A DNA stretch of 64,000 nucleotides, from contig DAISWO010000001.1 of assembly GCA_036826295.1 (NCBI GenBank), positions 18,068 to 82,067 of the forward strand, in the 5' to 3' direction. Both the position numbers and the translations under genes were made by a program. A model generated the notes under the pieces. The model was not told the origin of the DNA. It saw only the letters and a list, made by a program, of their open reading frames with translations, and did not search any database. This document shows positions 1 through 64,000 of this stretch, one piece after another. This DNA is from Candidatus Saccharimonadota bacterium (GTDB taxonomy: Bacteria; Patescibacteriota; Saccharimonadia; Saccharimonadales; JAGQNJ01). Within the stretch, counting starts at the first letter, position 1, and each line of letters starts with the position of its first letter.

Positions 1-392
1 TCTTCGTTTGTATCTAGAATGATGAATCTGTAGCCCTTAACAATTTTTGAGTAGTAAGGCTCGCTCATGCCAAGTTGTTTTATAACTTCCTTAGGATTGC
101 CAATTAATTCGTAATTTGCTCCATAAAAATCATGATTGCCAAGCACCTGCCAAATCTCGTTTTTACTACTATCGCAAATCGGCATTACCGTCTCAAAACT
201 TTTTGCGTCCTGGTCAATCAAATCCCCTAAATGAACAACAAACTCGAGATTATGCTTATCAAAAAATTCAACAGCATCCTTGAGTTTTGACTTTGCCAAT
301 CGATAACGACGATCAAACAAACCATCATCCAGATCTGGATAGTCCGCATACTGACAATCGCTCATTATGCCAAAAGAAAATATAGGCTTCAT
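1..392 (-). CDS. calcineurin-like metallophosphoesterase, 3'-truncated by window edge
   Basis: Not in ORF track because it runs off the window. Reverse-strand translation from the ATG at complement 390-392 gives MKPIFSFGIMSDCQYADYPDLDDG...VVHLGDLIDQ...VLGNHDFYG, which carries the GDxxD and GNHD metal-binding motifs. It starts 2 nt after the stop of the upstream tRNA-ligase gene. Confidence 0.6.
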   Translation of the reverse strand, partial: MKPIFSFGIMSDCQYADYPDLDDGLFDRRYRLAKSKLKDAVEFFDKHNLEFVVHLGDLIDQDAKSFETVMPICDSSKNEIWQVLGNHDFYGANYELIGNPKEVIKQLGMSEPYYSKIVKGYRFIILDTNE

Positions 393-394
393 AA

Positions 395-1717
395 TTAGGG
401 AGTAAGGCGGTTTATATCGCGAGGGAAAAGTGTGGCTTCTTTGATGTTATTTAGCTTAAAAAGTTTTTCAACCAAACGTTCTAATCCTAATCCAAACCCA
501 CCATGTGGCGGCATACCATATTTGAAAGCGCTGAGGTACGGTGCATATCCTGGGTGATTTGGATCGCCACCCATCGCCTTAAGCTGAGCGATCAATTTTG
601 GATATTCGTGCTGTCGCATGCTAAGAGTAACAATTTCGACGCCCCTAAAAAGTAGATCAGCCCGCTGGGCGATATCCGGGTTTTGCTCATCAGCTTTATG
701 ATAAAACTTAAAGGTTTTACTCTTTGCAGACCAACCTACGACAAAGACTGCTTCACTTTGCTTATTCTTTTTTGCCCATTCACAAATAAATCTTTCCTCG
801 TCTGGACGCAAATCATCTTCTCCACGATAATCTTCTTTGAACTGTTTGAAGTACATCTCGTGGATTTCATCGATTGTAATTCTCGGGATATCTTGTGGTT
901 TTTCAGGTAAGTCAGCTTTAGCTACATTCCATTTCTTGAAAGCAGTCGCGTTATTCTTATAAGCATCATCAGAAACTCTAATTAACATGCCTCCAAGAAA
1001 ATCTTGTAGCTCCGGGAAAGTTACAAATCCCATCTCACAATCAACAGTCAAGAACTCCGTAAGATGACGGGTGGTAGCGCTAGGTTCGGCCCGATAGGTA
1101 GAGCCAATCTCTATTACGCGCTCAAAAACCCCAACCATCATTTGCTTATAAAATTGTGCAGACTGGGCAAGTACTGCTGTCTTTCCAAAATAATCTAGCG
1201 AAAAAACCTCTGCCCCACCTTCTGTAGCCTCTGCTAATAACTTGGGTGTGTGGATTTCTGTGAATTCGTTTTCTTTAGCATACGCCCGAATCGATTCGCA
1301 AACAGCTGATTTTACTTTGAAAATATCTTGTTCTTGTAAGTTTCTTAGTCCGATAGCACGGTTATCAAATAATGTGTCCAAGTTTTCGCTCTTATGTAGC
1401 AACGGTTTGTCTATTTCAATTGGAGGCTCGTCCGTTACTGGAACCAATACTGTAATTGAGGGATCATGTAGCTCGGCACCTGCTGGTGCTCGCTCTTCAA
1501 GCTTAACTGTTCCACTGACTTCTAGCACTGTCCCAATTTGCATGCCACGAAGCTTTTCACCCTCTTTCTTGTCCTGTATCACTACTTGCATCAAACCACT
1601 ACGATCACGCACATTGATAAACGTAAGCCCACCGAGCATTCGTTTTTTATGTAACCAACCTTGCATCGTTACAGCTTTACCGCTGTGACTCTTTGTTTCT
1701 TTAGCCAAAACTCTCAT
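395..1717 (-). CDS. class IIb aspartate/asparagine--tRNA ligase (archaeal/eukaryal-type, about 440 aa)
   Basis: N-terminal OB anticodon-binding fold (GWLHKKRMLGGLTFINVRDRSGLMQVVI). Class II motifs are FRGVEIVTLSMR and GMPPHGGFGLGLERLV. Size fits the short archaeal-type AspRS/AsnRS. Asp versus Asn specificity cannot be decided by eye. Confidence 0.85.
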   Translation of the reverse strand: MRVLAKETKSHSGKAVTMQGWLHKKRMLGGLTFINVRDRSGLMQVVIQDKKEGEKLRGMQIGTVLEVSGTVKLEERAPAGAELHDPSITVLVPVTDEPPIEIDKPLLHKSENLDTLFDNRAIGLRNLQEQDIFKVKSAVCESIRAYAKENEFTEIHTPKLLAEATEGGAEVFSLDYFGKTAVLAQSAQFYKQMMVGVFERVIEIGSTYRAEPSATTRHLTEFLTVDCEMGFVTFPELQDFLGGMLIRVSDDAYKNNATAFKKWNVAKADLPEKPQDIPRITIDEIHEMYFKQFKEDYRGEDDLRPDEERFICEWAKKNKQSEAVFVVGWSAKSKTFKFYHKADEQNPDIAQRADLLFRGVEIVTLSMRQHEYPKLIAQLKAMGGDPNHPGYAPYLSAFKYGMPPHGGFGLGLERLVEKLFKLNNIKEATLFPRDINRLTP

Positions 1718-1853
1718 TATTTTTCTCCTGTTAGATATTGTTGTTGCTGGTTGTTTGTGTGGGCCGATTGCAGAATAAATAAATTACCACCAGGTTAATC
1801 CCTGCCGGCCTGCCTATTATCATTATTCTGAAGATGCAACAACATAACTTTTG

Positions 1854-2930
1854 TTATTCTACCACTGTTTTATCGTCTAGTGAATCTTTTTTATCCGATT
1901 TTGTATCCTCAACTGCATTTTTATGTTTGTCTTCGTCTTTTTCGGCATCCTTAGTTGCAACGGCACGCAAATCATCGTAAGCATCGAACTCGTCAACTAT
2001 CTGTTTTCCCAAAATCTGCTCAATAATATCCTCTACTGATATCACCCCAACAATCTCTTCGAATTTATTCACGACCAAAAACAAGTGATGTTTGGTTTTT
2101 ATAAAAGCCTCTAAAACACCATTCAATGGTTGCGCTCGGTTAACGTAAAAAACGTCTTTTCGCATGATATCTTTAACGAAACCACCTGCCCGAGCACTGA
2201 TCAAATCACGCACGTAGAGTGTACCTACGATATTATCTGGACTGTCGTGCTTTACCGGAAAACGCGAATGACCAGATTTGTGTAGCTCGTCCATTAATAC
2301 CGGGCCAATCATGTCATGAGTACTAACCATTTTTATCATGCGTTTTGGAGTCATTACATCAGAGACTTTTTTATCACCAAACTGCAACGCATTCTCTACA
2401 ATAGTTAACTCCTGCTTATCGACGCGGTTGTCTGTTTGTTGCTTTTGTTGTTTGATTAATTCGACGATATCGGACTTTTCGTACAATCCTGTATGAATCG
2501 ATACAGGCAAGTGCTTCGTTACGAAATGCTTGATTCTACTAATGATTGGCTGAGCTCGCTCTAGGATCCAATGCACTAAAGGTGTTACTATCCGGACCGC
2601 ACGAAATGTATATCTTGAAGTATGTGATTTTGGTAGCCAAGCAAATGCAACAAACAAGATAGACATTACAATTATAAATGCCACAACCGATGGTAGATTA
2701 CTAGATATTAATACGAACAATAAACTACTACTTAACCCTATAAGCAACCACAGGAGAATGTCCACATCCATACCGTAACCCACTACTCTGTAAAGTAGTT
2801 TAGCTACTTCGTCTCCGGACCTTGCTTGACGACGAAGTTCCTTTGTCGAGACTCTTGAATACACTTTTTGCATAGAAATAACAAAAAGTAATAGTGCAGT
2901 TAGCACAAGTCCGATAATTATCATTAGCAT
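1854..2930 (-). CDS. CNNM/HlyC/CorC family transporter (DUF21 membrane domain + CBS pair + CorC_HlyC)
   Basis: Four N-terminal TM helices, then a CBS region (VSDVMTPKRMIKMV...GTLYVRDLI) and a C-terminal CorC-type domain with an acidic tail. Confidence 0.8.
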   Translation of the reverse strand: MLMIIIGLVLTALLLFVISMQKVYSRVSTKELRRQARSGDEVAKLLYRVVGYGMDVDILLWLLIGLSSSLLFVLISSNLPSVVAFIIVMSILFVAFAWLPKSHTSRYTFRAVRIVTPLVHWILERAQPIISRIKHFVTKHLPVSIHTGLYEKSDIVELIKQQKQQTDNRVDKQELTIVENALQFGDKKVSDVMTPKRMIKMVSTHDMIGPVLMDELHKSGHSRFPVKHDSPDNIVGTLYVRDLISARAGGFVKDIMRKDVFYVNRAQPLNGVLEAFIKTKHHLFLVVNKFEEIVGVISVEDIIEQILGKQIVDEFDAYDDLRAVATKDAEKDEDKHKNAVEDTKSDKKDSLDDKTVVE

Positions 2931-3017
2931 ATTAATATCTTACGCACCAAAGGGGCATTTTAAAAGTGTTTTAAATCAGTTATCATTAAATAACAGAAAC
3001 GGAGAAACAATAAGTAT

Positions 3018-3659
3018 ATGAGTAAACGATTTTTAATAATAATGGCAGCGCTGGTCGTAGTATTTTTCGGGGTAATTATAGTAAGCAAGAATAATGAGGA
3101 TGCTAGCACTCCCGGAGATAGTAATGCTGGAAGTAATCACATCAAAGGTAAAGGATCAGCAGGAGTCGAGATCGTGGAATTTGCCGACTTTCAGTGCCCA
3201 ACCTGCGCCCAATTCGATCCATTAGTGCAAGCTGTTGTGAAAAAATATAACGATCAAATCACCTTCCAATTTCGTCACTTTCCGTTAGTACAGATCCATC
3301 AAAATGCAATGATAGCTCATCGTTCTGCAGAGGCTTCGGGAAAACAAAACAAGTTTTGGCAAATGCATGATCTTTTGTTCGAAAGACAAGATATCTGGAA
3401 AGATTCTTCAAATGCAAAACTCGTAATGGAGGATTACGCCAGTGAGTTAGGTCTAAATGTCGATAAGTTCAAGTCTGATTTCGCTAGCACTCAGGTGAAC
3501 GATATCATTACCGCCGACATTAAAGCCGGTCAAGACGCCGGTGTATCTGGCACTCCGACATTTGTGATTGATGGCAAAAAACTTGATGATCTCCCGCGGG
3601 ATATCGAAAGCTTTAGTAAGCTAATCGATCAAGCTATAGCTGATAAAAAATCACAGTAG
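3018..3659 (+). CDS. DsbA-family thiol:disulfide oxidoreductase (membrane-anchored/secreted)
   Basis: N-terminal hydrophobic anchor and thioredoxin-fold active site FADFQCPTCAQF. GGAG RBS upstream (aacggagaaacaataagtATG). Confidence 0.8.
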   Translation: MSKRFLIIMAALVVVFFGVIIVSKNNEDASTPGDSNAGSNHIKGKGSAGVEIVEFADFQCPTCAQFDPLVQAVVKKYNDQITFQFRHFPLVQIHQNAMIAHRSAEASGKQNKFWQMHDLLFERQDIWKDSSNAKLVMEDYASELGLNVDKFKSDFASTQVNDIITADIKAGQDAGVSGTPTFVIDGKKLDDLPRDIESFSKLIDQAIADKKSQ

Positions 3660-3668
3660 TAGCAATAA

Positions 3669-4181
3669 TTATTGCTTGTCTTTATGCCGTGGGTCTATCG
3701 ACCCAGCTAGATCGAGAGGTGATTTTAACACTTTGCCGATAACCTGACCAGCAGACTTCAACGTATGTCGACGATTTTTTTCTGCTTTTATCTGAGTATG
3801 TAGTATATGGATAACGGGATCTGGTTGATCAGTATGATGATAATTTTTAAAATGATCATCTAGTTTATTCAGCTCATCGTCAGTTAAGGTGTCTAGGTCC
3901 ATAAACGAGTCACTGGCGCCTTTTGTATTTGCAATTAACTCATCTAATTTTAGATGGAGGCCCTTTGAGTCGCGATTCTGCGTATTTTGGATTAAGAACA
4001 CCATCAAAAAAGTAATAATCGTCGTGCCGGTGTTAATAACCAGTTGCCAGGTATCAGAAAAACCAAACATCGGGCCACTAACTCCCCAAATAACTACGAC
4101 AGACAACGCAATCAAAAATGCATAGGCGCTTCCAACGGCATTTGATATTTTTGCCGATATTTTTCTAAATAATTCTTTCAT
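3669..4181 (-). CDS. small membrane protein resembling the bacterial low-affinity iron permease family
   Basis: Two TM helices with the motif WQLVINTGTTIITFLMVFLIQNTQNRD, which is as I recall typical of that family. The family call is from memory. Confidence 0.5.
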   Translation of the reverse strand: MKELFRKISAKISNAVGSAYAFLIALSVVVIWGVSGPMFGFSDTWQLVINTGTTIITFLMVFLIQNTQNRDSKGLHLKLDELIANTKGASDSFMDLDTLTDDELNKLDDHFKNYHHTDQPDPVIHILHTQIKAEKNRRHTLKSAGQVIGKVLKSPLDLAGSIDPRHKDKQ

Positions 4182-4247
4182 ATAATTTATGTTTTTTACA
4201 GATTACCGTTAGCATTGTACAATACTTGCTAAAGGAATTAAATAAAC

Positions 4248-5936
4248 ATGCATAATAATATATTCGTAGAAATCTCGGCATTACTTGTTCTAAGTGCGGT
4301 AATTAGCTTGATAGTGAAGGCGCTGCGACAACCATTAATCATTGGCTATATTCTTACCGGCCTAATAGTTGGGCCTTCTCTGCTGAGTATCGTAAAATCT
4401 CCTGATACGATCGGTGTCCTTGGGACCTTTGGCGTTACCTTGTTATTGTTCATTGTTGGACTAGGTCTTAACCCTAAAGTGATCAAAGAGGTTGGAAAAG
4501 TTTCGCTGTTCACAGGCTTAGGGCAAGTTATAATCACCAGCCTTATAGGTTATTTCATTGTTATAGCACTGGGTTACAGCAAAATTGAAGCAGTTTACAT
4601 ATCGGTAGCACTGGCCTTTAGCAGTACAATTATTATCCTCAAATTGCTAAATGACAAACGCGAACAAAATAAACTGCACGGAAAAATCTCTATCGGCTTT
4701 CTACTGGTCCAAGATATTATTGCTGCGATTGCGCTTGTTATAGCATCCGCAAGCGGAAATGGTTCTTTGGGTTACGGAGGAGCACTAGAACTAGCAGCAA
4801 AAGGTATATTACTTGCCGTTTTTGTTTTTGCATTTTCACGATATTGTTTACGCCCCATGTCGTCTTTTTTATCAAAATCGCAAGAACTTTTATTTTTATT
4901 ATCGATAGCATGGGGATTTGGTATTGCAACTCTTTTTTACGAAATCGGCTTTTCGCTCGAAATAGGTGCGTTAATCGCCGGCGTATCACTTGCTTCAATG
5001 AACTACGCTCAGGAAGTAGGCACTAGATTACGACCGTTACGGGACTTTTTCTTAGTCATATTCTTTATAGCGCTCGGCTCTAATATTAACCTCGACACTA
5101 TCGGTCAAATCATCCCGCAAGCTATATTGCTTTCATTATTTGTCTTAATTGGAAATCCGCTAATTGTAATGACGATCATGGGCGTTCTTGGCTATACCAA
5201 GAAAACTGGATTCAAATCGGGTCTCGCTGTTGCGCAGATTAGTGAGTTCTCGTTAATTTTTATCCTGCTAGGTCAAAGCAATGGCCAAGTTAGCGACACT
5301 ACCGTAGCCCTAGTAACTGTAGTTGGCTTATCCACAATTGCCGTTTCGTCTTATATGATTACATATTCTGATGGCTTGTATCGCAACCTCGAAAGATACC
5401 TCAAGATTTTTGAACGAAAAAAAGTAAAAAAAGAGCTCGAGCGACATCATCGCTACGAAGCAGTATTATTTGGTTACAAACATGGTGGTAGTGAGTTTGT
5501 AAACGTGTTTGAAAAAATTGCTAAAAAGTATATTGTTGTCGACTACGACCCAGAGGCTATCGAACGTATGGAAAAACAAAATATTCCTTACGTTTATGGT
5601 GACGCCACGGACCCAGAAATGTTTGACGAGATAAATTTAGAACACGCAAAAATTGTAGTGTCAGTAATTAGTGATTACAGGACTAATCTCGGACTTTTAG
5701 AAATGCTAGAAAAAATTAACCCAAGCGCAGTAATGATTTGTCACGCCGAAAATATTCATGAAGCAGTAGATCTTTATGGGCTAGGAGCTAGCTACGTTGT
5801 AATGCCTCACCTTGTCGGCAACCAAAAGATTAGCTTATTCTTACGAAAAAACGGCTTTAATAAAGCAGAATTTAGAAAGTTCAAGAATGGCCACTTGAGT
5901 TATTTGCAATCTCACTTTGAAGAAACTTTAGAATAA
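4248..5936 (+). CDS. CPA2 cation:proton antiporter with C-terminal RCK/TrkA-N domain (Kef-type)
   Basis: N-terminal Na+/H+-exchanger membrane domain with many TM helices and a GxGxxG-less RCK-like C-terminus (IVVDYDPEAIERMEKQNIPYVYGDATDPE). Confidence 0.8.
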   Translation: MHNNIFVEISALLVLSAVISLIVKALRQPLIIGYILTGLIVGPSLLSIVKSPDTIGVLGTFGVTLLLFIVGLGLNPKVIKEVGKVSLFTGLGQVIITSLIGYFIVIALGYSKIEAVYISVALAFSSTIIILKLLNDKREQNKLHGKISIGFLLVQDIIAAIALVIASASGNGSLGYGGALELAAKGILLAVFVFAFSRYCLRPMSSFLSKSQELLFLLSIAWGFGIATLFYEIGFSLEIGALIAGVSLASMNYAQEVGTRLRPLRDFFLVIFFIALGSNINLDTIGQIIPQAILLSLFVLIGNPLIVMTIMGVLGYTKKTGFKSGLAVAQISEFSLIFILLGQSNGQVSDTTVALVTVVGLSTIAVSSYMITYSDGLYRNLERYLKIFERKKVKKELERHHRYEAVLFGYKHGGSEFVNVFEKIAKKYIVVDYDPEAIERMEKQNIPYVYGDATDPEMFDEINLEHAKIVVSVISDYRTNLGLLEMLEKINPSAVMICHAENIHEAVDLYGLGASYVVMPHLVGNQKISLFLRKNGFNKAEFRKFKNGHLSYLQSHFEETLE

Positions 5937-6508
5937 AGCTGGTTGTCTAAGATATAAGACTGAACAAGAGGATCTAGGTAGTCTTCGCTGTTAGGCAGTG
6001 CGTTTTTTGCGATCGTTGATGATACGGTCGACCAAACCGTAGGTAGAACAACGTAGCGAGCTCCATAATTCGTAGTCAGTTTTTCTAGTTTGTTTTCAAC
6101 ATCTTGTCTATCGGCATTGTCACGGAGCACAACACAAAGATGAAAATTATTTAATAGTTTTTCAAGTTCTGGCCAATTCGGAATATGACTAAGTAGATCT
6201 GAACCAAAAATATACCAATACTCACCTTCTGGATATTTGTCTCGCAAAAAAACTAAAGTATTCTTCGTCGTTATATTTTCTGTTTTTAAATCCGTAACAA
6301 TAATTGATCCGGTGTCTTCAGTAGCGAGTTCTAGCATTTTTAATCTGTCATTAAGAGGCGCAACTTCCTGTTTTCTGTGTGGTGAACTTTCAATAAACAA
6401 ATGAATCTTGTCCAAACTACATTTTTCCATTGCCGCACGACATGCTTCTATATGACCAAAATGAACGGGGTCAAAAGTCCCGCTAAAAACGCCAATTCGA
6501 CTATTCAT
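5912..6508 (-). CDS. nadD: nicotinate-nucleotide adenylyltransferase
   Basis: Motif GVFSGTFDPVHFGH (HxGH nucleotidyltransferase). The ORF track starts at a GTG at 6526; I prefer the internal ATG (MNSRIGVF...), which has a GAAGGGA RBS 9 nt upstream. Confidence 0.8.
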   Translation of the reverse strand: MNSRIGVFSGTFDPVHFGHIEACRAAMEKCSLDKIHLFIESSPHRKQEVAPLNDRLKMLELATEDTGSIIVTDLKTENITTKNTLVFLRDKYPEGEYWYIFGSDLLSHIPNWPELEKLLNNFHLCVVLRDNADRQDVENKLEKLTTNYGARYVVLPTVWSTVSSTIAKNALPNSEDYLDPLVQSYILDNQLYSKVSSK

Positions 6509-6802
6509 CAATGGGTGTCCCTTCACAGCATCCAGGCTTCGCCTTATGAGACAAACCTACGGTTTTTCTCATCGTGCCGGCAAAATGGAATACATTTTGG
6601 TCGGACTTCTCTTTTCCCTTAAACATCTAATCCCAAACCTTCACAACATTTTGTGGGCATCTTGCACTTTGGGCACAAAAAATGGCCATGAACCGATTCT
6701 ATAGGGTAATGTCCGCAACTGTCGCAACATAGTTCAGGGATTACTTTATTTTGTGACATAGGTTTATTATACGGTGTTTTTTGTTCTATGCGTTCAGATG
6801 CG

Positions 6803-8392
6803 TTAAGATTTGCAGGATTTGCCAACGTGATAAAAAGTACCCTTTACCACTCTGGTTTTAGCATTTTTTTCGCCACATTTAGGACAAGATTTTGAGACAA
6901 ATTCACAGTCTTTAACATCATTATTTTCTGTAGAATCATTCGTTTTGCCACCAAATATATCCTGAGTGCCTATTTCATCACTCAAATTATTTTCCAATTC
7001 ACTAGGTTGGCTTAGTTTCGTAACGCCTCCACACGATCCATGAGATCTACCGGCCTGTACACCTGCATTTATTCCTCCGACCAAATTTCGAATTAAGTCA
7101 TGGTGGGGTATTATTGGTCGGCCCGAAATATTGGGTTTTGTACCTTGACTATCGAAAAAAATAGTATCTGGTCGATAATCTACTGAAGTTTCTCTTTCCT
7201 GTGCCGAGGTTTGACCTTCCCCGCCGTCGCGTATTTTTTCTACTAGCCCGTATCTTACCATTTGTTCTAACGTTGAAATATCGTCCGCACTCAGCTTCTT
7301 GCTATTACTTATCCGCCACAAGTGCTGCCTGATTTCAGTATCAATTTTATCTAGTTTCATTGCTTCTCGCGCGAATAATTGTATCTGTACAGTGTTTTTT
7401 CCAGTTACGAGACTAACCGCGAGCGGTTCATACATATCATTAAAGACCTGATCTACTAAATCAGCATTATCAATTATTATTTCTTCAACCGATTCTCTCT
7501 CTTGTGTATCTGGGACCAGCTCGTAGTACTCAGTTCTAATGCTTTTAGCAAAATCCTCAAACTCATCATCATCCAACTCTTTAATTAACGCGTAGTCTAA
7601 CCAATTATCTGTCGTTTCGTCTTCGGGGATTTCGATATCTTGCTTGTTCCATAATGCACGCCACTTATCCTTTTCGCTCCCATCTACCGACAAAGTTAGG
7701 GTTGATAAACTTCCGTCTTTATTTCTATGGTATGCCTGCATGTATCCTAGGCCTTTTTGATAATTGAGCTCTTCCCAGAAATCATCACCATCTCTGCTCA
7801 TAGCTTCAACCGGTTCCAAACTTACCACTATTCTTGTATTAGGTAGCTCGATGTTGGCCATCATCTCATCAACAAATTCGGCATTACGCTCGTCAGCTTT
7901 ATCCCGCACATGTTGTGTCAACATTCTAGAATCTTCTATTGCTGCCTGCTTTGATTTCTCGGCACCATCTTTCACAAGTTTAACAACAGGAGTAATACCA
8001 TCATAAGCAACCACGTGTCCGTCCTTAAAGTCAAAGACATCCCTTCTAGTGACCTCTAAGCGTTCGCCTTTTTCTTCATCACCTTTGAGCATTTCTCCAA
8101 TTGACGATGTAAATTCTTGAAAAAGCTGGTTTCGTGGATTTTCAATATCTTGACCTATTAACGCTGCTCGACCCAGTGCTTCTAGGGCCCGTGTAGAGCG
8201 GGCATATTGTGATTCTATTGGGTCTTGGACCCTGTCTTGTGCACTCACAAAACTGTCGTTATTAATCGGAATCACCTCTGCAAGTGGTCCACCATGGACT
8301 GCAATTTGTGACGAACCAATCTCGTATTCCAAACCAACAACTAGTGCCAAGTCTTGTTGTGTCTGATCTGGAAATTGTATAACTTCACCCAT
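6803..8392 (-). CDS. hypothetical acidic protein with C-terminal CPKCGEK zinc-ribbon-like motif
   Basis: Long uninterrupted ORF with no recognisable catalytic motif. The C-terminal CxxC...C cluster reads CEFVSKSCPKCGEKNAKTRVVKGTFYHVGKSCKS. Confidence 0.5.
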   Translation of the reverse strand: MGEVIQFPDQTQQDLALVVGLEYEIGSSQIAVHGGPLAEVIPINNDSFVSAQDRVQDPIESQYARSTRALEALGRAALIGQDIENPRNQLFQEFTSSIGEMLKGDEEKGERLEVTRRDVFDFKDGHVVAYDGITPVVKLVKDGAEKSKQAAIEDSRMLTQHVRDKADERNAEFVDEMMANIELPNTRIVVSLEPVEAMSRDGDDFWEELNYQKGLGYMQAYHRNKDGSLSTLTLSVDGSEKDKWRALWNKQDIEIPEDETTDNWLDYALIKELDDDEFEDFAKSIRTEYYELVPDTQERESVEEIIIDNADLVDQVFNDMYEPLAVSLVTGKNTVQIQLFAREAMKLDKIDTEIRQHLWRISNSKKLSADDISTLEQMVRYGLVEKIRDGGEGQTSAQERETSVDYRPDTIFFDSQGTKPNISGRPIIPHHDLIRNLVGGINAGVQAGRSHGSCGGVTKLSQPSELENNLSDEIGTQDIFGGKTNDSTENNDVKDCEFVSKSCPKCGEKNAKTRVVKGTFYHVGKSCKS

Positions 8393-8674
8393 AAAAAATC
8401 CCTGCAGTCTAGATGGGCAGGGAAAAACAGAATTTTTGCTCCTGCTCGGGAGACTTTTAGTATCGTGTCTGGCTTAACCCATGTGAGACAAAAACTACGT
8501 TTTTTTCTCAGCGCGCAGGAAACGAAATGAATTCGTTTGTCTGGCTGCTCTTTTTTTCCTTATGAGCAATGAATATTACAGTTGCGGCACAGCTTGGGAT
8601 TTTCACCCAAATTCCGATGTTTGTTTGTTAAGGTCTATATTTTATCACGATGGTAAATAACTTGTCGTTGTTTT

Positions 8675-9481
8675 TTATGTCATAGCTATGATAAGAATAG
8701 CTACCCCGAGCAATATTCGGTAATACGCAAAGATGTCTAGGGTGTGTCTCGCTAAAAACTTTAGTAAAAATTTGATAGCAATTATTCCGCTCACAAAAGC
8801 CGAAGCTATACCTACGAAAAATAATGTTGTTTGAGAGTTAATCGTGCCCAGCGCCGATTTTGTTAAAAGAGTATCGGCGATTGCCCCAAACATTATCGGT
8901 ATGCCCAGTAGGAACGAGAATCGAGTTGCTGCAACTCTATCCATACCTGCAAAAAGGCCAGTTGTTATTGTCGCGCCAGATCTAGAAACACCTGGTATGA
9001 TTGCCATTGCCTGGGCAAGACCGATTGCCAAGGCTTGCTTATTAGTCACAGACTCTAGATCCGATTTGTTTTTAAGATGTTTTGCATACCTCTCAGAAAA
9101 GAGCATAACAAACCCCATAATTATTAGCATTGTCGCAACGAGACTCGAAGATCTAAAAGTAGATTCGGCTGAATCTTTTAATAGATATCCAAAAATTGCT
9201 GCAGGAACAGTAGCCATAATAAGTAACCAAGCTAATTTGTATTGCTTGGCCTGTTTGTTGAAAACTGCCTTTGCTAGGACAAATATTTCTTTTCGGAAGT
9301 ATATTAAAAGAGCGCTAAGTGTACCGATATTTAAAGCCATATCAAATAAAAAACTTGCCTGAGCCGTCTCATTCACTCCAAGCCACTGATGAAATAATAT
9401 TAAGTGTCCAGAACTTGAAACCGGTATGAATTCGGTCAGACCCTGCACGATACCAAGGATAATTGCCTGAATAACTGTCAT
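8675..9481 (-). CDS. uppP: undecaprenyl-diphosphatase
   Basis: BacA/UppP signature LTEFIPVSSSGHLIL at the N-terminus and an eight-TM profile. Confidence 0.9.
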   Translation of the reverse strand: MTVIQAIILGIVQGLTEFIPVSSSGHLILFHQWLGVNETAQASFLFDMALNIGTLSALLIYFRKEIFVLAKAVFNKQAKQYKLAWLLIMATVPAAIFGYLLKDSAESTFRSSSLVATMLIIMGFVMLFSERYAKHLKNKSDLESVTNKQALAIGLAQAMAIIPGVSRSGATITTGLFAGMDRVAATRFSFLLGIPIMFGAIADTLLTKSALGTINSQTTLFFVGIASAFVSGIIAIKFLLKFLARHTLDIFAYYRILLGVAILIIAMT

Positions 9482-9943
9482 CTATTTATCCCCTTTTTTT
9501 AGTTTCAATTTACCTAGTCTCGGCATAAAACTACTCGATGCACCCTCTAATCCTAACACCTTCAAAGCCCCCGTCAGCACATATAATTCATCAATACTAC
9601 TCTGCATCGGCGCGCTCTCTTGCTCGACTTTTGAAAAATAATAATCTACTTTTTCGACCAGCCACTTTTCCTGAGCCTCTGTGACTTTGCCAGATTTTAT
9701 CGGCTTGATGTCTGCTGATTCGACAACTTCTAGCGAACGTGCAGATCTATCGCGTTTTTGTAAATGGCCTCTACTAATCAAATTATTAACATGTAGAGCA
9801 ACAGTTGCTACAGATGTGTAATTACAGCCCGTCATGATCTCTCGGTAACTCGGGCTATAGCCATGGGCTTTTATGAATTCATCAATAAACAGTAGCGTTT
9901 GTTGCTGTTTTTTAGTTGGCCTAACTTTCTTTTCTTCACTCAT
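9482..9943 (-). CDS. LexA-type winged-helix DNA-binding protein lacking the S24 peptidase domain
   Basis: N-terminus LTKKQQQTLLFIDEFIKAHGYSPSYREI...TSVATVALHVNNLISRGHL resembles the LexA DNA-binding domain. The C-terminus has no Ser/Lys peptidase motifs. Start overlaps the GtrA stop (ATGA). Confidence 0.55.
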   Translation of the reverse strand: MSEEKKVRPTKKQQQTLLFIDEFIKAHGYSPSYREIMTGCNYTSVATVALHVNNLISRGHLQKRDRSARSLEVVESADIKPIKSGKVTEAQEKWLVEKVDYYFSKVEQESAPMQSSIDELYVLTGALKVLGLEGASSSFMPRLGKLKLKKGDK

Positions 9944-10386
9944 GCGTGTGCTCTACTTACTTTATGTTCTCCACCAAAAACCCAGTATTTAAACCAAAGG
10001 TAATTCCAACCATAGAAAAATCCTGCCGACACAAATTGACCAATATATGGCGATAAGCCAAAGCTATCTTTCAAAATCCTGATAATCAAATAATCAATAA
10101 CAAAATTCCCTATGGTTAAGAAAAAATAGCGTTCGGTCACAATCGTTAATTTTTTGTGTTTGCGATGATCGCGAAATACCCATGACCGCTCAAGTATAAA
10201 GTTGACTGTTATTCCGGTAATATTGGCGATCAATTTTGCCCACCACAGACTAAGCCCTAGCACTTGATCGCAAACTGCAAACATCGCATATCCTGACCAA
10301 AACCACGCTCCGCCGGTAATAGAATAAGTAATTAGTCTATTGATCTCCGATTTAATCGATTTCATTTTTTGCTTGCTGATAGCCAT
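9940..10386 (-). CDS. GtrA-family small membrane protein (polyprenyl-P-sugar translocation-associated)
   Basis: About 150 aa with four TM helices and the typical pattern RLITYSITGGAWFWSGYAMF...GITVNFILERSWVF. Confidence 0.75.
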   Translation of the reverse strand: MAISKQKMKSIKSEINRLITYSITGGAWFWSGYAMFAVCDQVLGLSLWWAKLIANITGITVNFILERSWVFRDHRKHKKLTIVTERYFFLTIGNFVIDYLIIRILKDSFGLSPYIGQFVSAGFFYGWNYLWFKYWVFGGEHKVSRAHA

Positions 10387-10388
10387 AA

Positions 10389-11732
10389 CTATTTTGATTT
10401 TATTATACGCGGTTTATGCGCTGCGCGCTCAGAAAGCGCAATGCCCGCCAACCCCCACCACAACAACGACAACGTATCATCCATCCAGCCATGAGAGACC
10501 ATATTAATAACCGTAATTCCACAAAGTGACGCAAACAAAATTAACGCCAAAGTGTCGTTGCGTTTTTTATAAAGATTCATCGCTACAAAGATATTGATGG
10601 CAATTAGCGTTATCAAACCAAAAATACCAACTTCCTGAGCGATTTGTATATAGTAATTCTCAGAAATTTTAGCAGGTCTATCATTTCTTGCCGAAGCGGG
10701 ACCCGCGCTACCGGCGCCCTGCCCTAGCGGATGCCGGTACACATCCTTAAGGCCAGCAACTATTCCGGACTGGCGATTTTCGTTCGAGCTAACGGCCGAG
10801 CGAGATTTTTCATCAGAATGAAAGATCGTGTTTTGAATAAAGTCATTATTCTGTCCGATATATACTAAACCTAAAAATGAAAGCATCCCAAATGAGACGC
10901 CGTAGAGTAGCAACGTCCTTGAACGTTTATTCGTTAGTGACAAAAAGCCCACTACACCCAAGCTAACAACAGTCCCAAGCCATGCACTACGAGAAAAACT
11001 AAAGAACATAACGAAGATGCTTAAACAAAATAGGCTCAGTAGATATATTTGTTTGCTTGGATTTCTAGCTTTTGACCAAAGCGCTATGGTTGCAGTTAGG
11101 ATAAGCGTCAAATAGGCTCCTAATGGATTAGGCCCACGAAGCGTAGACTGCAACCTAATGTATGCTTCTTTACTGTCTACCGTGTGAATCGCCGGTATTG
11201 TGTCCTTTGAGTACCCAAAATTAGTTAAAAAATCATTTGGTAAAACAATTTTTTGCATAAGCCCAAACACGGTTACAATCATTGCGGGCCCTAGTAACGC
11301 GTATGCCCAGTATTTTTTTAGCAGTTTTGTTTTGCTAGAAATAATCAGCACCACATAAAAAAATGCTAGATAACGTAGATTGGCCAGCAACCCATAAATC
11401 GCCGCCTCAGAATTAACTAAATCCGCCCTATATCCCGCAATAGTTCGTAGAAGTGTAATCAGTAGATATAGTAATGTAAGTCTAAAAATAACCGAGCCAA
11501 GCAAACGCTTCTGAAGCCCTTTGTCTATTATCAATACATACATCGAATAAAGGAATAAAATGCATATTAAAATCTCTTTCCATATTCTAAAAACGTCAAT
11601 ATGGCCGTAGACAGATCCAGCCCATGTAGTAATAAGTGCATGAAATGGCAATACCGTAAACACAAACAGGCAGATCCACCCCATATATTCAGTAAGTCTA
11701 TCTGTTGATTTTACCAATGGTTTGATGCTCAT
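10389..11732 (-). CDS. O-antigen ligase/polymerase-like membrane protein (Wzy_C family)
   Basis: Polytopic membrane protein with a large loop carrying HPLGQGAGSAG...ENYYIQIAQEVGIFGL (Wzy_C H-x-lG-G-G and HN-Y-l-q-like motifs). The ORF track extends to 11816 and would overlap the divergent gene by 60 nt; I prefer the internal ATG (MSIKPL...). Confidence 0.6.
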   Translation of the reverse strand: MSIKPLVKSTDRLTEYMGWICLFVFTVLPFHALITTWAGSVYGHIDVFRIWKEILICILFLYSMYVLIIDKGLQKRLLGSVIFRLTLLYLLITLLRTIAGYRADLVNSEAAIYGLLANLRYLAFFYVVLIISSKTKLLKKYWAYALLGPAMIVTVFGLMQKIVLPNDFLTNFGYSKDTIPAIHTVDSKEAYIRLQSTLRGPNPLGAYLTLILTATIALWSKARNPSKQIYLLSLFCLSIFVMFFSFSRSAWLGTVVSLGVVGFLSLTNKRSRTLLLYGVSFGMLSFLGLVYIGQNNDFIQNTIFHSDEKSRSAVSSNENRQSGIVAGLKDVYRHPLGQGAGSAGPASARNDRPAKISENYYIQIAQEVGIFGLITLIAINIFVAMNLYKKRNDTLALILFASLCGITVINMVSHGWMDDTLSLLWWGLAGIALSERAAHKPRIIKSK

Positions 11733-11755
11733 AGATGATATGATTAATAGTATAT

Positions 11756-13192
11756 ATGAAGAACAACGCTTCGTTCCTGTATGGTTTATTTTTAATAATC
11801 GCCGACGTGGTCTCACTTATCTCAGCATTTGTACTAGCTTTTATTTTTAGAGTATCTTTAACAGATAAGCCCATTATTAATCCAGTTCCATCTAGAACTT
11901 ATTTTGGAATACTAATAATCCTAATACCCTTTTGGGTAATTATTTTTGCACTAATAGGCCTATACACCAGGAATATTTACGAGAACCGTTTTAGCGAGCT
12001 AGGCAGACTTTTTGTAGGTAGCACCATTGGCACGCTATTTGTCGTTGGAGTAGATTTTTTTGGCAGCCAGCCAATCTTTCCAGCGAAGTTAGTGCCCGTT
12101 TACGGCTTTTTGTTAACCTTCACCATTTTAGTGATAATGCGAAACCTAGTTAGGTTGGTTAGAAGAATACTGTTTTCGTACAACAAAGGGATTAGTAATG
12201 TACTAATCGTTGGTCATAACGAAGCAACTAACGAATTAGTCGACTGGTTGTCTGATCCAAAAAAATCTGGTTACAAGATAGTTGGAATTGTTGGCGAAGA
12301 TAAAAACACAAGTTATCCACCCGAAGTAAAAACATATAAAGATTTCAATAGCGCTACCAAATCTATTGGAGCAAACAATATTCACAGCATCATGCAAACA
12401 GAACTATACAAAGATTCCGAAAACAACAATGAGGTTCTTACATTCGCACAAAATAATCATATAGCTTATAGATTTATCCCCGGTAATTCTGAGCTGTTTG
12501 TAGGTAATATGGACGTAGAACTATTCCAATCATCCATTCCGATGATCGCCATCCATCAAACCGCCTTGATTGGCTGGGGACGAATAGCCAAAAGAATATT
12601 TGATCTGTTAGTATCGTTTATTTTTATAATTCTTTTGTCGCCAATTTATTTACTCTGCGCTCTAGCAATCTTTATTTTTGATCCGGGCTCCGTAATTTTT
12701 AAACAAAAACGTGTGACTAGGTATAATACAAAATTTACGATATACAAATTTCGTACTCACAAAAAGAAATTTAGCGGGTTATCGCCCGAACAAGCTTTTA
12801 AGAAAATGGGCAAGCCAGAGCTTGCTATTAAATACAGGGAGAACGGCGATCAGTTAGATCACGATCCTCGGGTGACCAAAGTCGGGCGTTTCTTGCGCAG
12901 TACCAGTCTTGACGAATTACCTCAGCTATTCAATGTCTTAAAAGGTGATATTAGTCTTGTCGGACCACGTGCTCTTGTGCCTGAAGAGATTGAAGAGGCC
13001 AAAGCTAAAAACAACATTGTCAGTGTCAAATCTGGCATCACAGGGTTTGCTCAAATTTCCGGACGAAAGGACATTCCGCCAGAAGAACGACGCAAGCTAG
13101 ATCTTTATTACGTTCAAAATTGGAGCTTTTGGTTAGACATCGTTATCCTGATAAAAACACTGCGAGTTTTGATTAACGTCCGGAGCTCCTAG
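11756..13192 (+). CDS. polyprenyl-phosphate hexose-1-phosphate transferase (WbaP-like initiating glycosyltransferase)
   Basis: N-terminal TM block, central CoA-binding-like domain and a C-terminal bacterial sugar transferase domain (PGSVIFKQKRV...LDELPQLFNVLKGDISLVGPRA). Confidence 0.85.
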   Translation: MKNNASFLYGLFLIIADVVSLISAFVLAFIFRVSLTDKPIINPVPSRTYFGILIILIPFWVIIFALIGLYTRNIYENRFSELGRLFVGSTIGTLFVVGVDFFGSQPIFPAKLVPVYGFLLTFTILVIMRNLVRLVRRILFSYNKGISNVLIVGHNEATNELVDWLSDPKKSGYKIVGIVGEDKNTSYPPEVKTYKDFNSATKSIGANNIHSIMQTELYKDSENNNEVLTFAQNNHIAYRFIPGNSELFVGNMDVELFQSSIPMIAIHQTALIGWGRIAKRIFDLLVSFIFIILLSPIYLLCALAIFIFDPGSVIFKQKRVTRYNTKFTIYKFRTHKKKFSGLSPEQAFKKMGKPELAIKYRENGDQLDHDPRVTKVGRFLRSTSLDELPQLFNVLKGDISLVGPRALVPEEIEEAKAKNNIVSVKSGITGFAQISGRKDIPPEERRKLDLYYVQNWSFWLDIVILIKTLRVLINVRSS

Positions 13193-13193
13193 T

Positions 13194-14294
13194 TTGAAAG
13201 TCGCTATTGTCCACGATTGGTTTTTAGAGGGCGGTGCTGAAAAAGTAGTCCTCGAGCTACACCACATGTATCCCGAGGCGCCCATTTATACGTCCTACTG
13301 CTCGCCCGCGTGGCGAGAAAAATTAGACAATACTGTCATCACTGGCTATCTACAACATTGGCCATTCTCAAAATTGCGCAAGTTTATCCCCCTGCTACGT
13401 CAACACTGGTTTGAGAATCTAGACTTTTCTGATTACGACCTAGTCATTAGTAGCTCGGGCGCCGAAGCAAAAGGCATAAAAGTACCAAAAAGTGTCATGC
13501 ATATTAACTATTGTCATGCCCCCACCCACTATTATTGGAACCGCTACTATGAGTACATAAAGAGCCCGGGGTTCGGCGTCTTCAATCCCCTTGCACGACT
13601 TGGGCTCAAGGTATTACTAAACCCTATTCGCAAATGGGATCTTAAGGCAGCCCAGCGACCCGACTATATGATAGCTAACTCAACTTTTACCTGTAACCAG
13701 ATAAAAAAGTATTACCACCGTGATTCGACCGTCATCCACCCACCAGTCGAGATAGGTAAATTCTTGCTCTCAGCTAACGGCTCACAGCTCTCAGCTAGAA
13801 ACGGTTTTATAATCACTGGCCGGCATGTTCCCTACAAACGATTTGATCTCGCCATCGAGGCCTGCAATCAACTCCAGCTACCCTTGAAGGTTTTAGGCAC
13901 TGGCCCAGAAACTAAAAAGCTTAAACGTCTGGCTGGACCGACTATTGATTTCAAAGGATATGTCTCTGACCAAGAAATTGTTACCCTTCTGCAATCTGCC
14001 GAAGCTTTCATCTTCCCCGGCCTTGACGACTTTGGCATCGCTCCCGTCGCCGCTATGGCCGCCGGTACACCAGTAATCGCCTATAAAGATGGTGGCTCGC
14101 TAGATTATATTGTCGAAGGTAAGACAGGACTATTCTTTAACAAACAAACCAGCTCGTCACTCGAAACAGCTCTACAAAATTTTAAAAAACATATTTTTAA
14201 CTCAGAACATATCAAAAATGAAGCGAAAGAATATGACCCTGTAATATTCAGACAAAAAATGCATGATTATATTGCTAAAGCTAGGAGGAGTTAA
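13194..14294 (+). CDS. GT4-family glycosyltransferase
   Basis: TTG start. N-terminus KVAIVHDWFLEGGAEKV and a C-terminal GT-B donor-binding region (FPGLDDFGIAPVAAMAAGTPVIA). Confidence 0.75.
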   Translation: MKVAIVHDWFLEGGAEKVVLELHHMYPEAPIYTSYCSPAWREKLDNTVITGYLQHWPFSKLRKFIPLLRQHWFENLDFSDYDLVISSSGAEAKGIKVPKSVMHINYCHAPTHYYWNRYYEYIKSPGFGVFNPLARLGLKVLLNPIRKWDLKAAQRPDYMIANSTFTCNQIKKYYHRDSTVIHPPVEIGKFLLSANGSQLSARNGFIITGRHVPYKRFDLAIEACNQLQLPLKVLGTGPETKKLKRLAGPTIDFKGYVSDQEIVTLLQSAEAFIFPGLDDFGIAPVAAMAAGTPVIAYKDGGSLDYIVEGKTGLFFNKQTSSSLETALQNFKKHIFNSEHIKNEAKEYDPVIFRQKMHDYIAKARRS

Positions 14295-14296
14295 TT

Positions 14297-16120
14297 ATGT
14301 GCGGAATCGTAGGCTACGTTGGTAATAAAGACGCACTTAGTCCGGTCCTTGATGGACTCGAAGCCCTAGAATACAGAGGTTATGATTCTGCCGGCGTAGC
14401 TATAATGCGCGATGGCAACATATCCTGTACTAAGCAAATTGGTGGTGTAGCAAATGTCGAAAAATTATTAAAAAATGAAGGTGAGTCAACTACTGCCATT
14501 GGTCACACGCGTTGGGCCACACACGGTGAACCTTCAGTGGCTAACGCTCACCCGCACTACAACAGCGCAAAGACTATATTTATTGTTCATAACGGCATTA
14601 TCGAAAACCATCAAGAGCTACGGGATAAACTAACTGCCAAGGGTTATACTTTTAGCACACAAACCGACACCGAAGTAATTCCTCATCTCATTGATTATCA
14701 TCTAAAAAAAGCTAATTCATTTGAGGCCGCCTTTTCGTCCGCCATCGCTGAGCTAAGAGGCGCATACGCTATTGTTGCTTTGTTCAAAGATGAACCCAAT
14801 ACTCTTTTTGCTGCACGTCTATCCAGCCCCCTAGTTATTGGTGTGGGCGACAACGAATATTATATTGCTTCGGACGCTTCCGCTATCATAGACAAAACCA
14901 AAAAAGTCGTTTATTTAGACGATTACGATATTGCTAAAATTACCCCTACTAATTTAGCTATAAATAATACTCGATCTCACCACGCCGAGGTTCGCCAAGA
15001 ACAAGTACTTGATTATGATACCGAGACAGCTAAACTTGGAAATTTTCCACATTTTATGCTGAAGGAAATATTTGATACACCGCAGACTCTGCAGGCGGCT
15101 ACCCGTGGCCGGATCAGGCCTAAAACCAACCAAGTCCAGCTAGGCGGGCTATTAAACGTTAAGGAGCAGCTACAATTCGTCGATCGCATTGTGATAGTAG
15201 CTTGTGGAACCTCCTATTATGCCGGCATGGTAGGTGAATATTTAATTGAAGAATTGTCTGGCATCCCGGTCGAAGTTCAGCTAGCATCAGAGTTTAAATA
15301 TCGCCACGAACCCTTCTCGCGCGGTACGGCTGTTTTAGCTATTTCACAATCTGGTGAAACGGCCGACACCATTGCAGCACTTAAGAAAGTTGAATCTTAT
15401 GGTGTATTACGTCTGGGGATCGTTAATGTTGTTGGCTCGACTATTGCTCGTATGACCGACGCCGGTGTCTACTGTCATGCTGGGCCAGAGCTATCTGTCG
15501 CTTCTACCAAAGCCTTTGTCGCACAAGTCACAGTACTAATAGAGATCGCCCTATTTCTTGGCAAAGAACGGACAAAAAACTTCAAACCCCTTTTGCACGA
15601 ACTTGCCAACCTAGATAAAAAAATCAAAAAAGTTTTAGATCAGGCTGAGAAGATCCAAGATATCGCTACCAAATACGCTAGCTACAAGAACTTTCTATAC
15701 ATTGGTCGTGGCTATGATTATCCCTGCGCAATGGAGGGAGCCCTAAAGCTAAAAGAGCTTTCCTATATCCACGCCGAAGGCTGTGCTGCCGGAGAGATGA
15801 AGCATGGACCGCTGGCGATGATTGACAAACATTTTCCCACTTTGGCCATAGCTACCGATTCAGAAATTATAGAAAAAACCCATTCTAACATCCAAGAAAT
15901 TCAAGCACGAAAAGGCAAAGTCATCGCGATAGGTATAGAGGGCGATACTCGATTAGAGCAACTAGCTGACGACTGCATATTTATACCTCGATCATTAACC
16001 CAAACACAACCCATATTAATAGCCGTGGTTGTTCAGCTATTTGCTTACTACATTTCAGTTAATAAAGGTCTAAACGTCGATAGGCCTCGAAACCTAGCAA
16101 AATCAGTTACAGTAGAATAG
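14297..16120 (+). CDS. glmS: glutamine--fructose-6-phosphate aminotransferase
   Basis: MCGIVGYVG Ntn-amidotransferase start and two SIS domains. AGGAGG RBS upstream. Confidence 0.95.
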   Translation: MCGIVGYVGNKDALSPVLDGLEALEYRGYDSAGVAIMRDGNISCTKQIGGVANVEKLLKNEGESTTAIGHTRWATHGEPSVANAHPHYNSAKTIFIVHNGIIENHQELRDKLTAKGYTFSTQTDTEVIPHLIDYHLKKANSFEAAFSSAIAELRGAYAIVALFKDEPNTLFAARLSSPLVIGVGDNEYYIASDASAIIDKTKKVVYLDDYDIAKITPTNLAINNTRSHHAEVRQEQVLDYDTETAKLGNFPHFMLKEIFDTPQTLQAATRGRIRPKTNQVQLGGLLNVKEQLQFVDRIVIVACGTSYYAGMVGEYLIEELSGIPVEVQLASEFKYRHEPFSRGTAVLAISQSGETADTIAALKKVESYGVLRLGIVNVVGSTIARMTDAGVYCHAGPELSVASTKAFVAQVTVLIEIALFLGKERTKNFKPLLHELANLDKKIKKVLDQAEKIQDIATKYASYKNFLYIGRGYDYPCAMEGALKLKELSYIHAEGCAAGEMKHGPLAMIDKHFPTLAIATDSEIIEKTHSNIQEIQARKGKVIAIGIEGDTRLEQLADDCIFIPRSLTQTQPILIAVVVQLFAYYISVNKGLNVDRPRNLAKSVTVE

Positions 16121-16124
16121 ATAC

Positions 16125-18480
<2,356 letters not shown>

Positions 18481-18486
18481 CTAAAC

Positions 18487-19065
18487 ATGGCAAAGGTAGC
18501 TACGACAGAATTTACTTCGCACAAAACTAACATTCCTGGATTGATTTTTTTTGATGTTACTAGCGTCGGTGATGATCGTGGCTGGTTTCAAGAAAAGTTT
18601 CATAAAGACAAGCTAGTAGAGGGCGGAATTCCTGAGGATTTTCAGGTAGTTCAGAACAGCCTGTCGTACAACAAGCAAAAAGGCGTTGTCCGAGGTTTGC
18701 ATGCAGAGCCGTGGGATAAATATATATCCGTCGTCAAAGGGAAAGTTTTTGCTGCATACGTAGATCTGCGAGAGGGCTCAAATTTTGGAAAGGTAGAAAC
18801 AATAGAAATTACACCAAACATAGCTGTATTTTTACCTGAAGGTGTTGCTAATTCTTTCCAAACCCTCGAGGATGAAACTTATTATCTCTACAGTGTAAAT
18901 AAGCACTGGACTGCTGACGATTACGACAAATATATGTTCGTGAACCTGGGCGATCCAGATCTAAATATTCAATGGCCTATCGCGCTGGAAGACTCTGTCA
19001 TGTCTGATCGGGATAAAAATCATCCACAGCTAAAGGATATAATTCCTATGAAAGTTGGTAACTAA
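18487..19065 (+). CDS. rfbC: dTDP-4-dehydrorhamnose 3,5-epimerase
   Basis: RmlC cupin signature (GLIFFDVTSVGDDRGWFQE...VRGLHAEPW). Confidence 0.9.
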   Translation: MAKVATTEFTSHKTNIPGLIFFDVTSVGDDRGWFQEKFHKDKLVEGGIPEDFQVVQNSLSYNKQKGVVRGLHAEPWDKYISVVKGKVFAAYVDLREGSNFGKVETIEITPNIAVFLPEGVANSFQTLEDETYYLYSVNKHWTADDYDKYMFVNLGDPDLNIQWPIALEDSVMSDRDKNHPQLKDIIPMKVGN

Positions 19066-19919
19066 TGAACCGATCAAAAATTCTAATTATAGGAGCCAAT
19101 GGGCAGCTTGGGCTAGCTCTTAAAGCACAGTATCCTGAAGCACAGACAGTTGATATTGACGAACTAGACATTACAGATAAAAAATCTGTCGAGAGTTATG
19201 ACTGGTCAAATGTTGATATCGTTCTGAATGCCGCTGCCTATACAAACGTAGATGGTGCCGAAACTGCAGAGGGTCGCGTAGCTGCATGGAAGGTCAATGC
19301 CGAAGCTCCGGGGCACATAAGCCATCCTGTCTGGCGAAATAACATAATTTTTGTTCATATTTCCACAGACTATGTTTTTGACGGTACAAAAAAAGAGCAT
19401 TTAGAAAACGAGGATTTTTCCCCACTTTCTGTTTATGGATCTTCGAAGGCTGCAGGAGATTTGCTAGTAACCGCGTGTGACAAGCACTATATAATGCGGA
19501 CTAGCTGGGTTATTGGCGAAGGCAAAAACTTTGTTCGCACCATGCTTGGCCTTGGTGAAAAAGGCATTAATCCAACTGTTGTTGATGATCAAGTCGGCCG
19601 TTTAACCTTCACTAGCGAGTTGGTGCGCGCAATCGACCACCTACTTACAACTAAATCCCCTTTTGGTACGTACAACATAACAAATGATGGTCGGTCAGCC
19701 AGCTGGGCAGAAATAACTCGTGAGATATTTGATAATGCTGGCTACGAGCTGGATGTAACTGGAACGACAACTGCTGAGTACTTTAAAGACAAAGAAGGTA
19801 TTGCTCCCCGCCCACTCAACAGCACACTAAATCTCAGTAAAATTCAAAGCACAAGTTTCAAATCTCGTGATTGGAAAGATGATTTGAAAGACTATATAAA
19901 AAAGGAGTTAGCAAAATGA
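19065..19919 (+). CDS. rfbD: dTDP-4-dehydrorhamnose reductase
   Basis: KILIIGANGQLG start and RmlD-like SDR. It is translationally coupled to the rfbC stop and 4-nt coupled to rfbA. Confidence 0.9.
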   Translation: MNRSKILIIGANGQLGLALKAQYPEAQTVDIDELDITDKKSVESYDWSNVDIVLNAAAYTNVDGAETAEGRVAAWKVNAEAPGHISHPVWRNNIIFVHISTDYVFDGTKKEHLENEDFSPLSVYGSSKAAGDLLVTACDKHYIMRTSWVIGEGKNFVRTMLGLGEKGINPTVVDDQVGRLTFTSELVRAIDHLLTTKSPFGTYNITNDGRSASWAEITREIFDNAGYELDVTGTTTAEYFKDKEGIAPRPLNSTLNLSKIQSTSFKSRDWKDDLKDYIKKELAK

Positions 19920-20773
19920 AAGGCATTATTCTAGCTGGTGGTTCGGGCACCAGACTATATCCCATTACTAAAGGCATCTCAAAACAGCTAATTCCAATTT
20001 ATGATAAGCCTATGGTTTACTACCCTCTTTCCACCCTGATGAGCGCGGGCTTAAAAGATATCTTAATAATTACTACTCCTCATGACCAAGCTCAGTTCAG
20101 AAATTTGCTAGGTGATGGTTCAGAAATTGGTATCAGCATTACTTATGCTGTCCAGCCTAGTCCAGGAGGTCTCGCGCAAGCATTTGTAATCGGCGAGGAG
20201 TTTATAGGTTCAGACAAAGTAGCTTTGGTGCTGGGCGACAATATTTTCTACGGAACACAAATGGGCGACAAGTTAGCAAAATACACAGATGTAGACGGCG
20301 GTGTTATATTTGGTGCGCCAGTATCAGACCCAGAACGTTACGGCGTCGTTGAATTTGATAAAGACATGAACGTAATTTCCATTCACGAAAAGCCTGAAGC
20401 CCCTAAGTCAAATTATGCTATACCTGGACTATACTTTTTCGACAACGATGTAATCGAGTATGCCAAACAGGCTCGTCCAAGTGCGCGTGGTGAAATTGAG
20501 ATTACTGAAATCCACAACTCCTATCTGCGAGCTGGCAAATTAAAAGTTAGCCTCCTTGACCGCGGTACGGCATGGCTAGATACCGGTACATTTGAGACCA
20601 TGAATCAAGCAGCCCAATTCGTTCAAGTGATCGAAGAACGCCAGGGTTTAAAAATTGGTTGCATCGAAGAAACTGCTTACAATCAGGGTTTTATAGATCA
20701 GAACCAATTGCTCAAGTTAGCAGAACCATTACAAAAGAGTGGTTACGGCAAATACCTAAAAAGTATAATTTGA
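19916..20773 (+). CDS. rfbA: glucose-1-phosphate thymidylyltransferase
   Basis: MKGIILAGGSGTRLYPIT nucleotidyltransferase start. Ends with a TGA stop. Confidence 0.95.
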   Translation: MKGIILAGGSGTRLYPITKGISKQLIPIYDKPMVYYPLSTLMSAGLKDILIITTPHDQAQFRNLLGDGSEIGISITYAVQPSPGGLAQAFVIGEEFIGSDKVALVLGDNIFYGTQMGDKLAKYTDVDGGVIFGAPVSDPERYGVVEFDKDMNVISIHEKPEAPKSNYAIPGLYFFDNDVIEYAKQARPSARGEIEITEIHNSYLRAGKLKVSLLDRGTAWLDTGTFETMNQAAQFVQVIEERQGLKIGCIEETAYNQGFIDQNQLLKLAEPLQKSGYGKYLKSII

Positions 20774-20781
20774 TTTGATTC

Positions 20782-22284
20782 CTAGTGTATAACAATATGT
20801 TTAAGTACATTCTGAGCATATGTATTGACCTGAACAACAGTTCTATTCTGCCAATACCACAGCGAATCAGCTCTAATTAAATACCCAACAATCCCCCCAC
20901 CCCAGATATAAAAAGTAAAGAATAGAACCAACAAGATCTTGCGTTGCTTTTCAGAATGGATCGAATATTTGAATGCTTCGATAAATACTAAAAACACTAA
21001 TAGTAATATTGGGTATATATATCGTGCTTGTACGGCTTGCGCTACTCCCAGCTTTTGATAAAGCTGAAAATTAAACAACCACAATACGACTATATAGATA
21101 GCGCTGACGAGAATAGATAAGCGAATATATGTCTTGGCCCATAATTTCTTGAAATATATTAGGGTAGAGAGAAGCCCGGCGACTAGCACCACATAAGCAA
21201 ATATTATCTGAGGGGGAGATATTGCCTTTCGAACAATCGGTCCGAACGGCTCATGTTCGGAGACTACTTCAGTTGGCGTATGGCTAAACGGAGCAAAATA
21301 ACCTCTCATAATTTTACTTGTCCAATGTTGAGTAAAACTTAACGGGTTGCCGTACAGCACATCCGATGACTTATTCTGTAAGTTGTTTCGATTTCGGTAC
21401 CATGGACCAAAATCTTCACAGACATATTCGGGCTGTATTCTGTCGCACATCGGCGCTACCGTTTTATATCGAACAAGATTTTGGACATGTCGCTCAATAA
21501 ACAACCCAGTTGACACTAAAAGCAGTGCAACTAGGCAAGTTACAACCAAGCCATTGGGTCGGGCTTTCCAAGCATCGACTAATAATTGTCTCGAGCGCCT
21601 ACCGTTCTTATTCCAAAAAGTAATGCTAATGAAAAAGAAGGATATGATAAAAATAGGCAGAAAATTATGCTTTACTAATGTTGTAAGCAACCCGACGCTA
21701 ACAAATAGAGTAGACTGAGTTAATAAATTTCCCTTCTGTCTTAAGATGTTGGTTCCGAGTATCAAATAATTTGCACTCATCAAAAACATTAAATTGTCAT
21801 AATTAATATGGGTAGCAATTAGCGGCACGATCATTGTTGATGCAAACGCTAAAAGAACTACGTTTATCGATCTTGGCGTGATTTTCCATGAATCAAACAA
21901 CTTTTTATACAGGGCTATTCCTGCAACTACTAATGAAATATTCAAAAACCTTAGGGCAATGATTAATCCCGTCTCGCTTTTTATGAATAAATTGAAGAGT
22001 CGGTAAGGAAAACTTAAAAGGTATGAATATAGATATGAAGGGTCTCTAGTTATATCGCCAAACAAACTTGCTTCTGGAGGTTGCTCACTAATAAATGGAC
22101 TCCATTGCTGAGCGTAAATTGATGTCATCCCATAATGAGCATATTCATCAAAGACCATGGGATATATAAAGCTAACGGCACCCCAAACTGTGTTTATTAT
22201 AAAAAAAACGACAACAAGCCAGAAAAACTTACCACTAGAGGTAAAATCATAAATTCGATTAATTCCATTCTTTATATGCTGCAT
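20782..22284 (-). CDS. polytopic membrane protein, putative GT-C-fold glycosyltransferase (DUF2142-like), paralog of 30268-31707
   Basis: More than 10 TM helices. The first extracytoplasmic loop carries DEYAHY, then SYLYSYLLSFP. The same motifs recur in ORF 30268-31707 as DEAYHY and SYLYHYLSSF. Confidence 0.55.
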   Translation of the reverse strand: MQHIKNGINRIYDFTSSGKFFWLVVVFFIINTVWGAVSFIYPMVFDEYAHYGMTSIYAQQWSPFISEQPPEASLFGDITRDPSYLYSYLLSFPYRLFNLFIKSETGLIIALRFLNISLVVAGIALYKKLFDSWKITPRSINVVLLAFASTMIVPLIATHINYDNLMFLMSANYLILGTNILRQKGNLLTQSTLFVSVGLLTTLVKHNFLPIFIISFFFISITFWNKNGRRSRQLLVDAWKARPNGLVVTCLVALLLVSTGLFIERHVQNLVRYKTVAPMCDRIQPEYVCEDFGPWYRNRNNLQNKSSDVLYGNPLSFTQHWTSKIMRGYFAPFSHTPTEVVSEHEPFGPIVRKAISPPQIIFAYVVLVAGLLSTLIYFKKLWAKTYIRLSILVSAIYIVVLWLFNFQLYQKLGVAQAVQARYIYPILLLVFLVFIEAFKYSIHSEKQRKILLVLFFTFYIWGGGIVGYLIRADSLWYWQNRTVVQVNTYAQNVLKHIVIH

Positions 22285-22360
22285 TTTTGTGAATATTACT
22301 ATACCTGATTTATAGATTCTTTACTGATATAATATAACCCTATACGAAAGGAGATCCGCG

Positions 22361-23716
22361 ATAAATAAAAAGACGATTACTATTATAGGTGCTGGTTACG
22401 TAGGGCTATCGACCGCTTCTCTACTATCAAATTCTGGCTACACTGTTTACCTAATCGATGTGAATAAGGATCGATTAGACACAATCAAGAGCGGAAAATC
22501 ATTTTTCTACGAACAAGGTATAGATCCGTTAATTGAGCTCGCGGTTAAAGAGAACCGTTTAATTCCATCTGATAGTTACGAAGAATCGATTCCAAACAGC
22601 GATGTCGTATTCTCATGCGTTGGGACTCCAGATAATCCTGACGGGAGCTCTAACCTCAGTTTTGTTCATCAAGCAGCTAGAAAAGCCAGCGAATTAATGA
22701 AGCCTGGTAGTATTTTCGTACAAAAGAGCACCGTACCCGTTGGCACTGGCATAGAGATTGAAACATCATTATCCTTTGAGAATAAAAGCATCTCGTACGT
22801 TTCAAACCCCGAATTTCTGAGAGAAGGGACAGCGATCTCTGACTCTTTATGGTTCGATCGTGTTGTTGTCGGTGGTAATAATTTAGATGCAAATAATAAA
22901 GTGATCAAGCTATATAAAGATCTAGAAAAACACCGCGCAGAAATTGCAAAAATATCAGGCCTTGTCGAACCAAAAAGTCACACCGGATCATACATTTCTA
23001 CTTCGCGAGATAGTGCAGAACTAATAAAAGTAACTGCTAATGCTTTCTTAGCATTAAAGATTTCGTTCGCTAATTCTATAGCCAAACTTGCAGATCAAAC
23101 TGGCGCCGATGTAGTAGAGGTAATGGACGGTATTGGTTCTGACAAGCGTATTGGTAGAGCTTTCTTAAACGCTGGACGTGGTTATGGTGGAGGATGTTTC
23201 CCTAAAGACGTTAGTGGACTAATCGCCAGCGCTGAGAAGCATGGTATCGACATGCAAATTATGACTGCTTCCACAGAAGTTAATGAATCAATGGCTGGAT
23301 ATATAGTAAATAAAGCAAAATCTAGCTTAGGAGAATTGAAAGACAAAAAAATTGCTGTACTGGGATTATCGTTTAAGGCTGGGACTAGTGACTCTAGACG
23401 TTCGCCCGGCATTAAGCTAGCCAATATTTTATCAAAAGAAGGGGCTCACGTAATTGCTCACGACCCAAAAGCCAACGATGAAGCGAAAGTAGATTTGAAT
23501 ACAAAAATTACTGTATCAAACTCTTTAGAATCTACTCTTGATAATGTTGACGGCGTATTTATAGCGACCGATTGGCCAGAATTTTTAAATACTAGTCCCT
23601 CTCAATATAAAAAACTAATGAAAGGCCAGTTATTTGTTGATGCAGTCAATGGTTTTAATATTAAAGAGATCGAGTCCGCTGGGTTACAATATATAGGTGT
23701 AGGAAGAGGTAAATAA
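22361..23716 (+). CDS. UDP-sugar 6-dehydrogenase family (UDP-glucose/UDP-ManNAc dehydrogenase), apparently with a non-canonical start codon
   Basis: Catalytic region FSCVGTPDNPDGSS, NPEFLREGTAI, GGGCFPKD. The ORF track starts at GTG 22460, but the in-frame upstream sequence encodes the obligatory Rossmann N-terminus KKTITIIGAGYVGLSTA. An AAAGGAG RBS (22347-22353) sits 7 nt before ATA 22361, and there is no in-frame ATG/GTG/TTG after the TGA at 22325. Confidence 0.8.
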   Translation: MNKKTITIIGAGYVGLSTASLLSNSGYTVYLIDVNKDRLDTIKSGKSFFYEQGIDPLIELAVKENRLIPSDSYEESIPNSDVVFSCVGTPDNPDGSSNLSFVHQAARKASELMKPGSIFVQKSTVPVGTGIEIETSLSFENKSISYVSNPEFLREGTAISDSLWFDRVVVGGNNLDANNKVIKLYKDLEKHRAEIAKISGLVEPKSHTGSYISTSRDSAELIKVTANAFLALKISFANSIAKLADQTGADVVEVMDGIGSDKRIGRAFLNAGRGYGGGCFPKDVSGLIASAEKHGIDMQIMTASTEVNESMAGYIVNKAKSSLGELKDKKIAVLGLSFKAGTSDSRRSPGIKLANILSKEGAHVIAHDPKANDEAKVDLNTKITVSNSLESTLDNVDGVFIATDWPEFLNTSPSQYKKLMKGQLFVDAVNGFNIKEIESAGLQYIGVGRGK

Positions 23717-23717
23717 C

Positions 23718-24668
23718 TTGAAACTAATAATACAAATCCCATGTTTGAACGAAGAGGCTACTTTGCCTGCGGTTCTGAAAACAATCCCAAAAAAGATCGA
23801 CGGTATTGACGAAATCACTACTTTAATTATTGATGATGGTTCAACTGATAAAACAATAGAAGTAGCAAAAAAACATGGCGTTAAGCACTTTGTAATCCAC
23901 TCCAAGAATATGGGGCTTGCCCGTTCATTTCATGACGGCATTCATTATGCGCTCAGTATAGGCGCAGATATTGTTGTTAATACAGATGGCGACAACCAAT
24001 ACCCACAAGAACAAATCAGTGACCTCGTTCAGCCAATACTAAGAGGCGAAGCAGAGATAGTCATTGGCGACAGGCAGACTTCAACCATTGAACACTTTTC
24101 CCCTATAAAAAAACTATTTCAACGGGTTGGTAGTAGCGTAGTTAACAAAGCGGCCGGGACAAGTTTACCAGACGCGGCCAGTGGCTTCCGCGCTTATTCA
24201 AAACAATCTTTGCTCCGACTAAATATCGTCACTCAGTTTAGCTACTGTATGGAAACAATTATCCAAGCTGGCAATAAACGTATTCCTATTACCAGTGTAA
24301 AGATCAAGACTAATCCTAAGACTCGCGAGTCCAGACTCTTTAAAAATATATGGCAACATATGTACAAATCCGGTTCTGCAATTTCAAGAAGCTATATCAT
24401 GTATAGGCCCCACCTGATTTTCATAACTCTTGGGGGCTTATTATTAATCGCCGGACTGATTCCATTTGTTAGATACGGGTACATATATATTACCGGTAAT
24501 CACGGTGGTGACCATATTCAATCACTTCTTCTTGGCGCAGTACTTATTTTTGCATCTATGATTGCGTTTGCTCTTACAGTAATCGCAGATTTAACACACA
24601 CTAATCGCACACTACTTGAAGACAGCCTAGAACGCATAAAAGAACTCCAATACAACGACAACGACTGA
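23718..24668 (+). CDS. GT2 polyprenyl-phosphate glycosyltransferase (GtrB/ArnC/DPM1-like)
   Basis: TTG start. GT-A N-terminus (IQIPCLNEEATL...LIIDDGSTDKT) with DxD, followed by two C-terminal TM helices as in GtrB-type enzymes. Confidence 0.8.
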   Translation: MKLIIQIPCLNEEATLPAVLKTIPKKIDGIDEITTLIIDDGSTDKTIEVAKKHGVKHFVIHSKNMGLARSFHDGIHYALSIGADIVVNTDGDNQYPQEQISDLVQPILRGEAEIVIGDRQTSTIEHFSPIKKLFQRVGSSVVNKAAGTSLPDAASGFRAYSKQSLLRLNIVTQFSYCMETIIQAGNKRIPITSVKIKTNPKTRESRLFKNIWQHMYKSGSAISRSYIMYRPHLIFITLGGLLLIAGLIPFVRYGYIYITGNHGGDHIQSLLLGAVLIFASMIAFALTVIADLTHTNRTLLEDSLERIKELQYNDND

Positions 24669-24673
24669 TTTAG

Positions 24674-24985
24674 TTACATATCATTGCTTGTCACGGGTCG
24701 AGTCAGAGCTTCATCCTCAAACACACATAAATTCTCGGAATCAACTTTTGCATAATAGGTTTTGAGATCTTTTTTTGGTACCTCGACTATTACTATATTT
24801 CTCGATACTTTAGTAGAGCTGAAACCTTCTTCGTCAAAATAACATGAGTTGTTTGTATCTTTATATAAAATGATCGTCTGGTTATTATCTGCACTTTTCC
24901 AAATAAAATAACCACCTATTATCAACACGACGCTAGCGATTATCAGAGCTATTATTTTATTGTTATTGTTTTTTACGTTTTTCAT
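24674..24985 (-). CDS. small membrane-anchored hypothetical protein
   Basis: 103 aa with a single N-terminal TM (IIALIIASVVLIIGGYFIW). Tightly packed between flanking genes; no motif recognised. Confidence 0.35.
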   Translation of the reverse strand: MKNVKNNNNKIIALIIASVVLIIGGYFIWKSADNNQTIILYKDTNNSCYFDEEGFSSTKVSRNIVIVEVPKKDLKTYYAKVDSENLCVFEDEALTRPVTSNDM

Positions 24986-24993
24986 ACGAAGTA

Positions 24994-26205
24994 TTATACT
25001 ATTGCGTTAGTGTTTTTTAGTGATTCGTTTTTTACAGATTCAATATTATTTTTAATTGAAGACTTGATCTTTTCATTATCCTTCTTAGTCATCTCATATA
25101 TCTTTCCGAGACTCTTTTCGTTAAGATTCTTCAGATCAATTGCGTATTTCTCTAGGCCAAATTGAGACAAAATCTCTTTATATTTATGACTCCAGCCAAT
25201 TACCCCAACCGGAACACCCACAGACAAGCTAGCAATCATGGCATGGAATCTAGACACCAGACAAGCCGATACGGTCGAGATGATATAGCGTTGAGCTTGG
25301 GCCGAAATCTCTTGGTTGAAAAATACTGTTTTATTTTTATCGTCGACTAGCTCAAAAATCTTTTTACATAACGGCAAGTCATTGTTATGAGGTTTTTCGG
25401 ACCCCTCTCTGGCTGCATGAGCCATAATGATAAATTTTTGATTTTCTAAATTTTTAGCATTAAGAAAATCAGCGATAACGCCCGCATAATCTACTCCCAA
25501 CTTATCACATTTTTTTTCAACCACTCGGCTGGGGCAAATTACTAAATAATTTTTATTCAACGAAGGTGAAAGTTTTGCTTTAGTTAATATTTTTTGGGCT
25601 ACTTTTTTCTCTTGTTCAGAAATTTTTAGCAAGAATGCGTAGTCTGATGCTGGTGTAACATTCGTTAGATTTAGTACTTGTAAATATTTTTTGGTTTGAG
25701 ATCCCCTGGCCATAATGTGGGTAATTCTAGGAAGAAGTAATTTTGAAAAAAATCTATTAATCGGGTTATTAAAGGGTCCCATCGCTTGGGCACATTTAAC
25801 AATCTTTTTATTCATCAGTATGGGTGGCAGGATACTGGCAACATTAAATATCAAAAACTTTTCTCTGCCATCAACAAAGCTTATTCCCGGTTCGTCTAAG
25901 TAAACATCACAGTCATAGAGCGCTTTAATATGATTGTTCTTTCTAATTACCGGCCTAAGTGGGATTAATATCTTATGTAGTAGAGCTAGTGGATTTACCA
26001 CCAATGCTAGATAAACCGGCTTTGTTGATAAAACACTAAGGTTCTTATATGTATTCTGCTTTCGATCTTTTTCAGGGTACAAACTAAACAGGGTAAACTC
26101 TGCTTTCTGATCCTTTGCAGTAATTGATTGAACGGACGCTTCCAGCATCGCAGCAGCACCCTTGTTACCATAAAATGCAGCCGAACCACCTATTACATAC
26201 TTCAC
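24994..26205 (-). CDS. polysaccharide pyruvyl transferase family protein
   Basis: N-terminus IGGSAAFYGNKGAAAML resembles the pyruvyl-transferase start (G-x-x-G-N-x-G-D/A-x-A). GT-B-like length of about 400 aa. Confidence 0.65.
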   Translation of the reverse strand: MKYVIGGSAAFYGNKGAAAMLEASVQSITAKDQKAEFTLFSLYPEKDRKQNTYKNLSVLSTKPVYLALVVNPLALLHKILIPLRPVIRKNNHIKALYDCDVYLDEPGISFVDGREKFLIFNVASILPPILMNKKIVKCAQAMGPFNNPINRFFSKLLLPRITHIMARGSQTKKYLQVLNLTNVTPASDYAFLLKISEQEKKVAQKILTKAKLSPSLNKNYLVICPSRVVEKKCDKLGVDYAGVIADFLNAKNLENQKFIIMAHAAREGSEKPHNNDLPLCKKIFELVDDKNKTVFFNQEISAQAQRYIISTVSACLVSRFHAMIASLSVGVPVGVIGWSHKYKEILSQFGLEKYAIDLKNLNEKSLGKIYEMTKKDNEKIKSSIKNNIESVKNESLKNTNAIV

Positions 26206-27122
26206 TTGCTCGCTCCTTTAGTTCTTAAAATTAAATAGAGAATCGCCAGGATCCCATCCGCAACTGTGGCATATAGTCTGGCTAGCAACGCCAATGCGAT
26301 GGCCTCCTCTGTAGAGAAGTAATTGCTTGCAAAAGCTACAATTACAGCCTCTCTAACCCCTAGCCCGCTCGGAACAAAAATGGCCATTATTCCAATAATT
26401 CCAGCCAACGTATATATCGAGCCTAATCCAATATACATATCAGGCGTGACTGGCAGAATCGATGCAGCTATAAACACAAACGCCACTGCCGTGATTATCC
26501 TAGGGATTAAAAACTTAACCACAAAAACTACTAGAGTCTTCGAGTCAAAGAAATATTCTTGACCAATTGTTTGATTACGGACTTTTTTGAGTACCGTGTT
26601 GAATATCCTATAAAAAGCTTTTTTACTTAGTAGTGGGAGGGCTAAAAGTCCCAACAAAAGTGGTGAAAACATCGACACGTTACTCGACACATCGCTAAAG
26701 AACAACCCCAGAACGGGCAGTGACAATATCAAAGAAGCCAATAACAAGAATATGTTCTCGTACATAAACGAAATCGACAGAACCTTTTTGCTGTGGCCAT
26801 TCTTAGTTCCCCAAGCGACTTTATTAACATAAGAACCAGCTTGGCCAGGGATATATTTTAATAACCATGACGAAGTATGCACCGCCAATGCTTCTTTTTT
26901 ACTAATAACTATGTTCAATCTCTTAAGTATCGCTCCCCACAATAATCCCGAATACAACACCGCCACAACTAACATGACTAGCCCAAAAAACGAATATATA
27001 TTGACCGAAAAATCTATGGTTTGTAAATTTGTCCAGTTGCGAACTAGCGCTCTACCAAAAAAGAATGTTGCTAGCAAAATCACTAACCAAGCTAAGACAG
27101 TTCTTATTCCAGTTTTTTTCAT
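26202..27122 (-). CDS. UPF0104 / lysylphosphatidylglycerol-synthase-TM-like (flippase-like) membrane protein
   Basis: About 300 aa with eight TM helices, no soluble domain and an arginine-rich N-terminus. A typical partner of GT2 enzymes in glycan loci; the family call is from memory. Confidence 0.5.
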   Translation of the reverse strand: MKKTGIRTVLAWLVILLATFFFGRALVRNWTNLQTIDFSVNIYSFFGLVMLVVAVLYSGLLWGAILKRLNIVISKKEALAVHTSSWLLKYIPGQAGSYVNKVAWGTKNGHSKKVLSISFMYENIFLLLASLILSLPVLGLFFSDVSSNVSMFSPLLLGLLALPLLSKKAFYRIFNTVLKKVRNQTIGQEYFFDSKTLVVFVVKFLIPRIITAVAFVFIAASILPVTPDMYIGLGSIYTLAGIIGIMAIFVPSGLGVREAVIVAFASNYFSTEEAIALALLARLYATVADGILAILYLILRTKGASK

Positions 27123-28207
27123 TTACTTATCTTATTGTAACTTCTTATCACGTCCAAAGATTTTTTCTGCGAGTATGGCACTTCCGCTTTCGGATCTGCA
27201 TAGCCAATCGCGATTAACATTATTGGCCGTTCATCAAATCTCAAGCCCAATAATTTTTGCATTTTAGCTTCCAGTGGTTCAAAATCTGGCCAGTTAATCA
27301 TGCAGGTAGAAATCCCCTTTGTTTCTAGTGCAAAAGCAAAGCTCATAGCTGAGAGCGAAGAGTCGACGTAGATAGCGTGTCGATCACGCGTACTAAAGTA
27401 TGAATCTAGCTTACCTACTAAAACCGCAATCGCCGGGACGTTATCGGCATAACCGGTCGTTCCAAATGGTGTATTCGCCACAATTTTTACCAGCTTTGGG
27501 TCATCGAATAATCTATACTCATATGGCAAGCGATTGCAGGCTGTTGGAGATTGTCGTGCAACCAACATCGCTTCATCAATATCATTTCGGCTAACTTTCT
27601 TCTTTAGAAACCAGCGAGCTGACCGTCTATACATACTTAGGGATAATAGCTGGTCGTAGCTTGGAAGGTCTTTTGGCTTCACTCTTACAAAAGGCGCGAT
27701 ATCTTGCGAGTCTGGTTTGTAGTCTTGTTTTTCAAACAGAGTTTGAGCTTTTACGATCTGTGGTGTTGGCTTCTTGATTGCCTCAAAATAGCGTTTTAGT
27801 ACATTGTTTGCCCAGTGCAGTTCAGACTCGTCATATGTAGACGGGTCTGCTTTGTGTTGATTAACTGATACTGCATAGACTTCGACTGTCTCTAGAATAT
27901 AGCCCTGGGAAAAAGTAGGTCTACGAGGTCGCATAATTAAAGCTTTTTCTAGACGGTGAATGTTCCGGCGCAACGCTATCCGAGATTTAGAATTTGCTTG
28001 CTTTAGATTAATATAGTAGTTTCTCTTGCCTTTTAATACCGCCCTCTGCTCACGCATAAACGGAAAAAAGAGTAACCAGTGAAACGGAATGCTAAGCAGG
28101 TACGTAAAGCTGAATATTCTTGCAACCGTCAAGTTAACCGTTCGCATCAATTTACGAACTATCTTTACGCCAAGAATTGTTTGTAGTAATTTCTTAATTT
28201 TCTTCAT
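27119..28207 (-). CDS. nitroreductase-family flavoprotein with N-terminal membrane/linker region
   Basis: C-terminal nitroreductase fold (RQSPTACNRLPYEYRLF...PAIAVLVGK...AIYVDSSLSAMSFAFALETKGISTCMIN). N-terminal hydrophobic segment. 4-nt overlap with both neighbours. Confidence 0.65.
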   Translation of the reverse strand: MKKIKKLLQTILGVKIVRKLMRTVNLTVARIFSFTYLLSIPFHWLLFFPFMREQRAVLKGKRNYYINLKQANSKSRIALRRNIHRLEKALIMRPRRPTFSQGYILETVEVYAVSVNQHKADPSTYDESELHWANNVLKRYFEAIKKPTPQIVKAQTLFEKQDYKPDSQDIAPFVRVKPKDLPSYDQLLSLSMYRRSARWFLKKKVSRNDIDEAMLVARQSPTACNRLPYEYRLFDDPKLVKIVANTPFGTTGYADNVPAIAVLVGKLDSYFSTRDRHAIYVDSSLSAMSFAFALETKGISTCMINWPDFEPLEAKMQKLLGLRFDERPIMLIAIGYADPKAEVPYSQKKSLDVIRSYNKISK

Positions 28208-28296
28208 GGTGTTCCAAATCCCACACTAGGGGCGATCTATATAATCTTATCAAACTTACTAATTATTTACATTCATTATGTCTATAATGGAACTGG

Positions 28297-30279
28297 ATGA
28301 ATATCGAGCAATCATTCAGGCGACTACGGAAATCAGTCTGGTTCTTTCCTTTTTTACTGTTTCTGTTATTTACGATTTTTGTATCGTTTAAAATTAGTGG
28401 TAGTTCAATCGGAATCTACGAGAGAATACTTCCAAGTCAGGGCGAAAGATCTTCAGTATTATACGGACGGCCGCAATCAATTCGCTCAGATGAATGGCTG
28501 GTATGGACTCAGCTAACTATTTCCCAGTCCGAGAATGGTTTTCCGCGATTTAACGAAGACCTAGGCACTGGCCGTGACTTAGCTCTTCACTTTGAAATAC
28601 CATCAAAAGATTGGTCTGCAGTATTTAAGCCTCATAATTGGGCATTCTTTATTCTGCCCTTAGAATATGCGTTCGCGTTCAAGTGGTGGTTCTTGGCATA
28701 CATTCTAATAATTGGTGCGTATTTATTCGCTACGAAACTTCTGGGTGGCAAATTCTTACTGTCCGCAATTATTAGTGTGGCTTTTGCATTAAGCCCGTTC
28801 ATACTCTGGTGGTACCAAACCCCTGTTTTAGGGCTGATTGGAATAGGATTCTTAATCATTCTGGCTTTCATACATATTATTAATGGCGCTCAACTCAAAC
28901 AAATTAACAATGTTGCTTTATCTAAATCAGTATCAATACTTTGGTTAGCATTTCTATTAATTTGGTTTAGCTTTATATTGTACCCACCGTTTCAAATATC
29001 GATCGCAATTGTTGTTACTTTTTACTGTTTTGGATATCTTATTCAGTATTTCACAAAAACGAAGACTACTTCGAAAACTATACTAGTAAAGTTAGCCCCA
29101 GTTTTTATTGCTTTACTTCTAACCATTTTAGCTGGGGTTATATTTATATATAGTCACCAAGATGCAATAAGTAAGATGAATGGTTCAGTTTACCCTGGAG
29201 ATAGAAATGTTGTTAGCGGTGGTCAAACACCTCTCACGACGTTGGGGGGGTTCTTGATGCCTCTTGTTCAAAGTGATTTCCGTAGCGCCAACTATTATTC
29301 TAACCAGAGCGAGGTCTCCAACTTTATAATTAGCGCGCCAATACTTTTGATACCATTAATTTGGATTTCTTTTATGGAGTATAAAAAGCGTCGAAAGATT
29401 GATTGGCGACTAATAACGATGATTATATGTACAACCCTAATTTTAGCTAGGATGTACATCCCTTTCGGGGATAGACTGTATAGACTACTGCTTTTAGATA
29501 AGGTTCCTCATGGGAGATTACTTATAGCTCTTGGTTTCTTGGGATTTTTGATGATAGTTCATTTCGTCGAAAAATCATACGAGCTTAGATTAGCCAAAAA
29601 ACAACATACTAAGTTTGCTCTCCTATATACTTCGACGGTTTTTCTCATGTTGTTATACGTAGGTTTTGAGGTAAAGAAATCTTACCCCTTATTCCTGCAA
29701 CATAACTATGAACTACTCATACTCGTAATGATAATGTCGGTATTTATTTTTTGCCTATCAATCGGCAAGCACCTTGTTGCCGCTTTAGCAGTACTAGCTA
29801 TCTCGTTATTTAGTAGCTTCCGAGCAATGCCGCTACAATCTGGATTAGGGCCATTGTACAAATCCAAAATTGTAGATCAAATTAATTCAAAATCCAACGA
29901 CCGAGATTCTTGGTTAGTCATTGGAAGCATTTACTACGAACATATACCGCTGCTCGCAAACAATGATTTACTTGGTGGAGTTCAACTTTATCCCGACAAA
30001 GATTACTGGATCAATCTGTTCGGTACGAACAACGAGTATAACTTCAACAGAAAAGCACACATTAATTTTATTTCTTCAAAAGATGCTGGCGAGATATCAC
30101 TTCCTCAGGGAAACCTAATTGTCATTAATATAAAAGATTGCTCTTCAAAGGTTTTAGAATCCGCCGATTATGTATTATCTGATCACAAATTAGTTCTGCC
30201 CTGCCTGACAGAAATTGAGATACCAGAAGACACTAAAACAACTCTTTACATGTACAAAAACACTAATTCAGTCAATTAA
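28297..30279 (+). CDS. large polytopic membrane protein, possible GT-C-like glycosyltransferase
   Basis: 660 aa with more than 12 TM helices. First loop has SDEW after TM1. C-terminal soluble domain. No firm family assignment. Confidence 0.45.
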   Translation: MNIEQSFRRLRKSVWFFPFLLFLLFTIFVSFKISGSSIGIYERILPSQGERSSVLYGRPQSIRSDEWLVWTQLTISQSENGFPRFNEDLGTGRDLALHFEIPSKDWSAVFKPHNWAFFILPLEYAFAFKWWFLAYILIIGAYLFATKLLGGKFLLSAIISVAFALSPFILWWYQTPVLGLIGIGFLIILAFIHIINGAQLKQINNVALSKSVSILWLAFLLIWFSFILYPPFQISIAIVVTFYCFGYLIQYFTKTKTTSKTILVKLAPVFIALLLTILAGVIFIYSHQDAISKMNGSVYPGDRNVVSGGQTPLTTLGGFLMPLVQSDFRSANYYSNQSEVSNFIISAPILLIPLIWISFMEYKKRRKIDWRLITMIICTTLILARMYIPFGDRLYRLLLLDKVPHGRLLIALGFLGFLMIVHFVEKSYELRLAKKQHTKFALLYTSTVFLMLLYVGFEVKKSYPLFLQHNYELLILVMIMSVFIFCLSIGKHLVAALAVLAISLFSSFRAMPLQSGLGPLYKSKIVDQINSKSNDRDSWLVIGSIYYEHIPLLANNDLLGGVQLYPDKDYWINLFGTNNEYNFNRKAHINFISSKDAGEISLPQGNLIVINIKDCSSKVLESADYVLSDHKLVLPCLTEIEIPEDTKTTLYMYKNTNSVN

Positions 30280-31707
30280 TCTATTATAAGAAGGACTATA
30301 CCAGTCACTATTGGAGCCTCGTATAAATGTCATAGCTGGTAGGTGTGCCAATATAAGCATAATTGCTATAGTAGTCCATACTATAAAAAATACATTTCTT
30401 TTATTTTCGGGTAATCTTTGGTCGGCTCTCAGAATAATCACCGCTACGATATAAAAAATAAACACCGCAACCGGTATTAGGTATCTGCCTTGATAAGCGA
30501 AACGTTTTCCGTAGTTTAGTAATGTCAGCAAATTAAAAATATAGAGCACTGCAATATACGCAAATACAAGGGTATACAGATAGTATTGATGAAACGCTTT
30601 GAATAACCTTTTTCTCGGTAGTAGGAGCGTACTTACAAAAGCAACCATACTAATCGCAGCCACAAACTCGCTAGCTGTTGTACTCATAATTTTTTTATGT
30701 CCTAGATAGAAGAATAAGTTGTTGTACATGCTGTAGAACCACATACCAGTATGAGTAAACGGATTTTCTTTATTTATAAAACTAATCTTGTTGACGCCAT
30801 TGAAAATATCTTTCTGATCGTAATTTCGAGCATATAAAGCGTTGGTAACACACTCTTCTCTAGAGAATAATTTCACACAACCTGGCTGTACGTTTCCGTA
30901 CTTTATGATATTTAAGCCAAACCGTTCTAGCGCCATAACTGTTCCTAGAGTAGCGAAAAGTATTATTAGAATCGTGCCAATGGAAAATTTAAGATGTTTT
31001 TTTATGTCTGCCTTTAGCAGCGTTTTTCTATATTTTGAAATCAAAAAGTACCCTGCGATCAAAAGCCCCAATCCAACCGTTGGCAGAAAAGTATACTTCG
31101 TCAAACATGTAAATACACCGAAAATATATGACATTAGAAAATCTTGGATACGCCTTTTTTTTACATACCGAATCGAATATAGCAAGAATACCGCGAATAG
31201 TAGATTTGCTAAGTTATCGTAGTTAATCGATGAGGCAAGCCACACAAACATGCCTACAAAAGTAAGCGACATAATCGATAGATTTTTCAAAGCCTCATTG
31301 TCGCTAACCTCGTCCAGACATTTCTTAAGAAAAGCGATAGTTAGTATCGCGAGCACAACACTTTGCATTCGCAACATTAAAACTTGTGTTTCAACATTAC
31401 CAGAAATATTTTTGATTGCCCTCAAACTGAAACTAGACAGGTAATGATAAAGGTAGCTAGCACTTCGGTTCAAAGTTCTGACTTCAGCTATTGAATCTGG
31501 TGATTGCTGACTAATTATGGGTCCAGCAAAAGCTCCTTGGTTAGAATAGTAGTCGATAGCAGAATAATGATAGGCTTCATCAGGGGGTATGCCGAATTTA
31601 ATCGAAAATGAAAAGAATAACGCCTGTACCGCAAACAACGCTACCACTATCCACAGGAAATATTTACTACTAACTAATTTGATTATTTTATTTCGTAAGC
31701 TTTTCAA
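30268..31707 (-). CDS. polytopic membrane protein, putative GT-C-fold glycosyltransferase (DUF2142-like), paralog of 20782-22284
   Basis: Motifs PPDEAYHY and SYLYHYLSSF match the DEYAHY and SYLYSYLLSFP of ORF 20782-22284. More than 10 TM helices. Confidence 0.55.
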   Translation of the reverse strand: MKSLRNKIIKLVSSKYFLWIVVALFAVQALFFSFSIKFGIPPDEAYHYSAIDYYSNQGAFAGPIISQQSPDSIAEVRTLNRSASYLYHYLSSFSLRAIKNISGNVETQVLMLRMQSVVLAILTIAFLKKCLDEVSDNEALKNLSIMSLTFVGMFVWLASSINYDNLANLLFAVFLLYSIRYVKKRRIQDFLMSYIFGVFTCLTKYTFLPTVGLGLLIAGYFLISKYRKTLLKADIKKHLKFSIGTILIILFATLGTVMALERFGLNIIKYGNVQPGCVKLFSREECVTNALYARNYDQKDIFNGVNKISFINKENPFTHTGMWFYSMYNNLFFYLGHKKIMSTTASEFVAAISMVAFVSTLLLPRKRLFKAFHQYYLYTLVFAYIAVLYIFNLLTLLNYGKRFAYQGRYLIPVAVFIFYIVAVIILRADQRLPENKRNVFFIVWTTIAIMLILAHLPAMTFIRGSNSDWYSPSYNRLID

Positions 31708-33211
31708 TGTTTTCTATTATATCCTTATTCTCACCTTTTGCTAATGTCCATAACGACGCAGTAATTAACGCTAATCCAGTCAGAATCGCTACTAGCACAA
31801 TATATAATAACAACCCATTAAAGCCATTTTGGTTTAGCCCCTTAATGATTACGTTATCAACACCGCCCAGTGAAAAATCTTTTTTTACCAGCATCCAAGA
31901 CAGATTAATAATTACCAGGCATATGCCTAAACCAACTACACAAGAAACTAATAGCCCTCTTAGCTTCTTTATGCTAAGTAGCCCATAACACATCAACAGA
32001 CCGACAGGCAATAACGAAGGTATTACATAGCGGACATTCATTGCTCCGTATCCTGTGGCATGAATTATTTGTTGAATCCACAATAGTGCCACCTGAAATG
32101 AGAACATCATAACAACAAATATTTCTTTATTGTTAAGATTCCTGCGTTTTCTAAATGCCCAGACTCCGGCTAATCCAACAGAGCCAACAAAAACAATTAC
32201 CGATAGTTTTTTATTTGAAATTTGTTTACTAAAGTAAACGTCTGCAAACTTCCACGAATCCCCATACAAATTATCGGCTAGTAAAGTCCAGGTTCTAGTG
32301 TTAGAGACTACCGAACCTAGCGGTCTATACTCTCTCCCTTGGGCCTTCACCCAATCTTGAGGACCAGACCTATACCAGTTGCCACTAATTGTCTGATTTC
32401 TATGATAGAACCATCCGATACCGGATAGAACAACTACGACTATGACTATGATCGCGGTCAGACTCTGTTGCAGTCTTTTCCGAAAGTTTTTGTTTGAATG
32501 TAGCCATGTTCCAACTAACACAGCAAAAAGGCTTGGAATCATAGTCGCTAAAAAAGTTGCCCTCGAAGACATTCCAATCAAAGAAACTATCGCGAGCCCT
32601 ACTATTAATCTAGTGTTCGGGCCTTTTAATATGATGAGCCCGGAAAGTGTCATGCTTACTACCGAGGCCAAAAGCACTAGGATATCGTTCATTATTAGAG
32701 ACGATATCTTTATGAATGGCACAATCGAAATAATCAAGGCTGGAAGCGCAACAGCAAACTGAGCCTTCTTTTCTCCCCCAAAGACCCAGCCAGCCCAAGA
32801 AAGAGCAACCACTGATAATAATGCGACTAGTAGAGTTATAAATCTAGCGCTGAAAATAGCTCTGTTAAAGTGTCCTTTACTGAAATTGTAGCCTATAGTC
32901 GGTGCGATTAGAGTGTAGTACAGTGGTGGATGTTGCGATACAAATTGTACGTTCCTGCGGGGAATAAATGGCGCAAGAGTACCTTCCTTAAATTTTGGTA
33001 AGCGACCATTATATACTTGCCAGGCATAATCAATATGTCCAACAGAATCTCCACCTAAATATTTATAAGGTATAGTTGATAAATATAGTCCGCCAATAGA
33101 TACGAGACACAGGATAACTCCACTCAAACCCAATACTACCCTTCTGTCTACATTTTTGATCCAGTCCGTATTACTGATATTACTAATTCTTCGGTGGAGT
33201 CTAAATTTCAT
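31688..33211 (-). CDS. polytopic membrane protein, putative ArnT/PMT-like GT-C glycosyltransferase
   Basis: 507 aa with more than 11 TM helices. The first periplasmic loop (LGGDSVGHIDYAWQVYNGRLP) resembles the aspartate-containing loop of ArnT/PMT_2 enzymes. The family call is tentative. Confidence 0.5.
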   Translation of the reverse strand: MKFRLHRRISNISNTDWIKNVDRRVVLGLSGVILCLVSIGGLYLSTIPYKYLGGDSVGHIDYAWQVYNGRLPKFKEGTLAPFIPRRNVQFVSQHPPLYYTLIAPTIGYNFSKGHFNRAIFSARFITLLVALLSVVALSWAGWVFGGEKKAQFAVALPALIISIVPFIKISSLIMNDILVLLASVVSMTLSGLIILKGPNTRLIVGLAIVSLIGMSSRATFLATMIPSLFAVLVGTWLHSNKNFRKRLQQSLTAIIVIVVVVLSGIGWFYHRNQTISGNWYRSGPQDWVKAQGREYRPLGSVVSNTRTWTLLADNLYGDSWKFADVYFSKQISNKKLSVIVFVGSVGLAGVWAFRKRRNLNNKEIFVVMMFSFQVALLWIQQIIHATGYGAMNVRYVIPSLLPVGLLMCYGLLSIKKLRGLLVSCVVGLGICLVIINLSWMLVKKDFSLGGVDNVIIKGLNQNGFNGLLLYIVLVAILTGLALITASLWTLAKGENKDIIENIEKLTK

Positions 33212-33305
33212 TTTATCCTTTTTAAAAGTCTACTATTTATTGTATAAAGAATCTAATCATTAGCATTGACTCAATCTGTTATTTTTGTTATAGTTGATAT
33301 GTTGT

Positions 33306-33881
33306 ATGAAAAATAAAAAATATCGTTCAGGCTATAAAACTAATTCAAAAAAAACTACGATTCTTGTGGTTGTGGTGGCTTTAGTGTTGGGAGGTTTAGT
33401 TTGGTGGTTTTTGTTACGAAGTGATAATGACCAGCCTACAACACCCGCTGATGTTAGCGGAAGTAGTGAAGACGTGGTGATTAATCCTCCAAGTGAAGAT
33501 GATACCGATACTAACAATGCGGTTAAAGACGAGCTGCCGTCTCAAAACGATTCACAAACCCCTGCCTCTGCTGGTAATCCTGAGATAAATAATGTAAGTG
33601 TGGTTATTACTAATTGGGGGCAGTCCGATTCGGGTTCAAAATTCGAAGTAGGTGCGTATGCACAAATTCTTGAAGCAAGCGGGAAATGCAAATTAACTAT
33701 GAAAAAGGGCTCAACAACATTAACTGGAAGCAGCGCAGCTGTTCAGAATCCAACAACCATGAGTTGTGGAGCACTATCAGTCCCCTACGCAAAAGTATCT
33801 CCAGGGACCTGGTCGACTACAGTCCAATACATATCGTCAAAATCAACCGGCTCTACAACTAAACAAATCAAGGTAGAATAA
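33306..33881 (+). CDS. membrane-anchored Ser/Thr-rich extracellular protein (hypothetical)
   Basis: Start chosen at MKNKKY. One TM (ILVVVVALVLGGLVWWFLL), then an acidic S/T/P-rich linker and a small beta-rich domain. 5 nt upstream of the next secreted protein. Confidence 0.4.
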   Translation: MKNKKYRSGYKTNSKKTTILVVVVALVLGGLVWWFLLRSDNDQPTTPADVSGSSEDVVINPPSEDDTDTNNAVKDELPSQNDSQTPASAGNPEINNVSVVITNWGQSDSGSKFEVGAYAQILEASGKCKLTMKKGSTTLTGSSAAVQNPTTMSCGALSVPYAKVSPGTWSTTVQYISSKSTGSTTKQIKVE

Positions 33882-33885
33882 GTCT

Positions 33886-35628
33886 ATGCGTTTAAGATTG
33901 CCTAAAAGAAACTTCCTCTTAGCGTTATTCGTCCTTTTTATTACTAGTATGGTGTTTGTACAGGCACAGACAGAGACCACCGCAAGCGCATTATCTGGCA
34001 GTCAGTTTAATAGGGGTAATATAATTAGTGATTCACTATTTTACAGAGAGTCAAGCATGTCTGTATCTAGTATTCAAAGCTTCTTAAACCGTAAAGTTCC
34101 GGTTTGTGATACAAACGGTTCAGAGATGCACAGTACCGGCGTCACTCGGGCAGAATACGGACGGTCGAAAGGCGTACCCCCTCCATACCGTTGTTTAAAG
34201 TCGCGACTTTTGTCCACACAGTCAAAAAAAGCGTCTACCGGCCTGTGTAAGGCTTTATCTGCAAAAACTGGTCAGACTGCAGCGAAGATAATTTACAGTG
34301 TGTCCAAGGCTTGCGGTATAGACAGTAAGGTTTTACTGGTCATGCTTCAAAAAGAACAAGCGTTAATTACAGATGAATGGCCATGGCCGAACCAATACCG
34401 TATAGCAATGGGTTACGGATGCCCTGATACGGCGCCTTGTGATACACAATATTATGGGTTTTTTAATCAGGTTTACAATGCTGCTAGCCAAATGAAACGA
34501 TATGCCAAAAGCCCAAGCTCATTTAACTATCGATCAGGCAGAACCAATTATATTCAGTACAACCCTAACGCTTCTTGCGGCGGAAGAAATGTGTACATAG
34601 AGAATAAAGCAACTGCTGGGCTGTATAACTACACCCCTTATACACCCAACGCTGCAACCCTAGCCGCTGACTTCGGTGAGGAAGCGCCCTGTGGTGCTTA
34701 CGGTAATAAGAATTTCTGGTGGTACTACAATACATGGTTTGATAGCCCCCAAATTACTCAGAACTATTCCCTAATTGAGTGTAGTGGAGAGAAGTATTTG
34801 GTAGAGCGTTTTATAAAGATGAAAAGGCCGCTTACGGCTGACGCAATTGCAGCCTGGGGATTTGAAGAAGATGAATTTGTCGACAACAGTTATCGGTGTG
34901 TTTATACATCCTACGCAATCCCACTTAACTGGCTGGTTAGATCTAGGGCTACTAAGCAATTATACATAACCGATTCGCAGAGTCAGTGGAAACTTCAAAG
35001 TCTATCTATTGCGCGAGCTTGGGGTCTAGATGATTTATATAACAATTATTCTGCGGTTCCACAGCTTCAAGGAGCAACCCTTAAAGACTTAGCAATTTTC
35101 ACATCTACACCACGATTAACTAAGTCGGCTAATACTGGCAAGGTTTACCTCATGGACCAGGGAATTTTACACCACATAAAAGGTACGTTGACTGGTTCTG
35201 TTGACTCATCCAGCCTATCTCTAGTTCGTGGTTACGATTCAGTCCCGATGGCAACTTTCTCAGGATCACTCCTGAGTGATTTAAAAGACGCTAATAGCGC
35301 GATAGATAACTCAATTAACGCAGGATTCAGTAGCGGCGGTAAATTCTATGCATTTGATCACGGAAAGATCAGATGGATAAAGCCTAGCTACTATCCAGGA
35401 AGATGGGAGGACATCGACACATTGACAGGACCTAGCCTACACCCTGATTTTATTAGCGTATCTGTGCAGGCAGCACCTCTTGCCCACGGATTTAGAAGAG
35501 ACGGCACATATTACTACGTTGGCGCTAATGGAGAAATTACAACGTCAACAAACCAAACACAAGCCCGACAATGGGGTGGAGACACAACTCCAATAATTAC
35601 TTACTTATTGCGCAGCAAGCTCCTTTAA
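33886..35628 (+). CDS. secreted hypothetical protein (signal peptide, Cys-rich N-domain)
   Basis: Signal peptide (LLALFVLFITSMVFVQAQT) and multiple paired Cys. No catalytic motif recognised. Confidence 0.5.
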   Translation: MRLRLPKRNFLLALFVLFITSMVFVQAQTETTASALSGSQFNRGNIISDSLFYRESSMSVSSIQSFLNRKVPVCDTNGSEMHSTGVTRAEYGRSKGVPPPYRCLKSRLLSTQSKKASTGLCKALSAKTGQTAAKIIYSVSKACGIDSKVLLVMLQKEQALITDEWPWPNQYRIAMGYGCPDTAPCDTQYYGFFNQVYNAASQMKRYAKSPSSFNYRSGRTNYIQYNPNASCGGRNVYIENKATAGLYNYTPYTPNAATLAADFGEEAPCGAYGNKNFWWYYNTWFDSPQITQNYSLIECSGEKYLVERFIKMKRPLTADAIAAWGFEEDEFVDNSYRCVYTSYAIPLNWLVRSRATKQLYITDSQSQWKLQSLSIARAWGLDDLYNNYSAVPQLQGATLKDLAIFTSTPRLTKSANTGKVYLMDQGILHHIKGTLTGSVDSSSLSLVRGYDSVPMATFSGSLLSDLKDANSAIDNSINAGFSSGGKFYAFDHGKIRWIKPSYYPGRWEDIDTLTGPSLHPDFISVSVQAAPLAHGFRRDGTYYYVGANGEITTSTNQTQARQWGGDTTPIITYLLRSKLL

Positions 35629-35644
35629 GTAGGTTCCCTTTGTG

Positions 35645-37543
35645 CTATTTCACATCTAATCTTGCGCTGGCGATATCTTTCCTAAATTCTGGGTGATAAT
35701 AGGGGTCATTTTTAATTAGTGGTCTCCACCTTTTTAGCATCATTTTTATTTCTTTATCAAACTCACTCAAGTCGCGAACTTTTGATCCGGGTTGCCCGAC
35801 TGATACAGATTCATGATGATAAAGTTCAACGTGTGGTAAATAGACGTTTCTCCAACCCTTTTCAAACAGTTTTAAACACATATCGACATCGTTAAAGGCA
35901 ATCCTATATTTCTCATCAAAGCCATTTACCTTGTTAAATTTATCTGCTGATACCATTACGCAAGCTGCAGTAACTGCAGTAAGATCTCTTGTTCCGCCTA
36001 CATACGTCAACATGGCAGGATCTTGTGGCGGGTTTACAGCAAATGCAGGGTAATAATGCCCTGCTATACCTGGCGTTCCATCCAATCCACCAACACCCAA
36101 AATGATACCGCCATGCTGCAATTTGCCATCAGGATAGAGTAATTTACAGCCGACCGCACCAATATCTTTCTGCTGGGCATACCCTAACATATCCTCTACC
36201 CAGCTTGGAGTTATAACTTCTGTATCGTTATTTAAAAATAGTAGGTACTCTCCTCTTGCCTTTTTGGCACCAAAGTTACAAACCGACGCAAAGTTAAACT
36301 TCTTGGTCCATTTAATAACTCGAGAGTTTGGAATCAGTTTTTTATATTCATCGTATAACTCCCACACCTTTGGATCACTAGACCCAGTGTCGGCAACAAT
36401 AACTTCGATTTTATTATAACCAGGGTTTTTATTAATAGACTCAAGACAGCGTTTAATATAAGCGTATTGATCTTTTGTTGGAATAATTATTGAAACCTTC
36501 GGATTGTTTTTTACTTTATATCTTACCTTCCACATAGAAAACGGTATTTGCCATCTAATATCAGCATCATATCCTCGTTGCTTTATGTCATCCTCAAGTG
36601 CTTTTTTCTGATTAATATATGCATAGTTCTTCGATGATGGAGCCTGTGCTGTCGAATTGGTAGATTTTCGCCAACTGTACAATACTTTGGGTATATGGGT
36701 AATCTGACTAGTTTGTCTACTCACTCTTAAGAATAAATCCCAGTCTTGTGTGCCTTCGTAACCTTTCCGGAAACCTCCCACTTTTTCGACTAGACTCCGG
36801 CGCAAAACCGCAAAATGAGTAATATAGTTGATTGAACGAAGAAATTCTGGACTCCAGTCAGGTTTGAAGAATGGTTCAGTATGTTTTCTCCCTTCCTCAT
36901 CAATTTTGTCTTCATCGGTGTATATAAAGTCCGTGTCGGGGTTTTCGTTAAGTGATTTTACCACTTCAAACAGTGCATTCGGCCACAAAATATCATCATG
37001 ATCTAGTAATGCTATAAACTCTCCGTTTGCTATAGCTAGGGCAGAATTTGAAGCTTCGCAAATATGACCATTCTTTTGTCTCTTAACTAAGTTTATTCTT
37101 TTGTCGGTCTTACAGTACTCTTCGATTATCGCAACAACCTCTTCGTTCGTAGAAGCATCATCTGCAATACAAAGCTGCCAATTATCGTATGACTGATTCA
37201 GTACTGACGTTATGCATTCTCGAAGATGTACCGAGCTAGTATTGAATGTAGGCACTAATACACTAATCAATGGTCTATATTTAAATTTGTATTGTTGTTG
37301 CTCAATAAGCAATTTATTACTTGGGTAATGCTCTTTGAACCATTTTTTATATTCAACTTTGCGTAGATTTGCTGTATGTTTAGTAGTCATATAGCTTTCA
37401 GTGAAAATCAGTAATTTCGAATAAAAGGGTATCCGCCGAGTATATCTATTCACAAATATCTGGTGTCCGTTGATTTTCAAATATAGTAATCTCATCGATT
37501 GTGCGCGAAAAACTCTTAATATTTTATAGTCTAGGTTTATCAT
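35645..37543 (-). CDS. two-domain GT2 glycosyltransferase
   Basis: Two tandem GT-A modules, each with a DxD: ISVLVPTFNTS...CIADDAST and VSIIIPTKDQ...VIVADTGSSDP. 1-nt overlap with the upstream gene stop. Confidence 0.8.
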   Translation of the reverse strand: MINLDYKILRVFRAQSMRLLYLKINGHQIFVNRYTRRIPFYSKLLIFTESYMTTKHTANLRKVEYKKWFKEHYPSNKLLIEQQQYKFKYRPLISVLVPTFNTSSVHLRECITSVLNQSYDNWQLCIADDASTNEEVVAIIEEYCKTDKRINLVKRQKNGHICEASNSALAIANGEFIALLDHDDILWPNALFEVVKSLNENPDTDFIYTDEDKIDEEGRKHTEPFFKPDWSPEFLRSINYITHFAVLRRSLVEKVGGFRKGYEGTQDWDLFLRVSRQTSQITHIPKVLYSWRKSTNSTAQAPSSKNYAYINQKKALEDDIKQRGYDADIRWQIPFSMWKVRYKVKNNPKVSIIIPTKDQYAYIKRCLESINKNPGYNKIEVIVADTGSSDPKVWELYDEYKKLIPNSRVIKWTKKFNFASVCNFGAKKARGEYLLFLNNDTEVITPSWVEDMLGYAQQKDIGAVGCKLLYPDGKLQHGGIILGVGGLDGTPGIAGHYYPAFAVNPPQDPAMLTYVGGTRDLTAVTAACVMVSADKFNKVNGFDEKYRIAFNDVDMCLKLFEKGWRNVYLPHVELYHHESVSVGQPGSKVRDLSEFDKEIKMMLKRWRPLIKNDPYYHPEFRKDIASARLDVK

Positions 37544-38628
37544 TATATTCTGTTTTTCTTAAGAAAACTTGTTTTATTTAATGATTTTTTAACTCTGTTC
37601 CTTGCTTTCCAAACTCTTGACGACTGTATAAGCCTAAGCTGTTCTCTTGTTTCCTTGAGTTCTCTATCCTTCATGAGTAGGGTTATATTCACTTTGTGAA
37701 CTTCACTAGCTTTTTTATCACAAAGCGCCTTCAAGTTTTGAAAAACTTGATACTGTGCATTTAAGAATAGTCCGTCTTGACTGGGGATACTTTCTACTAC
37801 TTTTTCTACTAAGTGAGTATTCTGCTCTTCATCAATTCTATTTATATCATTAATTGCACTGCCTATGTGTTCATAGATTATCTTTCGATAGTTTGGGCTA
37901 TCCCCAAATAGTTTTAATAACTCTGTGAATAATTGAATGTGTTCGACGGAATATTTTTTCCAGATCTCGTCAATGTTATTAACTGAGTTCCACCAAATTC
38001 CGCCAGGGTGTCTTCTATACACGGACATGACATTATCTATAAATCCAATCTTACCATTATTTGCATGGTACAGGTGCAGATACCAATCAAGTGGCAATAT
38101 ATTTTCTGGTAAATTATCGTATTCTTGTCTACGGTACATTACCGAATTTGTTTGTATGAAATTGTTCTTTAGTAGTTCTGCTAGCGTGAAGTTATCTAGT
38201 GTTTCGTCAGGGAATATATGGTTTTTTTTAGTATTTTCGAATTCTACTTTAACTGGGTGGAAACAGAGCGAACAATCAATATGGCTGTCCAAGTAATCTA
38301 CTTGTTTTTGTAGCTTGTTCGAGTCTGTCCAATAATCATCTCCCTCACAGATAGCTAAATATTTTGCTTTTGACTTTCTCAGCACATCATATAAGTTCTT
38401 TTGAGGGCCAATATTCTGTTTTCGTAAAATCGGCTTGAACATATTTGGGTATTTTTTAGTATATTCTTGAATTATTCTAGGTGTATTGTCTTTTGAACTG
38501 TCGTCTCCAATAATAATCTCAAATCTAAAATTTGTTTTTTGTCTTACAAATCCTTCTAGTGTGCGACGAATATATTTTTCCTGATTATATGAAATCGAAA
38601 CAATACTAACCTTGGTAGTATCTCTCAT
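37543..38628 (-). CDS. GT2 glycosyltransferase
   Basis: VSIVSISYNQEKYI...IIIGDDSSKDNT...ICEGDDYWTD (GT-A fold with DxD/ED motifs). Coiled-coil C-terminus. Confidence 0.8.
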   Translation of the reverse strand: MRDTTKVSIVSISYNQEKYIRRTLEGFVRQKTNFRFEIIIGDDSSKDNTPRIIQEYTKKYPNMFKPILRKQNIGPQKNLYDVLRKSKAKYLAICEGDDYWTDSNKLQKQVDYLDSHIDCSLCFHPVKVEFENTKKNHIFPDETLDNFTLAELLKNNFIQTNSVMYRRQEYDNLPENILPLDWYLHLYHANNGKIGFIDNVMSVYRRHPGGIWWNSVNNIDEIWKKYSVEHIQLFTELLKLFGDSPNYRKIIYEHIGSAINDINRIDEEQNTHLVEKVVESIPSQDGLFLNAQYQVFQNLKALCDKKASEVHKVNITLLMKDRELKETREQLRLIQSSRVWKARNRVKKSLNKTSFLKKNRI

Positions 38629-39758
38629 AATGTTCGCTCAGACTTTTCGATTATTGATACTATATTATGTAGAACCTTCTTACTCACTTCATGATGTGCT
38701 GGAAGCGACAGCACTCTGCTACAAATGTCGTCTGTCGTGCTCAAACTCATAGCTCTTTCATATTTTTTGAATGCACTCTGCTTGTGCAGTGCAGGGTTAT
38801 AATACCGATTCGCCTCAACACCGCTTGATCTTAGTGCCCGGAATGCTCTTGAAGCCTGATTCTGATCCTTTGCTAATGCAGATACGAAACAAACAGACGA
38901 TTGATTGGTGTTATCCTGAAATACATATCCAAGAGGCGATAGCTTATCTATAAACATTTGTTGTACTTGTTGTCTTTGTGTTACAGAAGATTCGATGTTC
39001 GTAAGACGCCATAGCCCTATAGCGGCGTTAATTTCCTGTAGCTTTCCGTTGAGGCCAATATCGTTAACTTCGCGTTTATCGTTAAATCCAAAGTTCTCTA
39101 AAGATTTGAGTTTAGTAATTAGTTTTTTTGAGCGACCGACAATAGCGCCTCCCTCGCCTATACCAAATGGTTTTGTGGCATGAAACGAGAATATCTCACA
39201 ATCGCCCCTAGCCCCCAAAAGATAGCCGTCTTTATATCGTGAACCGAATCCGGCAGCCGAATCAATTACAAGAGGTAAGTTATGTTTAGTGGCTAGTTTT
39301 TCCCAGTTATCTATTTCTGGAGCTCCGACTCCAAAGACATTACAGAATATAATGCCTACTACTTCATCTGGATGATCATTGACGTATTGTTCCGCCTCAG
39401 GTAGTTTCATCTGCCATGATTTTTCGTTTATATCAACAAATACAGGCTTCAGTCCACACCACTCTATCGCTTCTGCAACTGCCGCAAAAGTAAAAGACGG
39501 TATCAAAACTTTTGTCTTAGTATCAGTCTTTCTTGGAATCATCAAGGCTTTCACAGCTAAAACTAACCCAAGTGTAGCGTTGGCAACTGTCGCTACATGG
39601 GTTTGTTGACCGATGAAATCCTCTAGTTTTTTAGAAAAATTCTGTTCTTGGGGGCCAAAGTTTGTGAACCAATTTGATTCAACTATTGTTTCGTATGCTC
39701 GACTTATTTCCCGCGCATTTGGCATTACGGGTTTGATGAATGGAATTTTAAATTTCAC
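38625..39758 (-). CDS. DegT/DnrJ/EryC1/StrS-family PLP-dependent sugar aminotransferase
   Basis: Family-typical N-terminus (IPFIKPVMPNAREI...ESNWFTNFGPQE) and an SFHATKPF region holding the lysine that binds PLP. Confidence 0.85.
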   Translation of the reverse strand: MKFKIPFIKPVMPNAREISRAYETIVESNWFTNFGPQEQNFSKKLEDFIGQQTHVATVANATLGLVLAVKALMIPRKTDTKTKVLIPSFTFAAVAEAIEWCGLKPVFVDINEKSWQMKLPEAEQYVNDHPDEVVGIIFCNVFGVGAPEIDNWEKLATKHNLPLVIDSAAGFGSRYKDGYLLGARGDCEIFSFHATKPFGIGEGGAIVGRSKKLITKLKSLENFGFNDKREVNDIGLNGKLQEINAAIGLWRLTNIESSVTQRQQVQQMFIDKLSPLGYVFQDNTNQSSVCFVSALAKDQNQASRAFRALRSSGVEANRYYNPALHKQSAFKKYERAMSLSTTDDICSRVLSLPAHHEVSKKVLHNIVSIIEKSERTL

Positions 39759-40380
39759 GCAACCAACCCTCGTTTTGACCAGTCTTGCGTGCTGGCGTAC
39801 CTACATATACAGAGTTTTCTTCCTCTATGCTATCTAGTACAACCGCGCCAGCACCAATAACCGCACCCGATGCGATATTGATATCATTACTTAATATAGC
39901 GCCGATTCCAACAAACACACCATCTCCTAATACAACATCGCCGGCGATATGAACTCCAGGACTTATAGTAACGTATTTACCTATTTCACAATTATGCGAT
40001 ACTGTTGATGCGATATTTATGATCGTGTGTTTACCGATTACAATATCCGTAGTTAGTATTGCTCCAGGGGACACTATGCAGCCCCCTCCAAACTTTACGC
40101 TAGAATCAACAATTGCGTGTGGCGACACAACATCAATATACTCATGTCCTGGCCACTTATCCACTAATTCCTTTCGAGCCCCTGGAGCACCTATTGCTGC
40201 CACTACAGGTGTGTTTCTCTCGCTTTCACTAGGGTCGGTCAAGTCGACTTGTGCATCTTCACTCAAATACACACGATCAACAGCTCTGAAAATCACTTCA
40301 CTTCCAAAACCATATGATTGTACCTCATTCGCCTGGCTTCCATTGCCAAGGATTCCAAAACTTACAGGCATTTCGCTCAT
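39748..40380 (-). CDS. PglD/NeuD-like hexapeptide-repeat sugar N-acetyltransferase
   Basis: N-terminal Rossmann-like start (FGILGNGSQANEV) and C-terminal left-handed beta-helix repeats (IGKHTIINIASTVSHNCEIGKYVTISPGVHIAGDVVLGDGVFVGIGA). Confidence 0.75.
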   Translation of the reverse strand: MSEMPVSFGILGNGSQANEVQSYGFGSEVIFRAVDRVYLSEDAQVDLTDPSESERNTPVVAAIGAPGARKELVDKWPGHEYIDVVSPHAIVDSSVKFGGGCIVSPGAILTTDIVIGKHTIINIASTVSHNCEIGKYVTISPGVHIAGDVVLGDGVFVGIGAILSNDINIASGAVIGAGAVVLDSIEEENSVYVGTPARKTGQNEGWLREI

Positions 40381-40383
40381 CGT

Positions 40384-41127
40384 CTATTCTCCTTTACTTA
40401 CTACATATAACCTAGACTTAAAAGTTATTCCGTTTTTCAAAAAATCTATGACACCAAGATTCCAAAACCTATATACCTTAACCCTAAACCCTGCTTTTTT
40501 TATTCTATTAATGAACTCTTTTCTTTCATATAATCTAACATGATCATCCTGGGCAAACCTGCGTATACGTTCTTTTTTATTAGTAACCGATACGCCTTCG
40601 TCTTGAATACCGACCTTATTAATGATGGGTGTCATTAATATTCCGCGACCATTGGGTTTTAAAACCCTATTTAACTCAGACATTGCTTTTTGATCGTCGT
40701 TTACATGCTCTAGTACGTGTGAACATATAAAAAAGTCGAACATATTATCCTTGTATCCTGACATATTTGTAATATCTACCTTGTCATCAACGCCCTTTGC
40801 GTAAAGATCTGCGGATCTATAATAATTTGACAGGCCTCGTAAGTAACCCTCTAGTCGGGCTGGGGGGGCAAAATCTAGTATCTTTGTTTTTTTTGTTATG
40901 TTTTCGAATTTATCAATATAGAGTTTATACATCCGATCGCGGTCTGACGAAGAACAATTTGGACACGAATATGTCTTATAGCTAAGAGTTTCGAAATCAG
41001 CAAGGCTAAAAGGAAAGCCTTCTTCGCGTAAGGTTTTTCCTAGTCCATCTTCAATTGACTGAAATTCGACTTTTTCATCACACAAATTGCAACGACGCAA
41101 AGCTCGGATTGGATTGATTTTTACCAT
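40384..41127 (-). CDS. class I SAM-dependent methyltransferase with N-terminal Cys4 zinc ribbon
   Basis: Motif I ILDFAPPARLE and a post-I region FDFFICSHVLEHVNDDQKAMSELNRVLKPNGRGIL (Methyltransf_11-like). The N-terminus has CNLCDEK...CPNCSS. Confidence 0.75.
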   Translation of the reverse strand: MVKINPIRALRRCNLCDEKVEFQSIEDGLGKTLREEGFPFSLADFETLSYKTYSCPNCSSSDRDRMYKLYIDKFENITKKTKILDFAPPARLEGYLRGLSNYYRSADLYAKGVDDKVDITNMSGYKDNMFDFFICSHVLEHVNDDQKAMSELNRVLKPNGRGILMTPIINKVGIQDEGVSVTNKKERIRRFAQDDHVRLYERKEFINRIKKAGFRVKVYRFWNLGVIDFLKNGITFKSRLYVVSKGE

Positions 41128-41252
41128 AAATATATTGTACAGCCTTTTCCAACTATAAATCTACAAATAGATAGTATTACGACTAAATCTCGTTCTAGTT
41201 TATTACATGTATGTTTTATTAGAAGTTGGTAGTGTGTAGAATATTAAGAAGG

Positions 41253-42026
41253 ATGTTTGGAAAAAGAAAAAAACAAGATAAAATTCCTTGCTATGTTCTA
41301 GTTTTCGACCAAATAGACATAATAAGAAAGTCCTTGGACTTTCTAGTAAGGTTTACCGATAAACTTGATATTATTGTTATTGAGAATCCTAGTCCTAACA
41401 CACCAAAAATTCGCAATATAATTGATACCCTAGGCCACAATAAGCTACTGAAACAATATTATTTATTCGAAAAAAACATCACCAATAACGCATACGACAT
41501 CGTTCTCTCTAAGGATATTTCAAAAATTAGAAAACACAATTATGTAATGTTCACTGATGGTGATCTAACATGTGACAACGATAATTGGCTAACTGAAGAA
41601 ACTGGTATCTTAGAATATAATAATGACGTGTTTGCGTGCGGAATTTCTTTGGAAAAATCAAACCTTCCATTAAAGTCTTTTCCTGACGCAAAAAATTGGA
41701 TACCTAAAGATATTGATGAAAAGGATGACTATTTTGAAGCATTCACAGGTGGTCACCTTTTACTTTTCAGAGGAAAAGAATTTGCCTCATTTCTTGAATG
41801 GAAAAAGTTAAACAAGCAGGTGTTTATTGATAGTGTTATGCACAAATATTGTCATGAAAACCTAAGTAAAAAATGGGCAAGAACAAAGCATGCGGAGGCT
41901 TATCACCATACTTGGGATCTTTATAAATACAAGGATAACCCCTATACGAAACTAAAAATTAAAAAAGGATTCGAAAACACCTGGAAACATAACGATACCG
42001 CCAACTACGTCTTAAAAAATTACTAG
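41253..42026 (+). CDS. hypothetical protein (possible glycosyltransferase-like fold)
   Basis: ORF of about 260 aa with VIENPS and DGD motifs. Start ambiguous (TTG 41226 or ATG 41253). No confident family. Confidence 0.35.
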   Translation: MFGKRKKQDKIPCYVLVFDQIDIIRKSLDFLVRFTDKLDIIVIENPSPNTPKIRNIIDTLGHNKLLKQYYLFEKNITNNAYDIVLSKDISKIRKHNYVMFTDGDLTCDNDNWLTEETGILEYNNDVFACGISLEKSNLPLKSFPDAKNWIPKDIDEKDDYFEAFTGGHLLLFRGKEFASFLEWKKLNKQVFIDSVMHKYCHENLSKKWARTKHAEAYHHTWDLYKYKDNPYTKLKIKKGFENTWKHNDTANYVLKNY

Positions 42027-42032
42027 TACCAC

Positions 42033-43172
42033 TTATTTCCAATTATTGGGAAGCTTAAGCGCGCCGCCTCTAGTGCTATCTTCAGGACTTTTTACTACAA
42101 ATTTAATAATGTCTTTTCCTATAGCCAAAGCAGACCGATCTTCTGCCCTACACAGAGCACTAGTCATTTGATATACCCCGGTATTTAGTGCTGAAGTGGC
42201 CAAAGAATACGATATCTTACCATTTCCAACGAGAGGCTCGCTTGTTGGGGTAGTCAGTTCAGCAATAGAGATACCATCACGAATTATAGAAAATCCTATA
42301 TACATTTTTACCTTATTGTATGATTTGTATTTAAACAATAATTTAATTTGATCGTCTGTTTGTTCAATCATTCTTGATTCAAGCATGTGTTTTTGTGATA
42401 ATTTTAGTCCTGTGTCTTTAGGTACATCAATATTCTCAAGTTTGTATAATTCTGCTATTTCTGAGGCCGGACCTTTACGTGTAATATTTCCATTTACCAT
42501 ATAAATCGCTTCATCACAGAATCTAGTTATTGCCGACATGTCGTGAGAAACAAAGACAACAGTTTTTTTATCTTTTTTTAGTTTCTTAAAATAATTGAAG
42601 CATTTTTGCTGGAAAGCCGAGTCCCCAACCGCCAATACTTCGTCGATTAACAGTATGTCACTCTTGGCTCTTATCGCAATTGAAAACGCTAACCGAACTT
42701 GCATTCCAGAAGAATAATTCTTGAGTTTTTGGTCCATGAACTTTTTTAGTTCGGCAAATTCTACAATTTCGTCATACATTTCTGACATTTCTTTACGATT
42801 AAAACCTAGTAGTGCGCCATTTAGAAAAACGTTTTCTCTTCCAGTCAGCTCGGGATTGAATCCTACGCCCAGTTCTATAAATGGCGTAAGCTTTCCGTTA
42901 ATAGTAACCCCTCCACTAGTCGGGCTATAAATACCAGCTAGTATTTTAAGCAGGGTGCTTTTTCCGCTACCATTACGGCCTACTATCCCAAAGAATTCGC
43001 CTTGTTTTATATCAAACGAAATATCGTTAAGTACCTTTTGTTTTTCGTAGCTTTGCCTTCTAAAAAAACTTACAAAGGCGCTCTTTATTGAACTACGTTT
43101 TTCGTGCGGCAGCTTAAAAACTTTCGATAAACCTTCTACTTTAATCGCAATTTCGCTACTACTGTCGTTCAT
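42033..43172 (-). CDS. wzt: O-antigen/teichoic-acid-type ABC exporter ATP-binding protein with C-terminal extension
   Basis: Walker A GIVGRNGSGKSTLLKIL, signature YSSGMQVRLAFS and Walker B ILLIDEVLAVGD, plus roughly 130 extra C-terminal residues as in Wzt carbohydrate-binding domains. Confidence 0.85.
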   Translation of the reverse strand: MNDSSSEIAIKVEGLSKVFKLPHEKRSSIKSAFVSFFRRQSYEKQKVLNDISFDIKQGEFFGIVGRNGSGKSTLLKILAGIYSPTSGGVTINGKLTPFIELGVGFNPELTGRENVFLNGALLGFNRKEMSEMYDEIVEFAELKKFMDQKLKNYSSGMQVRLAFSIAIRAKSDILLIDEVLAVGDSAFQQKCFNYFKKLKKDKKTVVFVSHDMSAITRFCDEAIYMVNGNITRKGPASEIAELYKLENIDVPKDTGLKLSQKHMLESRMIEQTDDQIKLLFKYKSYNKVKMYIGFSIIRDGISIAELTTPTSEPLVGNGKISYSLATSALNTGVYQMTSALCRAEDRSALAIGKDIIKFVVKSPEDSTRGGALKLPNNWK

Positions 43173-43973
43173 CTATATATTCTCCGCAAAATACTTTGAC
43201 TCTTTCTTGAAATACCATACTCCAAGTATAAAAGTTGCAAAAGTAATAGCTACAGGGATTAATGCATAAGGCCCACCTTCGAAAACTTTCCACACCGTTA
43301 GCGTGTCGTGCGTCACTAATTCGTAGCGGGCGTCTTGAACAGTCTGAGCAACTGGATTTAGTAACATAACTTTTTGGACCGTAACGTTAGTAATTAATGA
43401 TAGTGGGTAGAGTATCGGTGTTGCGTAAAAACCCGCCTGCAATAATACCTCCCAAATATAACTAACATCCCTATATTTAACGAACGCGGTCGACAAAAGT
43501 AATGCTACACCTAGAGAAAATATGTACAGTTGAAGAAGTGTTAGAGGAAAAAGAACCGAAGTACTCAATAAATCAACTTGATTAATTAGCATAAAAATTA
43601 ATACAACAAGCAAGTTGAGTCCAACATTTATTAAACCAGATATACTACTTGATAATACGATTATCCACCTGGGGATTTTTATTTTTCTAATCAAATCGCC
43701 TCTACCGACAATCGACCCTAGACCCTGAGATGTAATCTCAGTAAAAAAGTTCCACATTACTATACCTAGCAATAAGTAGATCGGGTAGTGTGGTATGTTA
43801 CCCCCAAGTCGTAAAAACTTAACAAAAACAATATATAATATCAAAAAAATAAAAAGCGGCCTGAGAAGTGACCAGGCATAGCCAAGAACTGAGCCCTGAT
43901 AGCGAAGCTTAAAGTCTGTCCTGACTAGCTCAGCAAGCAGTGCCCGATTCTGTTTTGAATATATATGTTTCAT
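43173..43973 (-). CDS. wzm: ABC-2 type polysaccharide exporter permease
   Basis: 266 aa with six TM helices. N-terminus LVRTDFKLRYQGSVLGYAWSLLRPL is typical of Wzm/TagG. It immediately precedes wzt. Confidence 0.8.
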   Translation of the reverse strand: MKHIYSKQNRALLAELVRTDFKLRYQGSVLGYAWSLLRPLFIFLILYIVFVKFLRLGGNIPHYPIYLLLGIVMWNFFTEITSQGLGSIVGRGDLIRKIKIPRWIIVLSSSISGLINVGLNLLVVLIFMLINQVDLLSTSVLFPLTLLQLYIFSLGVALLLSTAFVKYRDVSYIWEVLLQAGFYATPILYPLSLITNVTVQKVMLLNPVAQTVQDARYELVTHDTLTVWKVFEGGPYALIPVAITFATFILGVWYFKKESKYFAENI

Positions 43974-44013
43974 GCAGTTAGTTAGGTTCTATTATAGAAT
44001 AGAGGGTAGTTAT

Positions 44014-44997
44014 ATGAAAACTAATATCGCCGTTGTAATTCCCAACTGGAATGGTAAGCATTATCTTAAGGGTTGTATTGACTCTTTGCTAAGTCAATCA
44101 ATTAAAGTAACCATCATTGTTGTGGATAATGGGTCCGTTGATGGATCACCCGAATATATTGAGCAGAATTTTCCACAAGTAAAACTCATTAAATTAACTA
44201 GTAATCACGGTTTCACTGGAGGCGTAAACGCTGGTATCAAAGACGCAATAAAAACCGACCAAGAATTTGTTGCCCTGTTTAATAACGATGCTGTCGCAGA
44301 TAAGCATTGGCTAGAAAATTTGGTTACGGCGATGACAGCCCATAAACGGGTGGGGATAGTAACCGGAAAGTTCATGAGGGACGATAAGCAACATCTGGAT
44401 AGTACTGGGGACTTTTTGACTACCACAGGATTGCCTTACCCTAGAGGACGCAATGAAGTGGACAAAGGGCAGTATGATAAATCCAATTATGTTTTTGGTG
44501 CTACTGGCGGGGCGAGTCTTTATCGTGTCGAAATGCTAAAACAGATTGGTTTGTTTGATGAAAAGTTCTTTGCATATTTTGAGGATGTCGATATTAGCTT
44601 TCGGGCTCAACTGGCCGGCTGGAAAGTGTATTATGAGCCTAAAGCAATCGCCTATCATAAGGTTGGCGGGACAAGTTCTAAACTGGGGTCGTTTTCTCGC
44701 TACCATAGCACCAAAAACTTTCACCTTTTATTCTTGAAAAACATGCCTGGAATGTTGTTCTGGAAGTACTTCCCACTTGCTGTTTTACAAAGTTTTCGCA
44801 TGGCCGTTGGGTCAATTGTTCACGGACAATATTTGACCCATCTGAAGGGCTACTTCGCCGCAGTAATCCTCTTGCCGCACTGCATAATCGAGAGAAGAAA
44901 GATACAAAAAAGTCGGAAAGTCTCAACAGCATATATTGACAGCATGTTAGTTCATGGCCGAGCACCAAAACCCGATAAATATAAGTCCATTTCATAA
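44014..44997 (+). CDS. GT2 glycosyltransferase
   Basis: IAVVIPNWNGKHYL...IIVVDNGSVDGS (GT-A, DxD). Start moved to the ATG with a GAGGG RBS; the track ORF begins 42 nt earlier. Confidence 0.8.
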   Translation: MKTNIAVVIPNWNGKHYLKGCIDSLLSQSIKVTIIVVDNGSVDGSPEYIEQNFPQVKLIKLTSNHGFTGGVNAGIKDAIKTDQEFVALFNNDAVADKHWLENLVTAMTAHKRVGIVTGKFMRDDKQHLDSTGDFLTTTGLPYPRGRNEVDKGQYDKSNYVFGATGGASLYRVEMLKQIGLFDEKFFAYFEDVDISFRAQLAGWKVYYEPKAIAYHKVGGTSSKLGSFSRYHSTKNFHLLFLKNMPGMLFWKYFPLAVLQSFRMAVGSIVHGQYLTHLKGYFAAVILLPHCIIERRKIQKSRKVSTAYIDSMLVHGRAPKPDKYKSIS

Positions 44998-45051
44998 ACA
45001 AACATATAGTTATAGATTTTTCTCGCTAGTATTTGTTGATTTATCGTCTAA

Positions 45052-45279
45052 TTAGTTGTCGTTTTGTATGACTTGTTCAACCTCAAAAAAAGCGCCCGCA
45101 ATTTCTATGCCTGAGCTAATTCCTTGACTGTCTATTCCCATAGATCTTCGATATTCAATTAAAGCATCGGTGTATTGTCCGACAAAAGCTGATCGATCTA
45201 CAGTGGTGTCGCCGTAAGGGCTTACATTATCTACAAAATCGTGAAATGACGGTGGACGAGATGGTGGGGCTGTTTCCAT
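45052..45279 (-). CDS. small hypothetical protein (75 aa)
   Basis: The ATG is preceded by GAAGGAGAAAC, a strong RBS with good spacing. No recognisable domain. Confidence 0.35.
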   Translation of the reverse strand: METAPPSRPPSFHDFVDNVSPYGDTTVDRSAFVGQYTDALIEYRRSMGIDSQGISSGIEIAGAFFEVEQVIQNDN

Positions 45280-45322
45280 GTTTCTCCTTCGTTAGTAATA
45301 TGCAGTATAGTATAAATCAATC

Positions 45323-46414
45323 ATGAAGCATATTGTTATTGATGCTAGGGAGTCGGGGACTAGTACCGGCAGATACATCGACAAGCTAATCGAATATCTG
45401 GCTAAAGAAAAGCCGGCTTATAAAGTTACTGTATTGACAGCACCAAAACGGGTTGATTTCATTGAATCTATTGCGCCAAAGTTTTTGACCGTTGTTTCGC
45501 CCGTGAAAGAATTCACCTTCAGCGAACAAACACGGTTGCTAGAACAAATTAAAAAGCTGAAGCCTGATTTAGTGCATTTTGGTATGACTCAACAACCAAT
45601 CCTTTATCGTGGAAAAACAATAACTACCGTTCACGATCTGACTACTGCGAGATTCAAAAACCCTGCTAAAAACCCATTGGTGTTTTGGGTCAAACAAAAG
45701 GTGTACCGCGTTGTCATAAAAATCGTGGCTAGAAAATCCGAGACCATTATTACGCCATCTGAATACGTTAAAGATGACTTAGCAAAATTCGCCAAGATTA
45801 ATTCTAGGAAGATCGAAGTCACTTACGAGTCGGCAGATAAAATTACCGAGGCTAGTGAAGCGATTGAAGAGCTTGTAGATAAACAGTTCTTGTTATACGT
45901 CGGACGACCTCAACCACACAAGAATTTAGATCGGTTAATCGAGGCTTTTGTTAGCTTGCAACAAAAACACCCTGACCTACACCTAGTACTCGCGGGAAAG
46001 AAAGATGCCCTCTACTGGCAATTAGAAAAACACGTAAAAAACCAAAAATTAGAAAATGTAATATTTACGGATTTTGTATCAGAAGGACAATTAAAGTGGT
46101 TATACGAGAATACCGCTTGCTACGTCTTCCCGTCACTCAGCGAAGGCTTTGGCCTACCAGCGCTTGAAGCGATGGTTCACGGCGCGCCGGTGGCGTCCAG
46201 CAACGCTACTTGCCTGCCAGAAATCTATAAAGATTCGGCAGAGTATTTTAGCCCTACCGATATCGATTCAATGACCACAGCGATAGAGAAGATCCTAACA
46301 AATAAAAATCTCTCAGATAAACTTCGCGAGCGAGGCAAGAAACTTGCCGCTAGTTATTCGTGGCAACGCATGGCCAAAAAAACCCTAGAAATATACAAAT
46401 CAACATTAGACTGA
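45323..46414 (+). CDS. GT4-family glycosyltransferase
   Basis: GT-B fold with C-terminal FPSLSEGFGLPALEAMVHGAPVA (E-x7-E region of retaining GT4). Confidence 0.8.
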   Translation: MKHIVIDARESGTSTGRYIDKLIEYLAKEKPAYKVTVLTAPKRVDFIESIAPKFLTVVSPVKEFTFSEQTRLLEQIKKLKPDLVHFGMTQQPILYRGKTITTVHDLTTARFKNPAKNPLVFWVKQKVYRVVIKIVARKSETIITPSEYVKDDLAKFAKINSRKIEVTYESADKITEASEAIEELVDKQFLLYVGRPQPHKNLDRLIEAFVSLQQKHPDLHLVLAGKKDALYWQLEKHVKNQKLENVIFTDFVSEGQLKWLYENTACYVFPSLSEGFGLPALEAMVHGAPVASSNATCLPEIYKDSAEYFSPTDIDSMTTAIEKILTNKNLSDKLRERGKKLAASYSWQRMAKKTLEIYKSTLD

Positions 46415-46443
46415 TTGACGTCTAGACGCTAAAACGCTATAAT
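46415..46443 (+). promoter_or_regulatory. sigma70-like promoter TTGACG-17 nt-TATAAT for the toxin-antitoxin operon, probably leaderless
   Basis: TTGACG at 46415-46420, 17-nt spacer containing the palindrome TCTAGA, TATAAT at 46438-46443. The ATG of the antitoxin lies only 6 nt after the -10 and has no RBS. Confidence 0.5.
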
Positions 46444-46449
46444 GTCATC

Positions 46450-46683
46450 ATGAGCAGTAACGATACTAAAACCACACTTTATCTGAGCCCAAACGTACGT
46501 CGAGCGTTAAAAAAACGCGTCATAGACACCAACCAAACGATGTCTGAATACGTTAATCGAGCTGTGGCATTTGCTATCGCAGAAGATCTTGAAGATATAG
46601 AGGCAATAGAAGAACGTCGAAATGAACCGACAGAATCACTAGATAATTTTTTAGAATCACTGAAAAAAGATGGCCTTATATAG
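46450..46683 (+). CDS. type II antitoxin (RelB/DinJ/ParD-like)
   Basis: 77 aa; acidic C-terminus. Overlaps the downstream RelE/ParE-like gene by 14 nt. Confidence 0.55.
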   Translation: MSSNDTKTTLYLSPNVRRALKKRVIDTNQTMSEYVNRAVAFAIAEDLEDIEAIEERRNEPTESLDNFLESLKKDGLI

Positions 46684-46933
46684 GGTTGAGATAAATAGGC
46701 GGGTTAGGAAGAAAGACCTCCCCGCCATACCAGCAAAATCTAGAGCAAGAATTGTGCTCCGTATAAAAAAATTAGCTCAAGATCCGTACCCGACAGATTC
46801 AATCCAACTAAAAGGGCGCAACGAACGACGCATCAGACAAGGTGATTATAGGATCCTTTATTTGGTGCAAGAAGATATTGTGACTGTATTCGTCATAAAA
46901 GTTGGGCACCGAAAAGAAATTTATCGAAAATAG
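46670..46933 (+). CDS. RelE/ParE-family toxin
   Basis: 87 aa with a conserved C-terminus (DYRILYLVQEDIVTVFVIKVGHRKEIY). Confidence 0.7.
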   Translation: MALYRVEINRRVRKKDLPAIPAKSRARIVLRIKKLAQDPYPTDSIQLKGRNERRIRQGDYRILYLVQEDIVTVFVIKVGHRKEIYRK

Positions 46934-46936
46934 TTG

Positions 46937-47407
46937 TTAATCTTCTTTTGGTTTGATGATTACGTGGCGCTCTCGGCCTTCTCCGGCTGATTCTGAGCTC
47001 AAACCTTCATCATCTGCTAGTTTATGAATCGTCCGTCTATCAGCGGCGTTCATAGGCCTTAGGGACATTGGTTCTTTAGATTCTTTTACTTTATTAACCC
47101 ATTCTTGTGCGTGGCTAGTTAGTTGTTCGGCGCGTTGCTTCTTATAATCAGCAATATCGACATGCACCCTGCTCTGTTCGAACCCCTGACTCCTGAGTGC
47201 ATTAGATACCATGAATTGAATGGCGCGAATTGTTTCGCCCCTTGCTCCAATCAAAAAGCCATTAAGGTGGGTTGAAGGAACGTGGAGCTCGATGATGTCA
47301 TCTTCGTTAACCGTGGCATGTACGTCAGTGTTAAGGCCAAAAAAGGATAGCATATCCTCTAGGTACTTCTGTGCGTAAATTGATGCTTCTTCTAAAGTCT
47401 TGGTCAT
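46937..47407 (-). CDS. jag: Jag/KhpB RNA-binding protein (KH + R3H)
   Basis: KH-like region (GFLIGARGETIRAIQFMV) and an R3H-like C-terminus (LRPMNAADRRTIHKLA). Positioned after yidC as in rnpA-yidC-jag operons. Confidence 0.8.
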   Translation of the reverse strand: MTKTLEEASIYAQKYLEDMLSFFGLNTDVHATVNEDDIIELHVPSTHLNGFLIGARGETIRAIQFMVSNALRSQGFEQSRVHVDIADYKKQRAEQLTSHAQEWVNKVKESKEPMSLRPMNAADRRTIHKLADDEGLSSESAGEGRERHVIIKPKED

Positions 47408-48330
47408 CGCTTCTTCCTCCGTTTCTTATTTTTATTCTTCTTAGGTGTTGGCTTTTTTACCACCTCTGCTTCCTTGGCTACTTTGGCTCGCTGTTTGGCG
47501 GATGGTTTATCGGCAAGTTCTTCTAGTTCTTCTTCGTCTTTATTAAGCACCCTGTTTTGCTGGAACAATGCGACGAGTCCACTAGTGAACCAATATAGAG
47601 ACAAGGCGGCAGGTAGGCCGATTGTGAAAATAAAAATCATGGCTGGGATTAAAAACTTGGTGCTACGTCCAATGGCAGAATTTACCTCAGATTGATCTGC
47701 CTGCTTGCCACTTCCAGCGTCTTTTAGAATATCGCGTAGCTTACGAGAGTTCTCGTCTGTTGGCATCAGCTGTTTGCTCTGATAATACTGAGTTATCGCA
47801 CTACCAACCACTAACAGGAATGCCGGAAAATAAAATCCCTCTGGGCCAATTGCTGGCCTAGTCAAATCGATTAGCCCAACTAGCGTTGCGTCAAACCGTG
47901 AAATATCCACAGCTAGATCTTTAATAGCGCCGAGGTTGTGGATGGCAGGATAGGTAAAATCAACCAGGCTATGCGGATCCTTAATAATCCTATTAAGGAC
48001 GCTGTACAGCGATAGGAAAATTGGTAACTGTACGAGCAACAAACCTACCGAGGCGAACGGATTAATCTCTTTTTCTTTATAGAGCGCCATTACCATGGTT
48101 GACTCTTTTGTGCGATCACCTTTAGCTTCTTTTTTAATCCTCTTTAGCTCGGGCTGAAGCTCGCGCATAGCCTTAGCGTGGTGGAGCTGTTTTTTAACTA
48201 GTGGCCACATCGCTAATCGCACCAATATAGTGAAAATAACGATTACAACGCCGAAGTTATGGCCTGGCAGTAACGCATAAATAAAAACCAGTAGGTTAAA
48301 AACTGGTTGAACTATAAGTGTAGTAAACAT
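47404..48330 (-). CDS. yidC: membrane protein insertase YidC (short Gram-positive type)
   Basis: LVRLAMWPL...QLHHAKAMRELQPELKRIKKE signature and a basic C-terminal tail. Confidence 0.9.
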   Translation of the reverse strand: MFTTLIVQPVFNLLVFIYALLPGHNFGVVIVIFTILVRLAMWPLVKKQLHHAKAMRELQPELKRIKKEAKGDRTKESTMVMALYKEKEINPFASVGLLLVQLPIFLSLYSVLNRIIKDPHSLVDFTYPAIHNLGAIKDLAVDISRFDATLVGLIDLTRPAIGPEGFYFPAFLLVVGSAITQYYQSKQLMPTDENSRKLRDILKDAGSGKQADQSEVNSAIGRSTKFLIPAMIFIFTIGLPAALSLYWFTSGLVALFQQNRVLNKDEEELEELADKPSAKQRAKVAKEAEVVKKPTPKKNKNKKRRKKR

Positions 48331-48446
48331 AGAATCTCCTTGGTCCTCATTCTGCCACCGCGAGCTCTCTTTTTGGCCGCTTAATTTAAGAGTTTAATTG
48401 CAGAATAGACTAGTAATATAATAGCATGCTACGTCTACAAAAGTTT

Positions 48447-48791
48447 TTAGACTAGTTTGGCATTCTTCAGTAACTGCTCAATCATTTGTTTGAGATCAAT
48501 AGCCGGCATTTCAGCTACCGAGTCGTCAAAAATAGTAATAATCATATCGGCGTTTGACGAAAACTCTGGAATCTTTAATCTAACTATCTCAAAAATACGA
48601 CGCCGGATACGATTGCGCCCCACAGCTGATTTGTGTACTTTCTTACTAATAACTACAGCAATACGTGAACTGTCGCGCTTAGTGTTTAACACAAATTTTA
48701 GGCTTAAGGGGCCACTGCGAACCGTTTGACCACGGCTGTAGGTACTTCGTAAACTGTTATACCCGTGAAAACGGTTTTTTCTATTGATCAT
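48447..48791 (-). CDS. rnpA: ribonuclease P protein component
   Basis: 114 aa basic protein with a KKVHKSAVGRNRIRRRIFE motif. Sits between rpmH and yidC. Confidence 0.85.
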   Translation of the reverse strand: MINRKNRFHGYNSLRSTYSRGQTVRSGPLSLKFVLNTKRDSSRIAVVISKKVHKSAVGRNRIRRRIFEIVRLKIPEFSSNADMIITIFDDSVAEMPAIDLKQMIEQLLKNAKLV

Positions 48792-48822
48792 ATGTAAACT
48801 CGACGTAGCTATTTTCTAGAAT

Positions 48823-48960
48823 TTAGCGGCTAAGTAGTTTTCGGCCTTTGTTTCGGCGCCGTTTTAATACGTTTTTTCCCGAAGTTGTCGACATGCGTTT
48901 GAAAAACCCGTGAACACGCGATCGTTTGCGTTTTTTTGGTTGAAATGTCCTTTTTGGCAT
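48823..48960 (-). CDS. rpmH: 50S ribosomal protein L34
   Basis: Below the 60-aa ORF cutoff. Reverse-strand translation gives [45 protein letters not shown], the L34 consensus (MKRTFQP...HGFR.RM.T..GR.VL..RR.KGRK.L). TAA stop. Confidence 0.9.
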
Positions 48961-49292
48961 AGGTGTTACTTTATTGTAGTTGGCCTCTGTAGTCAAGAGA
49001 AGAAATCAAAGACCGTGCTTCTGGAGAGTTTGGCGTCAAATAAACAATATTTTGCCACGATATTCAATACTTTATCCACTGAAACTGATTGGTTATCCAC
49101 AAAACTCAAGGTGTTAGCTGTGTCTGTGTATAACTTTTAATCTGTTCGGCGGTTTTTGTTACATTTTTGTTGTTATTAATGTTTAGCCTGTGGAAAAACT
49201 ACCTCCAGACTGGTATAGTTATCTCTACATTTACATTGTGTGTGAGCGGTGTGTTAATAACTTAAGATTAACTTTCATGGAGGGTAACAGGA
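48961..49292. promoter_or_regulatory. putative oriC / dnaA promoter region (rpmH-dnaA intergenic) with DnaA boxes and AT-rich unwinding candidate
   Basis: Perfect TTATCCACA at 49093-49101 and TTATCCACT at 49072-49080, with a weaker TGTGGAAAA at 49190-49198. AT-rich stretch 49150-49190 (ttttgttacatttttgttgttattaatgttt). Confidence 0.6.
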
Positions 49293-50648
49293 GTGCAGGA
49301 TAATCTGTGGCAAGCGGTTTTAGGAGAGATCGAGATGTCTGTCTCTCAAGGAAATTTTGCAACTTGGTTTAAAAACACCCATCTGCTAGAACATTCGGAA
49401 AGCGAAGTTGTAATTGGGGTGCCTAACATCTTTATCAAACAACAGTTAGAGCGAAAGTTTAACGATTTGTTGTCTGACGTACTGTCCAAGAATGGGTTAT
49501 CTAGCGCCGTTATTACATATAAAATTCACTCCCCTGCAAAACTCCACAACACCACCGATTACGACGACCCGGTAATTGTGAGGACTAGTGGTGGCTCGGC
49601 AAAAAGTCAGAGCGCCTTGGCCCACAGCTATCGTAGGGGACTAAATGAAAAATATACTTTCGATACTTTTATTGTAGGATCGGGCAACGAGCTAGCCTAT
49701 GCAACCTGTCAGGCCATTGCCGCACTCCCGGGCAAAAAATATAATCCGGTTTTTTTGTACGGCGGGGTTGGAATAGGCAAAACCCACCTTGCAGAAGCTG
49801 TTGGCAACGAAGTTGTGGCCAATAATCCCGATGCCAAGGTCATTTATGTTAGCAGTGAGCAGTTTGTTCAAGAATTTTTAGATGCTATTAGATACAAGAA
49901 GAATACTGACTTTGCTGGCTATTATCGTTCGGCTGACGTATTAATTGTTGACGACATTCAGTTCATTGCTGGTAAAGAAAAGACTCAAGAAGAATTTTTT
50001 CATACTTTTAATGCCCTTCATCAGGCTAACAAACAAATTATTATAACCAGCGATATGGCACCTAAAGACGTGCCAACACTAGAAGACCGGTTGCGATCGA
50101 GGTTCTCTATGGGTATGAGCGTCGATATGCAAATCCCTGATTTTGAGACACGTTGTGCAATCGTACAGACAAAAGCCGAAGCTCAATCTTTCGAGCTATC
50201 TCAACCAGTCGTCGAAGTACTAGCAGATAACGTTAGGACAAACATTAGGGAGCTAGAAGGAGCACTAAACCAACTTGTAGCAATGTGTGAGATGAAAGGC
50301 GTCGAGCCCGACGTAGAGCTCGCAAAATCAGTTATTGGAGCAAGTAGATCAAGAGCAAAACATATATCCTCTAAATCAGTTATTGATAAAACTGCTAAGT
50401 ACTTCGGCATATCTATGGACGATATTATGAGCCCGAAACGCGATAAAGATATTGTTATGCCAAGGCAAATATCGATGTTTTTACTGCGGAGCGAACTGCA
50501 CTTAAGCTTTCCTAAGATTGCAAGAGAACTTGGTCGAAAAGACCACACCACCGCCATACACTCAGTTGATAAGGTTGAAAAAATATTAAGTAATGACTCA
50601 TCACTACAGGCCGCTATTAATGAAATCAGGGAGAGAATCTATGCTTAA
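49293..50648 (+). CDS. dnaA: chromosomal replication initiator protein DnaA
   Basis: AAA+ Walker A LYGGVGIGKTHL, Walker B LIVDDIQF and a C-terminal HTH (ARELGRKDHTTAIHSV). Confidence 0.95.
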   Translation: MQDNLWQAVLGEIEMSVSQGNFATWFKNTHLLEHSESEVVIGVPNIFIKQQLERKFNDLLSDVLSKNGLSSAVITYKIHSPAKLHNTTDYDDPVIVRTSGGSAKSQSALAHSYRRGLNEKYTFDTFIVGSGNELAYATCQAIAALPGKKYNPVFLYGGVGIGKTHLAEAVGNEVVANNPDAKVIYVSSEQFVQEFLDAIRYKKNTDFAGYYRSADVLIVDDIQFIAGKEKTQEEFFHTFNALHQANKQIIITSDMAPKDVPTLEDRLRSRFSMGMSVDMQIPDFETRCAIVQTKAEAQSFELSQPVVEVLADNVRTNIRELEGALNQLVAMCEMKGVEPDVELAKSVIGASRSRAKHISSKSVIDKTAKYFGISMDDIMSPKRDKDIVMPRQISMFLLRSELHLSFPKIARELGRKDHTTAIHSVDKVEKILSNDSSLQAAINEIRERIYA

Positions 50649-50899
50649 ATTTGTTATTTTGGCTGTGCAAAGACTGACTCAAAGCTGTGCAGAAGCCTGT
50701 GTAAAGAGCTTTGAAAAGCCTGTGATTGTGAGTGTTGTTAATTACACCATCCACAAAATCGTAGGGTTTTACGGGGACTTATTAGACCTTTATAAACAAG
50801 CCATAATGGCGAAACAACAGGTTGAAAAAAATCTTATACACATTATCTACAGGCCTTATAACAACAACATTCTAAGTATTTAAAAAAGGAGTTATTATT
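50649..50899. promoter_or_regulatory. dnaA-dnaN intergenic region with DnaA-box-like elements and four CTGTG-N-AAAG-type direct repeats
   Basis: Near-boxes ccATCCACA (50748-50756) and TTATCTACA (50833-50841). Repeats gctgtgcaaag / gctgtgcagaag / cctgtgtaaagag / cctgtgattgtg between 50661 and 50730. AAGGAG RBS for dnaN at 50886-50891. Confidence 0.45.
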
Positions 50900-51991
50900 A
50901 TGGATTTAAAATTAACCCAAGAAAACCTAAGCAAAGCCCTGAGCATTGTTGCTCGAGTTGCCAGTGGACGTAGCACCTTACCAATCCTAAGCAACATCCT
51001 TCTTAAGACGAATGCTAACAGGTTACAACTTTCAGCTACCAATCTTGACATCGCCATAACAGAATTTGTTGGGGCAAAAGTTACTAAAGAGGGTTCGATT
51101 ACGGTGCCAGCTAGATTGATGCAGGACTTTGTTTCTAACTTGCCTTCAGGTACTGTAAGCCTTTCTCAAAAAGATAATCGACTTGATATTAAAACCGAAA
51201 ATTACAGCTCTACACTTAACGGTATCTCGGCCGAAGACTTCCCCGTTATGCCTTTAATTGCTGAAGGGAAACAATGGGAAATCAGTTCTATTGTGTTAAA
51301 AAAAGCTTTTCAACAAGTGGTCGGTGCGGCTTCGAGTGACGACGCAAGACCGATTTTAACTGGCGTATTTCTCTCATCCCACGACAAAAAACTCTTCATA
51401 GCGGCCACTGATAGCTACCGACTAGCTGAAAAAACCATCGACAATATAACAGATGAAATAAAAATGCTCATACCTGTGAATGCCGCTCAGGAGTTGTTGC
51501 GAGTATTGGACGATACTGACGACAAAGTAAAGATAACCAGCGACGGTCAACAGGTAAGGTTCCAGACTTCAAAGACTGAATTAATTGCCCGTATGATCGA
51601 GGGAGAATACCCAGATTATCAGAAATTAATCCCAAACAAATTTGAGCGCACTGCTACAGCAGATCGGTCTGAACTTATTAATATCACAAAAGTCTCTAGT
51701 CTGTTCGCCAGAGAAAGTGCCGGCAGTATTATTTTAAAACTCGAAAAAGATAATGGGAAGATTACCGTCGCCTCGGTCGCCTCTCAGGTAGGAGAAAACA
51801 GTTCTAGTGCAACCGCCAAAGTTTGCGCCGACGGCGAGCTTACCCTAAACTCCAGATACCTACTAGAGGGTCTGCAGGCACTCGAAGGCAACCAAGTAGA
51901 GATTAACTTTAGTGACAAACTAGATCCGCTACTACTACGAAATCCAAAAAATAAAGATTATCTTCACATAGTAATGCCGCTTAAGAGCTAG
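50900..51991 (+). CDS. dnaN: DNA polymerase III beta sliding clamp
   Basis: Three-domain, roughly 360-aa clamp. N-terminus MDLKLTQENLSKALSIVARV. Confidence 0.95.
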   Translation: MDLKLTQENLSKALSIVARVASGRSTLPILSNILLKTNANRLQLSATNLDIAITEFVGAKVTKEGSITVPARLMQDFVSNLPSGTVSLSQKDNRLDIKTENYSSTLNGISAEDFPVMPLIAEGKQWEISSIVLKKAFQQVVGAASSDDARPILTGVFLSSHDKKLFIAATDSYRLAEKTIDNITDEIKMLIPVNAAQELLRVLDDTDDKVKITSDGQQVRFQTSKTELIARMIEGEYPDYQKLIPNKFERTATADRSELINITKVSSLFARESAGSIILKLEKDNGKITVASVASQVGENSSSATAKVCADGELTLNSRYLLEGLQALEGNQVEINFSDKLDPLLLRNPKNKDYLHIVMPLKS

Positions 51992-52007
51992 CGGCTTTAT
52001 AATAAGA

Positions 52008-53072
52008 GTGATGATTACAAGTATTAGGCTTCAGAATTTTAGGTCGTATAAAGATAGCGCCTTTGAGTTTGAGTCTGGCACTAATATTATTGTTGGCCCA
52101 AACGCTAGCGGTAAGACCAACCTATTAGAGTCTGTTTACTATGTTTGTAGCATGGGAGCTTTTCGTTCGTCAGACCACCACAACATACAGACCGGCAAAA
52201 ACTGGGCAAGGATTGACGCCACTACTGACGATAATCAAAGACGGACCCTAAAACTAACCGAAGAGAATGGTCGAGTTAATAAAAACTTTGAGATTGATGA
52301 AGTAGTTAAAAAACGGCCAACAGCTAAAGAATCTATCCCAGTAGTATTGTTTGAGCCCAACCAACTATATGAATTAGTTACCTCCCCAGAAGAGCGCCGA
52401 AGTTTTATTGATAGTCTAGCGTGCCAAATCTATCCAGAGAATACAGTGGCGATCAGTAGTTATAAGCGGGCCTTATCACAACGTAATAGACTATTAAAAA
52501 TGGGGCGCAAGGACGCAGAGCAGTCGATTTTTGCTTGGAATATAAGGCTATCGGAGTTTGCCGAGACCATCGTTACTAGACGCCTAGAGCTTATAGAAGA
52601 GCTTAATAAAACCCTAGCTGAAAACTACACAGAGATTGCTGGCGACAAGTATCTGCTAATTGTAGGCTATCAGTCAAAAATAGCTAGCGCGTCTAACTAC
52701 GCCACTAGGTTGCTTCAGGCGCTAGAACAAAACCTAGAAAAAGATTTAGCGCGAGGCTTTACTTCTGTTGGACCACACAGAGACGACCTTTTACTAGAGC
52801 TTAATAACAATGATGTTCGTAGCTTTGCATCCAGAGGCGAGACTCGCACCGCCATACTCGCCTTAAAAAAATGCGAGACTACACTACTCGAACAAAAAAC
52901 AGGAAAAAAACCTATTTTACTATTTGATGACGTGTTTAGTGAACTGGATGGAAAAAGACGAAAACTATTAACCGGATTTTTGAGCACCAATCAAACACTT
53001 ATCACTACAACCGACGCCGACATTATCGATAAATCCTATGCCCAAAAAACCCAGCTGATCAAGTTAAAGTGA
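52008..53072 (+). CDS. recF: DNA replication and repair protein RecF
   Basis: Walker A GPNASGKTNLLE, signature-like region and Walker B LLFDDVFSELD. TGA stop. Confidence 0.9.
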   Translation: MMITSIRLQNFRSYKDSAFEFESGTNIIVGPNASGKTNLLESVYYVCSMGAFRSSDHHNIQTGKNWARIDATTDDNQRRTLKLTEENGRVNKNFEIDEVVKKRPTAKESIPVVLFEPNQLYELVTSPEERRSFIDSLACQIYPENTVAISSYKRALSQRNRLLKMGRKDAEQSIFAWNIRLSEFAETIVTRRLELIEELNKTLAENYTEIAGDKYLLIVGYQSKIASASNYATRLLQALEQNLEKDLARGFTSVGPHRDDLLLELNNNDVRSFASRGETRTAILALKKCETTLLEQKTGKKPILLFDDVFSELDGKRRKLLTGFLSTNQTLITTTDADIIDKSYAQKTQLIKLK

Positions 53073-54398
53073 GCCCTCTTGCCTCTCGATCATTACCCAT
53101 GTTTTATTCAGTTGATTAACGTCACAGACACAGGTATCTTTTAAAATACCAACAGTCTTACTTACAATATTTTTCGTTTTATTGTTATCTGCAGTCATTA
53201 CAACCGAGCTGTTCATAATACTATAGTCAAATGTGTATTGATCGTGTCTGACGGGCACCTTAGGCAGATTGTAACTTTTAACATTATTAATAATATCTTT
53301 ATCCGAATATACTACCATACGGTTGTTATTGGTTAATGATAGTAATATCAAAGGATTCTTTGAAGCAACAATTATTTTTGATACTGGATCGATTATCTTC
53401 GAACCAGAATGATCTATTTCAACAATTTGTTTCTCGCCGTTATTCAGGTCGTATATTTCAACTTTATCAGGCTTAGAAATTTTATTAAACGTAACGATAT
53501 GACCGTTATAGGTATCAGAATAGCCTTCGATAGGCGTGTAAGATTTTTCTTCACCTGTTACTAAATCCCGTATTTTTATGTCGTGGTTAGACCCCTTTTC
53601 TTCATTATGCTCTACTACGCCACCTTCGTCTCCAGAGATGGATTCATTTATTGGAGAGTATATTAATTTGTTTGTATGTTTGTCTAAAGTAACCCCAATA
53701 GCACTATTTATAATTTTTTTAATTGACGATCCATCATGCTCATAGACAGCGCCCGCATAGTCAGTAAGGTATATTCTTTCCCCGACAGAGCCAATAATTT
53801 TCCTTGCCGCTATATCATTAACAAGCGAGCGATACTTCCCTGAATCCTCCTTAATCAACATATCTACCTTTTCCCCAGACGACAATAAAAAAACAATACC
53901 TTTTTTGGTTAGAATTCCATCTATTACAGAATTATATTTGGGAGGAAACGCAGCTTTAATAGAATTGCTAGTTATTAAAAACCAAGCTTGTTTGTTGTAT
54001 CTAGGCGGTTCACTACCACTTAGGTAGTTGTTCAATAGTTGGCTGTTAGGCGGGTAATAGTAGGATCTAACTAGGAGTTTATTATCTAAACCTGAAACTT
54101 TGTCAACATTATATAGAGGAAAGTCGTCGGTGAGTAGCTTGGTATTTAAAAAATCTTTATCATTAGCAAGATTCAACACAGCACTAGAAGAGCCAGTAAA
54201 GAATCCTAATTCTTTTGAATCTTTTGAATAATCAAAGTTGTCGATTCTCGCAATGTTTGTTGCTGCAATATCACTAGAACGCAATCTATAATCATCAACG
54301 TCCTCGCTCTTCCTCAATAAAGATACCAAAATAAGCAATATACACATAAATGTTAATAGTATTGATACTAAAATTACCACTCTTTTTTTATTCATCAA
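53064..54398 (-). CDS. membrane-anchored extracellular hypothetical protein (last gene of the T4SS-like operon)
   Basis: N-terminal TM (VVILVSILLTFMCILLILVSLL), then roughly 400 aa of predicted extracellular, beta-rich sequence. Function unknown. Confidence 0.45.
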   Translation of the reverse strand: MMNKKRVVILVSILLTFMCILLILVSLLRKSEDVDDYRLRSSDIAATNIARIDNFDYSKDSKELGFFTGSSSAVLNLANDKDFLNTKLLTDDFPLYNVDKVSGLDNKLLVRSYYYPPNSQLLNNYLSGSEPPRYNKQAWFLITSNSIKAAFPPKYNSVIDGILTKKGIVFLLSSGEKVDMLIKEDSGKYRSLVNDIAARKIIGSVGERIYLTDYAGAVYEHDGSSIKKIINSAIGVTLDKHTNKLIYSPINESISGDEGGVVEHNEEKGSNHDIKIRDLVTGEEKSYTPIEGYSDTYNGHIVTFNKISKPDKVEIYDLNNGEKQIVEIDHSGSKIIDPVSKIIVASKNPLILLSLTNNNRMVVYSDKDIINNVKSYNLPKVPVRHDQYTFDYSIMNSSVVMTADNNKTKNIVSKTVGILKDTCVCDVNQLNKTWVMIERQEGSL

Positions 54399-54407
54399 AC
54401 TTCCTCC

Positions 54408-56102
54408 TTAATACCAATTAAAAGCATGCGAGTGTTCAAGAGCACGACATGGCGTTTGATATCTACCTGCAATATAGTCTAGGCCCCAGGTTATCTGGGT
54501 TCGTGGATTAGTACGCCAGTCAGGGCCTGCAGTCGCCATTTTCCCACCAGGCTTAGATTGAGGCAAACCATAAGCGTCATCCTCTTCTTCGGTTATGGTT
54601 TCGCTTCCATTAAGAGATCCGTCTCCGTTGGTGTCGTTATTGCCTTCAGCGTCATTGATTGCAAGATGATTCCAGCTAGACTCTCTGGTCCATAGCTCTA
54701 ACAAACAACCCCACTCTGACCCGGTCCAACCCCTTTCTGCAGCCATAGACTCGCCAAGTTTTTTATTTTCATCTGGCGTACCACCACTTCCACCATATTG
54801 TGGGCTCCCGCAATTATCCACGTTAGTAAACCCACCAGTTTTTACAGCCTCAATAATTTTATTTAGGTATGTGTCTCCAACATCACTTTTTCTACCTGGG
54901 CTAATTAGGTGATGTGACAATACTCCCTTTAGATCACCCACATTAGTGTCGGTCTCCATCCCATATTTTTGGATAATATACGATACTGTTTTAGCAACAG
55001 CAGCTGCCTGGACAGGGTTATTATTAATCTCTTGTTCTGCTGTTTCAACCGTCCCATCACTACCTGCGGCAATTTCTATACCAATTGTTTTGCTATTGGC
55101 GTTTGAAGCGTGAGCAGTTAGGGTTGCTAGATCATCCACTAATTGATATACCGTTCCCGATCCATCGATGTATAACTGAACCGACAGCCCCCTGCCACCA
55201 ATAATAGAAATAAAATCTTCTACACTAGTGTTCGGAGATCCGCCGGTCCAGTGCAGAACTACACCTGTTGGCTGTATGGGTGGTCCAGAGAAAGGAGCTG
55301 GCGATATCTTTTGGATAAAATCTCCTGATACTTCTCCGTTAGTTTGAGGCGCGCTCGTGTCGATGGTGGCCGTAGTACCTGTTGATCGTGTTGCTGGTGC
55401 TTCGCCAACCTCGCCAGCCAACCACTTAGATTTCTTATCGTAACCAGCATCGGTATGATGCACACCATCTTCAAGGTAAGGATACTTTTCGGGATTACTA
55501 GTGACCTCTTCCTCCCAGTTCAGTATGGTATATTCAAGGTCTTCAGACCGGCTTTCGATCAATCGGTTTACCTCGTCGTTTCCTAAAAATGAAGGGTCAA
55601 TAAACGCACCATCTTTAACATGTACATTTACCCAGTAGACTTTAGCAGTGGGCGCTTTATCCTTAATTTTTTCAATTAACTCAGGGATTTTTTGTTCAAG
55701 ATCGGTTTCAGGGTTTGTGCCTAGGGCTACTACGATCGCATCACTTTCGGCGACTGTGTCTTTATCTTCCTCGATCTTAGGTAATGAGTCTCCAATATTG
55801 AACCCATTAGTAGCTTGAATATCAGGACTACCCCAACCTTTGTCTTCTAGTTTCGAAACTAGACTGCCCTTTTCTCGCATCCCTACGGTTAACGAGTCAC
55901 CAATCATATATATATTTGCACCCAAATCTGATGCGTCTTCTTCACATTCGTTGTCTATATCAAACCTAAGGCTCCCCCCGTCGATAACTTGTTTTTGTTC
56001 CGTACTTAAAGCTATTGCGACGTTTGATGCGCCGGAAACATAATTGAAGAATAAAACCCCAAGGATTAGCAGTGTTGATATTCTCAAAAATAACCTATTC
56101 AT
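54408..56102 (-). CDS. secreted trimodular cell-wall hydrolase: SGNH/GDSL esterase + amidase_2 (N-acetylmuramoyl-L-alanine amidase/PGRP) + SLT-like lytic transglycosylase
   Basis: Signal peptide MNRLFLRISTLLILGVLFF. GDSL block IYMIGDSLTVGM and SGNH block V of the same esterase, DGVHHTDAGY. Amidase_2-like region VVLHWTGGSPN...SVQLYIDGSGTVYQLVDD...IGIEIAAG. C-terminal WGCLLELWTRESSWN...AYGLPQS matches the E-S...GLMQ-type transglycosylase motif. Start set at the ATG 2 nt after the upstream stop (TAG-TA-ATG); the track ORF begins 30 nt earlier inside the upstream gene. Confidence 0.7.
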   Translation of the reverse strand: MNRLFLRISTLLILGVLFFNYVSGASNVAIALSTEQKQVIDGGSLRFDIDNECEEDASDLGANIYMIGDSLTVGMREKGSLVSKLEDKGWGSPDIQATNGFNIGDSLPKIEEDKDTVAESDAIVVALGTNPETDLEQKIPELIEKIKDKAPTAKVYWVNVHVKDGAFIDPSFLGNDEVNRLIESRSEDLEYTILNWEEEVTSNPEKYPYLEDGVHHTDAGYDKKSKWLAGEVGEAPATRSTGTTATIDTSAPQTNGEVSGDFIQKISPAPFSGPPIQPTGVVLHWTGGSPNTSVEDFISIIGGRGLSVQLYIDGSGTVYQLVDDLATLTAHASNANSKTIGIEIAAGSDGTVETAEQEINNNPVQAAAVAKTVSYIIQKYGMETDTNVGDLKGVLSHHLISPGRKSDVGDTYLNKIIEAVKTGGFTNVDNCGSPQYGGSGGTPDENKKLGESMAAERGWTGSEWGCLLELWTRESSWNHLAINDAEGNNDTNGDGSLNGSETITEEEDDAYGLPQSKPGGKMATAGPDWRTNPRTQITWGLDYIAGRYQTPCRALEHSHAFNWY

Positions 56103-56104
56103 TA

Positions 56105-59011
56105 CTATCTCCCATTTACCGACCAGTGCCAAGGTTCGCTCGGCAGATTAAAGAACCCATAGGTTGCAGCATTTGCGGACAACCATATATAGCATGCGGT
56201 CCCACGCGATCGGCAATTATCGAAGTCAATAGCTAAACCTCTTTCATGATTAGATGTGCCGGGTATTGCAGTCGGGACCCTGCAAGATGATGGCGATGCG
56301 TTATATATGTCCGGACATCCGTTTATTATGCGTAACTGAATTTGTCTAGCGTTGCTTCTCCAGCAAGAACCAGTCAATGTCACTCCATCAGCCGCCGCCG
56401 CCGCGATCATAGCGTTAGCATTTGCGGCTATACTCTTATGACAACCCGAACTGAGCCCAGTAACCGGTTCAATATCTGCTTCGGTAACAACTCCGTCTGG
56501 AAGAGGACCATTAGCCCCTGGTGTCGAACTTGATTTGCTCTGGTCTGGTAATCCTAATTCATCGCATGCGGATTCGTCGGCGCCCTCATAGCACACGGCT
56601 GATTTTGCGGTAATTGTGTCGGAGAGGTAGAAGCGATATTTTTTTAGCTTTATTTTTTCGGTCTCGTTAATACCAACACCGGCGCATTTCTCTGGTATGT
56701 CTTTATAATTAACTGCTTCAGTGGTTTGGATTTTTCCTGTTGTGCTGATTGTGGTCTTAAAACACTTTTCGCCGTACTTTCTGTTCATTTCCTTCAAAAG
56801 TTCAAAATTATTCTTTTCCATTTCTTTGGCTATGTCGTAAGGGTTCTCAAAAGTCTCATCTCTTTGTTCGTCTAGGCTGAAGCCGTATTCTGGGAAGCCA
56901 TAGTCGTAGTCAACTGATGCAGCTTTTGTCTTGCCGCCGAAGATATTGCCAAAATTAGTGAATATATTGCTGAAGTTCTTTAGTGGTGCTTGTAGGCCAT
57001 AAGACAGAGTTGATGAGGTTGCAAAATAATTCGGGTTATTAAACACTGATGAGGCGAATAACGAGTTAGTTTCTTTAGGGTCTAAATAGCGGGCGTATAG
57101 ACTCTTGGTCTTCATGTCGTAGCGCTCTAACTCTTTGCGCTTATAGTCTAGGGCAATTTCTTCTTCAGGCTGTAGCTCTCTTCCGCCAAAACTCAGAGCA
57201 TTATCATTAGCATTTAATCGATTCCCAAAGTTAACGCAGTTACCCCACTGCGGACCATCGGCACATTGCAGTGCCGCCCCCGCCAACCAATTAACAAGCG
57301 AATCTACATAATCGGATCCTAGTACGCCCGCTCCAATAAATATAGCGTTCACTGTGGCTGAAGCTGCGGCTGCCGATGCTCCTCCAGAAATGAATGCAAC
57401 GACCCCGTCAAGGACATCGGAAACGCCTATACAGGCACTACCCACGCAAGCATTCAGATCTATCAATACATCACAAGCTGTCTGGCCTGTTGGAAGGGCA
57501 TTGATAAGGTCATTAATAACCGTAAAAAGTGGTGGATTCTCTTTACCGGGTTTAGAACTGGCTGGTAAATCTGCTGGTTTAACTCGCTGCCCCTCATTTT
57601 CTCCTTTGGTGGCAGTTCGTTCACCGATTTGATCTTGACCGAGTTCTGCCTGGATACTATCTGCGGAAAAGGCGCTAAGCTTACCTATGTCAGTATCGCC
57701 CATAAATCTAGTAAACAATGCACCCATTTCGTCTGAGGTAACGTCTTGATCACCGAACTGAACTTGAGAACCTAAGGCTAGGCCATCAAGACCAATTCTC
57801 ATTAGAGGAATAACAAGTTCCGCCTGTCGGATAGCTTCCATAGAGCCACCGATCTGATCAATGTTACAGATGAGCTCATAGAGGCCCACTGCACCAACCG
57901 TTCCCGCTACAGCACCAATTATTTTACCTTTAACTCCTGATGGTGTATCTGCATCCAGGCCATCGGGGGCGTTCCGACGAATATTATCTCTTGTATCGGC
58001 GTCTATTTGGTCTTGAGATGGGGGTGGTTTGGCTCTATCGGGGGCTGATACCCCAGTTTTTACACGCTCGTCATGATGCTGTTTTACGGATTTGGTGTAG
58101 TCAACTATTGACTCACCGGCTTCTCGATAAAAGTTTTGTAATGGGTGAAACCCCCCAGCGTAGCGCTTTTTAGACAGCCTGTGGGTAATAGCGTTTGAGA
58201 TACCATCTTCGCTTATTGCTATTCTTAAGTCGTCAGTCATAGTACGGATTCCGGTTCGACTGCCAAACCCCCTCGGCGCATCGATCTGCTTTAATCTGCC
58301 GTCTCCTGAACTACTGTAACCTTTGGCTTTTAATTCGTCGAAAGCACTTTTGCCTTTAGGCGTATCAGTATCAAAAGTAAAACTAGTCAGAACTTTATTA
58401 CTATAATTTGGGGTAATACCAAGATCTTTCAGTCTGGTGTCAACCTTTTTAGCGTATTTATTGCCAATTGCACCGAGGTTATTGTCTATACCGTTACCAC
58501 GAGCATATCGCCATAAGCGAGTTAGACGTCCGTCTTGCATATTGGCGTTATTCTCGTGGTGAAACGGCCCCATAAGACTTGCCATATGAACAAATGCTAG
58601 TGGACCACTGGCGGTCATTAATATCCCTAGGATACCCCCGATGCCTAAGATTCCTGCAACGCCACCAGCGGCTTGTTTTTTAGTAATCTTTCCACGAAAA
58701 CGCCCGCTTTTTTTGCCATTGCTAGTGTCTTTAAAGAATCCTGAATTGTTATTATTATCATCTCCGTGTGAGATTGCCTTATTGTCGAGTAATTTACTTG
58801 CTTCGTCTTTTCCGGCTCGGTAGGGAGAGCTGTCGTAGCCTAATTTTTCGCGCTTGGCTATATCTTCTGCGGCCCCGTTGTGAGCCTCACGGTCCATAGC
58901 GTCTTCTTGGTCTTTATGGATGCCCATTAATTCTCGGAGTTTATCGTCAGAGATATTATTATCGCCGGCAAGGCTTTTGTCCTCAGTTTTTTCTGGATCG
59001 TAGACTGACAT
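56105..59011 (-). CDS. large polytopic membrane protein with C-terminal M15 (VanY-like) peptidoglycan peptidase domain; possible VirB6-like T4SS channel component
   Basis: 968 aa with several Gly/Ala-rich TM segments (AGGVAGILGIGGILGILMTASGPLAF, KIIGAVAGTVGAVGLYELI, VVAFISGGASAAAASATVNAIFIGAGVLG). The C-terminus carries VanY/M15 zinc motifs (GTSNHERGLAIDFD and SEPWHW). Confidence 0.6.
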   Translation of the reverse strand: MSVYDPEKTEDKSLAGDNNISDDKLRELMGIHKDQEDAMDREAHNGAAEDIAKREKLGYDSSPYRAGKDEASKLLDNKAISHGDDNNNNSGFFKDTSNGKKSGRFRGKITKKQAAGGVAGILGIGGILGILMTASGPLAFVHMASLMGPFHHENNANMQDGRLTRLWRYARGNGIDNNLGAIGNKYAKKVDTRLKDLGITPNYSNKVLTSFTFDTDTPKGKSAFDELKAKGYSSSGDGRLKQIDAPRGFGSRTGIRTMTDDLRIAISEDGISNAITHRLSKKRYAGGFHPLQNFYREAGESIVDYTKSVKQHHDERVKTGVSAPDRAKPPPSQDQIDADTRDNIRRNAPDGLDADTPSGVKGKIIGAVAGTVGAVGLYELICNIDQIGGSMEAIRQAELVIPLMRIGLDGLALGSQVQFGDQDVTSDEMGALFTRFMGDTDIGKLSAFSADSIQAELGQDQIGERTATKGENEGQRVKPADLPASSKPGKENPPLFTVINDLINALPTGQTACDVLIDLNACVGSACIGVSDVLDGVVAFISGGASAAAASATVNAIFIGAGVLGSDYVDSLVNWLAGAALQCADGPQWGNCVNFGNRLNANDNALSFGGRELQPEEEIALDYKRKELERYDMKTKSLYARYLDPKETNSLFASSVFNNPNYFATSSTLSYGLQAPLKNFSNIFTNFGNIFGGKTKAASVDYDYGFPEYGFSLDEQRDETFENPYDIAKEMEKNNFELLKEMNRKYGEKCFKTTISTTGKIQTTEAVNYKDIPEKCAGVGINETEKIKLKKYRFYLSDTITAKSAVCYEGADESACDELGLPDQSKSSSTPGANGPLPDGVVTEADIEPVTGLSSGCHKSIAANANAMIAAAAADGVTLTGSCWRSNARQIQLRIINGCPDIYNASPSSCRVPTAIPGTSNHERGLAIDFDNCRSRGTACYIWLSANAATYGFFNLPSEPWHWSVNGR

Positions 59012-59048
59012 TTATTCTACCCTCTAGTGCCTAAAGTCATTTCAATCA

Positions 59049-60977
59049 TTATATCGCAGGTGGAGTACTTATTGGACTTAAGTTGATATTGCCCTGACCG
59101 TCTTTAATAACTCCTTTGGAGTCAAGGTCTTGGATCTCTTCGGGGTTGGTGGTGATTAGGCTAGTCTCGGTATCACTGGCTGCAATCTGTATGTGCACAT
59201 GATTCTGACCGGCAAAGAACAAGCCTTGACCAATAGGAAACTGACTTAATCGCTTTGCCTCATTCTCGGTAAGCTTAAAGACGTCGGCCAGCATATCAAC
59301 TGCTGACGGAGACTGCTTTAGTAGCAGTTGCAGAGAAGCGTTGGCTACAATTGCCCGACCTAGACGTGATCCAATAAAATCTTCTACATCCTGAGTAATA
59401 GTGGTTATGCCCAAGTTATATTTTCGGGCCCGCTTAGCCAGAGAAAACATAAAGTTAGCAGAATCTTCATATCGCATTATCTGCCAAGCCTCATCAATAA
59501 TTAAGATACGTTTTTTCATGTCGGATTTGGTGATATTCCAAATATGGTTGAGCACGATATACATAGCTACAGGTCGGAGTTCGTCCTCTAGATCGCGAAC
59601 GTTAAAGACTACCATTTGGTTTTTCATCTCAATATTGGATTGCTGAGAGAATATGCCAGCAAATGTACCGCTAGTGTATTTTCGTAGGCGTTGTGCCAGC
59701 TGTGGGCCGGTGCCTCCCATGTGTAGCAGGGTATCGTACAAATCAGTAATGGTAGGCGGTATAGAATTATGGGTAAGTGGGTCTTGGGTTATTCCTGCCT
59801 TGGCATACGTTTCAATTAATGCGGCGTCTAAATCAGCCTCTTCGACTGGTGATAATGCTGGCGCTGATGTACCGCCACTAGATTGCGATGCTAGCATCTG
59901 AGCCTGCGCCCCACCCATCATCAATCTCAATAGCCCATGTAATGTTATTAGGTTGCTACGTAGTGCGTTATCGGCCTCGTCAGTATCAATGACTTTAGGC
60001 AAGTCGAACGGGTTGATTCGTGTATTAGAGTTTAAGCTTAGTCGGACATAGGCGCCAGCGACTGCTTCACACATCCTTTGGTATTCGTTCTCAGGATCAA
60101 CTATCACAATCTCTGTGCCAAACATCATAGAACGAAGTGCTTCTAGCTTAACGGCAAAAGATTTTCCGGCACCAGATTTTGCGAACACCACGGCGTTGCC
60201 GTTTTCTAGACTAAAGCGATCAAATATAACCAGTCCAGAGTTATGCATATTTATCCCATAAAGCACGCCGTCATCTTGGCTGAGGTCGGCGCTAGTGAAT
60301 GGGAAGCTGGTACTGGCAGCACCAGTGCTCATGTTACGCCTAATCTCTAGCTGATCGGTAAATTGAGGTACGGTACTAGCTAGCGCTTGCTCTTGTTGTG
60401 AAGTAGCGGGTTTTGAATAGACTAGTTGTTGGCCAAGCATAGACTCAACCTTATGTGCTATATACTCGAGCTCGTCTAGGCTATTGCCATAAATAGTAAA
60501 GTAAAAGCCAATCCTAAAAAAGCGCTCTTCGCCAACTTGGAGCTTGTCGCGAATTTCTTCAGCATCGGTAATTGCAGCTTGTTTGCCGGGGTCACGGACT
60601 CGGCCCTTTTCTTCGTCGATCTGAATTCCGGCTTCCATTTGCGATACTTTTTTACGCAGACTTTCCATAACTAGTCGGCTTTCAACAGGATAAATAAACA
60701 TTGAGATGTCGATTATCTCGTCAAGGTTGATTAGCCCACTGGTCCAGCCGGTAGTTAGTGAACGTGGATATCCAAAAACATAGTACGTGCGGGCAAAGCG
60801 ACTACCAATCTGAAAGTGAGTGCTACTCAGCTCTACCGAGCTTGGGGCGATAAAATCGCGAAGTGCAGTTACGCCCTTTCTATAAATTTCGCCGACTTCT
60901 TGCTCTTCGCGTCGGCGCTGAGCTTCAGCTAGCTCTTTAGGATCGGTAATGGCTTTTTTGCCGCTAAATAGACCCAT
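59049..60977 (-). CDS. VirB4-family type IV secretion ATPase (TraE/PrgJ/TcpF-like)
   Basis: VirB4 N-region ALRDFIAPSSVELSSTHFQIGSRFARTYYVFGYPRS, Walker A VVFAKSGAGKSFAV and Walker B ILIIDEAWQIM. About 640 aa, as in Gram-positive VirB4 homologs. Confidence 0.85.
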   Translation of the reverse strand: MGLFSGKKAITDPKELAEAQRRREEQEVGEIYRKGVTALRDFIAPSSVELSSTHFQIGSRFARTYYVFGYPRSLTTGWTSGLINLDEIIDISMFIYPVESRLVMESLRKKVSQMEAGIQIDEEKGRVRDPGKQAAITDAEEIRDKLQVGEERFFRIGFYFTIYGNSLDELEYIAHKVESMLGQQLVYSKPATSQQEQALASTVPQFTDQLEIRRNMSTGAASTSFPFTSADLSQDDGVLYGINMHNSGLVIFDRFSLENGNAVVFAKSGAGKSFAVKLEALRSMMFGTEIVIVDPENEYQRMCEAVAGAYVRLSLNSNTRINPFDLPKVIDTDEADNALRSNLITLHGLLRLMMGGAQAQMLASQSSGGTSAPALSPVEEADLDAALIETYAKAGITQDPLTHNSIPPTITDLYDTLLHMGGTGPQLAQRLRKYTSGTFAGIFSQQSNIEMKNQMVVFNVRDLEDELRPVAMYIVLNHIWNITKSDMKKRILIIDEAWQIMRYEDSANFMFSLAKRARKYNLGITTITQDVEDFIGSRLGRAIVANASLQLLLKQSPSAVDMLADVFKLTENEAKRLSQFPIGQGLFFAGQNHVHIQIAASDTETSLITTNPEEIQDLDSKGVIKDGQGNINLSPISTPPAI

Positions 60978-60979
60978 AT

Positions 60980-61840
60980 CTATAAATCCTGCTCGATACT
61001 AGGTTTTGGGGCGTGCCCCGGACCTTTTACGATTACTGGTGCGGACACATCATCAAAATTATGCAATTGCTGTCTAGTAGCGGTATCGGGGTTATAAAAG
61101 TCATAATACAGTTCGATTAATTCCTGCGTATCAAGAGGTACAGACTTTACTCCGCATTGTTCGAGACCTGCGATTACGGCTTGGATCCGGTTTCGAAGCT
61201 CATCTTTTGCTTCGGCAAGGACTTGCTCGGTAACCACCACCTGAGGTTGCTTTGATTTGTTAAGCATACTCGACAACCCGGTAAAAAAATTCTTACTCTG
61301 CGTTATGGCGCGTTTAACTGAGACATTAGAGAAGAATGGCACAACGATATAAAAATATTTGTCCATAATATTTGATTCGGTAGATAGGTCAGTAATGTAA
61401 TCGATATAATCATCCATCAATATACCGAGAAGCATGTTGTCTTCTTGGCTTCTTGTTTTTGCCAGCTTGTCTAGGTACGGACGGATATCGACTTTTTGTG
61501 ATCGGATAAAGATTTGAATATCAAAATATAGTGAGTTTAGAAATGCTTGATAACCAGCCTCCACCGATTCTTGTTCCCCGGCGCTCATTAAATCAAAGTT
61601 AATACTTTTTGCCATAACGACAGAGCGAAAAGATCCATCGTTCATGATAACAATGCCGTCACGGATCTCTGCAATCTGTAACATATTCTGTGTACTAGCT
61701 GGATTTGCCTTTGGCTTAGCCGGTTGTTGAGCTGGGGCTGGTGCGCGGGTCGCGGCTTTTGCAGGCTGAACTACGCCTTGTACTGGTGGCTGGGCTGTTT
61801 GGGTTGGTGTCTGGGGTGGTTGGTTCATATTAGGATTCAT
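60980..61840 (-). CDS. T4SS-associated protein with Pro/Gln-rich N-terminus (possibly a separately encoded VirB4 N-terminal-like domain)
   Basis: The stop TAG is followed by AT and then the VirB4 ATG (translational coupling). The region LQIAEIRDGIVIMNDGSFRSVVMAKSINFDLMSAGEQESVEAGYQAFLNSLYFDIQIF resembles the extreme N-terminus of long Gram-positive VirB4 proteins. The first roughly 50 aa are P/Q/A-rich. Confidence 0.4.
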   Translation of the reverse strand: MNPNMNQPPQTPTQTAQPPVQGVVQPAKAATRAPAPAQQPAKPKANPASTQNMLQIAEIRDGIVIMNDGSFRSVVMAKSINFDLMSAGEQESVEAGYQAFLNSLYFDIQIFIRSQKVDIRPYLDKLAKTRSQEDNMLLGILMDDYIDYITDLSTESNIMDKYFYIVVPFFSNVSVKRAITQSKNFFTGLSSMLNKSKQPQVVVTEQVLAEAKDELRNRIQAVIAGLEQCGVKSVPLDTQELIELYYDFYNPDTATRQQLHNFDDVSAPVIVKGPGHAPKPSIEQDL

Positions 61841-61986
61841 ACGATAGAAACCAGATTAATTTTGTATGCTGCTTTTGTGACCATAAAGTAATCAATCCCT
61901 GTCTTGGTATTTTTGTCATGGATTGGGTAGTGTTTAGTTTTATCGAGATTCATTAGTTTGCCCACCAATAGGCTGATTCGATGTTA

Positions 61987-62955
61987 CTAATGTAGAGATA
62001 CGACTACCTCATCATCTGTATCACCGTTGCTAACTTCAGAGTCTTGCGTTACATCAATTTCTGAAGAAAGCTTACGCTTATTAACACCGTTAAGTATATC
62101 AGGAACTGCCGGTGGTGTCATCGGTTGTTTTGTTGTATTTTGCGAAGTGGTCTGTGTTGTCGTCTGTGGCGTTGCATATGCAGGGGTGTCTTGCCTTGCA
62201 GGGCTAGATTTCAAAATGATTCTTGGTGCCGGCGCAGATACTCTGGCTGGACTTGAGTTAGGTACTGAAGGCGTTACAAGATTAGGCGTAACGATTTGGT
62301 TGTTCTCAGCAATACTTTGCATGTTAGACAACAATTGCTGACGGCGGATTAACTCGGACTCATCAACCATGTTTGTTAGCTGGGCTGCAAGGGGATTGGA
62401 GGTTGAAGTGTTAAGCATATCAGCTGCCGGCTTAATTGCGGCTAAGGCGTCATCTTCGGGGGTTTTTTGGATCTCTAGTAACCGGTCGTTATTTTGCTGG
62501 TCCTCAAGTCGCCGGTTGCCGGGAACTACGTTTTTAACAATCCAGCCACGAGTATCCATAGTGTTGGCAAGTGTTTTGAGTCGGCTATTTACCTCTGATT
62601 TACTCAACCCATCAGAATAATGTTTTTCAATCTTTTTAGGCACAGTAACTTTTACTAGGTGTTCAATGCCCTCTTGGTCCCAAAGACGTTTTTTAGTGAA
62701 TAGAAAGAAGCGTACTTTTCCCAGTAGCCATATCTCTGATGATTGATCACGACCAAAAGGGGCGGCCAGCAGTAAAAAGAAAATTAGTGGAGGGATTAAC
62801 GGAATAGTCATAAACCATAAATTCTCCTTTATGAAAAAGAATCCTACAAAACCAATAGTTACAACTATCGACGCATAGATAAATTGACGCAGTGTAAATG
62901 GGCCTAGAAGTTTGTCTTCTGCCTCAATATCTTGGATTACTTTATACTCTGCCAT
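61987..62955 (-). CDS. PrgI-family (VirB3-like) T4SS membrane protein with long Thr/Gln/Pro-rich C-terminal extension
   Basis: N-terminus MAEYKVIQDIEAEDKLLGPFTLRQFIY followed by two TM helices matches the PrgI/VirB3 pattern (Y-x-IP-x-DI...GLTxRQ) as I recall it. Roughly 200 extra low-complexity C-terminal residues. Confidence 0.55.
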   Translation of the reverse strand: MAEYKVIQDIEAEDKLLGPFTLRQFIYASIVVTIGFVGFFFIKENLWFMTIPLIPPLIFFLLLAAPFGRDQSSEIWLLGKVRFFLFTKKRLWDQEGIEHLVKVTVPKKIEKHYSDGLSKSEVNSRLKTLANTMDTRGWIVKNVVPGNRRLEDQQNNDRLLEIQKTPEDDALAAIKPAADMLNTSTSNPLAAQLTNMVDESELIRRQQLLSNMQSIAENNQIVTPNLVTPSVPNSSPARVSAPAPRIILKSSPARQDTPAYATPQTTTQTTSQNTTKQPMTPPAVPDILNGVNKRKLSSEIDVTQDSEVSNGDTDDEVVVSLH

Positions 62956-63028
62956 ACTTACATATTAGCAAAAGCGGAATAATTTTGTTTATTAAAAAAG
63001 CTAAGCCTGCACTAACAAAACATTTCTT

Positions 63029-64000
63029 TTAGTTATTGCTTGTGTTGTTAGAGTCGATTCTGCGCGTTCTATTCCCTTCCCAGCGGAATTGTGGGTTTAC
63101 TTCTGTAGGTGTTGGCTTTCTCTCTAGTTTTTTGACAATCCTGCGAGGTAAAGCTGCTTTTGCTTCGGCCTTCTTTCGGGCTAAGTTGGCGTCGGCGTCA
63201 AATCTAGCATCTTCACGGTGCGCCTCTTTCCAAACTCTCCGTATTTCTTTATCGGTTTTTTTTCGTACCTCTCTGTCAGCTTTTCGTTTAGCTCGTTCTT
63301 TTACTTCTCGCTCATGAAGTTCGAATTCTTTTTTTGACTCATCGGCTTTTTCTCGGTGTTTACGAGCTTTTTCTCGTGCCTTAACGCTGTCTCTGCCGTA
63401 TATTCCACCAGGTTCTTGAAGTAATTCACCGGCTTTTTTGGTCACAAATTCCTCAACCTTAACTACGCGTGTTCTATTTCTCTCTGTTGTACCGGCTTTC
63501 GCAACTTGTTGCACTACTCTTTCGCCGTGTCTGTTGGTACTCGTAACAAAGCCGCTAGACTTTGTAGCTTTGATACGAAGTTGTTTTCTTTCCATGTCTT
63601 CTCTAGTGATTGCTTTACTACGGAACTGTTCTTTGACCTCACTTAGTCTTTGGCGTTGTCGAAGCCATGGCTTGATTCCGGCCGTTTGGTTTGAGCTTTT
63701 TCCTGATTTACTTTTGAGTACTCGTTGTTCGCCAAGCTTTCTTGCTCGTGCGTGAACACGATTTTCGACAAATTCCTCAAATTTATTTTTGGCAGGGACT
63801 TGCTCGACAATCTTTTCTGTTTTTTCCCATGCACCGCCGGGCCCCCGGACAACTACCTTATCAACTACATTTGCAATTCCCTGCGCCTCTACCTTATCAA
63901 CACCAATTACTTTGGCAATTAATAGTCCGCCTAGTTGTCGGTAGAATTTTGACCTATGTTTATCTCTTTCAGATTTAGCTGTGGATTCGACGGCTATTCT
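63029..64000 (-). CDS. highly charged Lys/Arg/Glu-rich protein, 5'-truncated by window edge (longer than ORF-track entry)
   Basis: The track lists 63029-63595 from an internal Met. My translation of the reverse strand from 64000 down to 63596 is stop-free and in frame (...RIAVESTAKSERDKHRSKFYRQLGGLLIAKVIGVDKVEAQGIANVVDKVVVRGPGGAWEKTEKIVEQVPAKNKFEEFVENRVHARARKLGEQRV...EDMERKQLRI...), so the CDS runs off the window. Confidence 0.5.
   Translation of the reverse strand, partial: RIAVESTAKSERDKHRSKFYRQLGGLLIAKVIGVDKVEAQGIANVVDKVVVRGPGGAWEKTEKIVEQVPAKNKFEEFVENRVHARARKLGEQRVLKSKSGKSSNQTAGIKPWLRQRQRLSEVKEQFRSKAITREDMERKQLRIKATKSSGFVTSTNRHGERVVQQVAKAGTTERNRTRVVKVEEFVTKKAGELLQEPGGIYGRDSVKAREKARKHREKADESKKEFELHEREVKERAKRKADREVRKKTDKEIRRVWKEAHREDARFDADANLARKKAEAKAALPRRIVKKLERKPTPTEVNPQFRWEGNRTRRIDSNNTSNN

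Follow-up and report, generated by a model that had tools for sequence, protein, structure and literature searches.

The open reading frame at positions 56105 to 59011 of the window, by which the whole stretch of 64,000 nucleotides analysed is meant, encodes, in a Saccharibacteria epibiont, a 968-residue protein that, judged from its homologs, is composed of a conserved N-terminal carrier of about 820 residues and an exchangeable enzymatic tail. By gene order, it occupies the wall-hydrolase slot of a type IV secretion system (T4SS) operon and not the slot of the VirB6 channel protein. The explanation favoured here, which we consider probable, is that the protein is a single-pass T4SS accessory, an anchored and outward-facing wall peptidase that would do a VirB1-like job at a chromosomal, origin-proximal T4SS.

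To our knowledge, no type IV system other than the saccharibacterial one has been reported as indispensable for its owner to survive, and we know of no work that has established the cargo of this T4SS or its route to the host. The gene that follows VirB4 is an essential and uncharacterised part of this system, and its study changes the picture in three respects: the product would be not a channel subunit but an enzyme carrier that is anchored and faces outward, anchor and carrier module are conserved in more than 1,000 sequence clusters, and the tail is exchangeable. Questions that can be tested are whether the own or the host wall is cut, whether the tail type goes with host range, and which partner binds to the 680-residue carrier module. 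The essentiality of the counterpart from Southlakia and its possible role as a VirB1 substitute are already known (PMC10633639, PMC12102498). If the favoured explanation is true, the family would form an architectural class of its own, new among VirB1-type T4SS hydrolases, which is useful for annotation and not surprising.

The open reading frame runs uninterrupted through 968 codons to a stop codon at 56105–56107, and a database protein with the name 'M15 family metallopeptidase [Candidatus Saccharibacteria bacterium]' matches its product at 100% identity. The start codon, which is preceded by the Shine-Dalgarno-like GAGGG, is kept in homologs, M1 and Y4 being invariant, and the open reading frame listed in the earlier note is genuine. 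As 1,242 cluster representatives match residues 1–822 at E ≤ 0.001, the protein is far beyond a chance open reading frame. The earlier note did not mention the strand; the analysis places the gene on the minus strand. The direct adjacency to VirB4 and the TAG-TA-ATG junction with the following hydrolase gene, both noticed previously, are present in the sequence: 37 nt separate the stop codon of a CD1110-family VirB4 gene from the start codon, and the next hydrolase gene begins 2 nt downstream of the stop codon.

All neighbouring genes of the cluster also lie on the minus strand. Directly upstream are encoded the VirB4 ATPase (59049–60977; NCBIfam NF045971, 347 bits; Pfam P-loop_TraG and AAA_10), a TrsD-like protein that resembles the N-terminal part of VirB4 (60980–61840; NCBIfam TrsD/TraD, 2.6e-8), a PrgI-family (VirB3-like) protein (61987–62955; Pfam PF12666, 37.6 bits) and the C-terminal part of a K/R/E-rich protein whose gene continues past the end of the window (63029–64000, without a stop codon as far as base 64000); beyond this gene relatives possess a VirB6-like polytopic gene and pilin-like genes. 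Downstream lies the gene for a secreted three-domain hydrolase (54408–56102) with a signal peptide, an SGNH/GDSL esterase domain, an Amidase_2 domain and a transglycosylase-like Apf C-terminal domain. In 15 Saccharibacteria loci the order PrgI-TrsD-VirB4-[968-residue family]-hydrolases-recF-dnaN-dnaA is found wherever the DNA extends, and locus L019 shows the same gene order. The split between the TrsD-like protein and VirB4 is kept in all the related loci that extend this far, 13 in number, and the flanking hydrolase genes vary among related loci whereas the position of the 968-residue family after VirB4 is constant. Membership in a T4SS operon, as claimed earlier, is borne out by the genes directly upstream and by their conserved synteny. 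In Ca. Southlakia epibionticum ML1, the 1,113-residue protein SEML1_0007 is encoded immediately downstream of virB4, has a Hedgehog/DD-peptidase (LAS) fold at residues 951–1105 and bears no annotation beyond hypothetical or peptidase; like the rest of the T4SS genes, its gene was scored essential by Tn-seq (Wang et al. 2023, PMC10633639), and a VirB1-substituting role has been suggested for the protein (PMC12102498). Both genes stand in the arrangement dnaA-dnaN-recF ... hydrolase - large protein - VirB4 - TrsD-like - PrgI, and both products (1,113 vs 968 residues) carry a C-terminal LAS-type domain; SEML1_0007 is the positional counterpart of the protein studied here and, from the identical synteny, the size and the C-terminal fold class, a putative homolog.

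The earlier note had assigned the gene to the VirB6 position and had interpreted its product as a polytopic channel subunit of the VirB6/TcpH/PrgH kind with a peptidase fused to it. At 968 residues the protein comes close in size to extended VirB6 proteins, it has three hydrophobic stretches, and the order VirB4, 968-residue protein, hydrolase resembles that of ICEBs1 and Tn916, in which a VirB6-like protein stands between VirB4 and the hydrolase. The likeness to VirB6/TrbL proteins, including PrgH, ConG, TcpH and Orf15, however extends no further than large size, association with the membrane and membership in a T4SS operon, and a distinct, truly polytopic VirB6-like gene is present in the same cluster, upstream of PrgI in the closest relatives as well as in other Saccharibacteria. 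Upstream of PrgI, loci L001 and L002 contain a gene for a 600-residue polytopic protein (Hessa sums of -4.2, -3.8, -0.05, 1.4 and 2.4 in L002) which by hhalign matches the TrbL_3-type protein of L019 with 100% probability (E 9e-42), the TrbL_3 assignment of the latter being a precomputed record that the Pfam scan performed here did not reproduce. In the published annotation of Southlakia, the VirB6-like genes SEML1_0011 and SEML1_0013 also lie upstream of PrgI (PMC10633639). Among 48 family members of the 968-residue protein no Pfam match to TrbL was obtained (E ≤ 0.001), nor was there one in NCBIfam; hhalign gave probabilities of 0.2% to TrsL of pSK41 and 0.7% to the TrbL_3-type protein of L019, and VirB6-type chains were absent from the results of PDB sequence and fold searches. 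Extended VirB6 proteins have at least five hydrophobic helices (PMC12857230), whereas a single helix is common to the family of the 968-residue protein. Wall hydrolases occupy the position behind VirB4 in other systems: a Pontibacillus plasmid cluster with similar gene order encodes a 1,050-residue NlpC/P60+M23 hydrolase after VirB4 and a TrbL protein before VirB3, and in pSK41 the order is TrsD-TrsE(VirB4)-TrsF(membrane protein)-TrsG(CHAP). In pCF10 the same slot is taken by prgJ-prgK. The idea of a VirB6 channel subunit was largely refuted, and we now regard such a role as extremely unlikely.

Hydropathy scales, positive-inside bias and cysteine statistics were employed for topology prediction, and they indicate that the 968-residue protein is most likely a single-pass, type II (N-in, C-out) membrane protein. 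The charged N-terminal region (residues 1–112; 58676–59011) is predicted to be cytoplasmic from its charge bias and its absence of Cys, which holds in 160 of 160 family representatives; most of it has pLDDT below 50 in the AF2 model. A K/R-rich stretch of this region directly precedes the only family-wide transmembrane anchor (residues 113–141; 58589–58675), QAAGGVAGILGIGGILGILMTASGPLAFV; averaged over the family, the 15 residues ahead of the helix contain 4.8 K+R, as against 0.7 behind it. The anchor has a family-averaged KD of 1.92, 0% charged residues and a family median Hessa sum of 1.08, comparable to the transmembrane helices of PrgI. Gly/Ala-rich transmembrane segments had been described as scattered over roughly 800 residues of a polytopic protein; by hydropathy only three stretches are hydrophobic, none of which reaches beyond residue 570, and residues 580 to 850 contain none. 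The second one, the Gly/Ala-rich helix IIGAVAGTVGAVGLYELICNI (residues 364–384; 57860–57922), has a KD of 1.82 in the window protein vs 1.35 averaged over the family and a Hessa sum of 3.2 with a family median of 4.8; K+R make up 12% of the aligned region 360–386 throughout the family, and in the AF2 model it overlaps a 46-residue helix (residues 374–419), so it is probably not a transmembrane segment. The third, rich in Gly, Ala and Ser (residues 522–566; 57314–57448), has a family-averaged KD of 1.2, a Hessa sum of 3.7 (family median 5.3) and pLDDT of 40–45, contains the Cys pair C522/C527 and includes K, E or D in many relatives, its transmembrane character not being conserved. The label polytopic therefore does not hold, as one anchor is conserved and the other two stretches are marginal and charged in many relatives.

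The mostly helical outer module (residues 142–820; 56552–58588), modelled by AF2 with pLDDT mostly of 70–95, contains an even number of Cys (6–12) in 160 of 160 family representatives. Six of them are near-invariant (382, 513, 750, 776, 807 and 816) and others (583/592, 522 and 527) are lineage-specific, C583 and C592 always occurring together. These counts suggest that this ectodomain of about 680 residues is probably disulfide-bonded, and the even-Cys signature across it also speaks against a VirB6-like subunit. As Cys is absent before the anchor and even in number behind it, the M15 domain is predicted to be extracytoplasmic; a cytoplasmic location, which the earlier note had named as the outcome that would count against it, was not predicted. 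Together with the anchor, the module (residues 1–822) defines the family of 1,242 clusters, and it gave no fold match in PDB or BFVD and no match in Pfam, NCBIfam or PHROG.

A Ser/Pro/Gly-rich linker of 36 residues (821–856; 56444–56551; pLDDT below 50 at residues 824–839) connects the module to the enzyme domain, and it is at this point that homologs change to different tails. The C-terminal domain (residues 857–968; 56108–56443) is, by motifs and predicted fold, a complete M15/VanY-type zinc peptidase, in agreement with what had been noticed earlier. Pfam VanY (PF02557) matches residues 857–964 at 40 bits (cut-off 25), VanY-type PDB chains match at 3e-7, and pLDDT is 75–95 over residues 845–968. 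Foldseek relates the domain to LdcB (4JID/4MPH) and VanXYc (4OAK) with a probability of 1.00 and target-normalised TM-scores of 0.44–0.52, although with E-values of only 5e-3 to 7e-2, and by AF2 model and Foldseek it has the LAS fold. The motif SNHERGLAID (S-x-H-x-x-G-x-A-x-D; residues 920–929, followed by FD; 56225–56254) aligns with PGTSEHQLGLAVD of VanY chain 5HNM and covers H922 and D929 of the H-x6-D...H triad, and EPWH (E-x-x-H; residues 959–962, followed by W; 56126–56137) supplies E959 and H962. From LdcB and VanY structures, H922, D929 and H962 are presumably the zinc ligands and E959 the catalytic residue; all four are present in the window protein, and each of the three ligands is at least 90% conserved among 13 close homologs.

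It had been proposed that the domain would cut cross-links, but its nearest relatives VanY, LdcB and VanXYc are carboxypeptidases or dipeptidases, which trim stem peptides and are not cross-link endopeptidases. With these enzymes (MEROPS M15B) the C-terminal 112 residues share the fold and three motifs, namely SxHxxGxAxD, ExxH and the substrate-binding SxxRS. Since they are the best matches in sequence and fold, and since the gene lies near the replication origin among core genes, the protein might be a housekeeping stem-peptide trimmer of the LdcB/VanY type in wall maturation or recycling, with a coincidental T4SS neighbourhood. We consider this very unlikely: the gene directly follows VirB4 in all related loci in which VirB4 is included although flanking hydrolases vary, the spacing to the next hydrolase gene is of the translational coupling type, relatives swap the tail for domains that are not carboxypeptidases, and the Southlakia counterpart behaves like other T4SS genes in Tn-seq (PMC10633639). 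Moreover, LdcB, VanY and VanXYc are small (about 200–250 residues), soluble or lipid-anchored proteins of wall maturation or vancomycin resistance that lack the conserved 820-residue N-terminal part, whereas the M15 domain of the window is the tail of a 968-residue, T4SS-linked membrane protein. In PHROG, the only match of the M15 domain sits inside a tape-measure family. Phage tape-measure proteins with M15 or M23 domains are, like the window protein, long and helical, have hydrophobic stretches rich in Gly and Ala and carry a wall peptidase domain, but they show no similarity to it beyond the M15 domain, and the window protein has an N-terminal membrane anchor and is encoded in a chromosomal T4SS operon.

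Within the family, tails of the types M15, M23, M14, M74-like, Amidase_2, EEP+M23, alginate lyase, GDSL and C39-like were found. At least 124 of 151 tails are of the M15 or M23 type or carry a LAS-like zinc motif (82, 6 and 36, respectively), and non-LAS tails (M14, amidase, alginate lyase, EEP, GDSL) are rare, the family member of L019 carrying an alginate lyase. Even relatives with 50–57% identity over residues 1–822 bear different tail subtypes. The M15 tail of the window protein is a compact version of 112 residues, whereas homologs P0003 and P0006 have a longer type, to which the tail of SEML1_0007 with about 155 residues also belongs. Across the same loci, identity is 21–73% for the 968-residue family vs 76–96% for VirB4, and it is the fastest-diverging gene of the cluster.

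A role towards the host is hinted at by the faster evolution than VirB4 and by the rare tails of types other than wall peptidases (alginate lyase, EEP, GDSL). A possible, if doubtful, alternative is that the protein acts as a breaching factor against the envelope of the host Actinobacterium, the carrier presenting an exchangeable enzyme 'warhead' or releasing it via the T4SS, with a tail type matched to the wall or capsule chemistry of the host and with Gly/Ala-rich helices that might enter the host membrane in the manner of hydrophobic tape-measure segments. The swapped C-terminal cassettes on a conserved carrier, the different subtypes in close relatives, the rapid divergence and the PHROG match would all fit, as would the finding that growth on the host needs the T4SS (PMC10633639). 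On the other hand, the N-terminal anchor and cytoplasmic head argue for retention in the membrane of the producer, neither a cleavage site nor a secretion signal was found in the protein, and the hydrophobicity of the Gly/Ala-rich helices is not conserved across the family. The matching of tail type to host is a supposition, and the majority of tails are wall peptidases of the ordinary sort, like those of self-acting VirB1-like proteins, which likewise vary in domain type between systems (PMC12857230). It is unlikely that the anchored, Cys-paired module of 680 residues is a 'warhead carrier' of an undescribed kind in the essential saccharibacterial T4SS, a polymorphic system whose conserved stalk shows exchangeable envelope-degrading enzymes, for the most part LAS zinc peptidases besides M14, amidase, EEP, alginate lyase and esterase, to the host surface where the cells touch, with tails tuned to host wall or capsule chemistry; were this true, the protein would be among the factors that set host range and the way in which the epibiont opens a conduit into its host.

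The favoured explanation of an anchored wall peptidase with a VirB1-like job is based on comparison with Gram-positive VirB1-like hydrolases, which consist of an intracellular domain, a transmembrane segment and extracellular hydrolase domains, differ in domain types between systems and are required for T4SS function (PMC12857230). PrgK (pCF10), TraG (pIP501), TrsG (pSK41/pGO1), CwlT, TcpG and Orf14 are encoded just downstream of VirB4, as is the case here, and the PrgK-type layout of cytoplasmic N-terminus, one transmembrane segment and extracellular hydrolase is also predicted for the window protein. However, PrgK-type hydrolases employ SLT/muramidase, CHAP, NlpC/P60 or LytM domains in place of M15 and all lack the Cys-paired helical module of 680 residues. 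As VanY was the only domain found in the 968-residue protein, with none of the VirB1 class (SLT, muramidase, CHAP, NlpC/P60, LytM), it may work like a VirB1-type protein without being a homolog; hhalign to the Pontibacillus NlpC/P60+M23 protein and to TrsF revealed no similarity.

In the proposed mechanism, a charged head of some 110 residues in the cytoplasm, the transmembrane anchor, the ectodomain of about 680 residues, the flexible 36-residue linker and the VanY/LdcB-like M15 peptidase would follow each other, and anchor and ectodomain would dock the protein to the apparatus, next to VirB4, PrgI and the VirB6-like channel protein; as the module is without recognisable relative, this docking role is a guess. 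The tethered peptidase would target stem peptides of peptidoglycan in the wall around the apparatus, most likely the own wall of the epibiont and possibly that of the host, in partnership with the secreted esterase/amidase/transglycosylase whose gene begins 2 nt downstream, and both hydrolases would open or remodel the wall for the passage of channel and pilus, a job equal to that of the VirB1-type proteins PrgK, TraG/TrsG and CwlT in Gram-positive systems. A counter-point to such wall opening is that VanY/LdcB-type carboxypeptidases alone make no holes in peptidoglycan, and as the next gene codes for a canonical hydrolase of the lysozyme/CHAP type, the 968-residue protein may do something else. 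With its Amidase_2 and transglycosylase-like domains, the product of that downstream gene is closer to the classical VirB1 type.

The gene for the 968-aa protein, here called p968, is an ORF of 968 codons without interruption at 56105-59011, as described in the earlier note, which gave no strand; it lies on the minus strand. A GAGGG sequence 8 nt upstream and an N-terminal MSVYD that is kept among homologs support the predicted start, so that the start codon assignment is credible, and a database protein identical to p968 carries the name 'M15 family metallopeptidase [Candidatus Saccharibacteria bacterium]'. Both peptidase motifs quoted previously were found again, SNHERGLAID spanning aa 920-929 and EPWH spanning aa 959-962. 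In agreement with the M15 peptidase recognized before, Pfam VanY (PF02557) scored 40 bits over aa 857-964, where the gathering score is 25. Since VanY, LdcB, and VanXYc act as carboxypeptidases or dipeptidases, the cutting of cross-links that had been ascribed to this domain is not implied by its family.

The p968 gene begins 37 nt past the stop codon of the gene for the VirB4 ATPase, which confirms the adjacency reported earlier, and this VirB4 is of the CD1110 type according to NCBIfam (347 bits). Two adjacent ORFs, 2 nt apart, at 59049-61840 on the minus strand encode the VirB4 ATPase (642 aa) and a TrsD-like protein of 286 aa with resemblance to the N-terminus of VirB4. This split was ruled out as a frameshift because it is kept in all 13 related loci that reach the region and is known from the literature, and it agrees with the TrsD association reported for Patescibacteria (PMC12102498). 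At its other end the p968 gene is joined by the TAG-TA-ATG junction noted before to a gene for a secreted three-domain hydrolase, which starts 2 nt downstream (54408-56102, minus strand). The ORF caller places the start of this gene at TTG 56132, overlapping p968, but ATG 56102 fits better. In the encoded protein a signal peptide (MNRLFLRISTLLILGVLFFNYVSGA) is followed by three domains that act on the cell wall: an SGNH/GDSL esterase, Amidase_2, and, at the C-terminus, a transglycosylase-like domain of the 'aggregation-promoting factor' type. In relatives the same slot is occupied by other sets of hydrolases: locus L019 has Phage_lysozyme2 plus CHAP, and Southlakia combines two lysozyme-like domains with a cysteine protease. 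The product of the following gene (53064-54398, minus strand), 444 aa long and anchored in the membrane at its N-terminus, had no match in Pfam, NCBIfam, or PHROGs and is recognizably conserved only in loci L002 (58%) and L013 (29%), its slot being taken in other Saccharibacteria by different small exported proteins (PEGA/Ig-like in Southlakia). The p968 gene is embedded in an operon with conserved synteny, and the protein ends in an intact M15 zinc peptidase.

Fifteen Saccharibacteria loci were collected with a profile of the N-terminal part of p968 (aa 1-822), and wherever the DNA extends far enough they show the order PrgI, TrsD-like, VirB4, p968 family, variable hydrolases, recF, dnaN, dnaA; this cluster is the origin-proximal chromosomal type IV secretion system (T4SS) described for Patescibacteria (PMC12102498). 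Upstream of PrgI the window contains a K/R/E-rich gene (63029-64000, minus strand) whose listed length of 188 aa counts from an internal ATG, although its reading frame is open through the window end; it is 64% identical to aa 121-419, the C-terminal part, of a 469-aa, extremely K/R/E-rich protein from L002, and neither a TM segment nor a family match was found in it. Past this gene, the closest relatives (L001 and L002) encode a protein of 600 aa whose first 210 residues hold 4-6 strongly hydrophobic helices; its gene is preceded by pilin-like genes. The family of this polytopic protein aligned with a 1,008-aa protein that L019 encodes directly upstream of PrgI (975-4001 of that locus; hhalign probability 100%, E 9e-42) and for which a precomputed Pfam match to PF19590 (TrbL_3) exists. 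The TrbL_3 match was not reproduced against current Pfam-A (hmmscan, E ≤ 0.01) or NCBIfam, and the PF19590 model may have been changed or retired between Pfam releases. Similarity of the upstream polytopic protein to the TrbL-match protein of a Pontibacillus plasmid is weak (BLASTP 2e-4, hhalign E 0.014). Its designation as VirB6-like therefore draws on several modest lines together with the literature, in which SEML1_0011 and SEML1_0013 of Southlakia epibionticum, located upstream of PrgI, are VirB6/TrbL-like by structure-based annotation (PMC10633639).

Among plasmids, the Pontibacillus cluster is one of the two best matches to the VirB4 of the window (34.9% identity). Its genes run pilin, TrbL (21.6 bits in Pfam, slightly short of the 25.9-bit cut-off; E 2e-4), VirB3, TrsD-like, VirB4, and a 1,050-aa NlpC/P60+M23 hydrolase. 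In pSK41 the order is TrsC, TrsD, TrsE (VirB4), TrsF (a membrane protein), and TrsG (CHAP), and in pCF10 prgJ-prgK occupy the wall-hydrolase slot after VirB4. Together with the orders in the relatives, this makes the slot after VirB4 the wall-hydrolase slot and not the VirB6 slot. The N-terminal part of p968 showed no profile similarity to TrsL/TrbL from pSK41 or to the TrbL_3-type protein from L019, nor to TrsF or the 1,050-aa Pontibacillus protein. The 'VirB6 position' attributed to p968 can thus not be maintained, and a fusion of a channel protein with a peptidase is not what p968 is; the VirB6-like gene was invisible to the earlier note because it lies beyond the end of the window.

In a Kyte-Doolittle scan, p968 is hydrophobic over aa 113-141, 364-384, and 522-566, and no further such stretch lies within aa 580-850. 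Conservation of the three stretches was judged on an alignment of 48 diverse family members. Only the first stretch is uniformly hydrophobic, with an averaged Kyte-Doolittle value of 1.92 and no charged residues, whereas the second and third average 1.35 and 1.2 across the family. A crude insertion score, summed on the Hessa biological hydrophobicity scale, gave a family median of 1.1 kcal/mol for the first stretch, which equals the value for both accepted TM helices in the neighboring PrgI, and medians of 4.8 and 5.3 for the second and third, with no member under 0; by contrast, the truly polytopic protein that relatives encode in this cluster gave sums of -4.2, -3.8, -0.05, 1.4, and 2.4. K, E, and D occur within the third stretch of many relatives, as in '...GIKQFGEATSALTDAGLEAVVGMKTEDF...'. 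Lysine and arginine near the first helix number 4.8 ahead and 0.7 behind, a bias without comparable counterpart around the second or third stretch, a pattern that marks a lone N-in/C-out signal anchor. p968 is therefore predicted to be a single-pass N-in/C-out signal anchor protein and not polytopic as had been thought, one of the three hydrophobic stretches being conserved as TM.

The distribution of cysteines lends independent support to an extensive domain outside the membrane. None of 160 family representatives has a cysteine ahead of the anchor (aa 1-112), and the number within aa 142-820 is even in every one of them (6 in 133, 8 in 13, 10 in 11, and 12 in 3). Cysteine accounts for 97-100% at each of six positions (382, 513, 750, 776, 807, and 816), and the lineage-specific pair 583/592 is either present as a whole (13 members) or absent as a whole (147 members). 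From these paired, co-occurring cysteines we infer that aa 142-820 form a disulfide-bonded extracytoplasmic domain. A topology with three TM segments (N-in, out, in, out) was judged less likely in view of the poor insertion scores, the charged residues in relatives, and the cysteine pattern, in which C382 and C513 are nearly invariant and C522 and C527 fall within the third stretch. As both topologies place the M15 domain outside, this domain is predicted to be extracellular, and the cytoplasmic position that the earlier note had named as speaking against its reading is therefore not predicted.

Homolog searches with two alignments returned the same 13 proteins as a single-sequence search. With the profile of aa 1-822, representatives of 1,242 clusters were recovered at E ≤ 0.001, 682 of them at E ≤ 1e-30, among 1.84 billion proteins. 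Nearly all members have 900-1,100 aa and combine the conserved N-terminal part with a tail of 145-220 aa. In 48 sampled members, Pfam identified the tail as VanY (15), M23 (4), M14 (3), Amidase_2 (2), M74 (2), EEP (2), and, more rarely, alginate lyase, C39-like, or GDSL (1 each). Local profile searches of 151 tails assigned 82 to M15, 7 to M14, 6 to M23, and 1 to alginate lyase, and an LAS-like H-x(3-7)-D...H-x-H motif is present in 36 of the 55 tails without assignment. The tail of this family is exchangeable, and its subtypes differ even among relatives that are 50-57% identical across aa 1-822. The N-terminal part itself matched nothing in Pfam, NCBIfam, or PHROGs, or in a profile search against all PDB sequences. 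When AlphaFold2 was supplied with the 13 close homologs, the model was poor (pLDDT 45), and after 47 distant representatives had been added, the resulting 48-sequence alignment gave a reasonably confident model (pLDDT 73.8, pTM 0.67) with a mostly helical ectodomain that includes, around aa 180-265, a small alpha/beta subdomain, and with a well-modeled M15 domain and a linker of low confidence at aa 824-839. In Foldseek searches against PDB and BFVD the M15 domain alone was matched, by LdcB, VanXYc, and phage M15B proteins, with no credible match for the remainder of p968.

Gram-positive T4SSs require membrane-anchored VirB1-like hydrolases that share the topology predicted for p968 and whose domain types vary by system (PMC12857230). 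The positional counterpart of p968 in Ca. Southlakia epibionticum, SEML1_0007 (1,113 aa), is encoded immediately downstream of virB4, ends in a Hedgehog/DD-peptidase fold, and was scored essential by Tn-seq (PMC10633639); it has been proposed to fill the VirB1 role jointly with an adjacent lysozyme-like protein (PMC12102498). p968 is best filed as a T4SS-associated wall hydrolase that probably works like a VirB1-type protein without being homologous to that group, and it is not a member of VirB6. Anchor and ectodomain would dock p968 at the secretion apparatus, where the tethered peptidase could process stem peptides around the apparatus, and p968 would cooperate with the secreted SGNH-esterase/Amidase_2/transglycosylase-like protein encoded 2 nt downstream. 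The family diverges far faster than its neighbors, with 21-73% identity compared with 76-96% for VirB4 and 61-97% for DnaA in the same loci; this, the swapping of tails between relatives, and the rare tails that are not wall peptidases (alginate lyase, EEP) would also fit a surface protein directed at the host. However, the N-terminal anchor argues for p968 staying in the membrane of the producer, LAS peptidases make up the majority of tails, and VirB1-like proteins of ordinary conjugative systems likewise vary in domain type, and we regard a host-directed role, the main alternative, as unlikely and its strongest form, a polymorphic, host-matched warhead carrier, as slightly more doubtful still.

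That virB4 of Saccharibacteria is followed by a peptidase gene, that the positional counterpart is essential, and that a VirB1-like role has been proposed can already be found in the literature. No description of the family-wide architecture, the family size, or the rapid divergence was found in open-access literature, and the combination of one anchor, an even-cysteine helical module of about 680 aa without known fold, a linker, and an exchangeable tail appears new to the literature searched. p968 offers a useful, testable handle on an essential, mysterious secretion system.

The related loci provided some further observations. In L002 (711-2725, plus strand) and also in L001, two pilin-like genes encode proteins of 370 and 259 aa, each with a signal peptide, whose N-terminal domains differ and whose C-terminal 80 aa or so are nearly identical (90%) and end in a hydrophobic helix. 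The two resemble the pilin arrays with variable heads and a constant tail that have been reported for Southlakia and TM7x. The Pontibacillus cluster lies on a Firmicutes megaplasmid of Pontibacillus sp. ALD_SL1 (NZ_CP062975.1, 351801-361354), which is typed 'non-mobilizable'; with its pilin-like genes, TrbL, VirB3, TrsD-like protein, CD1110-type VirB4, and 1,050-aa hydrolase, it adjoins flagellar genes and may serve as a cultivable comparator for the Patescibacterial system. Finally, contig DATIIZ010000027.1, labeled 'Candidatus Babeliales bacterium', carries TrsD, a VirB4 with 80% identity, a p968 family member, recF, dnaN, and dnaA; as this is a typical Saccharibacterial cluster, the contig is probably mis-binned or mislabeled.
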